Positions 1 through 64,000 of a stretch of 64,000 nt of DNA are shown one piece after another. How positions within the stretch are numbered: the first letter of the stretch is position 1; every line of letters begins with the position of its first letter. Location of the stretch: NCBI GenBank assembly GCA_965644315.1, contig CBFFRQ010000038.1, positions 186,001 to 250,000 on the forward strand, written 5' to 3'. The notes under the pieces are model-generated. The model had not been told where the DNA came from. It saw only the letters and a program-made list of their open reading frames with translations, and ran no database searches. The position numbers and the translations under genes were made by a program. The stretch is from Caecitellus pseudoparvulus. Its lineage: Eukaryota; Protista; Bigyra: Bicosoecida.

Positions 1-701
1 GCTCCAATCCACAGCTCCTGCACGAACTTGCCCTAGCGGCCGTGGTTCGCAAGCCACAGCGCAGGGTTTGAAACAGCGTCCCGGGAATTCAACGACATCT
101 CCTGCACACTGTCAGTCCCCCCCACGTCCAATCCAGCCCTCCAATTCAGTTCCATGCCGCGACTTGTAATCTGTGCGAGCTTGAAAACTGTGCATTGACA
201 GTGCGGCACTTACCTCAGCATTGCGAGTTGTGGAAGATACAGTCTTGTGACTCCCCCAATCTGACGGAGCCTCCGACTCTGCTGACACAGCTCTCCCCCC
301 CATGGCCATGGCTCGGCAGGTGGACAGGTCTGCGCAGCTTGCTTGCTCGATGAAAGATGGGACAGAAAGAATGTGCTTGGTGCGCTGCACTCACATCCGC
401 GCGCAGTGCTCGGGACGGACTACTGCGGGGCCGACCACACTTCGAGCAGTGGTCGAGCATTGCCCACCCCTTGCCAATGTTCCAACTTTCGCCTGAAACT
501 CCACATTTGCGTTGCAGCACGTACATGCAATTTCTAGTCCCAAGGTGCTTCTGCATCCTGCGACCTTCGCTGTACACGCGACTGTTCAGCAGGGCAACGG
601 CAGCTGTCGGCTGCGGAAATTGGCTGCCCGCGCTTTGGCTCCAAACGCAAGAGCCGACGCAGGCCGTGCCAACATCCACCCCGGTGTGGCGCTGTAGCAT
701 C

Positions 702-1377
702 ATGGCGGCAGATGGCTGCGTCACTCCCCCGCCGCAGCCCGTCACCGACGTGGAGACACGTTCCCCAAAGCTCCGAAAGCAACGCGCTGGCGAGAAGTAT
801 GGCCCAGACGGCTTCAGGCACCGTGCAGGCTGCGTCGTCGTGCGGGCAGGCGACGACGGTACGCCGGAGGTTTTCTTGTGCTCCTCCCGGAAGCAGCCTG
901 TCACCAAGACCCGCCGCTTCGTGCTCCCTGCGGGCGGTGAGTGTGCTGCAACGGCGTGCCGTGGAAGCACAAGCGCGCCGGCAACACGCTACGGGCTGCT
1001 TCCCCACAGGCATTGAAGAGGGAGAAGCGGAAGCGCAGGCGGCAGTTCGAGAGACGCAGGAGGAGGGCGGGGTCGTCTGTGGCAAGTCTCGCTGCGTGCT
1101 GCTCGGCACGTGGAGCGATGCCAAGCGGCGGAGCCACACGACGTACTTTGCGACCACCCTGGAATCACAAGAAAGCAGCCCAGAGGGCCGCCAGTGCCAG
1201 TGGCTGCCCGTGCCACAAGCCAAGGCTGTGCTCATGAAGAAGAACGGCATGTCTGCCGCGCTGGACTGCTTGCATGCGGCCCTGCTGACCGACCTCTGCG
1301 CCAGTGCGGCAGCGCCGGCTGCTGCGCCGGCAGAGTCACCAGGCGATGAGCAGCAGAGCAGCGAAATGGCGCCCTGA
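702..1377 (+). CDS. Nudix hydrolase, diphosphoinositol-polyphosphate phosphohydrolase (DIPP/NUDT3-like); 2 exons
   Basis: ATG 702. An intron at 937-1009 (GTGAGT...CACAG) joins FVLPAGG to IEEGEAEAQAAVRETQEEGGV, a complete Nudix box. The N-terminal 'KYGPDGFRHRAGCVVVR...VFLCSSRK' is typical of the DIPP subfamily. Confidence 0.85.
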
Positions 1378-1435
1378 GGGCAGCAGGGCAGCCCGATCCC
1401 ACATCTACATGAAGAGTTTTGCTTTCCTGCGTGAT

Positions 1436-1447
1436 CCAATGCATTGG
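1436..1447. promoter_or_regulatory. Palindromic CCAATGCATTGG between convergent Nudix and Twinkle stops; candidate bidirectional 3'-end signal
   Basis: The same AATGCA core occurs in sense orientation shortly after many stop codons in this window. Confidence 0.45.
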
Positions 1448-1464
1448 TCGCTGTGTGCACAGGC

Positions 1465-3724
1465 TCACTCCGCAACAATGTCTGCGTCAGGCCACCGCGA
1501 GGCCGCAGGCTTGTGCTGCGGGGGACTCGCGGGCAAGGCAGCCAGCTGCTCCTCCAGTGCTGTGGAGATGTCTGCTGCCAGGGCAGCATCATCCACCGCC
1601 GTCACCATGCTGTCTGCGTAGGTCGTCGTGGGAGCTGTCGGCTGCGGCGGCAGGGGCTGGGGGATGGGCAGCAGCTCCGGGTCGAAGCCGGGGGCGAAGA
1701 AGCGCCCTGACGCGCCGTGGTACTTCAGCGCCGTGCTGCCCAGCGTGCCGGCGTAGCGGTTCTTCTTGATGTCCAGGCTCTTCGCGCCGTCGCTGCCCAC
1801 CTGCAGGATCCAGACATTGTCCGCCTCCTGCGTCGCCTTGGCGGAGCCGAAGACAGAGGACAGGGACAGGGAGCTGCCAGAGGGCTCCTTGCGCGGGTGG
1901 ATGACCACCGACACCGACACGTTGCGGGAGGAGGCGAACTGCCGGAAGGCGTCCAGGGCGCGGTCCTGGGCGTCGAACTTGTCCGCGACGCCCGCCCCCA
2001 TCATGCGTGCTGCCATCATGAACTGCAGGTTGTCCAGCAGGATGTGCGAGACGTCGTGCCGGTACACGACGTAGTCCATGGCGTCCAGCACCGCCCCCAC
2101 CTCCGTGCTGCCGTAGTAGCGCAGGAAGAAGAGGGGCAGTCCCGACAACTCCTCCATGGCGGCGCGGAAGGCAGCCTTGTCCGCCAGCACCTCCCCGCCA
2201 TACCGCTGGCGCAGCATGGTCTTCACCAGGCGGGGCACGGGGATCTCGAAGCTGCCCCACATGGACGCGATGCCTGCCTCGGCCAGGTCCAGGGATAGCT
2301 GGGACAGCAGCGTCGTCTTGCCGCTGCCGGTGGGCCCCGTCAGCACAGTCAGCTCCCCCGTGCGAAAGCCGTGCGTGGCGTCCGTCAGGGGGGGCAGGGA
2401 GGTGTACTCTGCCCCCGTCCGGTGGGGCGGCGCGAACACCTCCGCCGCCACCTCCCCTGCCAGGTCGGCCAGTGTCAGCACCTGGTCGTGGTTGCAAGGG
2501 GTGGCGCCCGCCAGCACCTCCCCCAGGTCTGCTCCCGCCCGCAGCGCGTCGTTGGCATCCTTCAGGGGCGTGCCGTCGGACGCAGAGGGCGCCTGCACCA
2601 CCAGGCACCGCCCCCTGCCCAGCTTGTGCAGCACACGCTGCACGCCTGCCGACCCCGCAGCGTCCGCGTCCATCCACAGCGTGATGCGCTCGAAGGGCTC
2701 GAACAGCGGCAGGAGTTCGGGGGGCAGGGAGTTGGCGCCGTTGGGCAGGGACACGGCGGGCAGCCCCGTCGCCTGCCACACGGACATGGCGTCCAGCTCC
2801 CCCTCCGTCACCACCACCTCCTTGCAGCCGGGCGGGAGGGTGTGCAGGCCGAAGAGCCCCGGCTGGCCGCCGGCAGCCGCCGTCGGCTGGCTCTGCATGC
2901 ACCGCTTGTCCGTGATGGAGCGCAGTTTGGCCTTGGCAAAGGCCCAGGTGGTGCCGCCCAGCTCGCTGCGCAGGCAGCCGTCGGAGTGGGAGGCGGGGGC
3001 GAGGGATGGGAACACCACGCACTGGTGCGGCTGCCACTTGCCCTCCTGCATGAAGCTCCACTGCACGCCGCCCACGCCGTAGTGCTCCAGGGTGCTGCGC
3101 TTCAGCCCGCGTTGCTGGGTGAGGTACTGCAGCACGTCTGGGAAGCCGTTCTTGTGGCACAGCGCGGTGTGGGCGGTGCTCACGCTGTCCCCTGAGAACC
3201 GCGGGGGTGAACCAGGCTTGCGGGGTGCCTCTACGGGCGCCCGGGCAGGCTGCGCTGGCCGCTGCAGCTTCGGCACGTCCCCCAGCTCCCGCTTCAAATC
3301 GTACCAGGAGCCTGAGCTGCCGCACCGGTGGCAGAAGAATGCCCCCGTCCCGCGCTTGATGTACATCTTGTACATGTTGCTGCTCTTGCCTCCCGTGGGC
3401 TTCCCACACAGTGGGCACTCACGCACGACGAAGTGCGTGCCGTTTGCCTGCGCGAATCGAAGGAGAGAGTGTGGCTTGGACAGCTGAGAAACGCACCAAG
3501 GCAGAGCACTGCCTGCGCACCTTGAAGGACAGGCCCTTCCTGTCCAGATACATCTCTAGATCTGCATCTGGCAATTCGAAGTGCCTCGACACAAACGTGT
3601 CGTGCGCAATGGAGCCCAGCAGCGCCTGTGGTTGCAGGTGACGCAGACCGATTTCCGCACGCCCCGACACTCGCAGCAGCCCACTCCCAGCCACCCGACA
3701 AGCGACGCGGGCGGCACGAAGCAT
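1465..3724 (-). CDS. TWNK: Twinkle / T7 gp4-like organellar primase-helicase; 2 exons
   Basis: Arg-rich presequence-like N-terminus (MLRAARVACR). Intron 3448-3520. Zn-binding CPLC...CHRC; TOPRIM EGELDAMS, WMDAD and KDAND; Walker A GPTGSGKTT; ILLDNLQFM; HPRK; KATQEADN; KNRY. Confidence 0.92.
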
Positions 3725-3982
3725 GAGCTCTGAACTTCTTGCGCCTGAGTAAACACACGACCCTGCTGCAAGGCCTGCAGAAGCTCGCCGAGCGCTTTCT
3801 GATGCGCGCTATCCCTGGCAACGTGCCGCTGAGGCGCCAGACACTGCACGGCTCCACGCGTGTCACGAAGGAACTCATGCAGCTTTGCTGGAGAGACGGA
3901 GGTCATGCCAATGTGTTGTCAAACGCTGCATTGCATTGCGCCACCCGCCCCCCTCCCCACGCCGCACACACTCCCCGCCCCA

Positions 3983-6900
3983 TCAAATGTCCAGCTCGTC
4001 CACCTTCTCCACCCGCTCCTGCAGCGCGCTGAAGACATTGATCATGTCGCAGTTGGCTGTCAGGCGCTGGAACGTCAGCACGGACTTGAGCACAGCCATG
4101 TCCGTCGCCTCCCGCGCCTGCCCCGCCAGCGCCAGTCGCAGGTACATGGACAGGCGCGCCACCGGCAAGTGCTGCGGCAGCAACTTCAGCACCATGCGAC
4201 AGTCAATGGTGGTGGCGTGGCGCAGCAGTAACTCCTCGGCACGGTCCGCGTACACGTCCTGCATGCCCTCCGGCGCCTCGTAGAAGTACAGGTGCAGCAG
4301 GCGCCCGAAGGCGTCGTCGGAGCCGTCCTCCTGAAGCACTTGCTGCGCATATGCCTCCGCCCCCTCGTGGTCCTCCAAGTGCCGCACCAGCAAGTCCAGC
4401 GCCGTCGCGTGCTTGCCCATGCGCCGGGCCACCTGCACCTGCTCCGGCAGCAAGTTCGTCCCCCGCAGGGCGTCCCACACGCTGTCCGTGTTGAAGTCCT
4501 GCTTGGACCGCAGGACAGTCAGCAGCTTGGCGCGGGTCTCGGCGTGGGGCGTGTCTGGGGGCCAGGCCGCCTCCTGCGCTGGCAAGGCCACCGCTTGTGC
4601 CGCTGCCAGGGCCGCCCCGCTGCCACTGCCAGCTGCCGCTGCCTCCTTTACCACCCCCTCTTGGTGCAGCTTCAACGTGTTGATGAAGCTGAGCAGGAGC
4701 GCCGTGACACCCACCGTGCCGCCGCTCTGCAGCTTCAACACACTGTGCTCCAGGAACTGCTGCTGGCACTGGGGGCCGTTCCGCTTCAACGACTCGAGGA
4801 ACGCTGCCACGGCCGTGCCGTCCAGCTGCCCCTCCCGCTCAGGCGACGTCAGCGCACGCATGCCCGCCTGCACCAGGCGCTCGTCCTCCGACTCCAGCAG
4901 CCATGGCAGGAAGCGCTTGAGGACGTTCAGGTCCGTCTCCTGGGACAGAATGTCCACCGTGTCCTCCACACCGTCGAAGCCCGCCTCGCTCAGGGCGTGA
5001 GTGCCCACCTTCATCAACAGCTCCAAAGCAGCCACGCGCTCACCCCGCACTCGCTGCAGCCGCGCAAGGCACTGGTACAGCTGGTACCTCTTCAGGTACT
5101 CCTGCGCATCCTCCAGAGACACGTCGGTGGGGCTCTGCAGGAACCCCTGCAGAGCTGCCATGTCGTCCGCCAGGCAGTACACCCGCATGAGGGCCGTGTC
5201 CAGGAGGATGCTGGGGTGGCTACCGTCGGGGAAGCCCAGCTCCCCCCGCCGCCGCTCCAGCACCAGGCGCACCACGCGCATGGCCCGCCCGATGGTGCTG
5301 ATGACCGTGTCCCGGGGCGGCTTCTGGCCCCCGCCTGCCTTGGTCAACACTGCAGTCGCCACGGTTTTGAAAGACACTGGCGGGGGCATGGCTTGCCCTG
5401 GCTCCGGCCGGTCGTGGTCGTGGGTCGCCGCGGCAGCCACACTCCAGTGCCCCGCCACGATGCCCTGCAACAGGCACGGCGAGAAGAGCTCCGGCGTGTA
5501 CCCCAGCTTCAGCCGCCGGCTCTGCAGCTCGGGGAAGATGCACAGCAACTCCTGGGGCGGCAGAGCAGCCTGCTGCAAGTGGTGCGTGGCCTTGTCCAGG
5601 TGCAGCCCCAGCAGCAGCAAGCGCCCGGCAAGCTCGTGGAAGTGGCGCAGGCGGTGCGGCAGTTCGCCCGGGGGGGTTGTGTTCAGCAAGATGCTGTACG
5701 CTGTGTCGCTGCTGGGCACAGGCTGCTGCAGCAGCTGCGTCACCTGCTGCCCGAAGTCCACGTGGGACAGACGCAGGAGCGCCTTGGGGGTAGCCACCAG
5801 CACGGGGTGCCGGCCCCGCTCGTGTGGGCCCATGCCCGGGATCCAGCCGTCGCACATGCCCACCGCGCGGTCGAACTCGCTGGGCACCGTCCACCGCTGC
5901 ACGGAGCGCCCAGGGTCCAGCTGGGAGTGCACCTCAACTGTCTGGCCGTCTTTGGCCAGGGCCAGGATGTATGGGAAGCAGTAAGCCAGGTCCATGGGGT
6001 CAGCCGCCCACTGAATGTGCTTGGCCGCGGGCGAGTTGGCCACCGGCACCGCGACGCCGTCAGACGTGATGAACACGCCTTTGTGCCCTGTGGAACTGAG
6101 CAACAGCTCCCCCTCCAAGTCCGACGGCGCGGCAGTGCCACCCCCTGCCCCTGCAGCGCCGCCTGGCTGCCACAGCCTGGCCTCCTGCTCGCTGCGCACG
6201 GGCGGGGACGGGATGAACTTGATCATGGGCTCCGTCCCCGCCAGCTTCACGCCAAACACGTCACGCGGCACAGCTGCACCCGAAGACCCATCTGCCTCCA
6301 TGTCGTCCAGGAGGTTGTACTCCCGCCTGTACCCCACAGCGATGGTGCTGCCATAGTACCCCAGCCGCCGCACAGGGTCCGGGAAAGCCAGCTCCCGAGG
6401 CCCCTCCAGCGCCAAGCCACCCCCCTGCGCGCCCCGCAGCGTAAACAGCAGCAATTTTCGGTTCGTCGTCGCCACGGCCAGGCGGTGCAGAGGCGGGCGC
6501 GCAGAGTTCACCGCCAGCAAGCTTGCCTTACCCTTGGCCTTCACATCCAGCTCCTCGCTGGTGCCGGTGGCCATGTAGTGGGCGAAGACACGACCTGCCT
6601 TGATGCCCAGCACCACCGCCAGGGACGGCACCACTTCCAACTGTGTCACTGGGGAGCGGGAGCCCACGCTGACTTCGAAAGTCTCGTGGTCGCTGGACGG
6701 CGTGCCAGACTGCAGAGCAAGGCAGCGAAAGAAGTGTGCCGCAAAGCGCCGAGCAGGCTACCGCCGGGACATCGCACGCACAGACATGTCCACCTTAATC
6801 ACACGCCCTGACTCGGCCCCTGCATACACCGTAGAACCTGCTCGAGCGCGAAGCAGGGCACCGTGCTTGCAAGCCAATGCGGCACTGTGGCCCGATTTCC

Positions 6901-7007
6901 GCACCATGGCAAGCAACGCAGCTGAGCTTCTCGGCGGAGATCCTCACACATGTGTCCATAGTGAACGCGCTGCGAGGCCCACTTGTGTAGTCTGATGCCG
7001 CCGCCAT
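3983..7007 (-). CDS. Vps39/Vam6/TGFBRAP1-like HOPS/CORVET subunit (CNH propeller + clathrin-repeat solenoid); short 5' exons
   Basis: CNH-like motifs (TIAVGYRREYNLL, HIQWAADPMDLAYCFPYILAL, VEVHS), then LLDTALMRVY, RMGKHATALDLLVRHLEDHEGAEAY and VLKLLPQHLPV. The 5' exons from ATG 7007 are inferred from GT/AG signals near 6905/6838. Confidence 0.8.
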
Positions 7008-7617
7008 GGTACAGGGCTGCTACGAGAACTCCGTCGGCCACCACACTGGCCCAGGGGAGACCTCCTCTTCAGCGCAAGCTTACACAGACCCTCTGCAACG
7101 AAGATCACTTCCTCAACGAAACCAAGAGTGCAGCGAGGCAATCACCCTGCATTCACCCTCATCACATGATGCGCAGACGGCACGCCTGGCTTTTCTTTTT
7201 GAAATTGCACCGCTTGTGGGTTGAGGTTACTCTGCTCGTACAATTGAAGCGTAGCGGGCGGTGGTGGGAGCAGGGGGATGAAGGTGACGAGGCACCGTGT
7301 GCGAAAGGCCCTGACAGAGACAAATGGGGTAAAGCGTGGCGCAGGGCAGGAGACCGTTGGCTGTGCCTGGTAGGAGGTGGGTGAGGGAGGGAGGCACCAA
7401 GTCAGCTCTGGCGCCTGAACGTGAGGGCATGCAGCAGGTGCAGGCGAGTGGTGATGCCTTTGGGGGTGTAGTAAACGAACTGTTGCCCGCTTCTCTTTTG
7501 AGGAGCAAGTGTGGGTCAGGTGTGGTTGAAGACGAGAGGTGACAATACATTGAATTCCTACCCCTGCAGTGCATCGAGCAGCTAACCCAAAAAAACAAGA
7601 GGTTGCATGACATGTGA

Positions 7618-10600
7618 CTAGCATAAGTTGACACTCTTCCGAACGGAGCTTTGCTGGGGCCTTGCTGCTGAAAATGACACTCTGCCACGCTCATCCAAGT
7701 GACGATCAACTGACAAACGTCTATTAGCCTCCGGTACTGTGAGCTCAGGGAAGGGTTGACGTGAAGCTGCCGGAGAACGTGCACTAAGGAGGCCCAACAC
7801 TGTTGAGCCAGCTCCGGCCACGGATCTTCCCGACCTCTGGGAACCACTTGCAGGCAGTGGAAGCACTGGCAAGTCTGGAGCACGCTGTGGGTACAGAGTG
7901 TTGGGCTTCGTTGTTGGTCTTGGGACCAGGGTTGGCTGTGTCACACTGCTGCGTCGGAATACTGGGTTTGTTCCTTGAAGTCTTCGCCCGCTTTCGACGC
8001 TAGCAAGAGGGTTCGGCCGCAATGGGGGTATTCCACTCTTGGTTGCGGTGCCCTGTGTTGGCAGTTGGGCATCACTCCCAGCCGGCATGACCACCAGGGT
8101 TGACCCCGAGTCACCCACCACCTCCGCCATGCCAGTCTCCACGCTCAGTCCCTGCTCCTGCACCATGCCCAGCACACTCAACACATCCGACGCGGGTCGA
8201 GACGCTGCCGGCCGCACCTCGCCTCGCCGCACACACCGCTGCGCCAACGCCCACACAATGCTGCCCACACCCGGCACTTGGCTGTCAGTCACATCGCCCA
8301 GCTGACCACTGCTGCCACTTCCTGCACTGGTTGGCCCCAGCTCAGGCAGCCATGCTCGCAGGCGCCGACCCACAAGTGCCAGCAGTGCTCGCACTCGGCC
8401 ACTGTACCCTCGAGCGACAGCCATCGCCAGCCACAGCAGCACAAGCACATGCCCGATGCCTGAGATGAAGGATGCAGCAGTGGCCAGCCCGCCACCCACC
8501 GTACCAACACCCACACACACCACCTGCACCAGGATACCGCCATGGGCCAGGACATCCAGGTCGCTCAGCTCAGCCAGCGCCCAGGGCCGACGGTGCTGCA
8601 CGAGGGCCATGCTGCCCGCCACACCTACACCCACACAAACGATGCGAGCCACGGTGGATGTCGTCATGCTGCCCATGACCGCCACCAAGACGACGAGGGC
8701 CATTTGCAGGGCAGGGAAGGCGTGGGTGGGCAGGAGGCGCCCGGCACCGCAGCAGGCACGCTCACTGGCGCGTGCTGCCGCAAAAGCCGCTGCTTGGAAT
8801 GCCTTGCCTGCCCCTGTTGCGTGTGCGAGGCGGACTGCTTGCTGTGGCGTGTACTGTGTGCGGTATCCTTTGCTGCAAAAGGCAGGAATGGTCGCCCCTC
8901 GTGGCAGTAGGTGTTGCGACCTCCGCCACTGCCGCCACGCCAGCACACTCAGCACACCCACTGTGGCAGCCAAGCACTGCAGCGTCAGGGAGGCAGCGTA
9001 CCCGCCCACGTCAGCCGCATGCCCAGCGACATCGTCCGGACCGGACATGCCACGCCACACTGGCTGCAGCCCCACGATGCGGGCCTGGCCTTGGATGACA
9101 CTGGGCACCACCTGCATGTACGCTGCTGGCGCAAGGAGCAGGAAGATGGTGGTCCAGGTCTTGCCAGGTGCCGCGCGAGCGCACCACAACACAGCGGCAC
9201 TGACACACAGCAGGACGGCGCCATAAACGGCCATGATGATGTTGGCAATGTCATGCGGGCTGCGACTGTCTCCTCCGCCCATGAGACACCCGGCACTTGG
9301 CATTGTCGCGACGCCAGCTCGCCCTGTAAGTGCGCCCAGGATGCCCAGGACATCCACGCCTTGGGCTGGTTCAAGCTGGCTTGCGTAGAGAGTGCCGTTG
9401 GGCGGCAGAGTCTGCTCTTGGCCTGCTCGCCACGGCTGGGCCATGCCACAGACATCGGTCCACTGGCCCAGCGTGTGGGCTGCCGCCTGCAGTGTGCCTG
9501 GCGTGTCGGCCACCAACAGCGCCACCTGCCCCGCCATGCCGATGTACCACATGGCCAGGCGCAGGCCACCACTGAACAGGGTTGTTGCAACACGGTCTGG
9601 AGCGCGTGCATACCCATGCACTGCGAAGAGGGACATGACCAGTCCCAGCGCCATCTGTACAGCTGTGGCGCCTGCCTTGACGATACCCGGGGCCACGCCA
9701 TTGTACGGACACTGGCGGCATGTGGTGCAGGGGGAGGTCGCAGCCCAGCCGTCGGTACAGGTTTGGCATGCGAGGCCGCCGTGTCCAGGCTGGCAGGCCT
9801 TGAGGAGGCGCACGTCAGCGTGGGGGAGGCATGAGCCTGGTCGAGGGCATGGGAGGATGAGGGCTTGTGGTGAGGAGCAGTGTTGAGCACATGCGAGCTG
9901 GGCTGGGAAGCGGGGGACTGTGTAAGGAGCTGCTGCCGGGTTGAGTGAGGGGTGGGTGAGTGCCCAAGCTGAGTGGGGTGGAGAAGGGTGGGTGACGGCA
10001 GATGGGCTGGGAGAAGCTGGGGCAGTGGGCGAAATTGTGCTGGAGTGGGACGGTGCTGCTGTGGGGCTGCTGGTCATTGTGGTGCTTGGTGTGATCGTTC
10101 GTGTTGGACTCGCACTGCTACTACTGCTACGGCTGCTGCTGGCACTGGGTGTGACACTGGGCGTGTTGGATGAGGATATGGTTGATGAAGAGGTGGTTGA
10201 AGGTGTTGGACTGCAAGTTGTGGTTGGGCTCGCTGTGCTGCTCGGGGTCGTTGTGGTTGTAGAAGTGGCAGTGGGTGTCAGGCTCGCAGTGCTTGTTTGG
10301 CTGGCTGAAGCTGTGGGAGAAGCAGATCCACTCGGTGTCACAGATGTGCTCGAAGTCACAGATGAAGTTGGGGTCACGGTGGGAGTGTGTGAAGCGCTTG
10401 GGGTGCTGGACGGCGTAACTGAAGGCGAAGGAGTGTGTGAAGGGGTTGGGGAAGGTGTACCAAGGGGTACGATCTGACCAGGCAAGCACACCACATCAAC
10501 AGCAGCCGGACAAATGCCTGCTGTGCAGTTCCACACACCGTACAGCGTGCTACCCATACATGATCCTTCTCCTGTGCAAGAGATGCTGCACAGACCAGGA

Positions 10601-13600
10601 GTGGACGGGCGGGTGCAGAACATGCTGGTGTTCGAGCAAGAGTGGTTGGCAGAGCAAAGGACAGCAGCGCCTTCTTGCACAATGATGGCGTTGTCGCCTG
10701 AGGTGATCGAACAGCTGTGCGGTTCATCGCAGTTGAGTGAAGTGTTGGACAGAGGAGGTGCTGTTGGGCAGCCACTGCACATGCACAAGCGAGAGCTGGA
10801 GGGAATGGGACCATTTTGCATGGAGCAATTGATGGCGGAGGGAGATGGGGGCGGGCATGAGCTTGCGAAGGGGGATCCGGAAACGTCCAAAGCTGCTAGA
10901 CTGGTGAGGCTGTCAAACAAGCCCAACGGCAAACTCTTCAAAACATAGCTGTTGCTCAGGTCTATTTCTGTGATGCTGCTCGGGCTATCAAACACGCCGG
11001 GTGACAGGCTGGTCAGGAAGTTTCCTCTCAAATCCAGGCCTGTCAGGCTGGTGAGATTGGCAAACACACCCACAGGCAGGCTGGTCAGATCGTTGCTGCT
11101 CAGGGACAGGTCGGTGAGGCTGGTGAGATTGGCAAATACGCCCACAGGCAGGCTGGTCAGATCGTTGCTGGTCAGGGACAGCTGTGTGAGGCTGGTGAGA
11201 TTGGCAAACACACCCACAGGCAGGCTCGTCAGATCATTGCCGACCAGATCTAGGTATGTCAGGCTTGTGAGGGCATCAAACACGCCCACAGGCAGACTGG
11301 CCAGATCGTTGGATCCCAGATTCAGGTATGTCAGGCTTGTGAGGGTATCAAACACGCCCACAGGCAGACTCGTCAGATCATTGCCGGCCAGATTCAGGCT
11401 TGTCAGGCTTGTGAAGTTGTCAAACACGCCCACAGGCAGAATCGTCAGATCGATGCTGAACAGGCTCAAGCTTCTGAGGCTTGTGAGGGTATCAAACACG
11501 CCCACAGGTAGACTCGTCAGATCGTTGTATCCCAGATTCAGGTATGTGAGCCTGGTGAGGGTATCAAACACGCCCACAGGCAGACTGGCCAGATCGTTGG
11601 ATCCCAGATCCAGGCTTGTGAGCCTGGTGAAGTTGTCAAACACGCCCACAGGCAGACTCGTCAGATCGTTGGATCCCAGATCCAAGCTTGTGAGCCTGGT
11701 GAAGTTGTCAAACACGCCCACAGGCAGACTCGTCAGATCGTTGTATCCCAGACTCAGGCTTGTGAGCCTGGTGAGGGCATCAAACACGCCCACAGGCAGA
11801 CTCGTCAGATCGTTGGATCCCAGATCCAGGCTTGTGAGCCTGGTGAGGGTATCAAACACGCCCACAGGCAGACTCGTCAGATCATTGCCGACCAGATTCA
11901 GGATGGTCAGGCTGGTGAGGTTGTCAAACACGCCCACAGGCAGACTCGTCAGATCGTTGGATCCCAGACTCAGGCTTGTCAGGCTTGTGAGGGTATCAAA
12001 CACGCCCACAGGCAGACTGGCCAGATCGTTAGATCGCAGATCCAGCCTTATGACGCTGGTGAGGGTATCAAACACGCCCACAGGCAGACTCGTCAGATCA
12101 TTGCCGGCCAGATCCAGGCTTGTGAGCCTGGTGAAGTTGTCAAACACGCCCACAGGTAGACTCGTCAGATCATTGCCGGCCAGATTCAGGCTTGTGAGCC
12201 TGGTGAGGGTATCAAACACGCCCACAGGCAGACTCGTCAGATCGTTGTATCCCAGACTCAGGCTTGTGAGCCTGGTGAAGTTGTCAAACACGCCCACAGG
12301 CAGACTCGTCAGATCGTTGGATCCCAGATCCAAGCTTGTGAGCCTGGTGAAGTTGTCAAACACGCCCACAGGCAGACTCGTCAGATCGTTATTACGCAGG
12401 CTCAGGCTTGTGAGGGTATCAAACACGCCCACAGGCAGACTCGTCAGATCGTTGGATCCCAGATCCAGGCTTGTGAGCCTGGTGAAGTTGTCAAACACGC
12501 CCACAGGTAGACTCGTCAGATCGTTGTATCCCAGACTCAAGCTGGTAAGGGTATCAAACATGCCCACAGGCAGGCTCGTCAGACCGTTGTATCCCAGATC
12601 CAGGCTTGTCAGGCTTGTGAGGGTATCAAACACGCCCACAGGTAGACTCGTCAGATCGTTGGATCCCAGACTCAGGCTTGTGAGCCTGGTGAAGTTGTCA
12701 AACACGCCCACAGGCAGACTCGTCAGATCGTTGTTACGCAGGCTCAGGCTGGTGAGGGTATCAAACATGCCCACAGGTAGACTCGTCAGGTCGTTGCCGG
12801 CCAGATTCAGGTATGTCAGGCTTGTGAGGGTATCAAACACGCCCACAGGCAGGCTCGTCAGATCGTTGGATCCCAGACTCAGGCTTGTGAGCCTGGTGAA
12901 GTTGTCAAACACGCCCACAGGCAGGCTCGTCAGACCGTTGTATCCCAGATCCAGGTATGTGAGCCTGGTGAAGTTGTCAAACACGCCCACAGGCAGACTC
13001 GTCAGATCGTTGCCGGCCAGATCCAGGCTTGTGAGGGTATCAAGCATGCCTACAGGCAGACTCGTCAGGTCGTTGGATCTCAGATCCAAGCTTGCGAGCC
13101 TGGTGAAGCTGTCAAACACGCCCACAGGCAGACTCGTCAGATCATTGGATCCCAGATCCAGGCTTGTCAGGCGTGTGAGGGTATCAAACACGCCCACAGG
13201 CAGACTCGTCAGATCGTTGTATCCCAGATCCAGGCTTGTCAGGCTTGTGAGGGTATCAAACACGCCCACAGGTAGACTCGTCAGATCGTTGGATCCCAGA
13301 CTCAGGCTTGTCAGGCTTGTGAGGGTATCAAACATGCCCACAGGCAGGCTCGTCAGATCGTTGTATCCCAGATTCAGGTATGTCAGGCTTGTGAGGGTAT
13401 CAAACACGCCCACAGGCAGACTCGTCAGATCATTGCCGGCCAAATTCAGGTATGTCAGGCTTGTGAGGGTATCAAACACGCCCACAGGCAGACTCGTCAT
13501 ATCGTTGCCGGCCAGATTCAGGATGGTCAGGCTTGTGAGGGTATCAAACACGCCCACAGGCAGACTCGTCAGATCGTTGGATCCCAGATTCAGGTATGTC

Positions 13601-15075
13601 AGGCTTGTGAGGGTATCAAACACGCCCACAGGTAGACTCGTCAGATCATTGCCGGCCAGATTCAGGCTTGTCAGGCTTGTGAGGGTATCAAACACACCCA
13701 CAGGCAGACTCGTCAGATCATTGCTGCTCAGGTCCAGGTATGTCAGGCTGGTCAGGTTGTCAAACACGCCCGCAGGCAGACTCGTCAGATCATTGCTGCT
13801 CAGGTACAGCTCTGCAAGGCTGGTCAGGTTGTCAAACACACCCACGGGCAGGCTGATCAGATCGTTGTTGTTCAGGTAAAGCTCTGTGAGGCTCGCAAGG
13901 CTGTCGAACACACCCACAGGCAGGCTGGTCAGATCGTTGCCGCCCAGATTCAGGCTTGTCAGGCTTGTGAGGTTGTCAAACATGCCCACAGGTAGACTCG
14001 TCATATCGTTGGATCCCAGACTCAGGCTTGTCAGGTTGGTGAGGGTATCAAACACGCCCACAGGCAGACTCGTCAGATCATTGCCGGCCAGATTCAGGCT
14101 TGTCAGGCTTGTGAGGTTGTCAAACACGCCCACAGGTAGACTCGTCAGATCGTTGGATCCCAGATCCAGGCTTGTGAGCCTGGTGAAGTTGTCAAACACG
14201 CCCACAGGCAGACTCGTCAGATCGTTGTATCCCAGACTCAGGCTTGTGAGCCTGGTGAAGTTGTCAAACACGCCCACAGGCAGACTCGTCAGATCGTTGG
14301 ATCCCAGATCCAGGCTTGTCAGGCTTGTGAGGGTATCAAACACGCCCACAGGCAGACTCGTCAGGTCGTTGGATCCCAGACTCAGGCTTGTGAGCCTGGT
14401 GAAGTTGTCAAACACGCCCACAGGCAGACTCGTCAGATCGTTGGATCCCAGATTCAGGTGTGTCAGGCTTGTGAGGGTATCAAACACGCCCACAGGCAGG
14501 CTCGTCAGATCATTGCCGCCCAGATTCAGGTATGTCAGGCTTGTGAAGTTGTCAAACACGCCCACAGGCAGACTCGTCAGGTCGTTGTTGTTCAGGTATA
14601 GCTCTGTGAGGCTCGCAAGGCTGTCGAACACACCCACAGGCAGGCTCACTAGATTATTGTGACTCAGGGCCAAGCTCGTGACACCATAGAGGCTGTCAAA
14701 CACACCCTCAGACAGGTTGACTACGTTGTTCCTATGAATGCGGAGAGTTGCTAGGCTTGTGAGGCCGTCAAACACACCCACAGGCAGACTCGTCAGGTCG
14801 TTGTTGTTCAGGTACAGCTCTGTGAGGCTCGCAAGGCCGTCAAACACACCCACAGGCAGGCTGGTCAGATCGTTGCCGCTCAGGTCCAGGGTTGTGAGGC
14901 TGGTCAAGTTCTGAAAAGCAGTCGCGTAAATGCTCGTAAGCGCACTTTCTGAGACTTGCAGGGTTGTGTATGGGCACGCGTTGCAGTCTGTCAAGGTGCC
15001 GTTCTCCACGCTACAACATGCAGGGACGCCTCCCATCACATCGGCCCACAGACTCGCCAAGCACACCACCCACAT
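7618..15075 (-). CDS. Giant intronless LRR surface receptor: signal peptide, ~58 LRRs, Cys-rich region, Ser/Thr stalk, Cys-rich juxtamembrane motif, ~7-9 TM helices, cytoplasmic tail
   Basis: Single ORF 7618-15447. Likely start at MWVVCLASLWADVMGG (15075) or MLARRK (15129). Repeat LTSLTxLxLxxNDLTSLPVGVFD; S/T/P stalk ~9960-10465; CQPGHGGLACQTCTDGW...CRQC before several hydrophobic segments at ~8400-9690. Confidence 0.85.
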   Translation of the reverse strand: MWVVCLASLWADVMGGVPACCSVENGTLTDCNACPYTTLQVSESALTSIYATAFQNLTSLTTLDLSGNDLTSLPVGVFDGLASLTELYLNNNDLTSLPVGVFDGLTSLATLRIHRNNVVNLSEGVFDSLYGVTSLALSHNNLVSLPVGVFDSLASLTELYLNNNDLTSLPVGVFDNFTSLTYLNLGGNDLTSLPVGVFDTLTSLTHLNLGSNDLTSLPVGVFDNFTRLTSLSLGSNDLTSLPVGVFDTLTSLTSLDLGSNDLTSLPVGVFDNFTRLTSLSLGYNDLTSLPVGVFDNFTRLTSLDLGSNDLTSLPVGVFDNLTSLTSLNLAGNDLTSLPVGVFDTLTNLTSLSLGSNDMTSLPVGMFDNLTSLTSLNLGGNDLTSLPVGVFDSLASLTELYLNNNDLISLPVGVFDNLTSLAELYLSSNDLTSLPAGVFDNLTSLTYLDLSSNDLTSLPVGVFDTLTSLTSLNLAGNDLTSLPVGVFDTLTSLTYLNLGSNDLTSLPVGVFDTLTSLTILNLAGNDMTSLPVGVFDTLTSLTYLNLAGNDLTSLPVGVFDTLTSLTYLNLGYNDLTSLPVGMFDTLTSLTSLSLGSNDLTSLPVGVFDTLTSLTSLDLGYNDLTSLPVGVFDTLTRLTSLDLGSNDLTSLPVGVFDSFTRLASLDLRSNDLTSLPVGMLDTLTSLDLAGNDLTSLPVGVFDNFTRLTYLDLGYNGLTSLPVGVFDNFTRLTSLSLGSNDLTSLPVGVFDTLTSLTYLNLAGNDLTSLPVGMFDTLTSLSLRNNDLTSLPVGVFDNFTRLTSLSLGSNDLTSLPVGVFDTLTSLTSLDLGYNGLTSLPVGMFDTLTSLSLGYNDLTSLPVGVFDNFTRLTSLDLGSNDLTSLPVGVFDTLTSLSLRNNDLTSLPVGVFDNFTRLTSLDLGSNDLTSLPVGVFDNFTRLTSLSLGYNDLTSLPVGVFDTLTRLTSLNLAGNDLTSLPVGVFDNFTRLTSLDLAGNDLTSLPVGVFDTLTSVIRLDLRSNDLASLPVGVFDTLTSLTSLSLGSNDLTSLPVGVFDNLTSLTILNLVGNDLTSLPVGVFDTLTRLTSLDLGSNDLTSLPVGVFDALTRLTSLSLGYNDLTSLPVGVFDNFTRLTSLDLGSNDLTSLPVGVFDNFTRLTSLDLGSNDLASLPVGVFDTLTRLTYLNLGYNDLTSLPVGVFDTLTSLRSLSLFSIDLTILPVGVFDNFTSLTSLNLAGNDLTSLPVGVFDTLTSLTYLNLGSNDLASLPVGVFDALTSLTYLDLVGNDLTSLPVGVFANLTSLTQLSLTSNDLTSLPVGVFANLTSLTDLSLSSNDLTSLPVGVFANLTSLTGLDLRGNFLTSLSPGVFDSPSSITEIDLSNSYVLKSLPLGLFDSLTSLAALDVSGSPFASSCPPPSPSAINCSMQNGPIPSSSRLCMCSGCPTAPPLSNTSLNCDEPHSCSITSGDNAIIVQEGAAVLCSANHSCSNTSMFCTRPSTPGLCSISCTGEGSCMGSTLYGVWNCTAGICPAAVDVVCLPGQIVPLGTPSPTPSHTPSPSVTPSSTPSASHTPTVTPTSSVTSSTSVTPSGSASPTASASQTSTASLTPTATSTTTTTPSSTASPTTTCSPTPSTTSSSTISSSNTPSVTPSASSSRSSSSSASPTRTITPSTTMTSSPTAAPSHSSTISPTAPASPSPSAVTHPSPPHSAWALTHPSLNPAAAPYTVPRFPAQLACAQHCSSPQALILPCPRPGSCLPHADVRLLKACQPGHGGLACQTCTDGWAATSPCTTCRQCPYNGVAPGIVKAGATAVQMALGLVMSLFAVHGYARAPDRVATTLFSGGLRLAMWYIGMAGQVALLVADTPGTLQAAAHTLGQWTDVCGMAQPWRAGQEQTLPPNGTLYASQLEPAQGVDVLGILGALTGRAGVATMPSAGCLMGGGDSRSPHDIANIIMAVYGAVLLCVSAAVLWCARAAPGKTWTTIFLLLAPAAYMQVVPSVIQGQARIVGLQPVWRGMSGPDDVAGHAADVGGYAASLTLQCLAATVGVLSVLAWRQWRRSQHLLPRGATIPAFCSKGYRTQYTPQQAVRLAHATGAGKAFQAAAFAAARASERACCGAGRLLPTHAFPALQMALVVLVAVMGSMTTSTVARIVCVGVGVAGSMALVQHRRPWALAELSDLDVLAHGGILVQVVCVGVGTVGGGLATAASFISGIGHVLVLLWLAMAVARGYSGRVRALLALVGRRLRAWLPELGPTSAGSGSSGQLGDVTDSQVPGVGSIVWALAQRCVRRGEVRPAASRPASDVLSVLGMVQEQGLSVETGMAEVVGDSGSTLVVMPAGSDAQLPTQGTATKSGIPPLRPNPLASVESGRRLQGTNPVFRRSSVTQPTLVPRPTTKPNTLYPQRAPDLPVLPLPASGSQRSGRSVAGAGSTVLGLLSARSPAASRQPFPELTVPEANRRLSVDRHLDERGRVSFSAARPQQSSVRKSVNLC
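10880..14965 (-). repeat. Coding tandem array of 72-bp units (four 63-bp variants), ~58 LRRs including caps
   Basis: The + strand core tcaaacacgcccacaggcagactcgtcagatc recurs every 72 bp. Units were counted from LxLxxN motifs in the translation. Confidence 0.95.
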
Positions 15076-17970
15076 GATTCTTTTCCACCCTGCTTCCGTT
15101 GCTGTCATCCTTTTCCTCCTAGCTAGCATGCCTGCGCGGTTTGCTGTGCCAGGGCGCAGAATGGTCTGCGAGGTCGATTTCACGCCTCGCATTTCTGAGC
15201 CGCCACGTGCACGAGCCAGGATCCCTGTTGGGTGCAGCCCTGTCTTCCAGGTATTCATCATGCACAAATGGCCATAAGAAGTGCAACTGCTTGCGTCTCT
15301 GCGCCATTCACACTGCACCGTCGTTGTCGCCTGTACTTGCATCTTGGCCACGCTCCCACGCGGTTTGCCCAAACAGTGCCCTTGAGGCCTGCCCGTGCGC
15401 GAGCCGACAGGCAGGCAGGAAACGCGAGTCGCCTTCAATTGATTCACGTGTCCTCTGGCTCAAGGAAAACAACGCGCAACCTCGTCGTGTCAACAGAGTG
15501 AAGAAGACGTCTGACATGAACAGGTCGACGCGAGCCTCACTCCTCAGGTCACAACTTGAAGCAGAGGCTGCGATGCTGCCCAATCGACTGGGTAGTGTTT
15601 GATTTTGTGTGGTCAATGCTCTCGTGTGCAAAGTGCGCTGCGCGCAAGGAGGCGCTGGGGGGGCTCAAACTGAGCAAGGTTGGGGCTGGCTCAGTTTCGC
15701 TCGAAACGCAAGTTGACCTTTCCACGTCACCTTGTGAGGCAGCTGCAAGCGAGCACACCATCTGGTTCCCGGTGACGCACATCCCTCCATGACGCATGAA
15801 CACCGCATCCCTGACCTCCCTCTGTTCGCACCCAAGGTGGGCCTGTGGTGTTGACTGTGCTGAGGCGTGCCACCCACGACGCACCACAAGTCGCACTTCG
15901 ACAATATTCCATCCGCAGCGGCCTGCCTTAGCGAATACACCATCAATCGATGTTCTCTGTGCATCAATTGTCGCGGTTTTGAACCGGGTGGCAAGGCCCT
16001 GCGAACGCCACTTGACCAGCACGACCACTCCAACAAATTCCACTGCATACCTATGTTGGGGCCAAACACGGCCAACGCGGCCCGCCACGGTTGCTGCAAC
16101 ATGTTCGATGATCATTTTCGACTCGGGTGTGAATCTGGCGGTCCGTTCCTCCAGCGAAGTCTCCCTGCCTTCGACGCTTCCAACCGGAGCGCAAGCTTGG
16201 GACACGCAGCTGCCGTAAGGGTGGCTGCAGGATTTGAGTTTTTCACAGCTCGAACATCACCCAGGATAATGGGATCACGCTCACGTCTCTCAACACAACT
16301 CTGCTCCGCAGTAGTGGTCGACTTTCTTCGCCAGCTCCACGCATTGACTCTCCCATGAGGGTCACAGGATCAGGCCTCAGCAGTCCAATATGGTATGCAC
16401 CCACAAGCCGACACATAAGCTCCGTGCCGACATTAAACGTTCTTAGTCGGTTTAGCATTCTCTGTCAGCGAAACATCGGTCCTAGACCTGGATGTTGGGA
16501 GAGTCTGTAAGCCCAGCCAAGCAGCACCAGGAAGCGACCCACTGACCATAATACACGCCCAGATGGCACTGGCACGCGCACTATGGTGTAATTGCTTGCA
16601 GTGCAGCTCTCAGTTCGTGCCTCCTTCTCTATGGCGCTCCTGCCGTGCAGGCCCCCTCCACCAGCTGCAGCTTGAGAACCACGCAGCAAGCATGGACGCA
16701 AGCGAACCAGCCACACTCCAGGACCAACACTTCAAGCCGTACGAGCGCATCATGCAGCATACCACCGTGTGATTTGGTCTTCCTATAGCGCCAATCTCGC
16801 CATATGCTTGCTCGGAGCCTCCCTCTTCGTTTCCACTGCCATGTACCAGTTTCCGCACCCTTTCACCAGCCACGCCAGCAGTCAGTGTTGGTCAAAGTCG
16901 ACCTCGATCCGCTAAATAATCATACCGCCCATGAAATGGATCAGCATTCGGTGCAATGATACACTTAACTGCGGGAGAAATTTGCCCTGCCTCTGCCGCT
17001 GCTGTACTTCAGCGGGCTGTGGTCTCAGACTGGCGCAGCTGACAGTCCCCAAGCACAACCGGCACATCCTGTGCCCAAGGGTCCCCATTCAGGAATCGCA
17101 AGTCATGATCAATGATGCACATTCACCCTGATGCTCAGTTCTGACCCCAAGCCCCGACGAGCGAAATTCCACCCGCTGCCCTGGTTCGCATTAGACTCGT
17201 TCTGTTCAGTTGAGTCTGTGAGCCAAAGCCTTTCGACGAAATACGCACAAGCTACGAGTAAACATTCCACAAAAGTAACCGTGGTTACACCCAAAAAGCG
17301 AAGCGTTTGTATTTCATGAACTTCAGCGCCTTCGAAACGGAATCCCCTCAAGCTCGGGCGAGCTCTCCTGGTCTAGGTGCCAAGGCACCCTTCCCCAGGA
17401 CGAGAGAGAAGGAAGAAAGACAGGAAAAATTGAAACAGACAGGTACTCCGTGAACGGTGCTGTCAGAGGGGGGATCTGTGCTTGGAAGGTGGAGAGGTAC
17501 TGAGCTTGCCCCAGTCGACACTGACACCCCTCCCCGAGTGCAGAACCCCCCCCTTGCGGGAAGGCAACAACAAAAGCGTGAAACGGACACATCCTCCGCT
17601 ACGGCATAAAACCAACCGAACCACCTCATGGACGACGGAAACCCAGTCTGAAACACAAGCATATTTTGTCAGTTGATCACCCGATTTCGGTGCGAATTTG
17701 GTGATCGAGGACTGTGTCAGGTGGTGTGTGCTCTTCTTTTAGGGGTTGCGGTTTCTGCACAAGATGCCCAGCCGCATTCTTCGCATATACACCGATACAG
17801 CCCCTGCAATTGGACCTCCGCAGGCTTGACAACATCTTCGTTCCGCGTCTCCCTCTGTTGCACACTTGCTGCTCTTCTGCGCGACGTCACGGAGCGTAGC
17901 TTGTACTTGCCTTCTTCAACCTGAGTCTTCAACTTCAACACCAGCCACAAGCATCCTCGCGGCAATCACC

Positions 17971-19062
17971 ATGGCAACCTTCGATGACCCAGCACATCTC
18001 AAGAGTCAATGGAAAGTTGCTTGTGAAGAGAAGAGTGCAGATCAGCTGTGGCAACTCTTGCAGCAAGCCAGCGCTGAGACTGACACCCTGACTGAAGCAC
18101 TGGATAGTTCAGACACAACAGCTGGGTTCCAAGTTGGTTGCCCAGAAGGCCATTTGGACCTGATGCGTGGCTTGCTAGCTCTGACAGGTAGCCTGGCTGT
18201 GGATGTGCATGCGGCGGATAAGCTTGGACCCGAAGCTGCCTTCCGACGTGCATGCTACAGAGGCCATACAGACATCGTACGTGAGCTGCTAGCTCTCACT
18301 GGGGCGCGGGAAGTGGATGTGCATGCAGCAGATGCTATTGGACCCGAGGCGGCCTTCCGAGGGGCAAGCCACAATGGTCGCACAGACGTTGTGCGTGAGC
18401 TGCTGGCCCTGACTGGGGCGCGGGAAGTGGACGTGCACGCAGCGGATAAGGCCGGACCTGAGGCCGCCTTGCGCTTTGCCTGCCGCAATGGCCACACAGA
18501 CGTTGTGCGTGAGCTGCTAGCTCTGACTGGGGCGCGGGAAGTGGATGTGCATGTTGCGGATAGGGATGGACCTGAGGCCGCCCTCCGAGAAGCAAGCTCC
18601 AATGGTCGCACAGACGTTGTGCGTGAGCTGCTGGCCCTGACTGGGGCGCGGGAAGTGGACGTGCACGCAGCGGATGAGTTTGGGCCTGAGGCCGCCATGC
18701 GCATGGCATGCGCCAATGGCCACACAGACGTTGTGCGTGAGCTGCTAGCATTGACTGGGGCGCGGGAAGTGGATGTGCATGCGGCGGGCTGGGATGGACC
18801 TGAGGCGGCCTTCCGAGAGGCATGCGCCAAGGGTCAGACAGACGTTGTGCGTGAGCTGCTAGCTCTGGCTGGGACGCGGGAAGTGGACGTGCACGCGGCA
18901 GACCTGGATGGACCCGATGCTGCCTTCCGAGAAGCAAGCGCCAACGGGCAAACAGACGTCCTGCGTGAGCTGTTGGACCTCACGGGTGAAAGAGCCATCC
19001 CAGCCCACATCCGGCAACAAGAAAGTGTGACAGTCACGCATGCTGCAGGCGATGCAGAATGA
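17971..19062 (+). CDS. Intronless ankyrin-repeat protein with 7 near-identical 38-aa units
   Basis: ATG 17971. Unit VDVHAADxxGPEAAFRxAxxNGHTDVVRELLALTGARE matches the ankyrin helix-turn-helix pattern (A..NGH.DVVR.LL...VDV) with a longer loop. Confidence 0.85.
   Translation: MATFDDPAHLKSQWKVACEEKSADQLWQLLQQASAETDTLTEALDSSDTTAGFQVGCPEGHLDLMRGLLALTGSLAVDVHAADKLGPEAAFRRACYRGHTDIVRELLALTGAREVDVHAADAIGPEAAFRGASHNGRTDVVRELLALTGAREVDVHAADKAGPEAALRFACRNGHTDVVRELLALTGAREVDVHVADRDGPEAALREASSNGRTDVVRELLALTGAREVDVHAADEFGPEAAMRMACANGHTDVVRELLALTGAREVDVHAAGWDGPEAAFREACAKGQTDVVRELLALAGTREVDVHAADLDGPDAAFREASANGQTDVLRELLDLTGERAIPAHIRQQESVTVTHAAGDAE
18199..18996 (+). repeat. Coding tandem array, 7 x 114 bp
   Basis: Unit starts (gtggaYgtgcaY) at 18199, 18313, 18427, 18541, 18655, 18769 and 18883. 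Confidence 0.95.
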
Positions 19063-19776
19063 GTTGGCACCAGTACTCCGCGTGGGCGGCATGCGGTGCT
19101 CTTTCTGAGATCTAGTGGTGAGGGGCAAGCGTGATGGGGATGCCCCAATGCAGTGACGGTGGCCGGCAAGGCGCCAGGAGTGGCTTCCACGCATCCAACT
19201 TCACATGCACCTGGCCAGCGTGCACTGCTCGCAAGACGGACTGCAGCACCTGGACACCCGTATCAGGGCCGATCACTGGTATGTTGTGTCCCAGTACGAC
19301 GCGGCAGCCTGCACTGTGCAATACAGTGCCCCACCGCCACTCATTTAGCGGCCTCCTTGGTGTGTCTGTCAATCATGCCAGGGGCAGGCTAGGTGCTACT
19401 TGCATTCCAAGTGCCAGCTCTTGCCGAGCAGGGTGCTCCGCCGGGTGGCAAGACGCGCTTGCAGTCCCTGTGGTTTAGGCATGCATGAGTGCACCATGCA
19501 ATTGGTGTGGCCTTCTTCCTTCGAGCTATTTGTGTCCCTTGGATGGCTGATGCAGCCGCAGAACGGCACCAAGGCCAAGCGTTGCCTGCTTTCGCTGGTT
19601 CTTTTGATTGCAGTTAACCAAAGAATGCCAGCCGTCAGAGAAACCTGTGCCACAAGTGGCCGAGAGCCAAGTCGTCTCAAGAGAAACTGAGACCTTGGCG
19701 TGGAGTGGATGGCGAGCAACCCTCTCTTGCACGGTGCTCGCTTGCGCTTCAGCTGCAACTAGGCACCTGATACGGC

Positions 19777-20703
19777 TCAGTCTTCCCGCTGGTGAGCTTT
19801 GAGTGTGTACCAGAAATATCCGAAGCCTACATCCAGCTTGGAGTGCTTCAGCGAGGCCCAGCGGGGTGTGCCATCAGATTGTGGGCCCTCTTCCCCGAGG
19901 TACTGCTTGCGAAAGTGCGGCTGGCTGAAGGAAAGAGAGAGAAAGAGACCTCCGGGTTTGAGGACGTGCTGTACTCCACGCATGACAGCATGGGCCGCCT
20001 GCAGTAGGTCTTCGGGAGCGGACCAGACATCCCCGCCATGTGCCAGCAATGCATCCAGTGCGGCCTTGTCCAGCACCACGTCGAAGGAGTCGGCCTCGAA
20101 GACTTCGGGCAGGGCAAGCATGTCTGCCACTTGCCATGTGATGCCAGGGCGGGCTTCGGAGTGGGCCTTGCTCATGGCCTCGATCACGGTCGGGCTGATG
20201 TCCGTGGAGACCAGGTTGGTGAACCCCGCATCGTACTGTGAGGCACCCGTGCGCGGCCGAAGAGGGGGTGAAGCGGGGCACGCTTCAGGACGTGGTAACA
20301 GCACGCACCATGTCCGCAGTCAGCGTCGAGTTCCCACATCCTATCTGCTCGACGAGGGAAAACGCTTGCTTGTGCGCCAAGTGCACCAGCGCACGCAGCG
20401 CTCAGCTCACCAGCAGCACGCGGTCGTCATGAGCGATGGCTGTCGAAATGAAGTCCTTCACTTGGTCGAATGTGGCTAGCCAGTCGTATTCCTTTTCTCT
20501 GCACGCGGTTAACTTGTGGGCCTGAGGTCATGCAAAGCGGAGACAGCCACGGCTCGGTGCGGTAATTGGTTCACGCGAACGCACTTTCCGAACCTCCAGT
20601 CCCAGTACTTTGCATCAGTGTACGCCGCAGTGGATCGGGGTGTAACACCTTCTTCCACTGGGAAAGGTGCTGCTTGCACTTCCCCCCGTTCGACACTTGC
20701 CAT
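19777..20703 (-). CDS. Class I SAM methyltransferase, EEF1AKMT4/METTL13-N-like; ~4 exons
   Basis: Spliced motifs YTDAKYWDWRF, EYDWLATF, RVLL-GNSTLTAD, GFTNLVSTDISPTVI, SFDVVLDKAALDALL, VLKPGGLFLSLSFSQPHFR. Confidence 0.85.
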
Positions 20704-21350
20704 GATCAGTGCAGGGTTTGCGACAGTTGAGTGCCTTGCTCCCTGGCACACACTGCCGACCTGCGCAGCGCAGCTATTTGAGGTTCACGAACGCAGTTTG
20801 CATAAATTTGGCGAAATGTGCCAGGGGCAACTTGGGAGCGTCAGTGGTTGGTCTTGTTTGTGGTATTTATCAGAATGAACGTGAGTCACGTGTCTATTCT
20901 TCTTCGACACTCCTAAGATGAGCTACGACGGCTAAGTAAATAGCTTTTGACTTTGGGTCTTCCCTCCACTGACTGAACTTTGTGCATCGGAAGACACCAC
21001 AGGCAACGCTGCTGCCTCAGTGGGGCTGTGCACAACAAATTTCTGCCGAGTTGAGTCCATATTCGCCTGTGTGGCTCGTCCTCGGGTGATTTTCTGCTCT
21101 GCGGATGGAGTGCGTGTCACGCCGTGTTTGCTCAACGCAGGTGTGAAAGGAGTGGACTGACCGACATCTTGCAAGCCTGACTTGCATTGCTTGCGGCAAG
21201 GTCGGACTAAATCGTTTTTCCAGCGTGATTTGCTGTTGAGGGTGCGCGCTGATCGAAGATGGACCAGTTACAATCCATACATCGGACTGACGGTTGTGAT
21301 GGTGATGTGCTAACAGTTTTACATAATCAATTTTTAGCGTGTTTTACAGA

Positions 21351-21432
21351 GCACATGTGCCCGAGCGGTCTAAGGGGTTGTGTTAAGGTCGCAATGTATT
21401 CGTACTCGTGGGTTCAAATCCCACCGTGTGCA
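21351..21432 (+). tRNA. tRNA-Leu(AAG)
   Basis: Cloverleaf: acceptor GCACATG/CGTGTGC, D-arm CCCGAGCGGTCTAAGGG, anticodon loop TT-AAG-GT, long variable arm, GTGGG-TTCAAAT-CCCAC. A T-run (Pol III terminator) follows. Confidence 0.95.
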
Positions 21433-21534
21433 GCTCTTTTTTCGTTTTCTTGAGTTGCACACATCTGGCACGGCCTCATGCTCGTGCCACCCGGAGACCG
21501 CACAGAAATCAAGGAGCAGTTCAGAGTTTGAATT

Positions 21535-23184
21535 CTAGTCGGTCTTGGCTTGCGTGCCAGTTTTGGCATGAGCCAGGCGTTTCGACAGTTTGAGGCTGCG
21601 CCCCAGCGAAGCAGAAATGGCAGCCGCCAACTCCAGGGCCTTGTCGGCCTGGATTCCCATGGGTGTTTGCTCGTGTCCATGGACACCTTCCCCTGCTGCT
21701 GTTGCAGCTGCCTCTCCTGTGCTCGTGCTCCCGGCCTTGGTGTGGTGACTTGCTCGAATGTCGGCCAGCGCCGGGGCAAGGCGCTTGCGCCAAGCTGCTG
21801 CAGCTTGCAAGGTACTTGGGTGCGCCCTGGCCAGGTCTCCATGCAGAGGGACGCCCCTTTCCGCGGCATGCAGCAGTTTCGTGAGGGTGAGAAGCAGGGA
21901 CTGCAGCGCGGACCGGACAGCGCTGAGGCTTCGGGAAAACTCGAGCATGGCGGGCAGGTCAGCCTGCGGGCCGGGAATGGCGGCGCAGCAATCAGCCACT
22001 GCGGCTTTGAGGGACTCAGCTGCCCCTGTGACGCCAGGGTGGCCGCTGGCCACTGTGCTGGGAGCCACGTGGCACAGCGTGCCCAGCAGCGCCTGGGCAG
22101 GCACAGAGTCCTGGCCCGCACACCAAGCAGCGAGAGGCCCGGCAGTGGCAGGCAAAAATGCAGCAGCAGCAGGGCCCCCAAGGAGAAGCTCGATGGCGTC
22201 CACGGCAAAGTCCAGGACGTCAGATGGCGCTGCTGGGATGGTGGGTAGCTTGGCCAGCACAGCGGCCGTCCCACGCACCACGCCAGCTGACACTGCCGCA
22301 GCTGCAAGAGGAGACGACGTGTCAGCGTCCAGTCGACACGCACTGACCCACGGCAGCAGCAAGGCATGAGCTGAGGGCAATGTGGCGGCGTCTGCCTTGG
22401 AGAGGGCAGCCACGAGCGCTGGGGTTGTGGCCTGCACGGCAGGCTGCAGGGCGGTGCAGAACGTGGCACTGGGTTCCGAGGAGGCCTGGATGTCGCACAG
22501 CAGACCCGCTGCCCACGTAGCCCCCAGAAGTGGCGTCTGCCAGGGGTGCTGTGCGCCCCCCTCCTCCCCTAGCTCCATGGCCACAGGACCGTGCTCCCAC
22601 CCTGGCCTGCCAAAGGCCTCCTGCACGATGTTCAGCAGGGCTCCTGAAGTGCTGGCGCAGGCCTCCTCTCTCGTCGCGACGAATGCTCGTAGCGCGCTCG
22701 CAAAGTGGGTCGCAGTGGCGGGGGGACTCGCCGCGATCACGCTCAGATGGCAGCTGGGCAAGGAGCTGCTCCAGACGGTCGCAGGCAAGTGCCGCAGGGC
22801 GAGGTGGTGCGCAGTGGCCGCCTGTGGGTGTAACAAGGCGAGGAGCAACTGCAGATGGCACAGGGACTGCAGAGATGCAGGCCCCTGGCTCGTTGGCATG
22901 CCTCCGTCGGTGGCAGCGGTGCTCCCTGCTGCCGCCTCGTCTGCCACAGCTTGTGAGATGTGTGCCAGCGCAGGGGCACCTGGCTCCATCCAGGGCGGGC
23001 GTGGCCCTCCATCCACCACTGACTGGATGGTCGGAATCAGTACATGGACGTGCTCTTGTGTCAGCTGTGGGTGGTCGAACTTGAGCTCGTCCCAGGCTTG
23101 GGCAGGGGTGGCTGGTGCGCGGGAAGCGATTTCCGCAGCACCCAGTGCCTGGATTGCGGCAGCAATGAAATCGGCTCGTTCCAT
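21535..23184 (-). CDS. Hypothetical Ala/Leu-rich, probably helical-repeat protein (~550 aa)
   Basis: Long ORF with codon usage like its neighbours; likely start MERADFIAAAIQ. No family motif recognised. Confidence 0.55.
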   Translation of the reverse strand: MERADFIAAAIQALGAAEIASRAPATPAQAWDELKFDHPQLTQEHVHVLIPTIQSVVDGGPRPPWMEPGAPALAHISQAVADEAAAGSTAATDGGMPTSQGPASLQSLCHLQLLLALLHPQAATAHHLALRHLPATVWSSSLPSCHLSVIAASPPATATHFASALRAFVATREEACASTSGALLNIVQEAFGRPGWEHGPVAMELGEEGGAQHPWQTPLLGATWAAGLLCDIQASSEPSATFCTALQPAVQATTPALVAALSKADAATLPSAHALLLPWVSACRLDADTSSPLAAAAVSAGVVRGTAAVLAKLPTIPAAPSDVLDFAVDAIELLLGGPAAAAFLPATAGPLAAWCAGQDSVPAQALLGTLCHVAPSTVASGHPGVTGAAESLKAAVADCCAAIPGPQADLPAMLEFSRSLSAVRSALQSLLLTLTKLLHAAERGVPLHGDLARAHPSTLQAAAAWRKRLAPALADIRASHHTKAGSTSTGEAAATAAGEGVHGHEQTPMGIQADKALELAAAISASLGRSLKLSKRLAHAKTGTQAKTD

Positions 23185-23346
23185 GTTTCCAACCGGGCGA
23201 CACACAGGACGTGCTCTGACCGCATGCAGTGCAAGGAGCACATCGAGTGCATTGTGAGCCTGGGCGCATTGAGCAGGAGGCTATCAGAAAAGACACGCAC
23301 GGTGGACTGGTCAGGGCTGAGCCCCTGACCGATGCAGGAGGAGGGA

Positions 23347-26300
23347 CTACACTGGCTTGTCGGCGCCCTCCACAACATTGTCGATGATGGACTGCAGCTC
23401 GTTCTCGTCCGCGTCCTCCGCCTTGCTGGCGGAGCGGGCGAAAGTCGTCATGCCTGCCGACCCAGACACGAGTAGCGTCTGAATGACGGCTTCGAAGCCA
23501 CTGCTGTTCTCTGCGAAGTGCAAGGGGGCGGCGGGGTGAGAGGTGCAATCTCGAGCGGGGCCTCATGTCGAGCAGCACGCACCCCAGGCGGCGATGGCCA
23601 GGAAGAGGAATGACATGAGCACTGCCAGGCAGAGAATGAGGTACATGATGGCGCCGGCAATAGCGGCGTCAGACACGCCCATATCCTCCAGCGTTTCCTG
23701 TGAACAACGGACACGGGGCAAGGGAGTTGTGTAGCGTAGCGCGTGGCGCGTGGCGGGGGGGGCACTGTCTGCGTACCTGCACAATGACGTCTTCCAAGTA
23801 CTTCCAGCTCTCCACGAACTCGGCCTGGTCGATGAAGCCGCTGCCGTCACGGTCACAGTAGGCGTACATCTGGGAGCGCTTTTGCTGCGACACGTTCAGC
23901 TGCAGCTTGTCAAATAGGGAGTCGAATTCGTCCTTGGAGATGACGGAGTCGCCGTCCGCGTTGATGAGGGAGAAGACGTCCTCCACGTCAAACGTCTCCT
24001 CCTTCTCCTCGCCAGCACCCGCAGCACCCGCCGTGGCAGCTCCGGCCGCCGTGGTGCGGCGCTTCTTGAGGTGACCCACCTCCTTCTGGCGTTCCAGCTT
24101 CTCCGTCTGCTCCAGGGCCTTCTTTGCAGCCGACACGACCTTGTTCAGGTGGTCTTTGAAGGCTTGCTTCATGCGCTTGCGCAGGATGACAGCTGCTTTC
24201 TGCAGCTTGCCCCAAGTCACCACCACGACAGCCACAGCAGCAATGGCGCCGCCAGCGTACGGCAGGAAGCGAATGGGGTCTAGAGCAGCGGCGAGGACGA
24301 ACCAGGTGAGCACGAGGCCCAGCCAAGTCAGCACTGAGAAGAGGGTCAGGATGAGCACGGCCGCGTACGCCTTGCGCACAGCCAGGCGGAAGATGCCGGG
24401 GGGCAGCGCCATGTACCGGATGAGCAGGCGCAGCAAGGTGAGGCCGACGTACGTGGCCACAAACAGCAGCACGAGGCGGACAATGAAGACGATGGAGCGC
24501 CCCTCCAGCCTGGGCGGGAAGCTGGAGAAGTCATACACTGAGAGGGGGCGCTCCTCCGTCCCAGCCATGGTCTGCCCGTGTGTGTACTGCATGTCCATGG
24601 CGTACACCATGACGAGGATGGGCGGGATGAGCAGCACCAGCAGGTGGATGAACACCGTCAGCGCCTCCATGCCGTACCAGGACGCCGTCAGGCGGGCCTT
24701 GTGCTGCCCCGTCGTGTCAGCCGCCGAGAAGTCGATGAAGGAGAGGCCAAGCACCTTGGTCACGCGCTTCTTCTCGTGCTGCACGCCGTACAGCTGGGAC
24801 AGCAGGGCGATGCTTTCGGACTTGGTTGCTGGCTCCATCTTGTGCACTTGCTCGCAGTACTTGGCAAAGGCGCTGTAGAAGCCCGGCACAGTCTCCCTGA
24901 ACCGGGTGCCGTCCTCTGCCTCCCGCACGATGGAGGTGTCCACGAAGTAGATGCCGTCTCGAGTGTAGGACCGCGTCACGTCGCAGTACGCCTTGAGGAA
25001 GGAGTCCAGGAGGAAGGCGTCGTCGTCGTCCCACTCCACAGTGGGCTCCTCCTCCACCTCAGCCACGGCTGCCGCTGCTGCTGCCGTCTCCGCCTTGCTC
25101 ACTGGCACGGAGGTTGTGGACTTGGCTTTCCCCGTCGGAGAGAACATGGCAACGACAGCTGCACTGCCGTCCTGTGCCCCCTCCAGCACGGCGTCCTCCC
25201 CTGCCTCTTCGTCCGTAACGTCCGAGACACGGGATTCCAGCGTCTCGCGGGCATCCTGAGCACGCGCCAGCAGGCCAGCGGCCACAAACGCCATGGTGTC
25301 CGCGTCCACGTCAAAGTCTGTGGGGGCCGCGCCGCCCTTCCATCGGATGCCGCGCAGTGTCTGCTCCGGGGTGGACCGCACGCGCAGGTTGAAGTCGTTG
25401 ATGAGGCTGGCTCGGATGCTGTCAAAGTTGCTGTGCTCGGCCAGGTCGTTCAGGTAGCAGTACTGGGAGTACCGCTCCATGAACTCGTCCTTCATCACAG
25501 ACGGCAGCAGGCCCGCCTGCACCAGTCGCCCGTTGCGGTCCCGCACGAGGAGGCCGCCCATGCGGGCGCTGGAGGACACGCCCTCGTCCTTGTCCATCTC
25601 CGTGGCCTTGCCTGCCCCGTCGGCGGGGGCCACGAGGCCAGTCACCTTGTCCCTGGCAGTCGCCACGGCCTCCTCGTCGTCCGAGCCCGGCATGGCAATG
25701 TGCACGACGCAGCGCTCGTTGACAAACTTGGAGGTGGAGTTCAGCAGCGCTCGTTTCACAGGCACGATGAAGAGCAGGTTGATGATTTCCAAGGGTGTCT
25801 CGAAGGGGTTGAAGGAGGGGTTCTCAGCGCCGGCATCCAGCTCCCCGGCATCCTCGGCAGCGGCCGCAGCCTTGGCGTCCAGCGCGTCGGCTGCCTCCTG
25901 TGCCTCCTCAGCCTCCACCAGGGGCGCCTTGCTGCTGGTGCCAGGCGCAGATTTCAGGGGCGACGTGCTGGCGCTGGCGGTGTCCAGCTCCGGCACCATC
26001 TTTGAGTCGGGGGCAGGGGGAGCAGCCTTGGAGTCATCAATGGCAGCTGCGGCAGGGTCCCCGTCGCCGTGCTTGGCTGCCATGGCATCGGCGATGGCCG
26101 CGTCGGCCTTGGCTTCCAGCGCCTCGGCTTTGAGCTGCAGCAGCTTGCGGCGGATGATGGCCTGCTGGTACGATGCCTTCAGGATGGCTCGAAGGTACAC
26201 GACCAGGCCCAGCGTGCCCATGAACGCCAGCAGCACCGCCATGACCAGGGACAGCCACACGGCTGCCTCGGTGTTGCCGTCGTTGGACGTGCGCAGGGGG

Positions 26301-28409
26301 GATGCCAGCAGGTTTCCCGATGGGTCCCGCGTCCACAGGGTCAGGTCCACCTTCTCGGGGCGGGGCTGGTGCTTGGGCCCAACCTGCACGAGGAGCCCCC
26401 GCATCTGCAGCTGGAAGCGGGGCACCAGGGCAGTGAACAGGGCCCTCGCGGTGGCTTCGTGGTCCAAAGGCACCATGGAAGTCCACCGCCGAGGGGCCTG
26501 TGCGTCGGGAGTCACCAGGGGGTACGCGCACGTGTCGTTGCGCAGCGTGATGAGGTAGTGCTTCAGGGGGGGGTTCAGCAGCCCCCCACTCAGGAACTCG
26601 ATCAAGGCGGGCTGCAGGTACAGGAAAATGGGGCGAGTCGTGTACACCCACCGAGAAGGGGCCACGCCAGGCGTGCCGGCGACGTCAATGGTGACAAACA
26701 CGTCCTCCCCAGCGTCGCGGGGCCCGTACACGTCGCGGACTTCACCCAGCAAGGCGTCTGCCGCAGGGGAGGAAATCTTTAGACCCGGCGTGCGGTCGTC
26801 TGGGAAGTAGAAGGAGTACCCTTCCGGGTCCACCGTCACCTCTGTGCCGTTGCGCTCCACGAGCTTGGTTCCCGTGACCAGCGTGTTGCTGTCGTCCTTC
26901 TCATTGGTCGAGTCCAACTCGCGGTGCACATAGATGCCCCCGCGGTCCGTGATGAGGCGCACCCAGACAGTGGTGCTGGGCGTGGTGGCCGTGTCGCGGC
27001 TGTAGATGATGCGCATGCAGGAGGGCACGAGCGTGTAGTCCTCCAGCGCGACGAGGCGGGACAGGAAGACGCTGCCGGTCAAGATGCCCGTGCGCCCCGA
27101 GAAGTCGTTGCTGGTGGCGTTCTCCTGAGTCACGACAGGGTACATGAGCACACCGTACTTGGCGCACCAGGAGCGGTACGGGCAGTTCCCGCCGCAGCAC
27201 TTGGGCAGCGCGGCGATGCCGTCCATGAACTCTGTCTGCTCCACGAAGCCGTCATTGTTGGCGTCGTAGTGGCCCAAGGTCTTGCCTTGCCACCAGGGCG
27301 CCACCCGAATGTCGCAGTCAGTCCACGCGGCACCGGCATTGCCGGACCACACGGGCGCCTCCTCCACGCGAGTGTCGCCTCGCTGGGCCATGCAGAAGTC
27401 GCCCTGAGCAGAGCGGTACTCCAACTTCAAGTCCCGGCGCATGTTCTTCGTCTCAATAAAGTACAGATCGCCCGAGGTGGCCCTCAGGTCTGCCGACGCA
27501 AAGACGCAGTCGGTGGCCTGCACGTTGCCTTCCTGGCCGCGCACCGTCAGGCTGCCGGTGGTGGTGACGCGGTTCAAGTCCACCCGCATGGTCTTGCCTG
27601 CGACCCAGATGGTCTCAGCGATGACCCCTGGCTCCATGCGCACGTCCACATGATGGGCAGGGTCGTCTGCACCTTGCCGGACATCGATGCGGACGGGGGG
27701 ATTGGCTTGGTCCACCAAGATCTCCACCTGGCAGATGTCGGAGCAGTCCTGGCCGAATGTGCCGGCACACCCCTCGTTGTTCTGGACGTTCAGGAAAAAG
27801 ACGTTCTCACCAGAGACGTCATACTGGAACCTGCGCGGGGGAAGAGATGAGTACAAGAGGTGGGCTGCCGCCAGCTTCCGCTGCTTCTTCATCCTTCGTC
27901 GGCGCATGGCGCAAGGCACCGCGTCACACGCAATGGCTGGGAGCTGCAAGCCGCCGCCAAGCAACAACACACATGAAGGGGCAAACAGCGTAAAAGCTCC
28001 AAGCTGGAGCTCCCCGGGCACTGCGGGCGTTCGTGCGAGCCACGTACTCATGGGCTATGCCAGATCCTCGCCAGCGGGTGAGGATGACTTTGGAGGAGCG
28101 ACTGGGGCGCACCCGGACATCGCATCCTGACACTTGCACTTGAAACTCATTGGTGGGATCGTACTTCTCCACTTGACGCACTGTGGGGGGCAGGAGTGCC
28201 TTGCGTGTGGCCCAAACCTGCCGCTGCGAAGCTACCCTTGGTTGGCCGGCTGAGGCGCAAGAAACGCTGCCTCCTCACGAACCTCGTCCAAGCAGCGCCA
28301 CGAAAGCAGCCCACAGGCCCACGGCAAGTCCGATGTACAGCACTAGCATGCAGAGTCGGAAGACCCTGCGCGCGTAGAAGTCATTGCCCTTCGCTGGAGG
28401 CGGCGTCAT
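23347..28409 (-). CDS. Large multipass membrane protein (~8 TM) with EF-hands, a large outer domain and two putative winged-helix repeats; multi-exon
   Basis: 5' exon with a TM segment (MTPPP...LCMLVLYIGLAVGLW). EF-hand-like DANNDGFVEQTEF; C-terminal EF pair NADGDSVISKDEF / DRDGSGFIDQAEF. Spliced 3' exons give ETLEDMGVSDAAIAGAIMYLILCL and end ...EGADKPV* at 23347. Confidence 0.75.
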
Positions 28410-28604
28410 GGCGAAGTGTACGGCGCCTGCTGCAGTGCAGATGGTCTGGAAACGGTAACACAGCAACCCAAGCAACGCGCCAGGCTGGAGCGGAGGCTGC
28501 ACAGGCTTCAAGCGGGCAAGCATGCAACCGGTGGAATCACGCTGGTTTAATTAATTTGACGAGGGGCGCTGCGCGTGGCGACGCAGGCGCCCTGGGCCGA
28601 TCAG

Positions 28605-29966
28605 CTACAGCTTGGGGTGTGCACGGTCCCACTCCTCCTGCCGGCGTCTCAGCTCTGCTGCGTCCTGCTCCTCCCACTGACCCATCTGCTGCACAAACTC
28701 CGGACGCAGGGGCTCCCAGGAGGCCACATACGTGCAGGAGCCACACAGCTTCGCCAGCATCTCCGTCTCGGACCCGCGCACCGCTCCCGTGCGGAAGGTG
28801 CCATCGTCGTACACGTGAGGGTACGCGGCCAGGGTGCGGGCGATGGCACGCTTGCCCTCTTCGGGGTAGATGCCCGACTTGTGCAGGCTGCTCTCCACGT
28901 GCTGGATGTGCACGGAGAGGAAGAGGGTCACGCGGTGCGCCCGCAGCCAGTCGAGGAAGCCCGGCGTCTGCATGATGAGCGCCTCGCCGCCCTCCGTGTC
29001 GATCTTCACGATGACCTTGCGCCCCTGCAGCTGAATGCCGGCATGCTGGACGAAGTCAGGCAGTGTGAAGCAGTCCACGTGCCAGGTGGTCCCGCCCACC
29101 TCCTTGTTTTGGTCCTTGCCCCACAGCAGCCCCGCCATGCTGTCCCCCGGCTCCTTGTACGAGTGGAAGGCCACCTGCTTTTCCGTGCGCTGGCTGATGC
29201 AGGCCCGGCGCAGGTGCACATTGTCCACTTGCCCAGCGTTGGCAGCGAGGTTGCGGGCGGCCTCGCCGTATGCGACGGGGTCAGCCTCCAGCCCCCACAC
29301 CTGCCCCGCTTTGCGGGAGGCGTACAGCAAGGTCGGGCCAATCCAGGTGCCAAAGTCGATGTAGGTGGTGGTGGGGTCCATGAGCTCTCGCATGAGGGCG
29401 AGCGTCTGCGGCTCCCACTGCCCAAACCCCGCCCTGGCCCAGAAGATGTACCAGTCCTTCTGCGGGCTGCTGTCGTCATGCTTCACCACGCGGAAGGTTT
29501 CATCGCCTTGCACGCCCACCGTGCGCCAGCCACCCAGGTTCACTGTCCAGTACTCACGGTCAGCCACGAGCCCACCGCCCCCCTGTGGAATGGGGTCAAT
29601 GTCCAGGCTGCGCAGGCCGCCGTGGCAAAGTGCGGCCGGCTGTGGCGCTTCCTGACCGCCCGCTACGCCTGCCACGGCCCGGACTTGTCGCAGGGTCTCA
29701 GCGATTTCTTTCCTGGATGCGCCAATGTCAGCCAGAGAAGCGACTGCGGTCTTGCCTTCCTGCACCGCCTGCAGGGACGCTTGCAGTGCCTCCAATCGCG
29801 TGAGCACGCTGTCCAGGGTCGGCGTGGAGGACGACTTGCCCCGCACCGTTGGCTGCTGTGAAATGACGCCTGGTGAAGAAGGAGACAGCACCCAGTACAG
29901 GGTGAGCAACATGACGATCAGCATGGCCGCCAGGAGCACCCTGGAGTTCTTCAACAGGCCCCGCAT
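28605..29966 (-). CDS. FkbM-family methyltransferase, type II membrane (paralog 1)
   Basis: N-terminal TM and coiled-coil stem; YIDFGTWIGPT, VWGLEADP, VKIDTEGGE. Confidence 0.85.
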   Translation of the reverse strand: MRGLLKNSRVLLAAMLIVMLLTLYWVLSPSSPGVISQQPTVRGKSSSTPTLDSVLTRLEALQASLQAVQEGKTAVASLADIGASRKEIAETLRQVRAVAGVAGGQEAPQPAALCHGGLRSLDIDPIPQGGGGLVADREYWTVNLGGWRTVGVQGDETFRVVKHDDSSPQKDWYIFWARAGFGQWEPQTLALMRELMDPTTTYIDFGTWIGPTLLYASRKAGQVWGLEADPVAYGEAARNLAANAGQVDNVHLRRACISQRTEKQVAFHSYKEPGDSMAGLLWGKDQNKEVGGTTWHVDCFTLPDFVQHAGIQLQGRKVIVKIDTEGGEALIMQTPGFLDWLRAHRVTLFLSVHIQHVESSLHKSGIYPEEGKRAIARTLAAYPHVYDDGTFRTGAVRGSETEMLAKLCGSCTYVASWEPLRPEFVQQMGQWEEQDAAELRRRQEEWDRAHPKL

Positions 29967-30137
29967 CGCTGCTTGCAATTTCCGCAACAGACCTGCAAGC
30001 ACGCCAACGTGGTGCGCGCCACTGCGCGTCCCTCGCCGTGGCGAACGCACGGCCGCCCAGTGCACTGCAATGAGATGCGGGAGCAACACCGAGGGAGGGT
30101 TGCATTTATCGCGGGGCACAGCTTGTGCTGGTGAGCA

Positions 30138-31851
30138 CTACTCAAGCCCGCCCGAGGTATCTTGCGTGCTTGCCTGAAGCTTGGCCGGCTCAGGTTCCGT
30201 CTTCTTCGACGCCATGTCCTGCGCAGCACGCGTGGCCATGCGGCGCAGAGCGGGGACGGTCTCCTCGGCAGTCCTCTGCAGCGCCTCCAAGTCCCCGGCA
30301 GTTGTGCGTGGGACGCTGGCCAGGCCAAACGTTCGCAGAGCTTCCAGCACCTGAGGGCGCACCTGCTCCCACAGGGACACCACGAAGTCATCGCGCTCCG
30401 CCAGGGGCATGAAGTACGCCGCCCGCCACAGCTCATCCAGGCCACGCGCCTCACCTTCAGTCAGGGACTTCACTGTGCTGGCCAGGGCGCTGGAGCCTTG
30501 CCACCACACAGCGCCAGTGCCAAGGCTGCCCGCCACCAGCGCTGCCCCAGCGAGCTCCACCATGCCCACGCTGCCTGCAGCGCCCGCCGCGGCAGCTGTG
30601 AGAGTCAGCGTCGCTGCACCGATGCCCAGCCACCTCTGCCGCTGCTTGGCGAACTTGGACCTGGCCGCCTCCAGCACGCGAGCATGCATGTCCAGGAGGC
30701 GGGAGGAGTTGTACAGGCGGGTGATGACGTTGTCCACGCGCCTGAAGGGCGCTCGCTGCACCTCCCGCACGATCTCAGCCCGGGTGCTGTCCAAGTCTGC
30801 CATGGCAGCCGTCAGCACTCCCTGGGAGGCACTCTGGTTGTCTGTCGGCACACACATGGTGTAGATGCGGGGCAGGTCCTTGCGGGGGATGACCTTGGAC
30901 AGGTTCCAGCACAGGCTGCCGTAGGCCCGCGCGAAGTCGTGCACGTTCTTGAACTGGTCCACCTTGTTCAGGACGATGTGCAGCTTGTGGTCCAGGCCCA
31001 CGAGGCTGTTGGTCATGATGGCGAGGGTCTCGCCGGTGGTGCCCTGTGGAGGGGAGGGGCGCGGGCGTGGGCGTGTGGCGCAGCACGGGGGGCGCGCGCA
31101 GCCCCCCACGCACAGGTTTGTCTGGGTCAAAGAAGAGCAAGATGACATCGGCACGCTCGGCGAACCACCGGACGACGCCAGGGAAGTTGTATCCGCGGTC
31201 CCGCGGAGACGCGTTGGTGGCGATGGCTTCGTAGAAGTCCCCGCCGCTGACGCCCGTGTTCACCGGCGCGTCGATCATGCCGGGGCTGTCAACGAGCATG
31301 ATGTCCTCCAGAGCCATGCCCGAGCGTTGCTTGAGGGTCACGTGGTTGATGAGCGCGCTGCCAAAGGAGCGCAGCCCTGCGAAGCCCAGGTCAGGATCCC
31401 CCACCAGCGCTGGTCCATCCCGCTCGCCATCTTTGTGGGCAGGGGCAATGACCGTGAAGCCGTCGTCGGTGGGGGCCACGCCTGTCTCCTGCACAGACTT
31501 CCCTGCGATGTGGTTGATGAAGGTGCTCTTCCCGGAGGAGTGGTTGCCCAGCACCAGCACCAGGGGCTGTGGCGTGCCCTGATCGCTGCCCTTCTCCAGT
31601 GGCCCCAGCACTGCTGCATTCAGCGGCGTCAAGAGCTCATCATGCACGTCCTTGCAGGCCTGGTAGATGTCTGCAGCAGTTGCCGCAGGCACCTCCTCTG
31701 CCTCTGCGCCCGTGCCCTCCTTGCCGGACAATCCGAAGGAGAAGAAGGGGCGGGCTTGCCGGGGCGTGGTACGCCCCAAAGTCCGCACTGCGGTCACCCT
31801 GTGTGCAACAGATCGCACTGCACCAACGGCGCTGTGAAGGCGCTGGTACAT
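30138..31851 (-). CDS. EHD/sarcalumenin-like dynamin-superfamily NTPase, no EH domain, C-terminal hydrophobic hairpin; 2 exons
   Basis: GNHSSGKST, DSPG, RGYNFPGVVRWFAERADVILLFFD, VLNKVD and RAYGSLCWNLSKV parallel EHD motifs. Intron 31044-31113. Confidence 0.85.
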
Positions 31852-32175
31852 CCTGTATCACACTAGGTGGGGCCAAGACCGCCAGGCGTTGGCGAGGGCT
31901 CAGCACTCGCGAGGGAAGAGCGGCTCAGGCGCTTCAGGCCAAGGTGGCTGGATTTGGGCGCAGAAACTGCGCTCTAATCATATACAGGGAACGTTCGGTG
32001 TGTGAGCGCGGAGAAACTGAATCTAGCTTGAAGGTTTCAGTTTGGGACTTGAGTTTTTTCTTTGGGTGCAGGCAGTGTGTGGCTTGAACAGGGCAAGATC
32101 CAGAATACTGCTCACAAGATCAACTCATAAAACTTACATACTACATGTACGCATTCTTCACCTGCACGTTCAGAA

Positions 32176-32257
32176 GCGCAGATGCCCGAGCGGTCTAAGG
32201 GGTTGTGTTCAGGTCGCAATGTATTCGTACTCGTGGGTTCAAATCCCACTCTGCGCA
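32176..32257 (+). tRNA. tRNA-Leu(CAG)
   Basis: Acceptor GCGCAGA/TCTGCGC, anticodon loop TT-CAG-GT, long variable arm, T-arm; downstream TTTTTT. Confidence 0.95.
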
Positions 32258-32365
32258 GGCTTCATTTTTTGTTCTCAGACCCTTGTGTGAACCCAAGCTC
32301 ATTTTTCACTTCCCTGCCTGATACCAAGCTTGGCAGGTGGAACTACAAGGGAAAATGCCATTGAC

Positions 32366-35269
32366 TCATTCTGTGCGTGCCCGCTTGGCCGCCTGTTGTG
32401 GCGCCACACCCTGCGTCGCGTGGGCGCCGGCCGCCTCCGTTTCGGCTCGCTGCGCGTCGTACTCCGGCGCTGCCGAGCCAAAGACAGCCTGTGGAACAGC
32501 TCGTTCCTCGATGCGTACGCCACCTGTTGCGGCGGCAATGCGGGCGGTTTGCGCTTCGAGAGCCTGGAGAGGGTCCGCAGAAGCAGCGGCAGCGCCAGCA
32601 GCCGGGGCAGTCTCTGGCTCGCGGCCACGCTTGTGCCCTGCAAACGTGCCCAGCTCTGCCGCTGCTGCAGGGTGAATGCCACCCAACGCCCTCGCAACGT
32701 CACCCAGTTCGCCACTTTCCAATTGGGCATCGGAAATGGCCGGGGCCGAGTCTGCCGCCATGGCCTCCGTGTTGACGTTGCTGGAGGCAAAGGCCAACTC
32801 CACTGACCGCTGCACTCGCCGCATGTCCTTGTACGTGTCGGCATTGCCATGCTCCACCTCAAAGTCATGCCATGTGTTCCAGAAGCGCTTGTCCAGGCGG
32901 GGGTCTGCAAAGTGCGCCGCGTGGGCAAGTACTGCACGAGCTCGGTCCACTTCGCCCAGGCTCTTCTCCATGGCTGCGAAGCGCAGGCACATGTCCTTGA
33001 CATGCTTGTCAGGCAGCGCGCCCACAGCCTCCTCGAACACCGGGCGGGTGGCTGTCAGGCCTAGATGCTGGGACGTGCGGGCGATGTACTGCAGGTACAC
33101 CTCGTACTTGGCGTTGGGCGGCACTGTGGCGGCGGCTCGCTGGTACACCGCCAGCGCACGGCGCACACGGCCATACTTCTCCTCTAAAGACGCATACAGC
33201 AAGTAGAGGGGGGCCGCGTGCTCCGCCGGTGCATCCCGCACGGAGCTCTCGCACAACTCCCGCAGGCGCTCGAGCTTGCTGCCGCCGTACCGCTCCACAA
33301 ACGAGTTGATGTATGTGATCCACAACTCCCGGGCGTGGGGGAAGCCAAACACGGAGATGCCCTTCTCATAGGCGCGGAAGGAGTCCTCAAAGAAGGCCTT
33401 CTCCTTCAGGTACGATGCAAAGTTGCACACGATTTCGGGGGTGGCCACCTTGAGGTCAATGCAGCGTTCGTAAGCAGCCTTCACTGACTCCAGAGTGCCC
33501 AGGTTCTCCTCCAGGTCCAGGAAGAGACTCCACACACTGACGATTCGGTGCACTCCCGCAGCAGCGGCACTGACCGGCTTGCCCTCGGCAGGCGTGGGGC
33601 GCTTCACAGCTCGCGCCATGACCGCCCGCGCCTTCTCAAACTCTTCAGCACGCATCTCCATCTCGGCCCACGCCAAGAACAGAGCAGCAAGGTCCTCCGA
33701 GCTCCGAGCGGGCGCTGCTACAGCCCGACTGAACACGACCCGGGCACTGTCCAGGTCCCCCGCCTTCTCGTACAGCTCGGCGAAGGACACCCACAAAGTG
33801 TGGGGCTTCCCCACAGCCCGCTTGACGTTCACTGTCTTCACTGCCTCTGTGTACGTCAGCACAGCCGAGCGGTCCCTGCCCTGGTCCAGGAACAGCTTGG
33901 CTCGCTTGTGCCACTCGACGACGTTGTGCGGGTTCTGGCGCAGCACGACAGAGGACAGCAGCACGGGGCGGCGGTCCATGAGCAGCTCCATGCGGCGCAA
34001 GCGCAGCTCCACGTCATCCCCCCCCGCCCCCATGTCTTGCAGCTGAGCGAGGCAAGCCTCCGGGTCGGCAGGGGGGCTGGGCAAGCCCTCCCCCTCCCTG
34101 GGCTCCTCCTGCGCCGGCTCCTCCCCGGCAAGCTTCATCTTGGCCGTGAGGAGGGTCTCTTCGAACTGGGAGTACGCGTCAAAGAGCATGGCGAAGTCGC
34201 GCACGGTGATGACTGCCTGCACGCCCTCCTCGTACACATCCCGCGCCCGCTCGAACTCGCCCAGGCGGATGAAGTAGTCTGCCAGCGCACACCACAGGCG
34301 CCCCACTTCGTCAGTGAACCGCCGGAGGCCTGACCGAATGATGGCTTCCACGTTCAGCCCCGCCACCTGGGCGGGGTGCTGGGAGACGATGCTACACAGC
34401 TGCATCCACAGAGCGTGGCTGGACTTGCCAGTTGCCGAGACGAACTTGGGGTCGTTCACGAGCATGGCCAGCTGGGCCGCTGCTTCGCCCCACAAACCCT
34501 GCTCTTGCAGGAAGTCAATGAACTCCTCCCTGCCCTCTGGCGCCAGCTGCAAGTACCGGCGGTACACTTTCACAGCAGTTTCCGGCACACCGCAGCCTTT
34601 CGCGAAGGGCACATACGCCTTCCACACCCGCTCGTGCTGAGTGATCGGAAGGCTCTGCAAGGCGCGATCAAACACACGGCGAGTGCGTGTGATGAGCTTC
34701 TGCTCAGTCAGGTGCTTCGAGTACTCCAGCCTGTGCAGGTGCAGGGGGGCAGCGCCAGTGTGCAGCGCCAGAGCAAAAGCCGCACAGCAAGGCTTGAGCC
34801 GCGTACCAGATGACGGGCATTTTGTGCATGGTTACCAGGGCTCGCTCAAAAGCATTGGCGATGATGGTGTGCTCCTCATGGTTCGGTGGGAGCCCACGAG
34901 CCTGCATGCCAGCGGCGCAGGGCGCGTGAAGGTGGGGGTGCTGCGGAAATGGGAAAGGCTGGACCGCACTCACCTGCTTGCGCCTGTCCATCAAGTACGC
35001 GTGCCAGAGCTTGTAGCTGCCGGGGAGCACTTTCAGAGCTCGTTCGTAGATGTTAAAGCGGACCTGGGGCTTGGCTGTGTCTTTGGCAGCGATGTACGCC
35101 AGCCAAGACTTCAGCGCGTATGGATTCCTGGCCACCTCCTCCTCCAGGCCAAAGTCCACGCCATCCTGAGGCGGCGAGGGTGCCACGTGGAAGTGCGCGC
35201 ACGCAGGCAGTGGCCCAGCCCGGCACCTCTCACCTCCAGGAAACTTTGGTAGTCCTCCAAGCTTGCCAT
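32366..35269 (-). CDS. SYF1: Pre-mRNA splicing factor SYF1/XAB2 (HAT repeats); multi-exon
   Basis: EEEVARNPYALKSW, YERALKVLPGSYKLW, FERALVTMHKMPVIW, FDRALQSLPITQHERVW, LRQNPHNVVEW, RYGGSKLERLREL, FEVEHGNADTYKDMRR. Confidence 0.93.
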
Positions 35270-35681
35270 GCCTTTTGGCAGCCACTCACTCTGGGGTGAA
35301 GTGGACAAACACAGCAGCTTCCACCCAAAGCTGCCAGCAGCCAAGGCCCGAGCTTCTGGACACTGGTCAGCGTCCAAACAGAGTGCGCACGTCACGAAGA
35401 GCGCACACCACGCGCAGAAATGATTTGTGCAGACGATTGCCACTGTCTGTGCTCTGCGAGTCTTGGACGGCCCACGATCATGACCACGTCGCACCCAAGC
35501 AAATGACCGGCTATAGCACAAACCGAGTGCAGACGACCTACAGATCAGATTGTAGAGACTGCCCTGGGGCTGTCGGCAGGGGCGCTGGTTGAGGAACCGT
35601 CCTTAGCCTGCTGGCTGCCATTTGAGTTGCCGTTTCGTAGGAGTTTCAGCGCAGTCTCCGCGGGCTGCAAGGGCGGGTGGC

Positions 35682-37211
35682 ATGGCCAATTCCAAGGCAC
35701 GCCGCCCACGGGGATGGAGCAGACCCTTCATTGCCGCGGCAATCCTGCTCCTGCTGGGGCTAGCTTGGAGCATGTTCGTCTTGTGGCCCAGGACTCCGGA
35801 GGCAGCTTCTCTGCGACACAATGCTGCTGTGACACAGTCTGCGCAGCAGGAGCTCATGAAGCAGTTGGCGGCGCTGGAAGCCCACGTGCTGTCTGGAAAG
35901 ATGACTGAGGGTGACTTCAAGAACATCATGCAGTCAGTGCGGGCCAGCGCCGCCAACCTTGCGGCTGGCGCGTCCCAAGTTGCCGGCATGGCTGCCACTC
36001 GGGGCACTGTCGGACGAGGGGGGGTGGTGCTGAGCAACCCGGGCCTGGGCATGCCATGCACAGACTGGGACGCCCTCCCTGCCGGCCAAGCTCTCATCGG
36101 CAACGCTGGCTACGAGTGGATCCACATGGACACCGTGCCGCTGAAGGTGCATGTGGAGGACATCGAGGGACACGCCAACCGGCAGTTCTACGCCGCTTCA
36201 GCGTACTGGTTCTGGGTGAAGCGGCAGCGGTGGGAGCTGGACACGCTGCTCGTCTTCCGGCACATGCTGGACCGCGACACGGTGGCTGTGGACTTTGGCT
36301 CGTGGATCGGCCCCACCGTCCTGTACGCTGCCGCCTTCGCAGGGGAGGTGTGGGGGCTGGAGGCTGACCCCGTCGCCTACGGCGAGATGGTGCGCAACGT
36401 CGCCGCCAACGCAGGCGGCAGCAACAACGTGACCACGGACAACATCCACCTGCGCCACATCTGCATTGACTCCGTCCCAGGCGTCCGCACGTTCGGCTCC
36501 CTCACCGGGCAGGGAGACAGCATGTCCAGCCTGCTGTGGCAGAAGGGCACCCACGCCAAGGGGGACATGGCCAAGCACGCCTCTCCAGAGTACGCAAAGC
36601 ACCAGTGGCATGTGCCCTGTGTGGACTTGCCATCGCTCATCCACAGGCAGGGCATTTACCCGCAAGCCCCCCCCGCGCCCCATGTGGTGCCACGGCCAGG
36701 CGGCGACCCAGCCGCAGCAACCCGTGTCACTGCGCTGCTGGAGGGGGAGCAAGGGGGCCTGGAGACATGCAGGCCACACGGATGGGCGCCGTCCAAGCTG
36801 TTTGTGAAGATTGACATTGAGGGCGGGGAGATGCTCATCATGCCGGGCTTGGCGGAGTGGTTGGTGGGCGCACAGGCCACAGTGCTGCTGTCCGTGCACG
36901 TGCAGCACGTGCAGAACCACAGGGAGGGCGGGTACGATGTGTCAGGGCAGCGGGGCGTGGTGGAGGCAGTGAGGCGCTTCCCGTACGTGTACACGTCCGA
37001 GGCATCAGGGCGCGAGGGCATGAGCACCACCCCCATGGACACTGCTGCACTGACGCCAGAGACACTCTGCAGGGACTGCGAGTACCTCCTGACCCACGCC
37101 CCCATGCCTGATGCAATGGTGCGGGATATCGAGGCCCTGAATGCGCTGCACGCCAAGCACAAGGCTGAGGATGAGGCGGCACGGGCGCAGGCTGACGGGC
37201 AGCGGCAGTAG
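35682..37211 (+). CDS. FkbM-family methyltransferase, type II membrane (paralog 2)
   Basis: N-terminal TM (FIAAAILLLLGLAWSMFVLW); VDFGSWIGPT, VWGLEADPVAYGE, FVKIDIEGGE. Confidence 0.85.
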   Translation: MANSKARRPRGWSRPFIAAAILLLLGLAWSMFVLWPRTPEAASLRHNAAVTQSAQQELMKQLAALEAHVLSGKMTEGDFKNIMQSVRASAANLAAGASQVAGMAATRGTVGRGGVVLSNPGLGMPCTDWDALPAGQALIGNAGYEWIHMDTVPLKVHVEDIEGHANRQFYAASAYWFWVKRQRWELDTLLVFRHMLDRDTVAVDFGSWIGPTVLYAAAFAGEVWGLEADPVAYGEMVRNVAANAGGSNNVTTDNIHLRHICIDSVPGVRTFGSLTGQGDSMSSLLWQKGTHAKGDMAKHASPEYAKHQWHVPCVDLPSLIHRQGIYPQAPPAPHVVPRPGGDPAAATRVTALLEGEQGGLETCRPHGWAPSKLFVKIDIEGGEMLIMPGLAEWLVGAQATVLLSVHVQHVQNHREGGYDVSGQRGVVEAVRRFPYVYTSEASGREGMSTTPMDTAALTPETLCRDCEYLLTHAPMPDAMVRDIEALNALHAKHKAEDEAARAQADGQRQ

Positions 37212-37370
37212 CGCTGCTCCGGTGCAACATCCATGGAAATTCAAATACAAATGGCAACCAAATCAACTCAAATTGAACGCGATCCCTTGTTCTGCGACTT
37301 TCTGAGCGTTCCAGGCACTGCAGCGGCGCAGGGCTGTGTGGGCACAAGGCTCACCTGCCTTGCCAGCACC

Positions 37371-39439
37371 ATGGCTCGGCAGAGCGTGGAGCAGGGGCAG
37401 CGCAAAGTTGGCGACATTGTGCTTGAGTCCATGACGCGCATGTGCGAGGTGATGCTGCTGCAGCGCTTGCCAGAGTTCGACCTGCAGACGCTGGAGGACC
37501 ACGACAAACCTTCCCGGCAACGCGTAAGTGCCGCATGAAACGCTGGCACGCGCAGCCGTCATGAGCGCTCTGGCGCTTTGCTGCGCAGATCCAGCTGATG
37601 TGTCGCGACCTGGACGGACTGCGAAAGGTTATGCATCGAACCTGGGGGCGTCGTCTGCATTCCCCGTGCACCATGGAAGTTTTGCTGGCTCAACCTGGTG
37701 CGGGCGAGACCTGGACAGAAACGCTGGTTGAGCGGCTGGTCATGAGGTACTCCCCTGTGAACCTGACCGCGCAGGGCGTGGACAGCACCGGCTCCACAGC
37801 GTCACTGCCCCACTCTGCTGGCCAGCACTCCAGCTATGCGCGGTTCACCGGCGTCGTCCGGTCTGCATGCACCGCGGCAGTGGCCCTGCCAGCCCACCGC
37901 GTGGCCAGCAAGCTGTCTGAGGCCGCCACAGGCCCAGACGGCAAGGCACTGGATCCCAACAAGCTCGCCCTGCCCCACATGCGGTTCAGGGTGCTGGTGT
38001 CACACCCCGACGCGCCCTCCCGGCACGCAGCCACCTTCGCGGCCACCTCCCCCACCTCCACTTTCAGTATCCCAGACATCGGCACACCCTTTGGCGTGTT
38101 CTCTGCCGCCATCACCTTCACGACAGACGTGCACGAGCTGGCCCAGGCTGCGCTGAAGAAGCGCCAGCAACAGGGGCAGGCTTCCCGTGGCTCCCCTGCC
38201 ATGGCCGAGTCTGCCATGCTGGCGCCGTCAGCGCACAGCAATCGGGGCATGGGCGGAGGCTCCTCAGGCGCCTCCCGCCCCCTCACGACACTCATTATCC
38301 ACGACTATGCGGGTGGTGAACGCACCATTGCACCACCACCCCTGCCGGCGCCCAGTGAAGCGCCGGCCCCCGCCCCCTTGCCCAGGGAACCCTCTGCCTC
38401 CCAACCGCTCACCAGTGTGGCCGCCCTTGCAGCGACAGTGGTGCGCCCGTCGCACACCAGCGGCCCAGGGGCCGAGAGCGCGCCACCATCTTCAGTCGCA
38501 ACCGCCACATTTACGCCCCAGCTGGTGCCTATGGCGGATGCCGTGGCAGGAGGAGGTGCCTCACACCCAACAGCCCTGTCTCTGCCTGAAGGGGTGCGGC
38601 CAGAGTCCCTGACTGGGGGGGGCAGCCTCAAGGGCATGGGGGAGTGGGATGCGCCCCCGCCCCCCAGCAGCTTGGTGATGGGGTCCACCGTGATGGCCCA
38701 GGTCGGCCCCAGTCCCCCTGTCGGGCCCAGCTCCCCCACCACCCGAGCAGCGAGGGGCGGCGGCACTCCGCACTCCATTGGCACCAGCAGCAGCGCCGGC
38801 AGCAGCACCCCCACCTCCATCACCACGCCCCTGACAGGGGGAGGCAAGAGCGCTGTGTGCACTCCCCTCCTCACGCCGGGCGCCATGGGGGGCGAGGCTG
38901 CGCTGAGCAGCGCACCCGCACCCCTTCACACCGTGTCGCTGGCACACAGGGCCGTGCCCTCGGCGCCCTTCGCCAGCATCGCCAAGGCCAAAGCCTCCAC
39001 GCCCCAAACACTGCTAGGCATGATGTGCAAGGCAAATGGCTCGGCCAAGCCGGCCGAGTCCCGCGCGCCTCGCAGCAAGGCACACGCGGCTGGCTCCCGC
39101 CTCATCGTCACGGCAGGGGCAGGCACGCCCACTGCCTCGCCCCCCAAGAAGCACTCCCAGTCTGGCATCTTGGCACCCATCACGGAAACCTTCAGCAACA
39201 GCAGTGGGGACTCGCCCCGGGTGCGAGGTGCACCTGTGCGCCCGGCACCTGCGTGGGTGCCATCCCCCTTTGCGGTGCTGGGGGGGGCGACTGGCGGCGG
39301 AGCAGGGGCCCTGCTGCTGCGCCTGGAGAGTGCCTTGCATGTGGCACCTGCTGTCATGCCAGTGCAGCCCCCGTCCACGGCGCACCCCCTCCTGCCCACC
39401 TCCCTGTCCCAGGCCAAGAGGGTGTTGAAGGTGGCGTAG
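37371..39439 (+). CDS. ATG13: Autophagy protein ATG13-like (N-terminal HORMA + long disordered S/P/T tail)
   Basis: Exon 1 KVGDIVLE...MLLQR; intron ~37524-37588; then ETLVERLVMRY, YARFTGVVRS...LPAHR and IGTPFGVFSAAITF, resembling the Atg13 HORMA pattern (vLErW / Y...lRS...LPA / TP.G). The 3' end may be spliced further. Confidence 0.6.
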
Positions 39440-39602
39440 GCCTTGCGCAGGGAGACACTCTGACACAATACACCCGCCCAGTCCTCCACGCCCCCACTTT
39501 CGTCGGGTGCGCAGCTGCCTTTGACCTGGGCCCCTTGCCAGGCCGAGTGCCGTCACCACGCCACCCCCTGCACCAGTGGGCTTGCCCTGCCACGTGCCAG
39601 GC

Positions 39603-41062
39603 ATGAGGATGACTGCTCGTGTGCTGCTGGCGGCAGGCCTGCTCGCAGCCTGCTGCAGCCAGGCCTTCGGCAACACCGACTTTGTGAATGAGGACGTCAA
39701 GACTCGCCTGGACGTCTCCAAGCACGTCGTCAAGGTGACACACGCCGTCACCGTCGCTGGCTCCGATGCTCGGGCGAGCAAGTACGTATTGGCGCTGCCT
39801 GCCGAGCAAGGCAAGCACGTCGCCCACGTGGCTGCCAAGGAAATCGGCGGGGCAGGCACCCTGCTGAAGGTTGTGCAGAGTGAGAGCCAGTGAGTGCCGC
39901 CTGTCGTGGCCGCGCAGGCCGCCTGCTCTGCCAGTGCGGAAATCGCACTTGCAAACCCGCCTGCCTCAGCTCCACCCACAACACGACTGCGTACATCATC
40001 AACCTGGGCAAGGCAGTGGGCAGCGACAGCACAATGTCTGTGAAGATCCAGCTGTCCCTGACACATGTATTGACTCCCCTGCCTGCCATCGTGGAGCAAG
40101 CAGAGCAGCAGTATGTGGTGTACGACGGGCTGGTGCACATGCTGTCCCCCTACACCACCAAGGCGTCCAAGACCGAGGTGCGCCTGGCGTCCTCCAAGGT
40201 CAAGGACTTTACCAACGACGACGCCGTGCAGCCAGCCAAGGTGGACGGCTCCAAGATCGTGTACGGCCCCTATGCTGACCTGCCCCCCATGGCCCACCAG
40301 CCACTGCACGTGCACTTCGCCTCCAACGCCGCCTTTGCCACCTTCACCAACGTGGAGCGGGAGATCGAAGTGTCTCTCTGGGGCAACATCGCCGTGGAGG
40401 AGTACTACACCCTGCAGCACACCGGCGCCACGCTGCGGGAAGGCCTCTTTTCCCGCATCGACTACATGAAGGGCGCCGTGGGCAACTCCTTCCGAGCCCT
40501 GCACGGCACGCTGCCGGCTGGCGTCCGAGACGTGTACTACCGGGACATCATCGGCAACATCAGCACCAGCAACATGCGCCATGAATTGGACAGCACCGTG
40601 CTGGACATCGAGGCTCGCTTCCCCCTCTTCGGCGGGTGGCAGACGGAGTGGTACTTGGGGTACAACTTGCCCACACAGGGCGCCCTCACCAGCGCCGGCG
40701 GTGCCTTCACCCTCACCATGCCCCTCGCCATCACCTTCCCTGACTCCGTCACGGACGAGTACGTCGTGAAGGTGGTGCTGCCCGAGGGCGCCAGCGACGT
40801 GAACGTGCAGCCCGCCCTAGACATGCCCCAGGTGGACTCCTTCACGCGCTTCACGTACCTGGACGCCGTCATGGGGCGCCCCGTCCTGGAGATCCGCGGC
40901 ACCAACATCATCAAGGCGCACAAGGGCGACCTGGTCGTCACCTTCAACATGCCCCCCAACTCCATGCTGCGGGAGCCCGCCATGTTGGTGGGCACCTTCT
41001 TCACGCTCTTCCTGCTGGGGTCCCTCGTCTCTCGCACACGCCTCAGCGTCGACGACGCGTGA
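39603..41062 (+). CDS. RPN1: Oligosaccharyltransferase subunit ribophorin I / Ost1; 2 exons
   Basis: Signal peptide; intron from ~39890; YGPY, EREIEVSLWGNIAVEE, FSRIDY, YYRDIIGNISTS, RFPLFGGWQTEWYLGYNLP, TYLD..GRP, REP followed by a C-terminal TM. Confidence 0.93.
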
Positions 41063-41093
41063 CGTGCAATGCAGCTATGCCTCCACACCCCCC

Positions 41094-43129
41094 TCACTTG
41101 CGGGCCTGCACGGCTGCCCGCAGCTCCTTGTACCGCAGCGCACACTGCTTGGCCGTCTTGCCTTCCACAGCAGCGGCGATGGCTCGCCACCGCTCCTTTT
41201 TGTCCATGGACGCAGGGTACTTGCGCAAGGCGCCCTCCAGCGCGCTCTGCTGTGCGGCACTCCAGGCAGGCGGCGCAGACTGCCCGCCCGACGCGGCGGC
41301 AGCGGTGCTGCCACCCTGCACTTTGTTCCCTGCAGAGGCTTGCTCTTGCATGAGCGCGTGTGCCTTGGCAATGCAGTCCTCCTTGCTGCGGCGCGTCTTC
41401 AGGCCCAGCGTGTTGATGTAGTCTGCAACCACCTGCCACCTGTTCCGAGTGCCACCGGGGTACTTCGAAATGCCCTTGGCCAGGAAACTCAACTCCTGTG
41501 CTGTCCACGGCGCAGAGGTGGTGGCAGCCGCCTTGGCTGCGGCTGCCTCTGCAGCCCGTGCCTCTCGCTTCGCTGCTGCCGCCTTGGTTGCGGCGGCGAT
41601 CTCGCCCTGCAGCGTCTGCACTGCCTGCACCACCACGGCAGTCCCCGCCGCCGCCTGCGCCGTGGACAGCTCCGCCACCTCCACGCCACCAGCGCTGGTG
41701 TTGCCCCGGTCAAACCCTTGCCCTGCAGCACTGGCAACCTGCCCTGCCAACGCAATGACGTCTTCGTCCTCCAATCGGTCCAGCAGCAACGCGGCGCCGT
41801 TGCGCGGGGCGCCGCAGTCCTCCGTGAAGCCTCGCTTCCACAGTCGCTTCAGCAGCGTCCTCGCCCCACGCAAGGCGAGCTTCAGCTCGGCCTCAGCAGC
41901 CGCGGCAGCTTCAGCCTCCCGCTCTGCCGCTGCAGCTGCCTCCTGCTTCGCAGCCTTGGCGGCGGCAGCAGCTGCAGCCTTGCGCTCTGCCACTGCCGCT
42001 GCGGCGGCCTCTTCTTCGGCTTTGTGTGCCGCGACGCGGGGGTCACGGTTGAAGGACCGGTTGACCAGCGTCTGCACACGCTTGACTTCTTCCTTTTTCC
42101 ACTTCTTGCGGGCCTTGTCGTTCTGCTGCTTCATCCAGCGCTTCTCCTCCCGGCACGTGGCCTCCTCCAAATCGTACTCGTCCTCAAAGTCAGCCTCCCG
42201 CCACGACGAAAACACGAACCAGAATCGGTAAAAGGCGTCCACTGTCTCCCACGGCGTGCCCGCATCCCCAAGCAGCGGCACGGGCTTCACTGTGGAGAAC
42301 CTGGCGTTGGCCGCGAACACCGGCCCATACACCTCGAAGAAGTCCCCCTCCTCATCGGCGTCGGGAATGCTGTCGTCAAACTCAAAGGCAGAGTCATACT
42401 GCTTCCGCCGCTCGTCGTTGCCCAGCACCTCGTGCGCCTTCTGCACTGACAGGAACAGCGGGTCCTTCGTCGCCTCCTCCACAGACATGCCGCGCTTGTC
42501 AGGGTGCAGCTTCAGCAACAGCTTGCGGTGGGCTCGCTTGATTTGCTCGTCACTGGCAGTGGCGCCAAGGTGCCCCAAGCCCAGCACCGCGTAGTGGTTC
42601 TGCTTAGCGTAGTCGTACTCTCCATCCTCTCCCACAGGTGTGTGGGGCAGCGCGCCTGAGCTACCTGCCGCCCCTGCCGCTGGAATAGCTCCCTTGCGAG
42701 TGGAGCGCTGGGGTGGGCTGGCAGCGGAGCTGGGTGGAGACGGCGCCACGGGGGAACCCTCTACTGGGGCAGCTGGCGGTGTAGCCGGCGTTGGCCTGGC
42801 GTGCACCCTTAGGGGACTCGCCTGTCCAGCGGCTGACGCAGCCTCGCTGCTTGCCTGCGCAGGCGCCTCCTCAACTTTGGGTGAGGAGCCCCGGAAGTCC
42901 ATGTCCTGCCATCGAGCATATGCATGGCCGGCACCCTCCACCAGACGTTGCGTGATCCCAGCTGTCTCGTGGGAGGGAGGGGTGTGTGAAGGCTCAGCGG
43001 GCAGGGTGGGGGGCGTGCAAATGTGTGCCGTGAAGAGCCCCACGCACAAGTTCCGCAGGAGATTTCTTGTCCAGTGAAGCCATCCTCGGGTGGAAGCAAG
43101 CACAGACGGGGGGGAGGAGTGGATGTCAT
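41094..43129 (-). CDS. DNAJC2: DNAJC2/zuotin/MPP11 (J domain, zuotin homology, two SANT domains)
   Basis: HYAVLGL...LKLHPDK, RRKQYDS, FYRFWFVFSSWR, DPRV; SANT1 WTAQELSFLAKGISKYPGGTRNRW; SANT2 WSAAQQSALEGALRKYP..ERWRAIA. The 5' exon is inferred. Confidence 0.92.
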
Positions 43130-43395
43130 GGTGGTCCAGTCACTTTTTGCCTCGTGGCGTGAATCTAAACACACGCTGTCGAATGACAAGTGGGTGGGCG
43201 GCTAGGAACCACTGCGGAAATCGAAAGTGAGGACGTTGGAACGGCAAGCCTGTTGGTGGGCACAGCGCACGACCAGAGCAGCGAAACCCGGTCGAAGGGG
43301 AAAATTTGCATTTTAAATTGCACTTCGTGACCATTCATGAACACGCTTCTGCAGTCCTCGCAAGACAGGAGGGGGGGGGGGGTGCTCCCCGTGCC

Positions 43396-45538
43396 TCAAG
43401 CAATGGTGACATCCCCAGCCTCGTCATCTGCTCCCCCGGCGCCACCCGCCCCCATCCCCATCCCAACTGCCTGCTGAGGCTGCTGGTAGAATGCCTGCGA
43501 CGCCATGTACTGCTGGTGCTGCTGAGTGGCCAGCAAGCGCTGCTGTTGCTCGGCGAAGATCTGGCTGTGCATGGCAGCAGCCTGCTGCTGCCACAACATG
43601 GCCTGCTGGTGGTCAAAGGCATACGCCCCTGCAGCAGCAGCTGTGGTCTGGGGCACAGTGGGAGCCACCGCTGGCACGGGGGCAGGGGCTGCCGCAGTGC
43701 TGTCGGAGGGCGCTCGGGGCTGAGCGGCGGCCGCCGCCTCCACCGCTGCCTTGGCCTTGATCATGTCTGAGGAGGGGCCAGCGAAGGAGAACCCCGCAAA
43801 CTGCTCAAAGGCTGCGCGCAGCGAGGAGTGCGACTGGGACTCCGGGGTGGCCAGGGGCAGGGAGGTGAACTCCTGGTCGAAGTGCGACGTGTCCATACTG
43901 TTGTGAAGGGGCGGACGCCAAGGCGGCGTCAGCTTCAACTGCAGCATGGCAGTCCAGTCCACACTCCTGAAGAAGGGGTGTGTCTTGATGTCGCTGGCGT
44001 CCCCCGAGCCGCACCCCAGCCTCGTCTTGGGGTCCCGGTCCAGCATGCGCAGCAGGAGGTCCTTCGCCTCGGGGCTCACGCCTGCCTCGGCTGGGAACTC
44101 CAGCGTCCCATGCCGGATCTTCTCGAACAGCTTGTTCCGATTCGAGTCGTAGAAGGGGGGCAGCCCCGTCAGCATCTCATACAGCAGTGCCCCCAGGCTC
44201 CACCAGTCCACGGCTCGGCCATGCCCTGACCGGTTCAGCACCTCCGGAGCAAGGTACTCTGGCGTGCCGCAGAAGCTCTTGGCGCCGCTATCAGTGGCGT
44301 GGATGTTCTCCTTGCTCAGCCCAAAGTCCGTGAGGCGCACATTGCCATTCTGATCCAGCAGCACATTTTCAGGCTTCAGGTCGCGGTAGATGACGTTCAG
44401 TGAGTGCAGGTGCTCCAGAGCCAGCGTGATTTGGGCGGCGTAGAACCGCGCGCGGCTCTCACTGAATCGATGCTCACGGCCCAAGTGGAAGAACAGCTCC
44501 CCGCCAGCGCAGTAGTCCAGCACGAAGTACAGCTTGCTGGGGGTTTGGAAGGCGAAGTTCAGGCCGACGATGAAGGGGTGCACGATACGCCCCAGCACGC
44601 TGCGCTCTGTACGTGTGTGCTCCACTTGCTTGCGCTTCACGATGTTCGCCTTGTTCAACACCTTCATCGCATACACCTGCCCTGAGTCGCGCTTCCGCAC
44701 CTGCATCACCTTCCCGAAGCTTCCCTTGCCCACCACCTTCAGCAGCACGAAGTCTGCCAGGCACGTCTTGCGAGACAAACCAGTCGCGGCGAGGGGGTCC
44801 GTGGAAGCCGCACTCATTGCACTGCTCGCACCCATGCCACCTGCACCAGCTGAAAGGTCCACGTCACCACTCACTCCACTTCCCACTCCACCTGCCTGAG
44901 GAACCGCTGGTGCCGCGGCAGTCGGGGTCATGCCAGAGTACGTGCCGATGACAGTGGCTGGTGGCACATTGGCTTGGGACCGGAGGAAGTCATGGAAGAC
45001 AGCATTCCGACACACGCGCTCATCCTTGGACAGCTGTGCAGAGGCACGGAAACGACTGTGAAACGCCAGGCATCACGCCACGCGACGAGCAACGCACTGC
45101 GCGGATCCAGTCCAAGAGCTCCAAACGCCTCCTCTCCAGCAAGTGCTGGGTAGTCTCCACATATTCCCGCGGCGGAAGCGGCGGCAGGCCACTGATGCTC
45201 TTCGCAAGCTGCACAATGGAAGGTCAACAGCGGGTGTGCACCCGCACAGCCTCCAGCGAATCCACCTGCCGCGCCGCACAGGCTTGCCACGCACCTCCTC
45301 GGCCAAATGGCGGAATGCACTGTACCTCCGGTACACTGTCCACACATATGCGTCCAGTCTGATCTTGATGATGAAGCTCTGCACCCAAGAAAGCGTGACA
45401 GGCACCACCGTGCGGCACCCCATGTTCCGCAAAACGCCTCCAACTTCGCCAAGCACTCACGATGTAGTCTCTTCCCTTCTCCCCTCGCACATGGCAGTAC
45501 CCCTCAATGTCAATGTACACTCCCCCTGCTGATGCCAT
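43396..45538 (-). CDS. PX-domain AGC kinase (SGK3/CISK-like architecture); multi-exon
   Basis: Spliced PX: WTVYRRYSAFRHL, LPPLPP, LERRRLELLDW, FHDFL. Kinase GKGSFGKV, YRDLKPEN, DFG, SFCGTPEYLAPE; hydrophobic motif FAGFSF; Gln-rich tail. Confidence 0.9.
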
Positions 45539-45949
45539 CGTCCTTCACCGCGAAATGCACCAGAAACGCTCTTCACACAGCAACCCTCGCACCGCAAGGT
45601 GGACTGCCCGAAGCTGAAGAGCACCGACGAGCGTGCTCCTTCACGAAACAAAGCAACCAGAGACCCCCCAAGCACTCAAGAAGCCCCGCACTGCTGAGTG
45701 GCAAGTGTCAGTCGATGGTGGACTGGCAAGTGTCGTGGGGATTTGTGGCTTGCCGCGTTATGAGTCCGCGCAGCGGCACCTCACACAGAGCCAACGCTGA
45801 GCAGCGCTACTCAAGCCCACACGCCAGTCCGACCACCACAACACGAGACCCGCAACCACAACAACCTCGAATTGGCCGGGCACACTGGTCGTGCCCCTGT
45901 CACTGGTCCGAACAAGCAAAGATCCCCTCAAGCCAGCCGCAGCCATCCA

Positions 45950-48500
45950 TCCAAGCGAGCGAAGGTTCATGACAACCAAAACCCCCTCCTCGCACAAGAC
46001 GCAGACGAATAGGACTGATACACTCCAGGGAGGAGTCACTTGACCCGATCTCCAAACGGCACGGTCTGGAACGTACGTCGCAACGACCTACCAAGGCAAC
46101 GTTGATCCGCAGGCACAAGGAAAACTGCTCAGGCTGCCCGGCAAACCAAGAACAACACCTTCTCACCATTATCTCCCACCTCAAAGCGTACCTCTCCGCC
46201 AAGCTGGCCCGACTAAACAAGAATTCTTGGGGAACAATTGCGGGAACACTCCACACCACATGGCCAAGGTTCAAATCGCAAGCAAGGTGTCCAACTTCGA
46301 AGCAATGTGCAGCGCGTGTCCAACATCGACCGCATGCATGGCCACTCTACCTATACTCTGCAGCAGCAATTGATGCAGACTAAATCCAGGTATGAGTCGA
46401 AGAAATGTGAAAGGACGCCGGAATCGCCGGTGTCTTGGGCATTCAATCCTAGAGTCGCAATGAATTGGAGCATTCCGGTCATGCAGAAAGCACTCAGAGA
46501 CCGATCGGTTCCAACATGCTTCCACATAAACAAAGAGCGTAGTCTGCTTTGCCCATAAGGCTCCATGCTTGAATTTGTTCCGTTATGAATATTGTGCAAA
46601 TGGTTCGCAGCATGGAACCTGTGCGAAGGACAACTCTCGTTTTAGTGTTCGGACCCTACAAAAACTGCTCAGGAAACTTTTCAGACCTATGAACGAATGA
46701 GAACACGTTCCGGCTGACGTGTTATGTACGGGCGATACTTTTCTCAAACCTGAAGCAATGACGTGTCCCACTTTATGTTTAGAATGCCGGTGAGAGAGTT
46801 GCATGAGAACCTGATCAAAAAGACATGATGGACGTTGATTACGAGGACCTCCACATGCATGTGGAGAAGAAGTAGCTTTTGTGGTTCAAGAGATGCAGAG
46901 CGCAAGATAGTGATTTAGTACATCACACTGTCGGCTTAAATATTATTGCAAGTGTGTCTGCTTGCACGCGATAGCACCAGTCTCAAGTAAAAACCAGACG
47001 TCCTCTGCAAACAACAAGCTTTCTTCATTGTCTGCATCGCAAACTGCATCATTGAAGGGTTGGGTTTCTCTGCCAAGTATGCTTTGCACAGTGTCTAGCG
47101 CCCAAGATTGCGAAGCTCTTGGCTTCAGTCTGAAAGTTGTGGCTGGAGTGTATTCGGCAAGCAAAATCAAACTTCTAAGATCTTTGTCATTTCCTGCCGT
47201 TCTTCATTGGAACCGGAAAATGTCGTGCTGTCCAGGTCTATCAGCTGTCCTTCTCAAGTCGAACGTCTTCTCTGTGGGTGTCAGAGTGTTTGGCTTGAAA
47301 GTGAGGCACGAATGACGATTCCAACCGTCCGTGGGTGGTATGATTGACAGCTCCTTATCAATCATTGGCTGTTTGAAATTGTCCGCGAAAACAATACAAA
47401 CTTGCATTCATAAGGCCCACGGTCCACACTCTCAGGATCGCAAACCTACGGTCGCCTGAAAGTCAGCCAACAGCAAATATTGGTTGCAAGGCCGGATTCG
47501 CCTACACCCCTTTCCTGTAGTGAGTGAATGCCTTTCACAACGAGTACATGAGACCAAATATTACACATGGTGTCTTGTCCACTCAGAGCGGTAGATTTAT
47601 CGCAACTCAATGACTTTGAGCCCCTCGGTTCGAATGTCCTTTCTGTTTCTGTTGCGTTGCATCTCAACGTAACGATGGTCGTCATGGTTCATAAGTCCTC
47701 AAATCCGAGTGAGCATGACAGATGCTGCTCTGAAACCAAACTCCTTAGTGACTTCATCAAAGTGCCAGTGTGGTTTCCTTGTGATGACATTATCCGAAGT
47801 ATTGATGTTGCAAACATTGAAGACGATCCCATTCTGTGTCTGGTTTGTTTGCGTGATGCGAAGCTGGAAGTAGGTGATCCTACTGTGAATATCACTTTGA
47901 CGGTGATTTTGAACACGGGCGTCATAGGAAAGTGTGGATGTCAGGATACGTGAAATCTCTCAGTCATTGAAGATTCTTTCCAAACGCACAAAGTAAATTG
48001 ACTGAGGGTTGATGGACTTTTCACTGGTCCGCAGCAATGCAAGGTTTGCCCTCCCCAGTTTGAATTGCTGCTCAGACCTTGCATGTTGTGCACATCTTCC
48101 TTTCACACCGAGTGCTTTTGGCCCGATAGCGATGTGAACAATGCGATGCTGTGGTAAGGTTAGGTGCAATGCAATGCATTGTCTTTCCTCCACATTCAGA
48201 ATCATTAATGCTCAGCCTCACTGAAAACATTCCGCCTTTGCTTCGTGCTTGTTTCTACTTTTTTGCATGATGCAATGCAGAGCGTGTGAGTTCGACGAGG
48301 GTCTCACTTCTGCAGATTGAGCTGGCATAGTCAATGATGCGTGGCGGAATCGAAGCTGTGCTTGCGATGTTCGGCACCTACTTCAATGAAGTTCTTAGTT
48401 TAGTGAAGAACCTGTTGTATCACGCGCAAAAAGTCCGAGCTTCCTCACGGTTTTCCTTTCGGGGGTTGTGTGTTGGTGAGATGAGGTACGGGTATGGACA
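45950..48500. pseudogene. Lower-GC island with a stop-interrupted reading frame; decayed gene or mobile-element relic
   Basis: Visibly more AT-rich than the flanks, with no long ORF. One codon-aligned frame pair (46943-48205) stays largely open with scattered stops. A PHD-like Cys/His pattern lies near 48038-48115 on +. Confidence 0.35.
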
Positions 48501-48732
48501 TAGGGATGGCCAGGCTGCGAGGGGATTGGTTTGTCTGTGTTGAAAGCACTTTATTTAAGCTTCTTGCCGTCGGCATGCCGTAAGACTGACTTGCTGTTGG
48601 TAGTGTGATGCTTTTTTGGAGGTTTGCACGCTCTTGCTTTTGAGGGGCTGTTCGGCTGAGTGGGTGATGGAAATTTGCATTGCATGGAAGGGGTCTCGGT
48701 GGGCAGCACGTTCAGAATGGTCACACAGTTGG

Positions 48733-49567
48733 CTAGAGGGCCACATCCAGGTGCCCACAATGTTGACAGGTGCAGTACAGTAGGAGTGGGCCATGTTGTG
48801 AAGGGATTTGCTGGAAAGTAGGCGCTCGTGGACACCCAGTGCTTGCGTGTGTCTCCACTGCTTCAGCTAGCCTGTCTTGCAAGTCAGCGATGCCTGTCCA
48901 CTCGTCTTCCAAGGGAAGGCTAAATGAGCACGGACACCACACGTGCAGGGACGAGGCCATGAGCCAGCGCTCACCACAACATGGACACAGGACCTCTGTG
49001 CGGGTTCCTTTGTAGCTGTGCGAGTCCTCCAGTGCGAATGCCAGGAGTTCTTCCCACTCTTCCTCGGTCAAGCCCTCAAGGAGCACCTGATCAAGGGAGA
49101 GCTCTTCGAGTGTTTCCGCGTCGTGGGTCGCTTGCTCTGCATCAGCCTCCTGCTCTGGGCTTGCGTCGGGTTCGTGCTCAGCATCTGCTTCCCATGGATT
49201 CTGCGCGTGGGTGGTTTGAAGGGGCCATCTGGGCGTGACACGCTTGCATGCGGGAGCTACGTCAAAGGCTGTGACCTTATGTGCTATCACATGCACGCAC
49301 AGTTGTCATGAGCTGTTTGAGGACGTCCATGCGCTGCATTCCCTCTCGGAGCTGTTTGCGGAAATCGAGCCTGCTGCGCCGCAAACGCTTGCGAACTTTC
49401 GAGATGACGCTTTGGTGCAGGGAATGGAGGGAGAGCTTAGGCTGGAGGACCCTTCGCTCTGCACCCGAGGAGCGTTGACTTGTCGCCGCCCCGGCAGCTG
49501 TCCAAGCGGTGTCATGCTCTCTGTGAGGTTGCGAGCTCTCCAGGCGAATGTCAGGGTCCTCTGCCAT
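48733..49567 (-). CDS. RPAIN: RPA-interacting protein (RPAIN/RIP)-like; 2 exons
   Basis: Basic N-terminal RKRLRRSRLDFRKQLR, acidic middle, C-terminal Zn motif LCPCC...CPCS...ETHASTGC...CTCQHC. Confidence 0.75.
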
Positions 49568-49640
49568 GGTCGGCGGAGCGGGTTCGGTCCCAGGGGCCTT
49601 GCACCATGGGATGGCACGGCAGCTTTCCTGTTGACAGGTT

Positions 49641-51090
49641 CTATTGGATTGTGCACGACTGAGACTGGCTGGCCCCGACGGCCACATGTTTCGGCGTCAC
49701 TGGCGACGCGCGCATGGTGTCGGTGGGCGTGTGTGTGCCGTAGTGCTCATCGTCGTGCGTCGGCGCCAGCAGCGCGGTGCTGGCTTGTGAGAGGAGCGGG
49801 GGGCCGTGGGACTTGAGCCCCACAGCGAAGTACGCTTCCACCGGTCGATGGTCGGACTGCTGCACTCGCATGAGGGCGCGGTATGCGAGGAGGCTGAGTT
49901 GCGGGCCCATGGGCGTGTACAAGATGCGGTCTGTCCAGGAGGGCACCCGTTGCTTCTTGCCTGTGTCGTAAGGCGGGCTGTCTGGCACTCCTGGTGGCGT
50001 GATGAGGGCTGTGGTGGGGTCGGGGGAGGTTCCATCCACTTTGCCTCCGGGCTTGTCGAACTTGTACGTGGGTGGGAAGCACAAGGGCCCCTCTGCAAAG
50101 CCAGGAAAGGCCAGGCCAGCCTTGCGCTGCTGGGTCAGTTGGTCTGCAGCCAGGCATGCAGCGTGGTTGGCTGAGGACAGCCATGCGTCGGCTTCCTGCC
50201 GTGAGCAGTCCAGCCTGTAGTTCAAGTCTCCGCACCACACCACCCTGTCGAAGCGTCGGGAGGCAAGCGAGTGGTGCTGCACAGGACTCAAGGCGGAGGG
50301 TGCAAGTTGCAGACCTGCATCAATGGTGGCCTGGTTGGCGTTGCGGTCGGCCACCTTTCTGTGGCCACTTGCGAGGTGACACGAGACGATGAGGATGCTG
50401 GTGCTGCCCACCCGCAGGCCGATGCCAACGCCCCCCTTGTTCCCAAGGGTGCCTCCCACCCCACACGCGATGGCATGGGTCTGGACGTGCCCCACGACAG
50501 GCAGCAGGTGTTTGTGCACGAGCACAGCATTGTGCGTGGCTGCTAAAGCGTGCCCAGACACGAGCACGTAGCCAGCGGAAGCGCTGTGCTTTTGCAGGTA
50601 GGCCTCCCACGCTGACTTATCAGGGTTTAAGGTGGAGGCTGAAATGTCTCCACATTCCTGTGTTGCAATGGCGATGATGTGCACTGTGCCGAGCGGCACG
50701 GCCTCCCACAAGGCGTCGTGCGACCCAGAGCCTTCCTCGGGTGGGCCTTCTCCGCCCATGTTCCACGTCATGGCCCACAGGCGGACTTGTCTTGAGCGCT
50801 GGATATCCTGCAGTTCACGCTCAGAGGTGCTGGCAAGGCTGCCGAGCCCGGCAGGAGGGAGGTGGTCCCAGGCAGCAGGCCATGTTGACCGTTGCGTTTC
50901 GCCAGCGTTGGCGTCTGCTTGGGGGAGTGGTGTCGCACGTCTGACAAGCCAGAGGCAGGGGGGGGTGCATGCATGTGATCACGAACCTGGAGATGGAAGC
51001 AGCGGGGCGGCTGATGCCGCTGGGTGAACCCGTGCAGCCATTCAGGGGAGGTTTGGCAACTTGGCTCTCCGAGTTACCTCGACATGCCAC
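49641..51090 (-). CDS. INPP5E: Inositol polyphosphate 5-phosphatase, INPP5E-like with a C-terminal CaaX; 5' end unresolved
   Basis: TWNM, ATQE, GNKGGV, SCHLASG, VVWCGDLNYRL, PPTYKFD, RVPSWTDRILY, SDHRPV; ends CTIQ*. The frame is open upstream to an acceptor at 50941. Confidence 0.8.
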
Positions 51091-51341
51091 AGCAGAAGGG
51101 GTGCAGCTCGGAACTTAGCCACTGCACCAGAGCACAGAGCTGCTCAAAACGCAATTCTGAAATGCCTGAGAGGCATACTTCATTTGCCTTTCATGGTGGA
51201 TTTGGCCAGAAGGCTAGGATTGCGTTTGGCTTGGAGCATTCTGCAGAGTGCTCACGAGCATCACCAGCCCCTGACTTGGTGCGCAGCAGGGCGCCCCTGG
51301 GGAGTGTCCAAGGCTGGTGGCCCCAAAGGAAATAGTGCATC

Positions 51342-54300
51342 ATGCCTAGCGGCGATGACGCCGCCGTGGGCGAGCAGGTGCCTTCACAGAAAGCCCGTCG
51401 GAGGGGCACAGTGGGGGTGTTGAGGTGCGCAAGGCGGCGCACACCGAGCGGCGGCCCACAGCGCGGCACCTGCTCTGCAAGCGCGTCGTACAGGAGTCAA
51501 GATAGCGAAGTGGAAGAAGAGTTCAAGCAACTGCTCATCAAGCTGCGGACGTCCTTCCAGAACCACAGGTGCGTGCATGCGAGGCACGCCTGTCGCACAG
51601 CGACAGCTCACAGCTTGGGTGGCCTTCATTGCGCAGAGTGTGGCAGATCGCCAGCGAGCGGGGGCTGCTGGACAAGGAGAATGCGTGCTCGCTGATTCAT
51701 CCAGATTCACAGTGGGTGCACTTGTGGGACGCCATGGTGCTCATGCTGGTGCTTTACGTGAGTTCGGAGCCTGTGGGGTGTGTGGCTTGATTGCCCTCGG
51801 CACCTGATCTCGCCCGCCCCCCTGCCATGCACAGAACGCCTTCGCGCTGCCCGTGGCTGTGGCATTTGAGCCCATACAGCCCCTTGCTTGGGTGGCCTTT
51901 GACTACGTCGTGGACGTCGTGTTTGTGCTGGACCTGATCAAGAATTTCCGCACTGCGTTTGTCAACTCAGAGAACGAGCTGGTCCAAGACACCCACGCCA
52001 TTGCCCAGCGGTACATCTGGTCGTGGTTCTTTGTGGACCTCCTCGCTTCCATCCCCTTCGAGCTGTTTGTCGCCATTGGCACGGGTGCCAGTCTGCTGGG
52101 CGGCCGCGGCGGTGGGAATGCCGAAGGCACGCTTCGCCTCATCTCAGCGCTCAAGTCCATCCGTCTGCTGCGTCTGGGGCGCTTTGCAAAAATCGCAGAC
52201 AAATGGCGGTTTGGGAACGTCTGGTCCATCCTTCGGCAGTACGTTGGCATCATCTTGCTGGCACACTGGCTTGCGTGTGGCTGGTTCATCGTCGTGTCTT
52301 CAAGCCCCGTGGATGAAGAGAGCTGGCTGTCGGCACAGGGCCTGGAATTTGCCAGCTCCGGAGACAAGTACATTGCCTGCATGCTGGCGGCAACGTTGAT
52401 GCTGTTCCGGACGCTGGGCAACCCGCCCATCGCCGTGAACGAGAAACTGTACTTGCTCATTGCGGTGCTGGTGGGGGCAGCAGTGCACGCCACCATCTTC
52501 GGGCAGGTGGCACACTTGGTGTCCGCCCTGTCCTCTCGTGAGTCCTCCTACCGCCAGCGCATGCGCCAGCTGTACGACCGCATGCGGTACTACGGCTTGC
52601 CGGAGTCGCTGCAGGAACGGGTGTCCATTTACTACGAGACGCTTTGGAAGCGACACCGCATCACAGACACACAGGACATGCTGTCCTTCACCAACTCCCT
52701 CTCGGAGCCCCTGCAGCTGGAGGTGAACTTGTTCCTGAACAGGGAGATGGTGCAGCGCGTGCCCATGTTCAAGCACTGCCACGCCTCTGTCATCGTGCAG
52801 GTGGTGCAATCCCTGGCCTCGCACTTCTTCATGCCTGGCGACTACGTCGTGCGGGCGGGAGAGATGGGCTCCCACATGTTCTTCATCCGGGCAGGCGTCT
52901 GCCAGGTCCTTGTGGCACGTGCCAAGACGCCTGAGCAGCTGGCGGCGGAGGCGGCGGCTGCCGAGGCGGAGGCGCTGGAGGCAGCGGCGGTGCGCACCCG
53001 CACCCCCCTCAAGCGGCTAGCAGACCGCCTGGCTTGCTGCACTGCCTGCCCATGCGTTCCAGCAGGCGGCCTGGGGGGTGTCTGGGGCACCACCCCGGCC
53101 GATGACGTGCGGGGCATGGAGCTGCCTGGCACGTCAAGCGGGGCCGCCTCCCCAACATCGTCGGCGGGGTCCCCGAACCCCCTCGTGAAGAGCGGTTCGG
53201 CGGGCGAGGCCGCGGAGAGCACAGCCTCGGACGGCATGCAGGTGCTGCCCAGCCTGAACTCCGACGAGGAGCTCATGGTGGTCAAGACGCTGGAGCCAGG
53301 GGACTTCTTCGGGGAGGTGTCCCTACTGTTCCGCGTGAAACGCACCGCCACCATATGCGCGGCGCGGTACAGCGACCTGGCTTCTCTGGATGCCGCCTCC
53401 TTCGAGCGCATTCTGGAAACCAACCCCGACTTCGCAGCCAAGCTGGAGGAGGGCTTCCAGCAGTACTTGTCCCTGTCGGGGGGAGGCGGCGGGGAGGACG
53501 GCGAGGAGGGGCCGGGGGATGCAGCCTCAGACACGGACAGCACAGAGACGCTGCAGTCCCCTGAGCTGGGCCCCAGCCGCTTCTCCCTGGGCGCTGCTGC
53601 GCCCCCGGCGCCAGACTCCGCTGGGCGCCAGAAGCGTACGTCCCACACGAGTGTGCGCAGCACCAGCATCATCCAGCGCAGCACCAGCAACATCGGGGGC
53701 AGTGCAGCGCTGGCCATTGCCAGCCAGTTGTTCGGGGGTGGCCCCCCTGTGCCCGTGAAGGAGCAGGGGCCTGCCCTGGCTCGCAGCTCTTCCGTACCAG
53801 GCGGGGAGGGGGACGTGGACAGCAAGGGAGCCCCTCGCAGCCACAGCACAGGGGCACGGCGAGGCACCGGTGGTGGGGGAGCTGGCCCGCCCCCCCCTCC
53901 CCCCGTCGACGGCAGCGCAGGGTCACCCAGCCGTCCCACGCCCCGCTCTCCAAGTCTCCCCCCTTCCACTGCCACGAGCCCCAGCGAGGAGGCCCGTGGC
54001 GAAGAAGGGACACCCGCCCCCCCCCCGAACGAGACCAGCGCCCTGCACCGCCAAGCCACCACGCGCAGCGCCTTCCCCTTCGACGAGGCAGCGGGGGAGG
54101 AGGAGGAGGAGGAAGGGGCAGGGGGTGGAGGCGCTCCCCCCCGCATCCAGGCCCGGCGCCACTCCCGCAGCGACGTGTCCGCGTCACCCCAGGTGTCCCC
54201 CACGCTCTCCCAAGCGGCCACAGATGCACAGCGGGCGGGCAGCAGCCTGTCCCGTTCCCCCTCGTACCGTGTGCGCCGTGAAGTGCAGGCGGCCATCGCA

Positions 54301-55347
54301 GCAGCGGACCCGGCCGACCTGTGGACCGCCAAGGTCACGCGGGCAGACCTGTCTGACGCAGTAGAAGGGCCGGATGCGCAGGCGCCCCCCCCGCGCTTGA
54401 CTGCCTCACGCTCCCTATCACTGACGCAGCCGCCTAGCCCGGCCAGAGGCCCACGGCCTCCCTTGACTGACGGGGGCCCAGGCAGCTCCGCTCGGCGTGG
54501 GGGCTCCCCTCGTAGCCCAGGGCGGTCCAGTGGTGGCGCCCTCTCAGTGACAGGGCGTGGCAAGCACAGCGGCCGCAGCAGCGTGCAGTTCCAGCGGGAG
54601 GGCGGCGGTGCGGCGGGTGGTTCCCCCGGGCAGCGGGGTTCCCTGCTGCAGTCCGCGTCAGGCAGCTTCATCGCAGACATCAAGGCACAAGCACGCAAGG
54701 AGCAGTCACGCCGCAAGTCAGTGGCGGACAGCATCAAGCGGCACAGCGGCATGGGGGGGGAGGGCGGCGGGCGCACTCCGTCCTCCACACGCCCTACCCC
54801 AGCCTCGCCTGTGCCCCGGGACGACGCTTCCACCACCTCCGCGCCAGGCAGAGGCGCCCCCCTGGCTGAAGACGCCTTTGCACAGGCAGTGGCCGCCAAG
54901 GTGACGGCTGCTGTGACCCGCACGGTCGGGGACATGCTGGCGGTGTGGAAGGCAGAGCAAGAGACGCGCCTGGCCGCTATGGCTGCCCAACTGCGGGCGC
55001 TGTCACAGGCCACCGGCGTGGAGGACAGCGAGGCAGTGGAGACGCCCGTTGTGTCCACGCCGGCTGAGGGCTTCCTGCCTGATGCAGGCGTCAAAGGGGA
55101 CGGCGGCGGCGGTACATCCCTCCTGGCGCAGCAGCTGCAGACGCTGCGGTGTGAGCAAGAGGACGCGCTGTCCAGTATGGCCCTGCGTCTGGACGCCTTT
55201 GCGACTGGGCTGCACGACCGGCTGGACCACCTGCACGTGGTGAGCGAGGATGTGGCGCAGGCTGTGGATGGGCTGTCGGGGGGCATGGAGGCAGGGCGCC
55301 GCCCCCGCCACGGTTCTGTCTTCAGCAAGTCTGCCGTTGTGGTGTGA
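51342..55347 (+). CDS. Cyclic-nucleotide-binding-domain ion channel (KCNH/HCN/CNG superfamily) with long disordered tail; multi-exon
   Basis: LIHPDS..HLWD (S1), DLIKNFRTAF, WFFVDLLASIPFE, S4 LKSIRLLRLGR, HWLACGWF, C-linker; CNBD FMPGDYVVRAGEMGSHMFFI...GDFFGEVSLL..RTAT. Confidence 0.9.
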
Positions 55348-55350
55348 TGG

Positions 55351-55360
55351 TAATGCATTG
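55351..55360. promoter_or_regulatory. TAATGCATTG between convergent channel and GFUS stops; candidate bidirectional 3'-end signal
   Basis: AATGCATT palindrome in a 38-bp intergenic gap. Confidence 0.45.
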
Positions 55361-55385
55361 CTGCGAGGCGGCGGGCCAGGCACTC

Positions 55386-56665
<1,280 letters not shown>

Positions 56666-56684
56666 TTAGCAGCGAGCGCCAGGC

Positions 56685-57756
56685 ATGGCAGCCAGATCGG
56701 AGGAGGAGCAGGCCCTACAGCGCAGGCGGCGCATTGCCACTCAGATTTTCAAGTGCACTGTCACGAGCGGGCACGGCTTCGTGCTGCAGTGGGGCTGGGT
56801 GAGTAGCACTCGACGGCAGTTCTGCGCGGATTTGGTGTCGTTGCGACCGCCCGTGCAATGTCCTGTGCGCGCCACTGTGCAGATTTGGAAGCAAGGCGAG
56901 GGCGGATTCACACATCGAGCGAATTGGAAGCGCCGTTTCTTTGTACTGTGCGTGAGCAGGAATGCCACTGCGGGTCCGGCACGCGGCGGCACGTCTGGCG
57001 CACGTCTCGCACCGCAGGTACAAAGTGCCACAGGGCTGTGTGCTGGTGTACTACGACGGGTGCACAGTGGACGCAGACAGGTGCCTGGGCTTCATTGACA
57101 TGCGCAAGTGCGAGGGGGTGAGGCGCAGTCGGAAGACGGTGAACAAGAAGGAGCGCACGGTGCTGGAGCTGATCACCAAGGGGCGCACATTCAACCTGGC
57201 GCCAGACACCGTGAACGAGTCCTTGACAGCCAACCCGTCACCTAGCCTGCAGTACATTCTGGGCTGGCCTGTGCCGGAGCCTTCCTTCGGCAAGGAGCTC
57301 ACTGTGGCGGATGAGGGGGGGGACGCAGGCGCGGAGGAGGCCGTTGCGGCCAAGTGGTTCGACACCCTTGCCGTGCTGCAGGAGGCAGAGGGCCGCTGCC
57401 AGCACTTCTTGGTGAAAGTCATGCCCGACAGCACAGAGACGCTGCCGCCCAGCATCGTCTTGCGGGTGGCTGCGACGGAGCTCGCGCTGCTGGACGTCGG
57501 CGACCGCGACCTGGCGCACACCTGCTGGTCGTACAAAGACATCATCAGCCACTCCAACCCCAGCCAGCGCCAGCTGCACTTCACTGTGCGTGTCCCTGGC
57601 GCCATGGTGCGGGCTGTTCTAGAGACAGACAAAGCAGCAGACATCAAGGCTGCCATTGACTCCAACATTGGCGCGCTGCTGGGCCCCCGGCACTCCAAGG
57701 CGGACGCTGCATCGAAGGCGGCCGCAGCTGCCAGCGGCGGCGCCGCCGCATCTTGA
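56685..57756 (+). CDS. PH-domain protein with a second PH/PTB-like fold; 3 exons
   Basis: Spliced GW-IWKQGEGG..NWKRRFFVL-YK..LVYY..LGFIDM..WFDTL (PH). C-terminal FLVKV..LRV..LALL..CWSYKDI..LETDKAADIKAAI. Confidence 0.75.
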
Positions 57757-57765
57757 CGCAAACTG

Positions 57766-59002
57766 CTACGACTCATCATACTCGTCGTAAGAAGGGAAGT
57801 CCAGGGCACCGCCCAGCCTCGGCTTGCGCACCTGCACGCTGGCGCCGGTAGCCCACGTCCCCTCCTCGGCGTGGTGGCCAGCCCCGCCTGGCGCCCCCCA
57901 CGGAACGTCAGCGTAGCTCCCACCACCACCTCCAGCCGCTGCCGCTGCTGCTGGGGGTGCCGCTGGCTGGGTGCTGGCGCCACTGCCCTGCACACAGGGC
58001 GGCCGAGCCTCAGGCCCCAGGTGCAGGGAGGTGGGCGCCAGGCGAGGCATGGTGAGGCCGCGGGCAGGGCGCAGGGCTGATGAGAAGAAGGGGAACTGCA
58101 GGGCCATGGCGGCTGAAGGGCGCTGGGTGGGGTTGTACGCCAGCATGCTGCCCAAGAGGGCGAGGGCCTCCTCCGACGCGCCAGGCACGACTTGGTGCAG
58201 GGGCGTGGCGGCGAAGGAGGGGAAGGTGAAGCGCATGCGCGCCGCCAGACGCAGCCCTTGCGGCCACGTCGTCTCGTCGGGCGTGCCCAGCAGCGCCACC
58301 ATCTTGAAGATCTGGTCGGCCTCTGACGCGCCAGGCAGCAAGGGCTTCAGCGTGAACAGCTCCGCCATCATCACGCCCATAGCAAAGATGTCCACGGGGG
58401 AATTGTACGCTGTGCTGCGCAGCAGCACTTCTGGCGCCCGGTACCAGCGCGTGGAGACATAGTCGGTGAAGGGCGGGCGTGCCCGGACCTCCCGCGCCAA
58501 TCCAAAGTCTGCCAGCTTCACCGTGTCACCTCGCACCAAAATGTTCTCGGGCTTGATGTCGCGGTGGAAGTAGCCTTGGCGGTGCATGGCAGCCAGGCCC
58601 TGCAGCGCCTGGAACATGATGTTGCGCACACTGCCTTCACTGAAGCCACGGCTGCGCCCCCGCATGCTCTCGTACAGGCTGCCGCCCATGAACTCGAAGA
58701 CAAAGTACAGCTTGTCGGCTTCCCGGATGACTTCTTTCAGCTTCACGATGTTGGGGTGGTTCAGCTTCCTGAGGCTTTTGACCTCCCGCAACTGCATGCA
58801 CTCATCCCACGAATAGAATGCCTTCTTCATGGACTTGATCGCGACAACTTCACCTGCGCAGGCAGGAGGTGCCACGGCGTTTCAGCAGAGTTTCAAATAG
58901 CATGCACCTGCGCTTCGCCGCACCGCTGGAGAGATGCACTGCTTGAAAAACTGTTCCATATGTTCCATCCCCAAGTTCCTTCACTATTCGATACCGGTTC
59001 AT
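57766..59002 (-). CDS. MAK: MAK/ICK(CILK1)-family CMGC kinase; 2 exons
   Basis: MNRYRIVKELGDGTYGTV spliced to EVVAIKSMKKAFYSWDECMQLREVKSLRKLNHPNIVKLKEVIRE; HRDIKPEN; PPFTDYVSTRWYRAPE (TDY activation motif). Confidence 0.9.
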
Positions 59003-59345
59003 GGCTCACCAAATCCTTCTTGGCTGCGTACGCAGGGGACGCACAGCCACGGCTTGGCTGGCGCACCCACTTTTTCCTCGCAGTGCACTGTGGTTCTGGT
59101 CCAGAACATCGAACCAGGAGGAGGCCACAGTGTCTAAGTCTTTCACGAAGCGATGTAATATTATTTTTGTCAGCGGCCTGCAATACTCGTAAGTGAGCAG
59201 CTGGTGGTGGCTGAGGTGGCCAGCACCTGTGCGCGGAGCCGTGAACGGCAAAAACAAACACTCGATTTAACATAGATGTACAAGACAGGTCACCACCACT
59301 CTCTTACCGGCACACGAGCTCCCGCATCTCCTCCGTGCACCAACC

Positions 59346-60012
59346 ATGCAGCATGTCGTGTTGCTCAAAGTGTGAGCACAAATTCCGCAGGCTCGCCGAA
59401 GTCTCACCAGGCACACCAGGCACATGATGGCAGCGAATATAGCTGCCACAGTAGAGCACCTCTGACCATTTCTTGACGCAGGAAGGAGGACGCCCCCCTG
59501 GAAGCCCAGAAGGCGATGGTGGAGGCCATCGTGGCGCTGAAGAACGTGGTGCCCGGCATTGTCTCCATCGAAGTCGGGGAGACCTTCACACATGAGCGCA
59601 GTAGGGGCTTCACACACCTCTTGTCCGTGCGCCTGGATTCCAGGCAGCGCCTTGCAGAGTACGCAGCGCACCCAGGTGAGTGGCCCTCACGGAGCTGCCG
59701 CAAAGGCAGCCCATACTGCGCACCTGCCGCACTGCGCGCAGAGCACTTGCGCGTGTTGGAGGAGCACATCAAGCCGATTGTGGACGATGTGTGTGCTTTG
59801 GACGCAGAGTGTCCGAGGTGCGTGGGCCCTGCTCGCCCTGCTAGTTTGCTCTGCAAAGGTGCACCGTGCGACACTCGCCTCGCACTCCCAGGCACGAAGT
59901 CTCCTGGTGGGCGGCACCGCTCGCAACTCTGACGGCTGTGGCTGTGGCCTTGTCTGTGGGCTTTGCCCTGGGCCACCAGAGTGCGGCGCGCAGCAGCCAG
60001 CCTCGGGCCTAA
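59346..60012 (+). CDS. Dabb (stress-responsive A/B barrel) protein with a C-terminal TM anchor; 4 exons
   Basis: MQHVVLLK / L..VPGIVSIEVG..RSRGFTHLL...YAAHP / EHLRVLEEHIKPIVDDVCALD / last exon WWAAPLATLTAVAVALSVGFALG, stop TAA 60010-60012. Confidence 0.8.
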
Positions 60013-60296
60013 AGCGCCACGGGGGACCCACCCCCCATCGCGCGGTCAGGAGTCAAGCTGGGAAGCTGCACGTACCACACCCACACACAATTCACGCGCT
60101 GTGTCCCGCGTTCAAGGCGCGATTGTCGAGCGTGGTTGAACAAGGGAAGAATTGTTAACCTTTGGCGTGATTCAGTATCGTAAGCTGCTTGAGTGGCCGC
60201 CTCTGAGCCTTTTGTGTCGCTGCTTGAGGCAGTCGCTGCTGGCCACGAAGGCGACAGCCGGCCACGATCTGCGGCGTTTCCACACCCCTGTAGGCC

Positions 60297-63200
60297 ATGG
60301 ACACCGAGAAGCTCCATGTCCTGGAGGAACATGGCATCATGGCAACTGTGCTGAGCGACACCACAGTCGAAGTGTACGCGGTGCACCGCGAGCCAGACGT
60401 CGCAGAGGACGAGGTGCGTCTTGCGCGGAAATTGAACCAGCCCATGTTGAGGCTGTGTGCGAGAGACTCTGTGCCAGGGCGCAAGGGTCCATCATGGGTG
60501 CTCACCCTTGATTTCCACTTGTCATTCCGCGCTTGTCCTGGTTTGCAGTTCGATGGCGGTCTCGTACAAGTCTCGCGGCCGTCCGAGAAGGACCTGGCCA
60601 TGGCTCCGCTGGCTCCGCCTTTGGAGCGGTATCATGGCTGCCCAGCCCGCGTCTCAGCCGTGATGCTGTCTGATTGGGAGCTGTATGCAGTGTGCCAAGG
60701 GAGCATCGCGAAGTGGAACGTCAAGAACGCCGCCCTCATCTGGCTCAAGCCGCTGGCAGGAAGGCCTGGCGAGATGCTGGACATTTCGCACCTGGTGCCT
60801 GGGCGGCTGCTCGTGAAGCACCGCTCTTCCATCGGCTGCTACTCCACACGGTCGGGGCGGAAAGTGTGGGAAACAGAGCCCGTGCAGGCTGCTGGCTCAT
60901 GGGATGAGTTTCGCTACGAGGAGGAGGATGACGAAGAGATTGTGGATGACACAGTGTGTGGGCAGCACGCCAACTTGCAGCAGTGGTGCCTGGACACCTG
61001 CCACAAGCGCCTGTGGGCCACGTACAACAACGGCTGCCTGGCAGTGGACCTGCGCACTGGCAAGTTCCTCAGCCCGACATTCCCCAAAGCCCCGCCCCTC
61101 GCACAGCGCCGAGCCACCTACAAGGCTCACTTGACAGCCGCAGTGAAGCCTGGCCCCCCCTCGGCAGAGATGGAGTGGTGCATGCCTCCCTCCTGGACGA
61201 GCGACAGTGGCAAGCCTATGCCGACCCTTTGGGTGCCGCGCTTCGACGAAGTGCAACGCATGTACAGCGTGGGGGATGCGTGGGGCGGCCGGCTGCCCCA
61301 GGGCCTCCCAGCCCTCGTGGCGTGGGGGGAATCTGGGGGCGTGTATGCCTGGGACGCCAAGGGCGCCACGATGTGGCAGTTCTACATGGCGCGCAAGGGT
61401 GCCAGCATGCCCGAGAGTGCGGGTGCGGGGGACATGGACGAAGAAATGGACCCCCTCCTGGCCGTGGCGTTCGACGTGGAGCACAAGCTGCTCATCTGTG
61501 CAGATATGGGGGAGCGCGTGTTCGCGCTGGACCTCGAAAGTGGCCAGTGCAAATGGAGCTGGGACGCCAAACCAACAACGGGGAGCGCCTCCCCGCTGCA
61601 TTTGGTGCTTGACCGGCACAGGGGACTTGTGTATTTCCTTGCCGACTCGGGCCACCTGGTGGTGCTGAAGCCGCTAACGGGCGCGGTCGTTGCGAACTTG
61701 GAGGGGTCCATGTTCAATGCCTACTTGCAGAGTGCGCACGTTGTTGTGCACCCGCCTGGAAAGCAGTTGGCTCTGCCAAGCCAGGCTGCGCTGCCTTCCG
61801 GTGACTCAACAGAAGATGGCCCCGCCTGGAGCTCAGAGGCGCCCCAGAACGCACACCACCTTGCCACGGTCATTGCGGGGAACCATTTTGAGTCCTCGGT
61901 GGTTGCGATTGAAGTGCTGGCTTCCACTGATGCCCCCAAGCCGAAGCAAGCTGGCACTGGTGGTGCTGCGGCCGGAGAAACGGCAGTGCAGATCTCCAAC
62001 CCTATTGGCAGTTCTGGGAGCACTACCCGCCGCGATGGCGCCGTGTGGGCGGTGCCTGTGTGGCGGGGCAAAGGCCGAAATGCGGAGTACGGCTCTGAAG
62101 CTGTGTGTGCCGTGCATGACCCAGGGTTCCTAGTCGTGGGCAAGGAGAAGGGTGACATGGAAGCTTGGAACATCACCGCAGGGGGGAACCCACAGCGGTG
62201 GGCAGTCACTGCGGGAGACTACATTTGGCATGCGGCTCCATGGCACCGAGGTGAATCCAGCGCGGCTGACAAGGAGCGCCGCAAGAGCATGGTGGCGGCG
62301 ATGCAGACGTCCAAGGAGAAGGGCAAGTCCAAGAACCTGGAGCTGGACGAAGTGAACGTCGATCATGCCATCCTTGCGCCCGGCGGCATCATGGTCACAG
62401 CCAGCCCTGATGGCCAGCTGAGAGGGTGGGAGCGAGCCACTGGCCAGCTGCAGTGGGTGGCCAAGCTGGACACAAGGGCCAAGTATGCAGAGGAGGTGGA
62501 GCACATGGCCATCCTGGGAGAGGGCCGTGCAGCGCGCCTTCTATGCCTCGTGAACATGAACGAAGTTCTCACGCTGTCTGCTCTGCTGCCAAGCACGGGG
62601 GAGGTGCTCTGGCGCCGTGCACTTGTGCCCAAGGTCAAGTACGAGTTGAGCGTCCTGGGGCTGGCTGTGTGCCCGAGTCGAGGCCTCGCCATCGCCCTGG
62701 CCAAGCCGTACATGCCTGATCCTGAGGATGACGACTGTGCTGCCTATCGCTTGCCGCCTGCCGCGAAAGCAGAGGCCAAGTTGGACTATGACAACCCCCC
62801 CCTTGTCATGACAGCTGTGGCGGTTGCAGAGGGCGCAGGTGGGGCTGCCGCAGGGGGCGCAGGCCCTCCAATCGTCTGGCACAGGGTCCTGCGCAGGCAT
62901 GCCATGGACGAACGCAAGTTCCATGTTGTGGACAGCATGGGCAGGCTGATTGTCTGCGGCGACACACGCATCACCTGTATTCAAGTTGAGACTGGCGCAA
63001 AGGTGTGGTCCACTCCTCTGCCCACCGAAGGGAGCCTGTCCAAGTTTCAAGTTTCGCCCGATGCAGGGCGTATTTTGCTCATGGGGTGGGCGCCGAGTGG
63101 CAGAGGCATGCGTCTGTTGAGCATGGACATCGGTTCGGGCTCAGTGAAAGCGCGCCGCGAGCTGCCGACTGGCGCCAAATTTGAGATGGCTGCATCAGGC

Positions 63201-64000
63201 GCACTGGTCGCCGTTTCTGACCCCCGCACAGGCGTGTCGTTGTTCTCCGCTTCAGACTTGGCCCTCCGCACACAGCACCCATTCGCCTTCACGGGGGTTC
63301 CCAGTCGCCTCGTCTTTATGGAGACGCCGACGGCAGGGGGTTGCTGTGGTTGCTGCAGGCCAGGGAACGCGGGCCTGGCTGGCTCTGCATCCAGTGTCAC
63401 TGCCCCCAGCCACCTTGTCGTTCTGGGCACAGGCGGCGAGGTGATGCCTGTGTACTTGCAAGAGTTCCTTGGCCCGCTCCGCATCAGCTCCCAAACGGAA
63501 TGGGGCGAAGCACAGGAAGCCAAAGGCATCAAGCGCTTCGCTGCCATCCATGGCCCAAGAGTGGCTGCGTACTTGAGCGCCATTGGCATGCTCGTGAACT
63601 TTGTGCAGATGATTGGCTTTGCGTTCCAGTCGGCAGTCCCAACTGAAATGGAAGACAGTGCCGAGACCATTGACTCAGTGCAAGCCGTCGGCGTGGACTT
63701 CTTCGACTTCCTAGCCTTGTTCTTCTCCGTCATTGCCTTGGTCGCGGTGTTCCTCCTGATGCTCATGTGCTCGGAACGCGTGGAAGCGTGGTTCTTCCTG
63801 AACTCCGGCAAACCCCTGCCGCTGCTTACATGGAAAGCCATGTCAACGCTTGCGAGCCTCATGACGGGCACGCTGCTCATTCCAGTCATGCGTACCCTTG
63901 CTGCTGCAGTAGACTGTACGGATGTTGGAGGGAAGTTGGTGTGGGATGCGCACGGCAATGGCTCTGTGGAGTGCTTCGTTGGCAGCCACCTGGTGTACGT
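60297..64000 (+). CDS. Large PQQ/WD-like beta-propeller protein followed by a multipass membrane region; 3'-truncated by the window
   Basis: My translation of the frame from ATG 60297 has no stop up to the window end, so it is absent from the ORF track. Repeats of type ALDxxTGxxxW (YSTRSGRKVW, FALDLESGQCKW, WERATGQLQW, LLPSTGEVLW, IQVETGAKVW); TMs from ~63560. Possible in-frame intron 60414-60548. Confidence 0.8.
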   Translation, partial: MDTEKLHVLEEHGIMATVLSDTTVEVYAVHREPDVAEDEVRLARKLNQPMLRLCARDSVPGRKGPSWVLTLDFHLSFRACPGLQFDGGLVQVSRPSEKDLAMAPLAPPLERYHGCPARVSAVMLSDWELYAVCQGSIAKWNVKNAALIWLKPLAGRPGEMLDISHLVPGRLLVKHRSSIGCYSTRSGRKVWETEPVQAAGSWDEFRYEEEDDEEIVDDTVCGQHANLQQWCLDTCHKRLWATYNNGCLAVDLRTGKFLSPTFPKAPPLAQRRATYKAHLTAAVKPGPPSAEMEWCMPPSWTSDSGKPMPTLWVPRFDEVQRMYSVGDAWGGRLPQGLPALVAWGESGGVYAWDAKGATMWQFYMARKGASMPESAGAGDMDEEMDPLLAVAFDVEHKLLICADMGERVFALDLESGQCKWSWDAKPTTGSASPLHLVLDRHRGLVYFLADSGHLVVLKPLTGAVVANLEGSMFNAYLQSAHVVVHPPGKQLALPSQAALPSGDSTEDGPAWSSEAPQNAHHLATVIAGNHFESSVVAIEVLASTDAPKPKQAGTGGAAAGETAVQISNPIGSSGSTTRRDGAVWAVPVWRGKGRNAEYGSEAVCAVHDPGFLVVGKEKGDMEAWNITAGGNPQRWAVTAGDYIWHAAPWHRGESSAADKERRKSMVAAMQTSKEKGKSKNLELDEVNVDHAILAPGGIMVTASPDGQLRGWERATGQLQWVAKLDTRAKYAEEVEHMAILGEGRAARLLCLVNMNEVLTLSALLPSTGEVLWRRALVPKVKYELSVLGLAVCPSRGLAIALAKPYMPDPEDDDCAAYRLPPAAKAEAKLDYDNPPLVMTAVAVAEGAGGAAAGGAGPPIVWHRVLRRHAMDERKFHVVDSMGRLIVCGDTRITCIQVETGAKVWSTPLPTEGSLSKFQVSPDAGRILLMGWAPSGRGMRLLSMDIGSGSVKARRELPTGAKFEMAASGALVAVSDPRTGVSLFSASDLALRTQHPFAFTGVPSRLVFMETPTAGGCCGCCRPGNAGLAGSASSVTAPSHLVVLGTGGEVMPVYLQEFLGPLRISSQTEWGEAQEAKGIKRFAAIHGPRVAAYLSAIGMLVNFVQMIGFAFQSAVPTEMEDSAETIDSVQAVGVDFFDFLALFFSVIALVAVFLLMLMCSERVEAWFFLNSGKPLPLLTWKAMSTLASLMTGTLLIPVMRTLAAAVDCTDVGGKLVWDAHGNGSVECFVGSHLVY

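Follow-up and report, generated by a model that had tools for sequence, protein, structure and literature searches.

How free-living flagellates recognise prey, viruses and one another is, to our knowledge, largely unknown; expanded families of LRR and ankyrin proteins are common and seldom testable. A stretch of 64,000 nucleotides from the bicosoecid Caecitellus pseudoparvulus (GenBank assembly GCA_965644315.1, contig CBFFRQ010000038.1, positions 186,001 to 250,000; hereafter the window) raises this question through two intronless ORFs, one for an LRR protein and one for an ankyrin protein, that diverge from starts 2863 bp apart. The first-pass annotation read them as a VLR-like surface sensor and a possible cytosolic partner, together forming an accessory island of about 12.6 kb. 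We consider it probable instead that two unrelated genes of large repeat-protein families adjoin here, that the block containing the LRR gene segregates as a presence/absence allele, and that the adjacency results from segmental copying, not from partnership.

As first described, both genes are clear, intronless and built of tandem units, with periods of 72 nt (LRR) and 114 nt (ankyrin). The units are not near-identical, as had been stated, their DNA identity being about 80% (mean 0.81 for LRR, 79% for ankyrin). The left neighbour, a VPS39/TGFBRAP1-like gene, probably has a short 5' intron, judging from a GT..AG pair and an in-frame stop; the right neighbour is a methyltransferase gene (Table 1). 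A look for transcripts found no RNA run that contains this DNA. The lower GC content attributed to the region is real (0.576 versus 0.631 in the remainder of the window) but does not mark it as foreign DNA, an origin that we reject because GC is lower still (0.51–0.52) in other intergenic parts of the window. Likewise in agreement with the first reading, no recombinase was detected among the long ORFs scanned in the window and nothing of the kind in the spacer ORFs, and no Pfam match among the latter points to a hidden gene.

Table 1. Features of the locus (window coordinates)
Feature	Position	Strand	Remarks
VPS39/TGFBRAP1-like gene, left neighbour	3983–6787	-	one 894-codon ORF
Dimorphic junction flank	7102–7234		five sequences
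Presence/absence block	7235–17362		10,128 bp; LRR gene plus flanks of 380 bp (3') and 2.25 kb (5')
LRR receptor ORF (putative)	7618–15108	-	2496 aa from ATG at 15108
Multipass membrane module	8400–9690	-	about 8–9 predicted helices; long C-terminal tail follows
Juxtamembrane Cys-rich domain, DUF7630-like	9700–9890	-	below curated cut-off
Ser/Thr/Pro-rich stalk	9950–10459	-	S+T+P up to 82%
Cys-rich C-cap and Cys domain	10460–10871	-	56–70% identity with 15 paralogues
LRR array, 57 typical-class units	10872–14940	-	24 aa in most units, 21 aa in four
Signal peptide (probable)	15030–15108	-	hydropathy; hydrophobic residues 11–29
LRR gene upstream spacer	15109–17362		no recognised protein
Ankyrin upstream flank	17570–17970	+	67–75% match to a mostly subtelomeric ankyrin subfamily
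Ankyrin ORF	17971–19062	+	363 aa; N-cap and seven 38-aa units (18199–18996); no signal peptide
Ankyrin downstream flank	19063–19202	+	common to paralogues
Methyltransferase gene, last exon, right neighbour	19777–20304	-	

In the metagenome scaffold L045, the entire presence/absence block is replaced by 473 unrelated bases that contain no Ns. This scaffold matches window positions 1–7234 at 98.5% and 17363–17518 at 95.5%, and both sides of its junction are single-copy and in the correct order. L045 is the only scaffold that spans the short allele, support from X8 and X5 being indirect: there the assembly forks and contigs break at position 17378, one base past the final site at which the two alleles differ, so that the fork fell at the predicted base. 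Depth in X8 changes at this position from 22.8 to 42.3, a figure qualified by the flat depth of contigs and by gaps where records were filtered out. In L054, which comes from another run, the window-type flank continues beyond the junction, and both alleles are seen in independent samples. A JGI metagenome scan with VPS39 returned nothing.

The 3' end of the ankyrin gene or its upstream flank is present in every sample examined, and the source sample of L045 also contains the ankyrin 3' end adjoining the methyltransferase gene. Ankyrin alleles differ in repeat make-up, and the window haplotype is without 455 bp at position 19177 that are present in other strains. L045 overturns the view that the locus is simply syntenic across strains: the LRR block varies, as an accessory region would, and the ankyrin side is constant, so that the proposed island shrinks to the block and leaves out the ankyrin gene. 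In the model that we favour, this 10.1-kb block segregates while the ankyrin gene remains. A receptor presence/absence allele beside a constant ankyrin gene is new here; a deletion giving the short allele and an insertion giving the long one are about equally probable origins. No target-site duplication or terminal inverted repeat was found at the block ends, which match each other over only 6 nt, and we accordingly rejected transposon-borne cargo of the Pack-hAT or KDZ type; around the ankyrin gene there is no convincing transposon-type terminal pair either. Since the null allele has a defined junction, a single PCR can distinguish strains in which the putative receptor is present, absent or heterozygous, and wild strains can serve as natural knockouts for comparison with carriers.

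One reading of these alleles is an old presence/absence polymorphism under balancing selection, as at RPM1/RPS5 of Arabidopsis, in which the receptor would be of use against a virus or bacterium, or be exploited by one, and would otherwise carry a cost. At RPM1/RPS5, too, a whole LRR gene is present or absent between conserved neighbours, with a dimorphic junction flank (PMC5127803), although those genes encode intracellular NLRs with known ligands and the protein here is a putative surface multipass protein. In addition to the occurrence of both alleles in independent samples, this reading draws on the junction itself. Comparison of five sequences showed 10 fixed differences in the 115 bp beside it (7102–7216) that separate the window and L054 from L044, L045 and L046, as opposed to 1 in the preceding 142 bp; divergence at the flank is 7–9%, compared with 0.7% in the VPS39 ORF and 1.5–2.7% in several other spacers, and junctions of R-gene indels are more diverged than those of other indels (PMC5127803). 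However, the same study reports flanking dimorphism for every large indel that it examined, with or without an R gene (PMC5127803), other non-coding DNA here diverges by 7% (31870–32360) or 20–29% (20700–21200), the sequences number only five, and the pN/pS excess described below is not significant. We regard balancing selection, which is compatible with our preferred explanation, as possible, if short of probable.

The LRR ORF probably starts at the ATG listed in Table 1; an alternative upstream ATG at 15129 is destroyed in other haplotypes by an A>G change at 15128. Hydropathy bears out a hydrophobic leader on the LRR protein and none on the ankyrin protein, as had been proposed. The array is the longest in its family, the paralogues having an estimated 3–35 units or so, and among solved structures it comes closest to designed LRRs, SHOC2, LRRC15, LGR4/5, TLR3 and VLRA. 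Across paralogues the heads are 56–70% identical and the membrane modules 83–88% (12 paralogues), with 40–44% identity to a second pool of modules. In each of the 17 paralogues that were aligned, the juxtamembrane domain matches PF24633 weakly, with an E of 1.4e-4 at best. Look-alikes of the membrane module in the Atlas (feature score 0.93, a lead only) are DUF7630 / TRP C-terminal / Ephrin_rec_like receptors. Such protist receptors likewise combine a juxtamembrane Cys domain and a helix bundle with a large ectodomain, but the module here has no Pfam match to PF06011 (TRP C-terminal-like) and no sequence relative was found, so that the link rests on language-model features. A word search with the module was blank, this search being uninformative on longer proteins, and the AlphaFold model is unreliable (pLDDT 38) and too poor for a fold search. 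From its anatomy alone, the protein would be a cell-surface receptor or adhesin. Its concave face may bind something external to the cell, whether prey, a virus or other cells, and the membrane module, apparently homogenised across paralogues, may anchor the protein or relay a signal.

Amino-acid variation among units is indeed focused on the predicted binding surface, at concave positions 17, 19, 21 and 22 of the LRR unit and at positions 8, 9, 15, 17 and 20 of the ankyrin unit. The suggested fast repeat shuffling also finds support in both arrays: 239 of 351 LRR site pairs fail the four-gamete test and linkage falls with distance (p=0.0005), the array being mosaic below the repeat scale, and in one ankyrin allele the body of unit 6 bears a tip like that of unit 5. 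Surface sites show no significant excess of non-synonymous change, with a pN/pS of 1.18 (CI 0.51–1.93) at LRR concave sites and about 0.25 (0.066/0.265) in the scaffold; the ankyrin variable sites, which were picked after the fact, give 0.46/0.39. Neutral repeat turnover, by slippage and crossing-over with purifying selection on the scaffold only, would leave the surface to drift and make the gene dispensable cargo. It agrees with a concave pN about equal to pS, with a segregating null allele and with the existence of broken family members. It sits less well with a 7.5-kb frame that is still open despite many recombination events, with the low scaffold ratio and with the few residue types that recur at variable sites, and we find it rather doubtful. 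The fuller adaptive proposal, a balanced presence/absence surface LRR receptor with allele-specific shuffled binding faces and a shared membrane signalling module, amounting to R-gene-like recognition in a single-celled, free-living protist, is unlikely, though natural null strains would allow it to be tested.

Alternatively, a dedicated enzyme could rewrite the arrays with sequence taken from donor cassettes, in programmed or somatic assembly of the VLR kind. The LRR protein resembles VLRB of lamprey and hagfish in its mosaic 24-aa typical LRR units, whose consensus belongs to the LRR class of VLR, and in having a concave face that varies, Cys caps and a stalk rich in Thr and Ser. VLRB assembly employs about 430 cassettes and CDA2 (PMC13590357), whereas the assembly here contains a complete open germline gene with 57 units and a multipass anchor in place of the GPI tail, and neither a recombinase nor an AID/APOBEC deaminase was detected among the window ORFs scanned. 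The search of the genome for cassettes, which yields lower bounds, found no near-identical copies elsewhere: LRR DNA matches reach 80–87% within the array and at best 75% outside it, all inside full or broken paralogues. The VLR-like logic claimed for the locus does not extend beyond the repeat class, and such assembly is extremely improbable. Under our preferred explanation, the array belongs to a complete germline gene and has expanded at its own site, through unequal crossing-over and conversion at the sub-repeat scale. The ROCO-LRR and NB-ARC-TPR genes of Ectocarpus likewise form birth-and-death families with shuffled repeats and a candidate recognition role, with one repeat per exon and reported diversifying selection (PMC3341825); the arrays here are intronless, are shuffled below the repeat scale and have no GTPase or NB-ARC domain.

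The LRR head family has about 17 paralogues and the ankyrin family at least 148, and literature searches returned no description of either. Tests of their neighbourhoods, which use coordinates only, place a divergent close ankyrin gene within 10 kb of 4 of 14 assessable LRR heads, in the same orientation here and at C67, C112 and C114. The linkage is not random, because 0.06 such neighbourhoods would be expected by chance, and this recurrence speaks for the sensor and partner first envisaged, a surface LRR protein and a cytosolic ankyrin protein co-regulated like paired plant NLRs, which are also two divergent repeat-protein genes (PMC9528088). Against such a pair, the LRR gene is lost while the ankyrin gene stays, and such a neighbour is absent at the other 10 LRR heads and at 24 of 28 close ankyrins. 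Spacing between the two genes ranges from 2.9 to 8.2 kb, with a relic of another ORF in the interval at the other three sites. The usual ankyrin neighbour is a different ORF: opposite 21 of the 28 lies the 5' portion of a member of another ORF family, usually some 790 bp distant, and this family has no match in the LRR gene upstream spacer. Finally, judged by the N-cap, the LRR genes at those three sites belong to the closer relatives. Unlike paired NLRs, the two genes belong to unrelated protein classes, their linkage is inconstant and one is lost alone; a functional pair is very unlikely.

Upstream DNA is common to three of the four ankyrin-linked LRR genes, and the heads of all four are closely similar in sequence, which suggests common descent of the four neighbourhoods. 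The LRR gene upstream spacer, which diverges by 4.5–7% between strains, has 65–69% homologues at C132 and, preceding an LRR paralogue in each case, at C67, C114 and C134; spacer homology was not detected at C112. The site is internal, in a genome with patchworks of such repeat genes at its chromosome ends, and in the explanation that we favour copying of a subtelomeric block would have brought the two genes together. Telomere arrays stand at the starts of C8, C53, C150, C163 and others (pattern mapping, partial lists), so 'subtelomeric' is demonstrated at some loci and presumed at the rest. For the usual ankyrin-facing ORF, the Atlas gives a weak lead to KDZ/Zisupton, which Pfam (PF18758) did not confirm.

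The ankyrin protein resembles DARPins and natural ankyrin arrays in combining a constant scaffold with a variable hairpin tip and first helix, to which we assign the variable positions from general knowledge of the fold; it differs from DARPins in its 38-aa unit and in belonging to a natural family of this size. A variable surface of this kind is a general pattern of ankyrin repeats.

The two intronless, divergently transcribed repeat genes of the first-pass annotation were confirmed as ORFs (see table), flanked by a VPS39-like gene on one side and a methyltransferase gene on the other. The window is C38:186001-250000 of a eukaryotic assembly of 30.6 Mb and 215 contigs with TTAGGG telomere arrays. 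The lower GC content claimed for this region holds against its coding neighbours but not against the other spacers of the window, which are lower still. The LRR protein carries a hydrophobic leader and 57 typical-class LRR units with Cys-rich caps, followed by a Ser/Thr/Pro stalk and a DUF7630-like Cys domain; about 8-9 membrane helices come next, and the tail is of low complexity. From this anatomy the protein is predicted to bind a ligand and to signal. We consider it likely that the gene encodes an optional cell-surface receptor or adhesin of a birth-and-death family, which would diversify through ordinary germline recombination, and that the ankyrin gene beside it belongs to a second, unrelated family and encodes a cytosolic binding protein.

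Coordinates of the two repeat genes (window positions) and of members of the ORF family that faces ankyrin genes
Feature	Location	Strand	Description
LRR receptor ORF	7618-15108	-	2496 aa from probable start, intronless
Ankyrin ORF	17971-19062	+	seven 38-aa ankyrin units, no leader, intronless
Ankyrin-facing ORF family	L007:118-729	-	
Ankyrin-facing ORF family	L009:3-830	-	
Ankyrin-facing ORF family, Caecitellus assembly	C99, C13, C68, C38:179932, C38:160573		

Variation does fall on the predicted binding surface (LRR positions 17, 19, 21 and 22; ankyrin positions 8, 9, 15, 17 and 20); the units, described as near-identical, share only about 80% DNA identity. Scaffold positions of both arrays are under purifying selection (pN/pS 0.066/0.265 for LRR, 0.073/0.405 for ankyrin). 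The six concave x positions of the LRR units give a pN/pS of 1.18 (bootstrap range 0.51-1.93), which fits relaxed constraint and positive selection alike, so the suggested per-site dN/dS comparison did not demonstrate a surface-site excess over synonymous change.

The proposal of repeat-shuffling modules was borne out in both genes. Of the 351 informative site pairs in the LRR array, 239 do not pass the four-gamete test, and within the 72-bp unit linkage weakens as distance grows (rho -0.36, p=0.0005); the longest exact repeats span 132 bp. Matches inside the array run at 80-87%, and those to other loci, all within paralogous genes, are no higher than 75%; the array thus grew in place, through unequal crossing-over and conversion, and the matches in the assembly gave no sign of donor cassettes. 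At 57 units it is the longest among its paralogues, estimated at roughly 3-35. An ankyrin allele present in two independent metagenome assemblies has a unit whose body follows unit 6 (2 differences) and whose hairpin tip is unit-5-like (2 differences to unit 5, 10 to unit 6); this reflects an array one unit shorter or else conversion of a short tract. The genes and the shuffling are real, without a pair or a VLR-like system. The LRR gene shares its repeat class, caps and stalk with VLRB but fails the tests for cassettes, an incomplete germline gene and a GPI anchor (PMC13590357), and VLR-type assembly of the arrays is scarcely credible. The one-repeat exons of the Ectocarpus genes (PMC3341825) are likewise absent, and for the membrane module only Atlas features suggest a likeness to TRP C-terminal-type protist receptors.

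The LRR head has about 17 paralogues, the heads being only 56-70% alike, whereas the membrane module has 12 at 83-88% and a similar number at 40-44%, which is consistent with homogenisation of the membrane part across paralogues. Two LRR genes (C67:19214-24450 and C114:14000-19300) have heads and upstream DNA near those of the window gene and membrane modules from the other pool (41-43%), a head/tail exchange. For the ankyrin N-cap at least 148 relatives were counted, with 28 close ones among them; many lie near contig starts or on small contigs; directly downstream of one paralogue, near the start of C62, lies an NTPase ORF (L006:3071-4084, +; weakly AAA_22/NACHT-like).

Logan contigs from four runs tile the locus, starting at the LRR 5' end, crossing the spacer and covering the ends of the ankyrin gene before they reach the methyltransferase gene, so the arrangement in the window is no assembly artefact. 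Presence/absence had been proposed as a matter for strain comparison; a presence/absence allele of the receptor alone is probably real. The short allele is spanned by one metagenome scaffold (L045, ENA ERZ23499060, no Ns), in which window 1-7234 is followed by 473 unrelated bases and then by 17363-17518; both flanks are single-copy in the Caecitellus assembly, where the filler has no match, and the same sample contains the ankyrin 3' end adjoining the methyltransferase. Long and short alleles are identical from 17378 on, and contigs of runs X8 and X5 break at exactly that base; together with the X8 depth step (22.8 on the LRR side, 42.3 beyond), this indirect evidence makes X8 look hemizygous for the receptor block and X5 mixed. 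Runs X1 and X3 hold two alleles across the block. The window-type flank continues past the junction in scaffold L054 and the L045-type in L044 and L046, the types differing by ten fixed differences in the last 115 bp and one in the preceding 142 bp.

The long allele may have arisen by insertion: the right breakpoint falls where the homology of the spacer to C67 and C114 stops (17359-17365), and the filler has the look of native, unique sequence. The short allele may instead have arisen by deletion: the divergence from paralogues is about 30% for the spacer flank and the ankyrin flank alike, older than the roughly 9% that separates the alleles, which fits joint arrival and later loss. Neither target duplication nor inverted ends were found at the block, and BLAST with a joined L045 and window query gave no further homology. 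The closest population-genetic match is a plant R-gene presence/absence locus; RPM1/RPS5-type balancing selection is possible but less likely than not, although dimorphism surrounds large indels in general (PMC5127803) and is thus not specific to it.

Other differences between strains include a stretch of about 455-500 bp at 19177, on the downstream side of the ankyrin gene, absent from the window haplotype and present in X5, X8, L052, L053 and paralogue L002; about 205 spacer bases (15866-16072) swapped for unlike sequence in X8; and the most diverged stretch (20700-21200, 20-29%), between the methyltransferase gene and tRNA-Leu (21351).

Paralogues lend the proposed sensor/partner pair little: 4 of 14 assessable LRR heads (window, C67, C112 and C114) lie within 10 kb of a close ankyrin gene in divergent orientation, which is far above the chance expectation of 0.06. 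These neighbourhoods are probably not independent support, because the upstream spacers at the window gene, C67 and C114 are 68-69% alike and all four LRR genes are among the closer N-cap relatives. At C67, C112 and C114 the LRR and ankyrin genes are 4.5-8.2 kb apart, with the remnant of another ORF between them. The regular neighbour of close ankyrins is not the LRR gene but the unassigned ORF family to which these remnants belong, which faces 21 of 28 head to head, mostly about 790 bp away. It has 43 matches, with intact frames of about 1250-1300 aa and shorter or broken ones beside ankyrins, and a weak Atlas likeness to KDZ/Zisupton transposases that Pfam did not confirm. With the receptor alone absent from the short allele, a pair is very unlikely. 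In other metagenomes a related 571-aa ankyrin gene (L041, L042) has a kinesin-like gene on one side and, on the other, a faint LRR gene of the same strand, so the divergent arrangement is not conserved.

Elsewhere in the window, 46000-49000 has a GC content of 0.46-0.51 and lacks long ORFs. Telomere-repeat arrays also occur kilobases away from contig ends (C5:10582-10994, C134:15988, C145:32704). DNA near-identical to that of the window is found in marine metagenomes and several other runs; the Symbiodinium sp. KB8 assembly GCA_905221625.1 (L047; protein P0241) contains DNA 98.8% identical to the region and is therefore probably contaminated with Caecitellus pseudoparvulus DNA.
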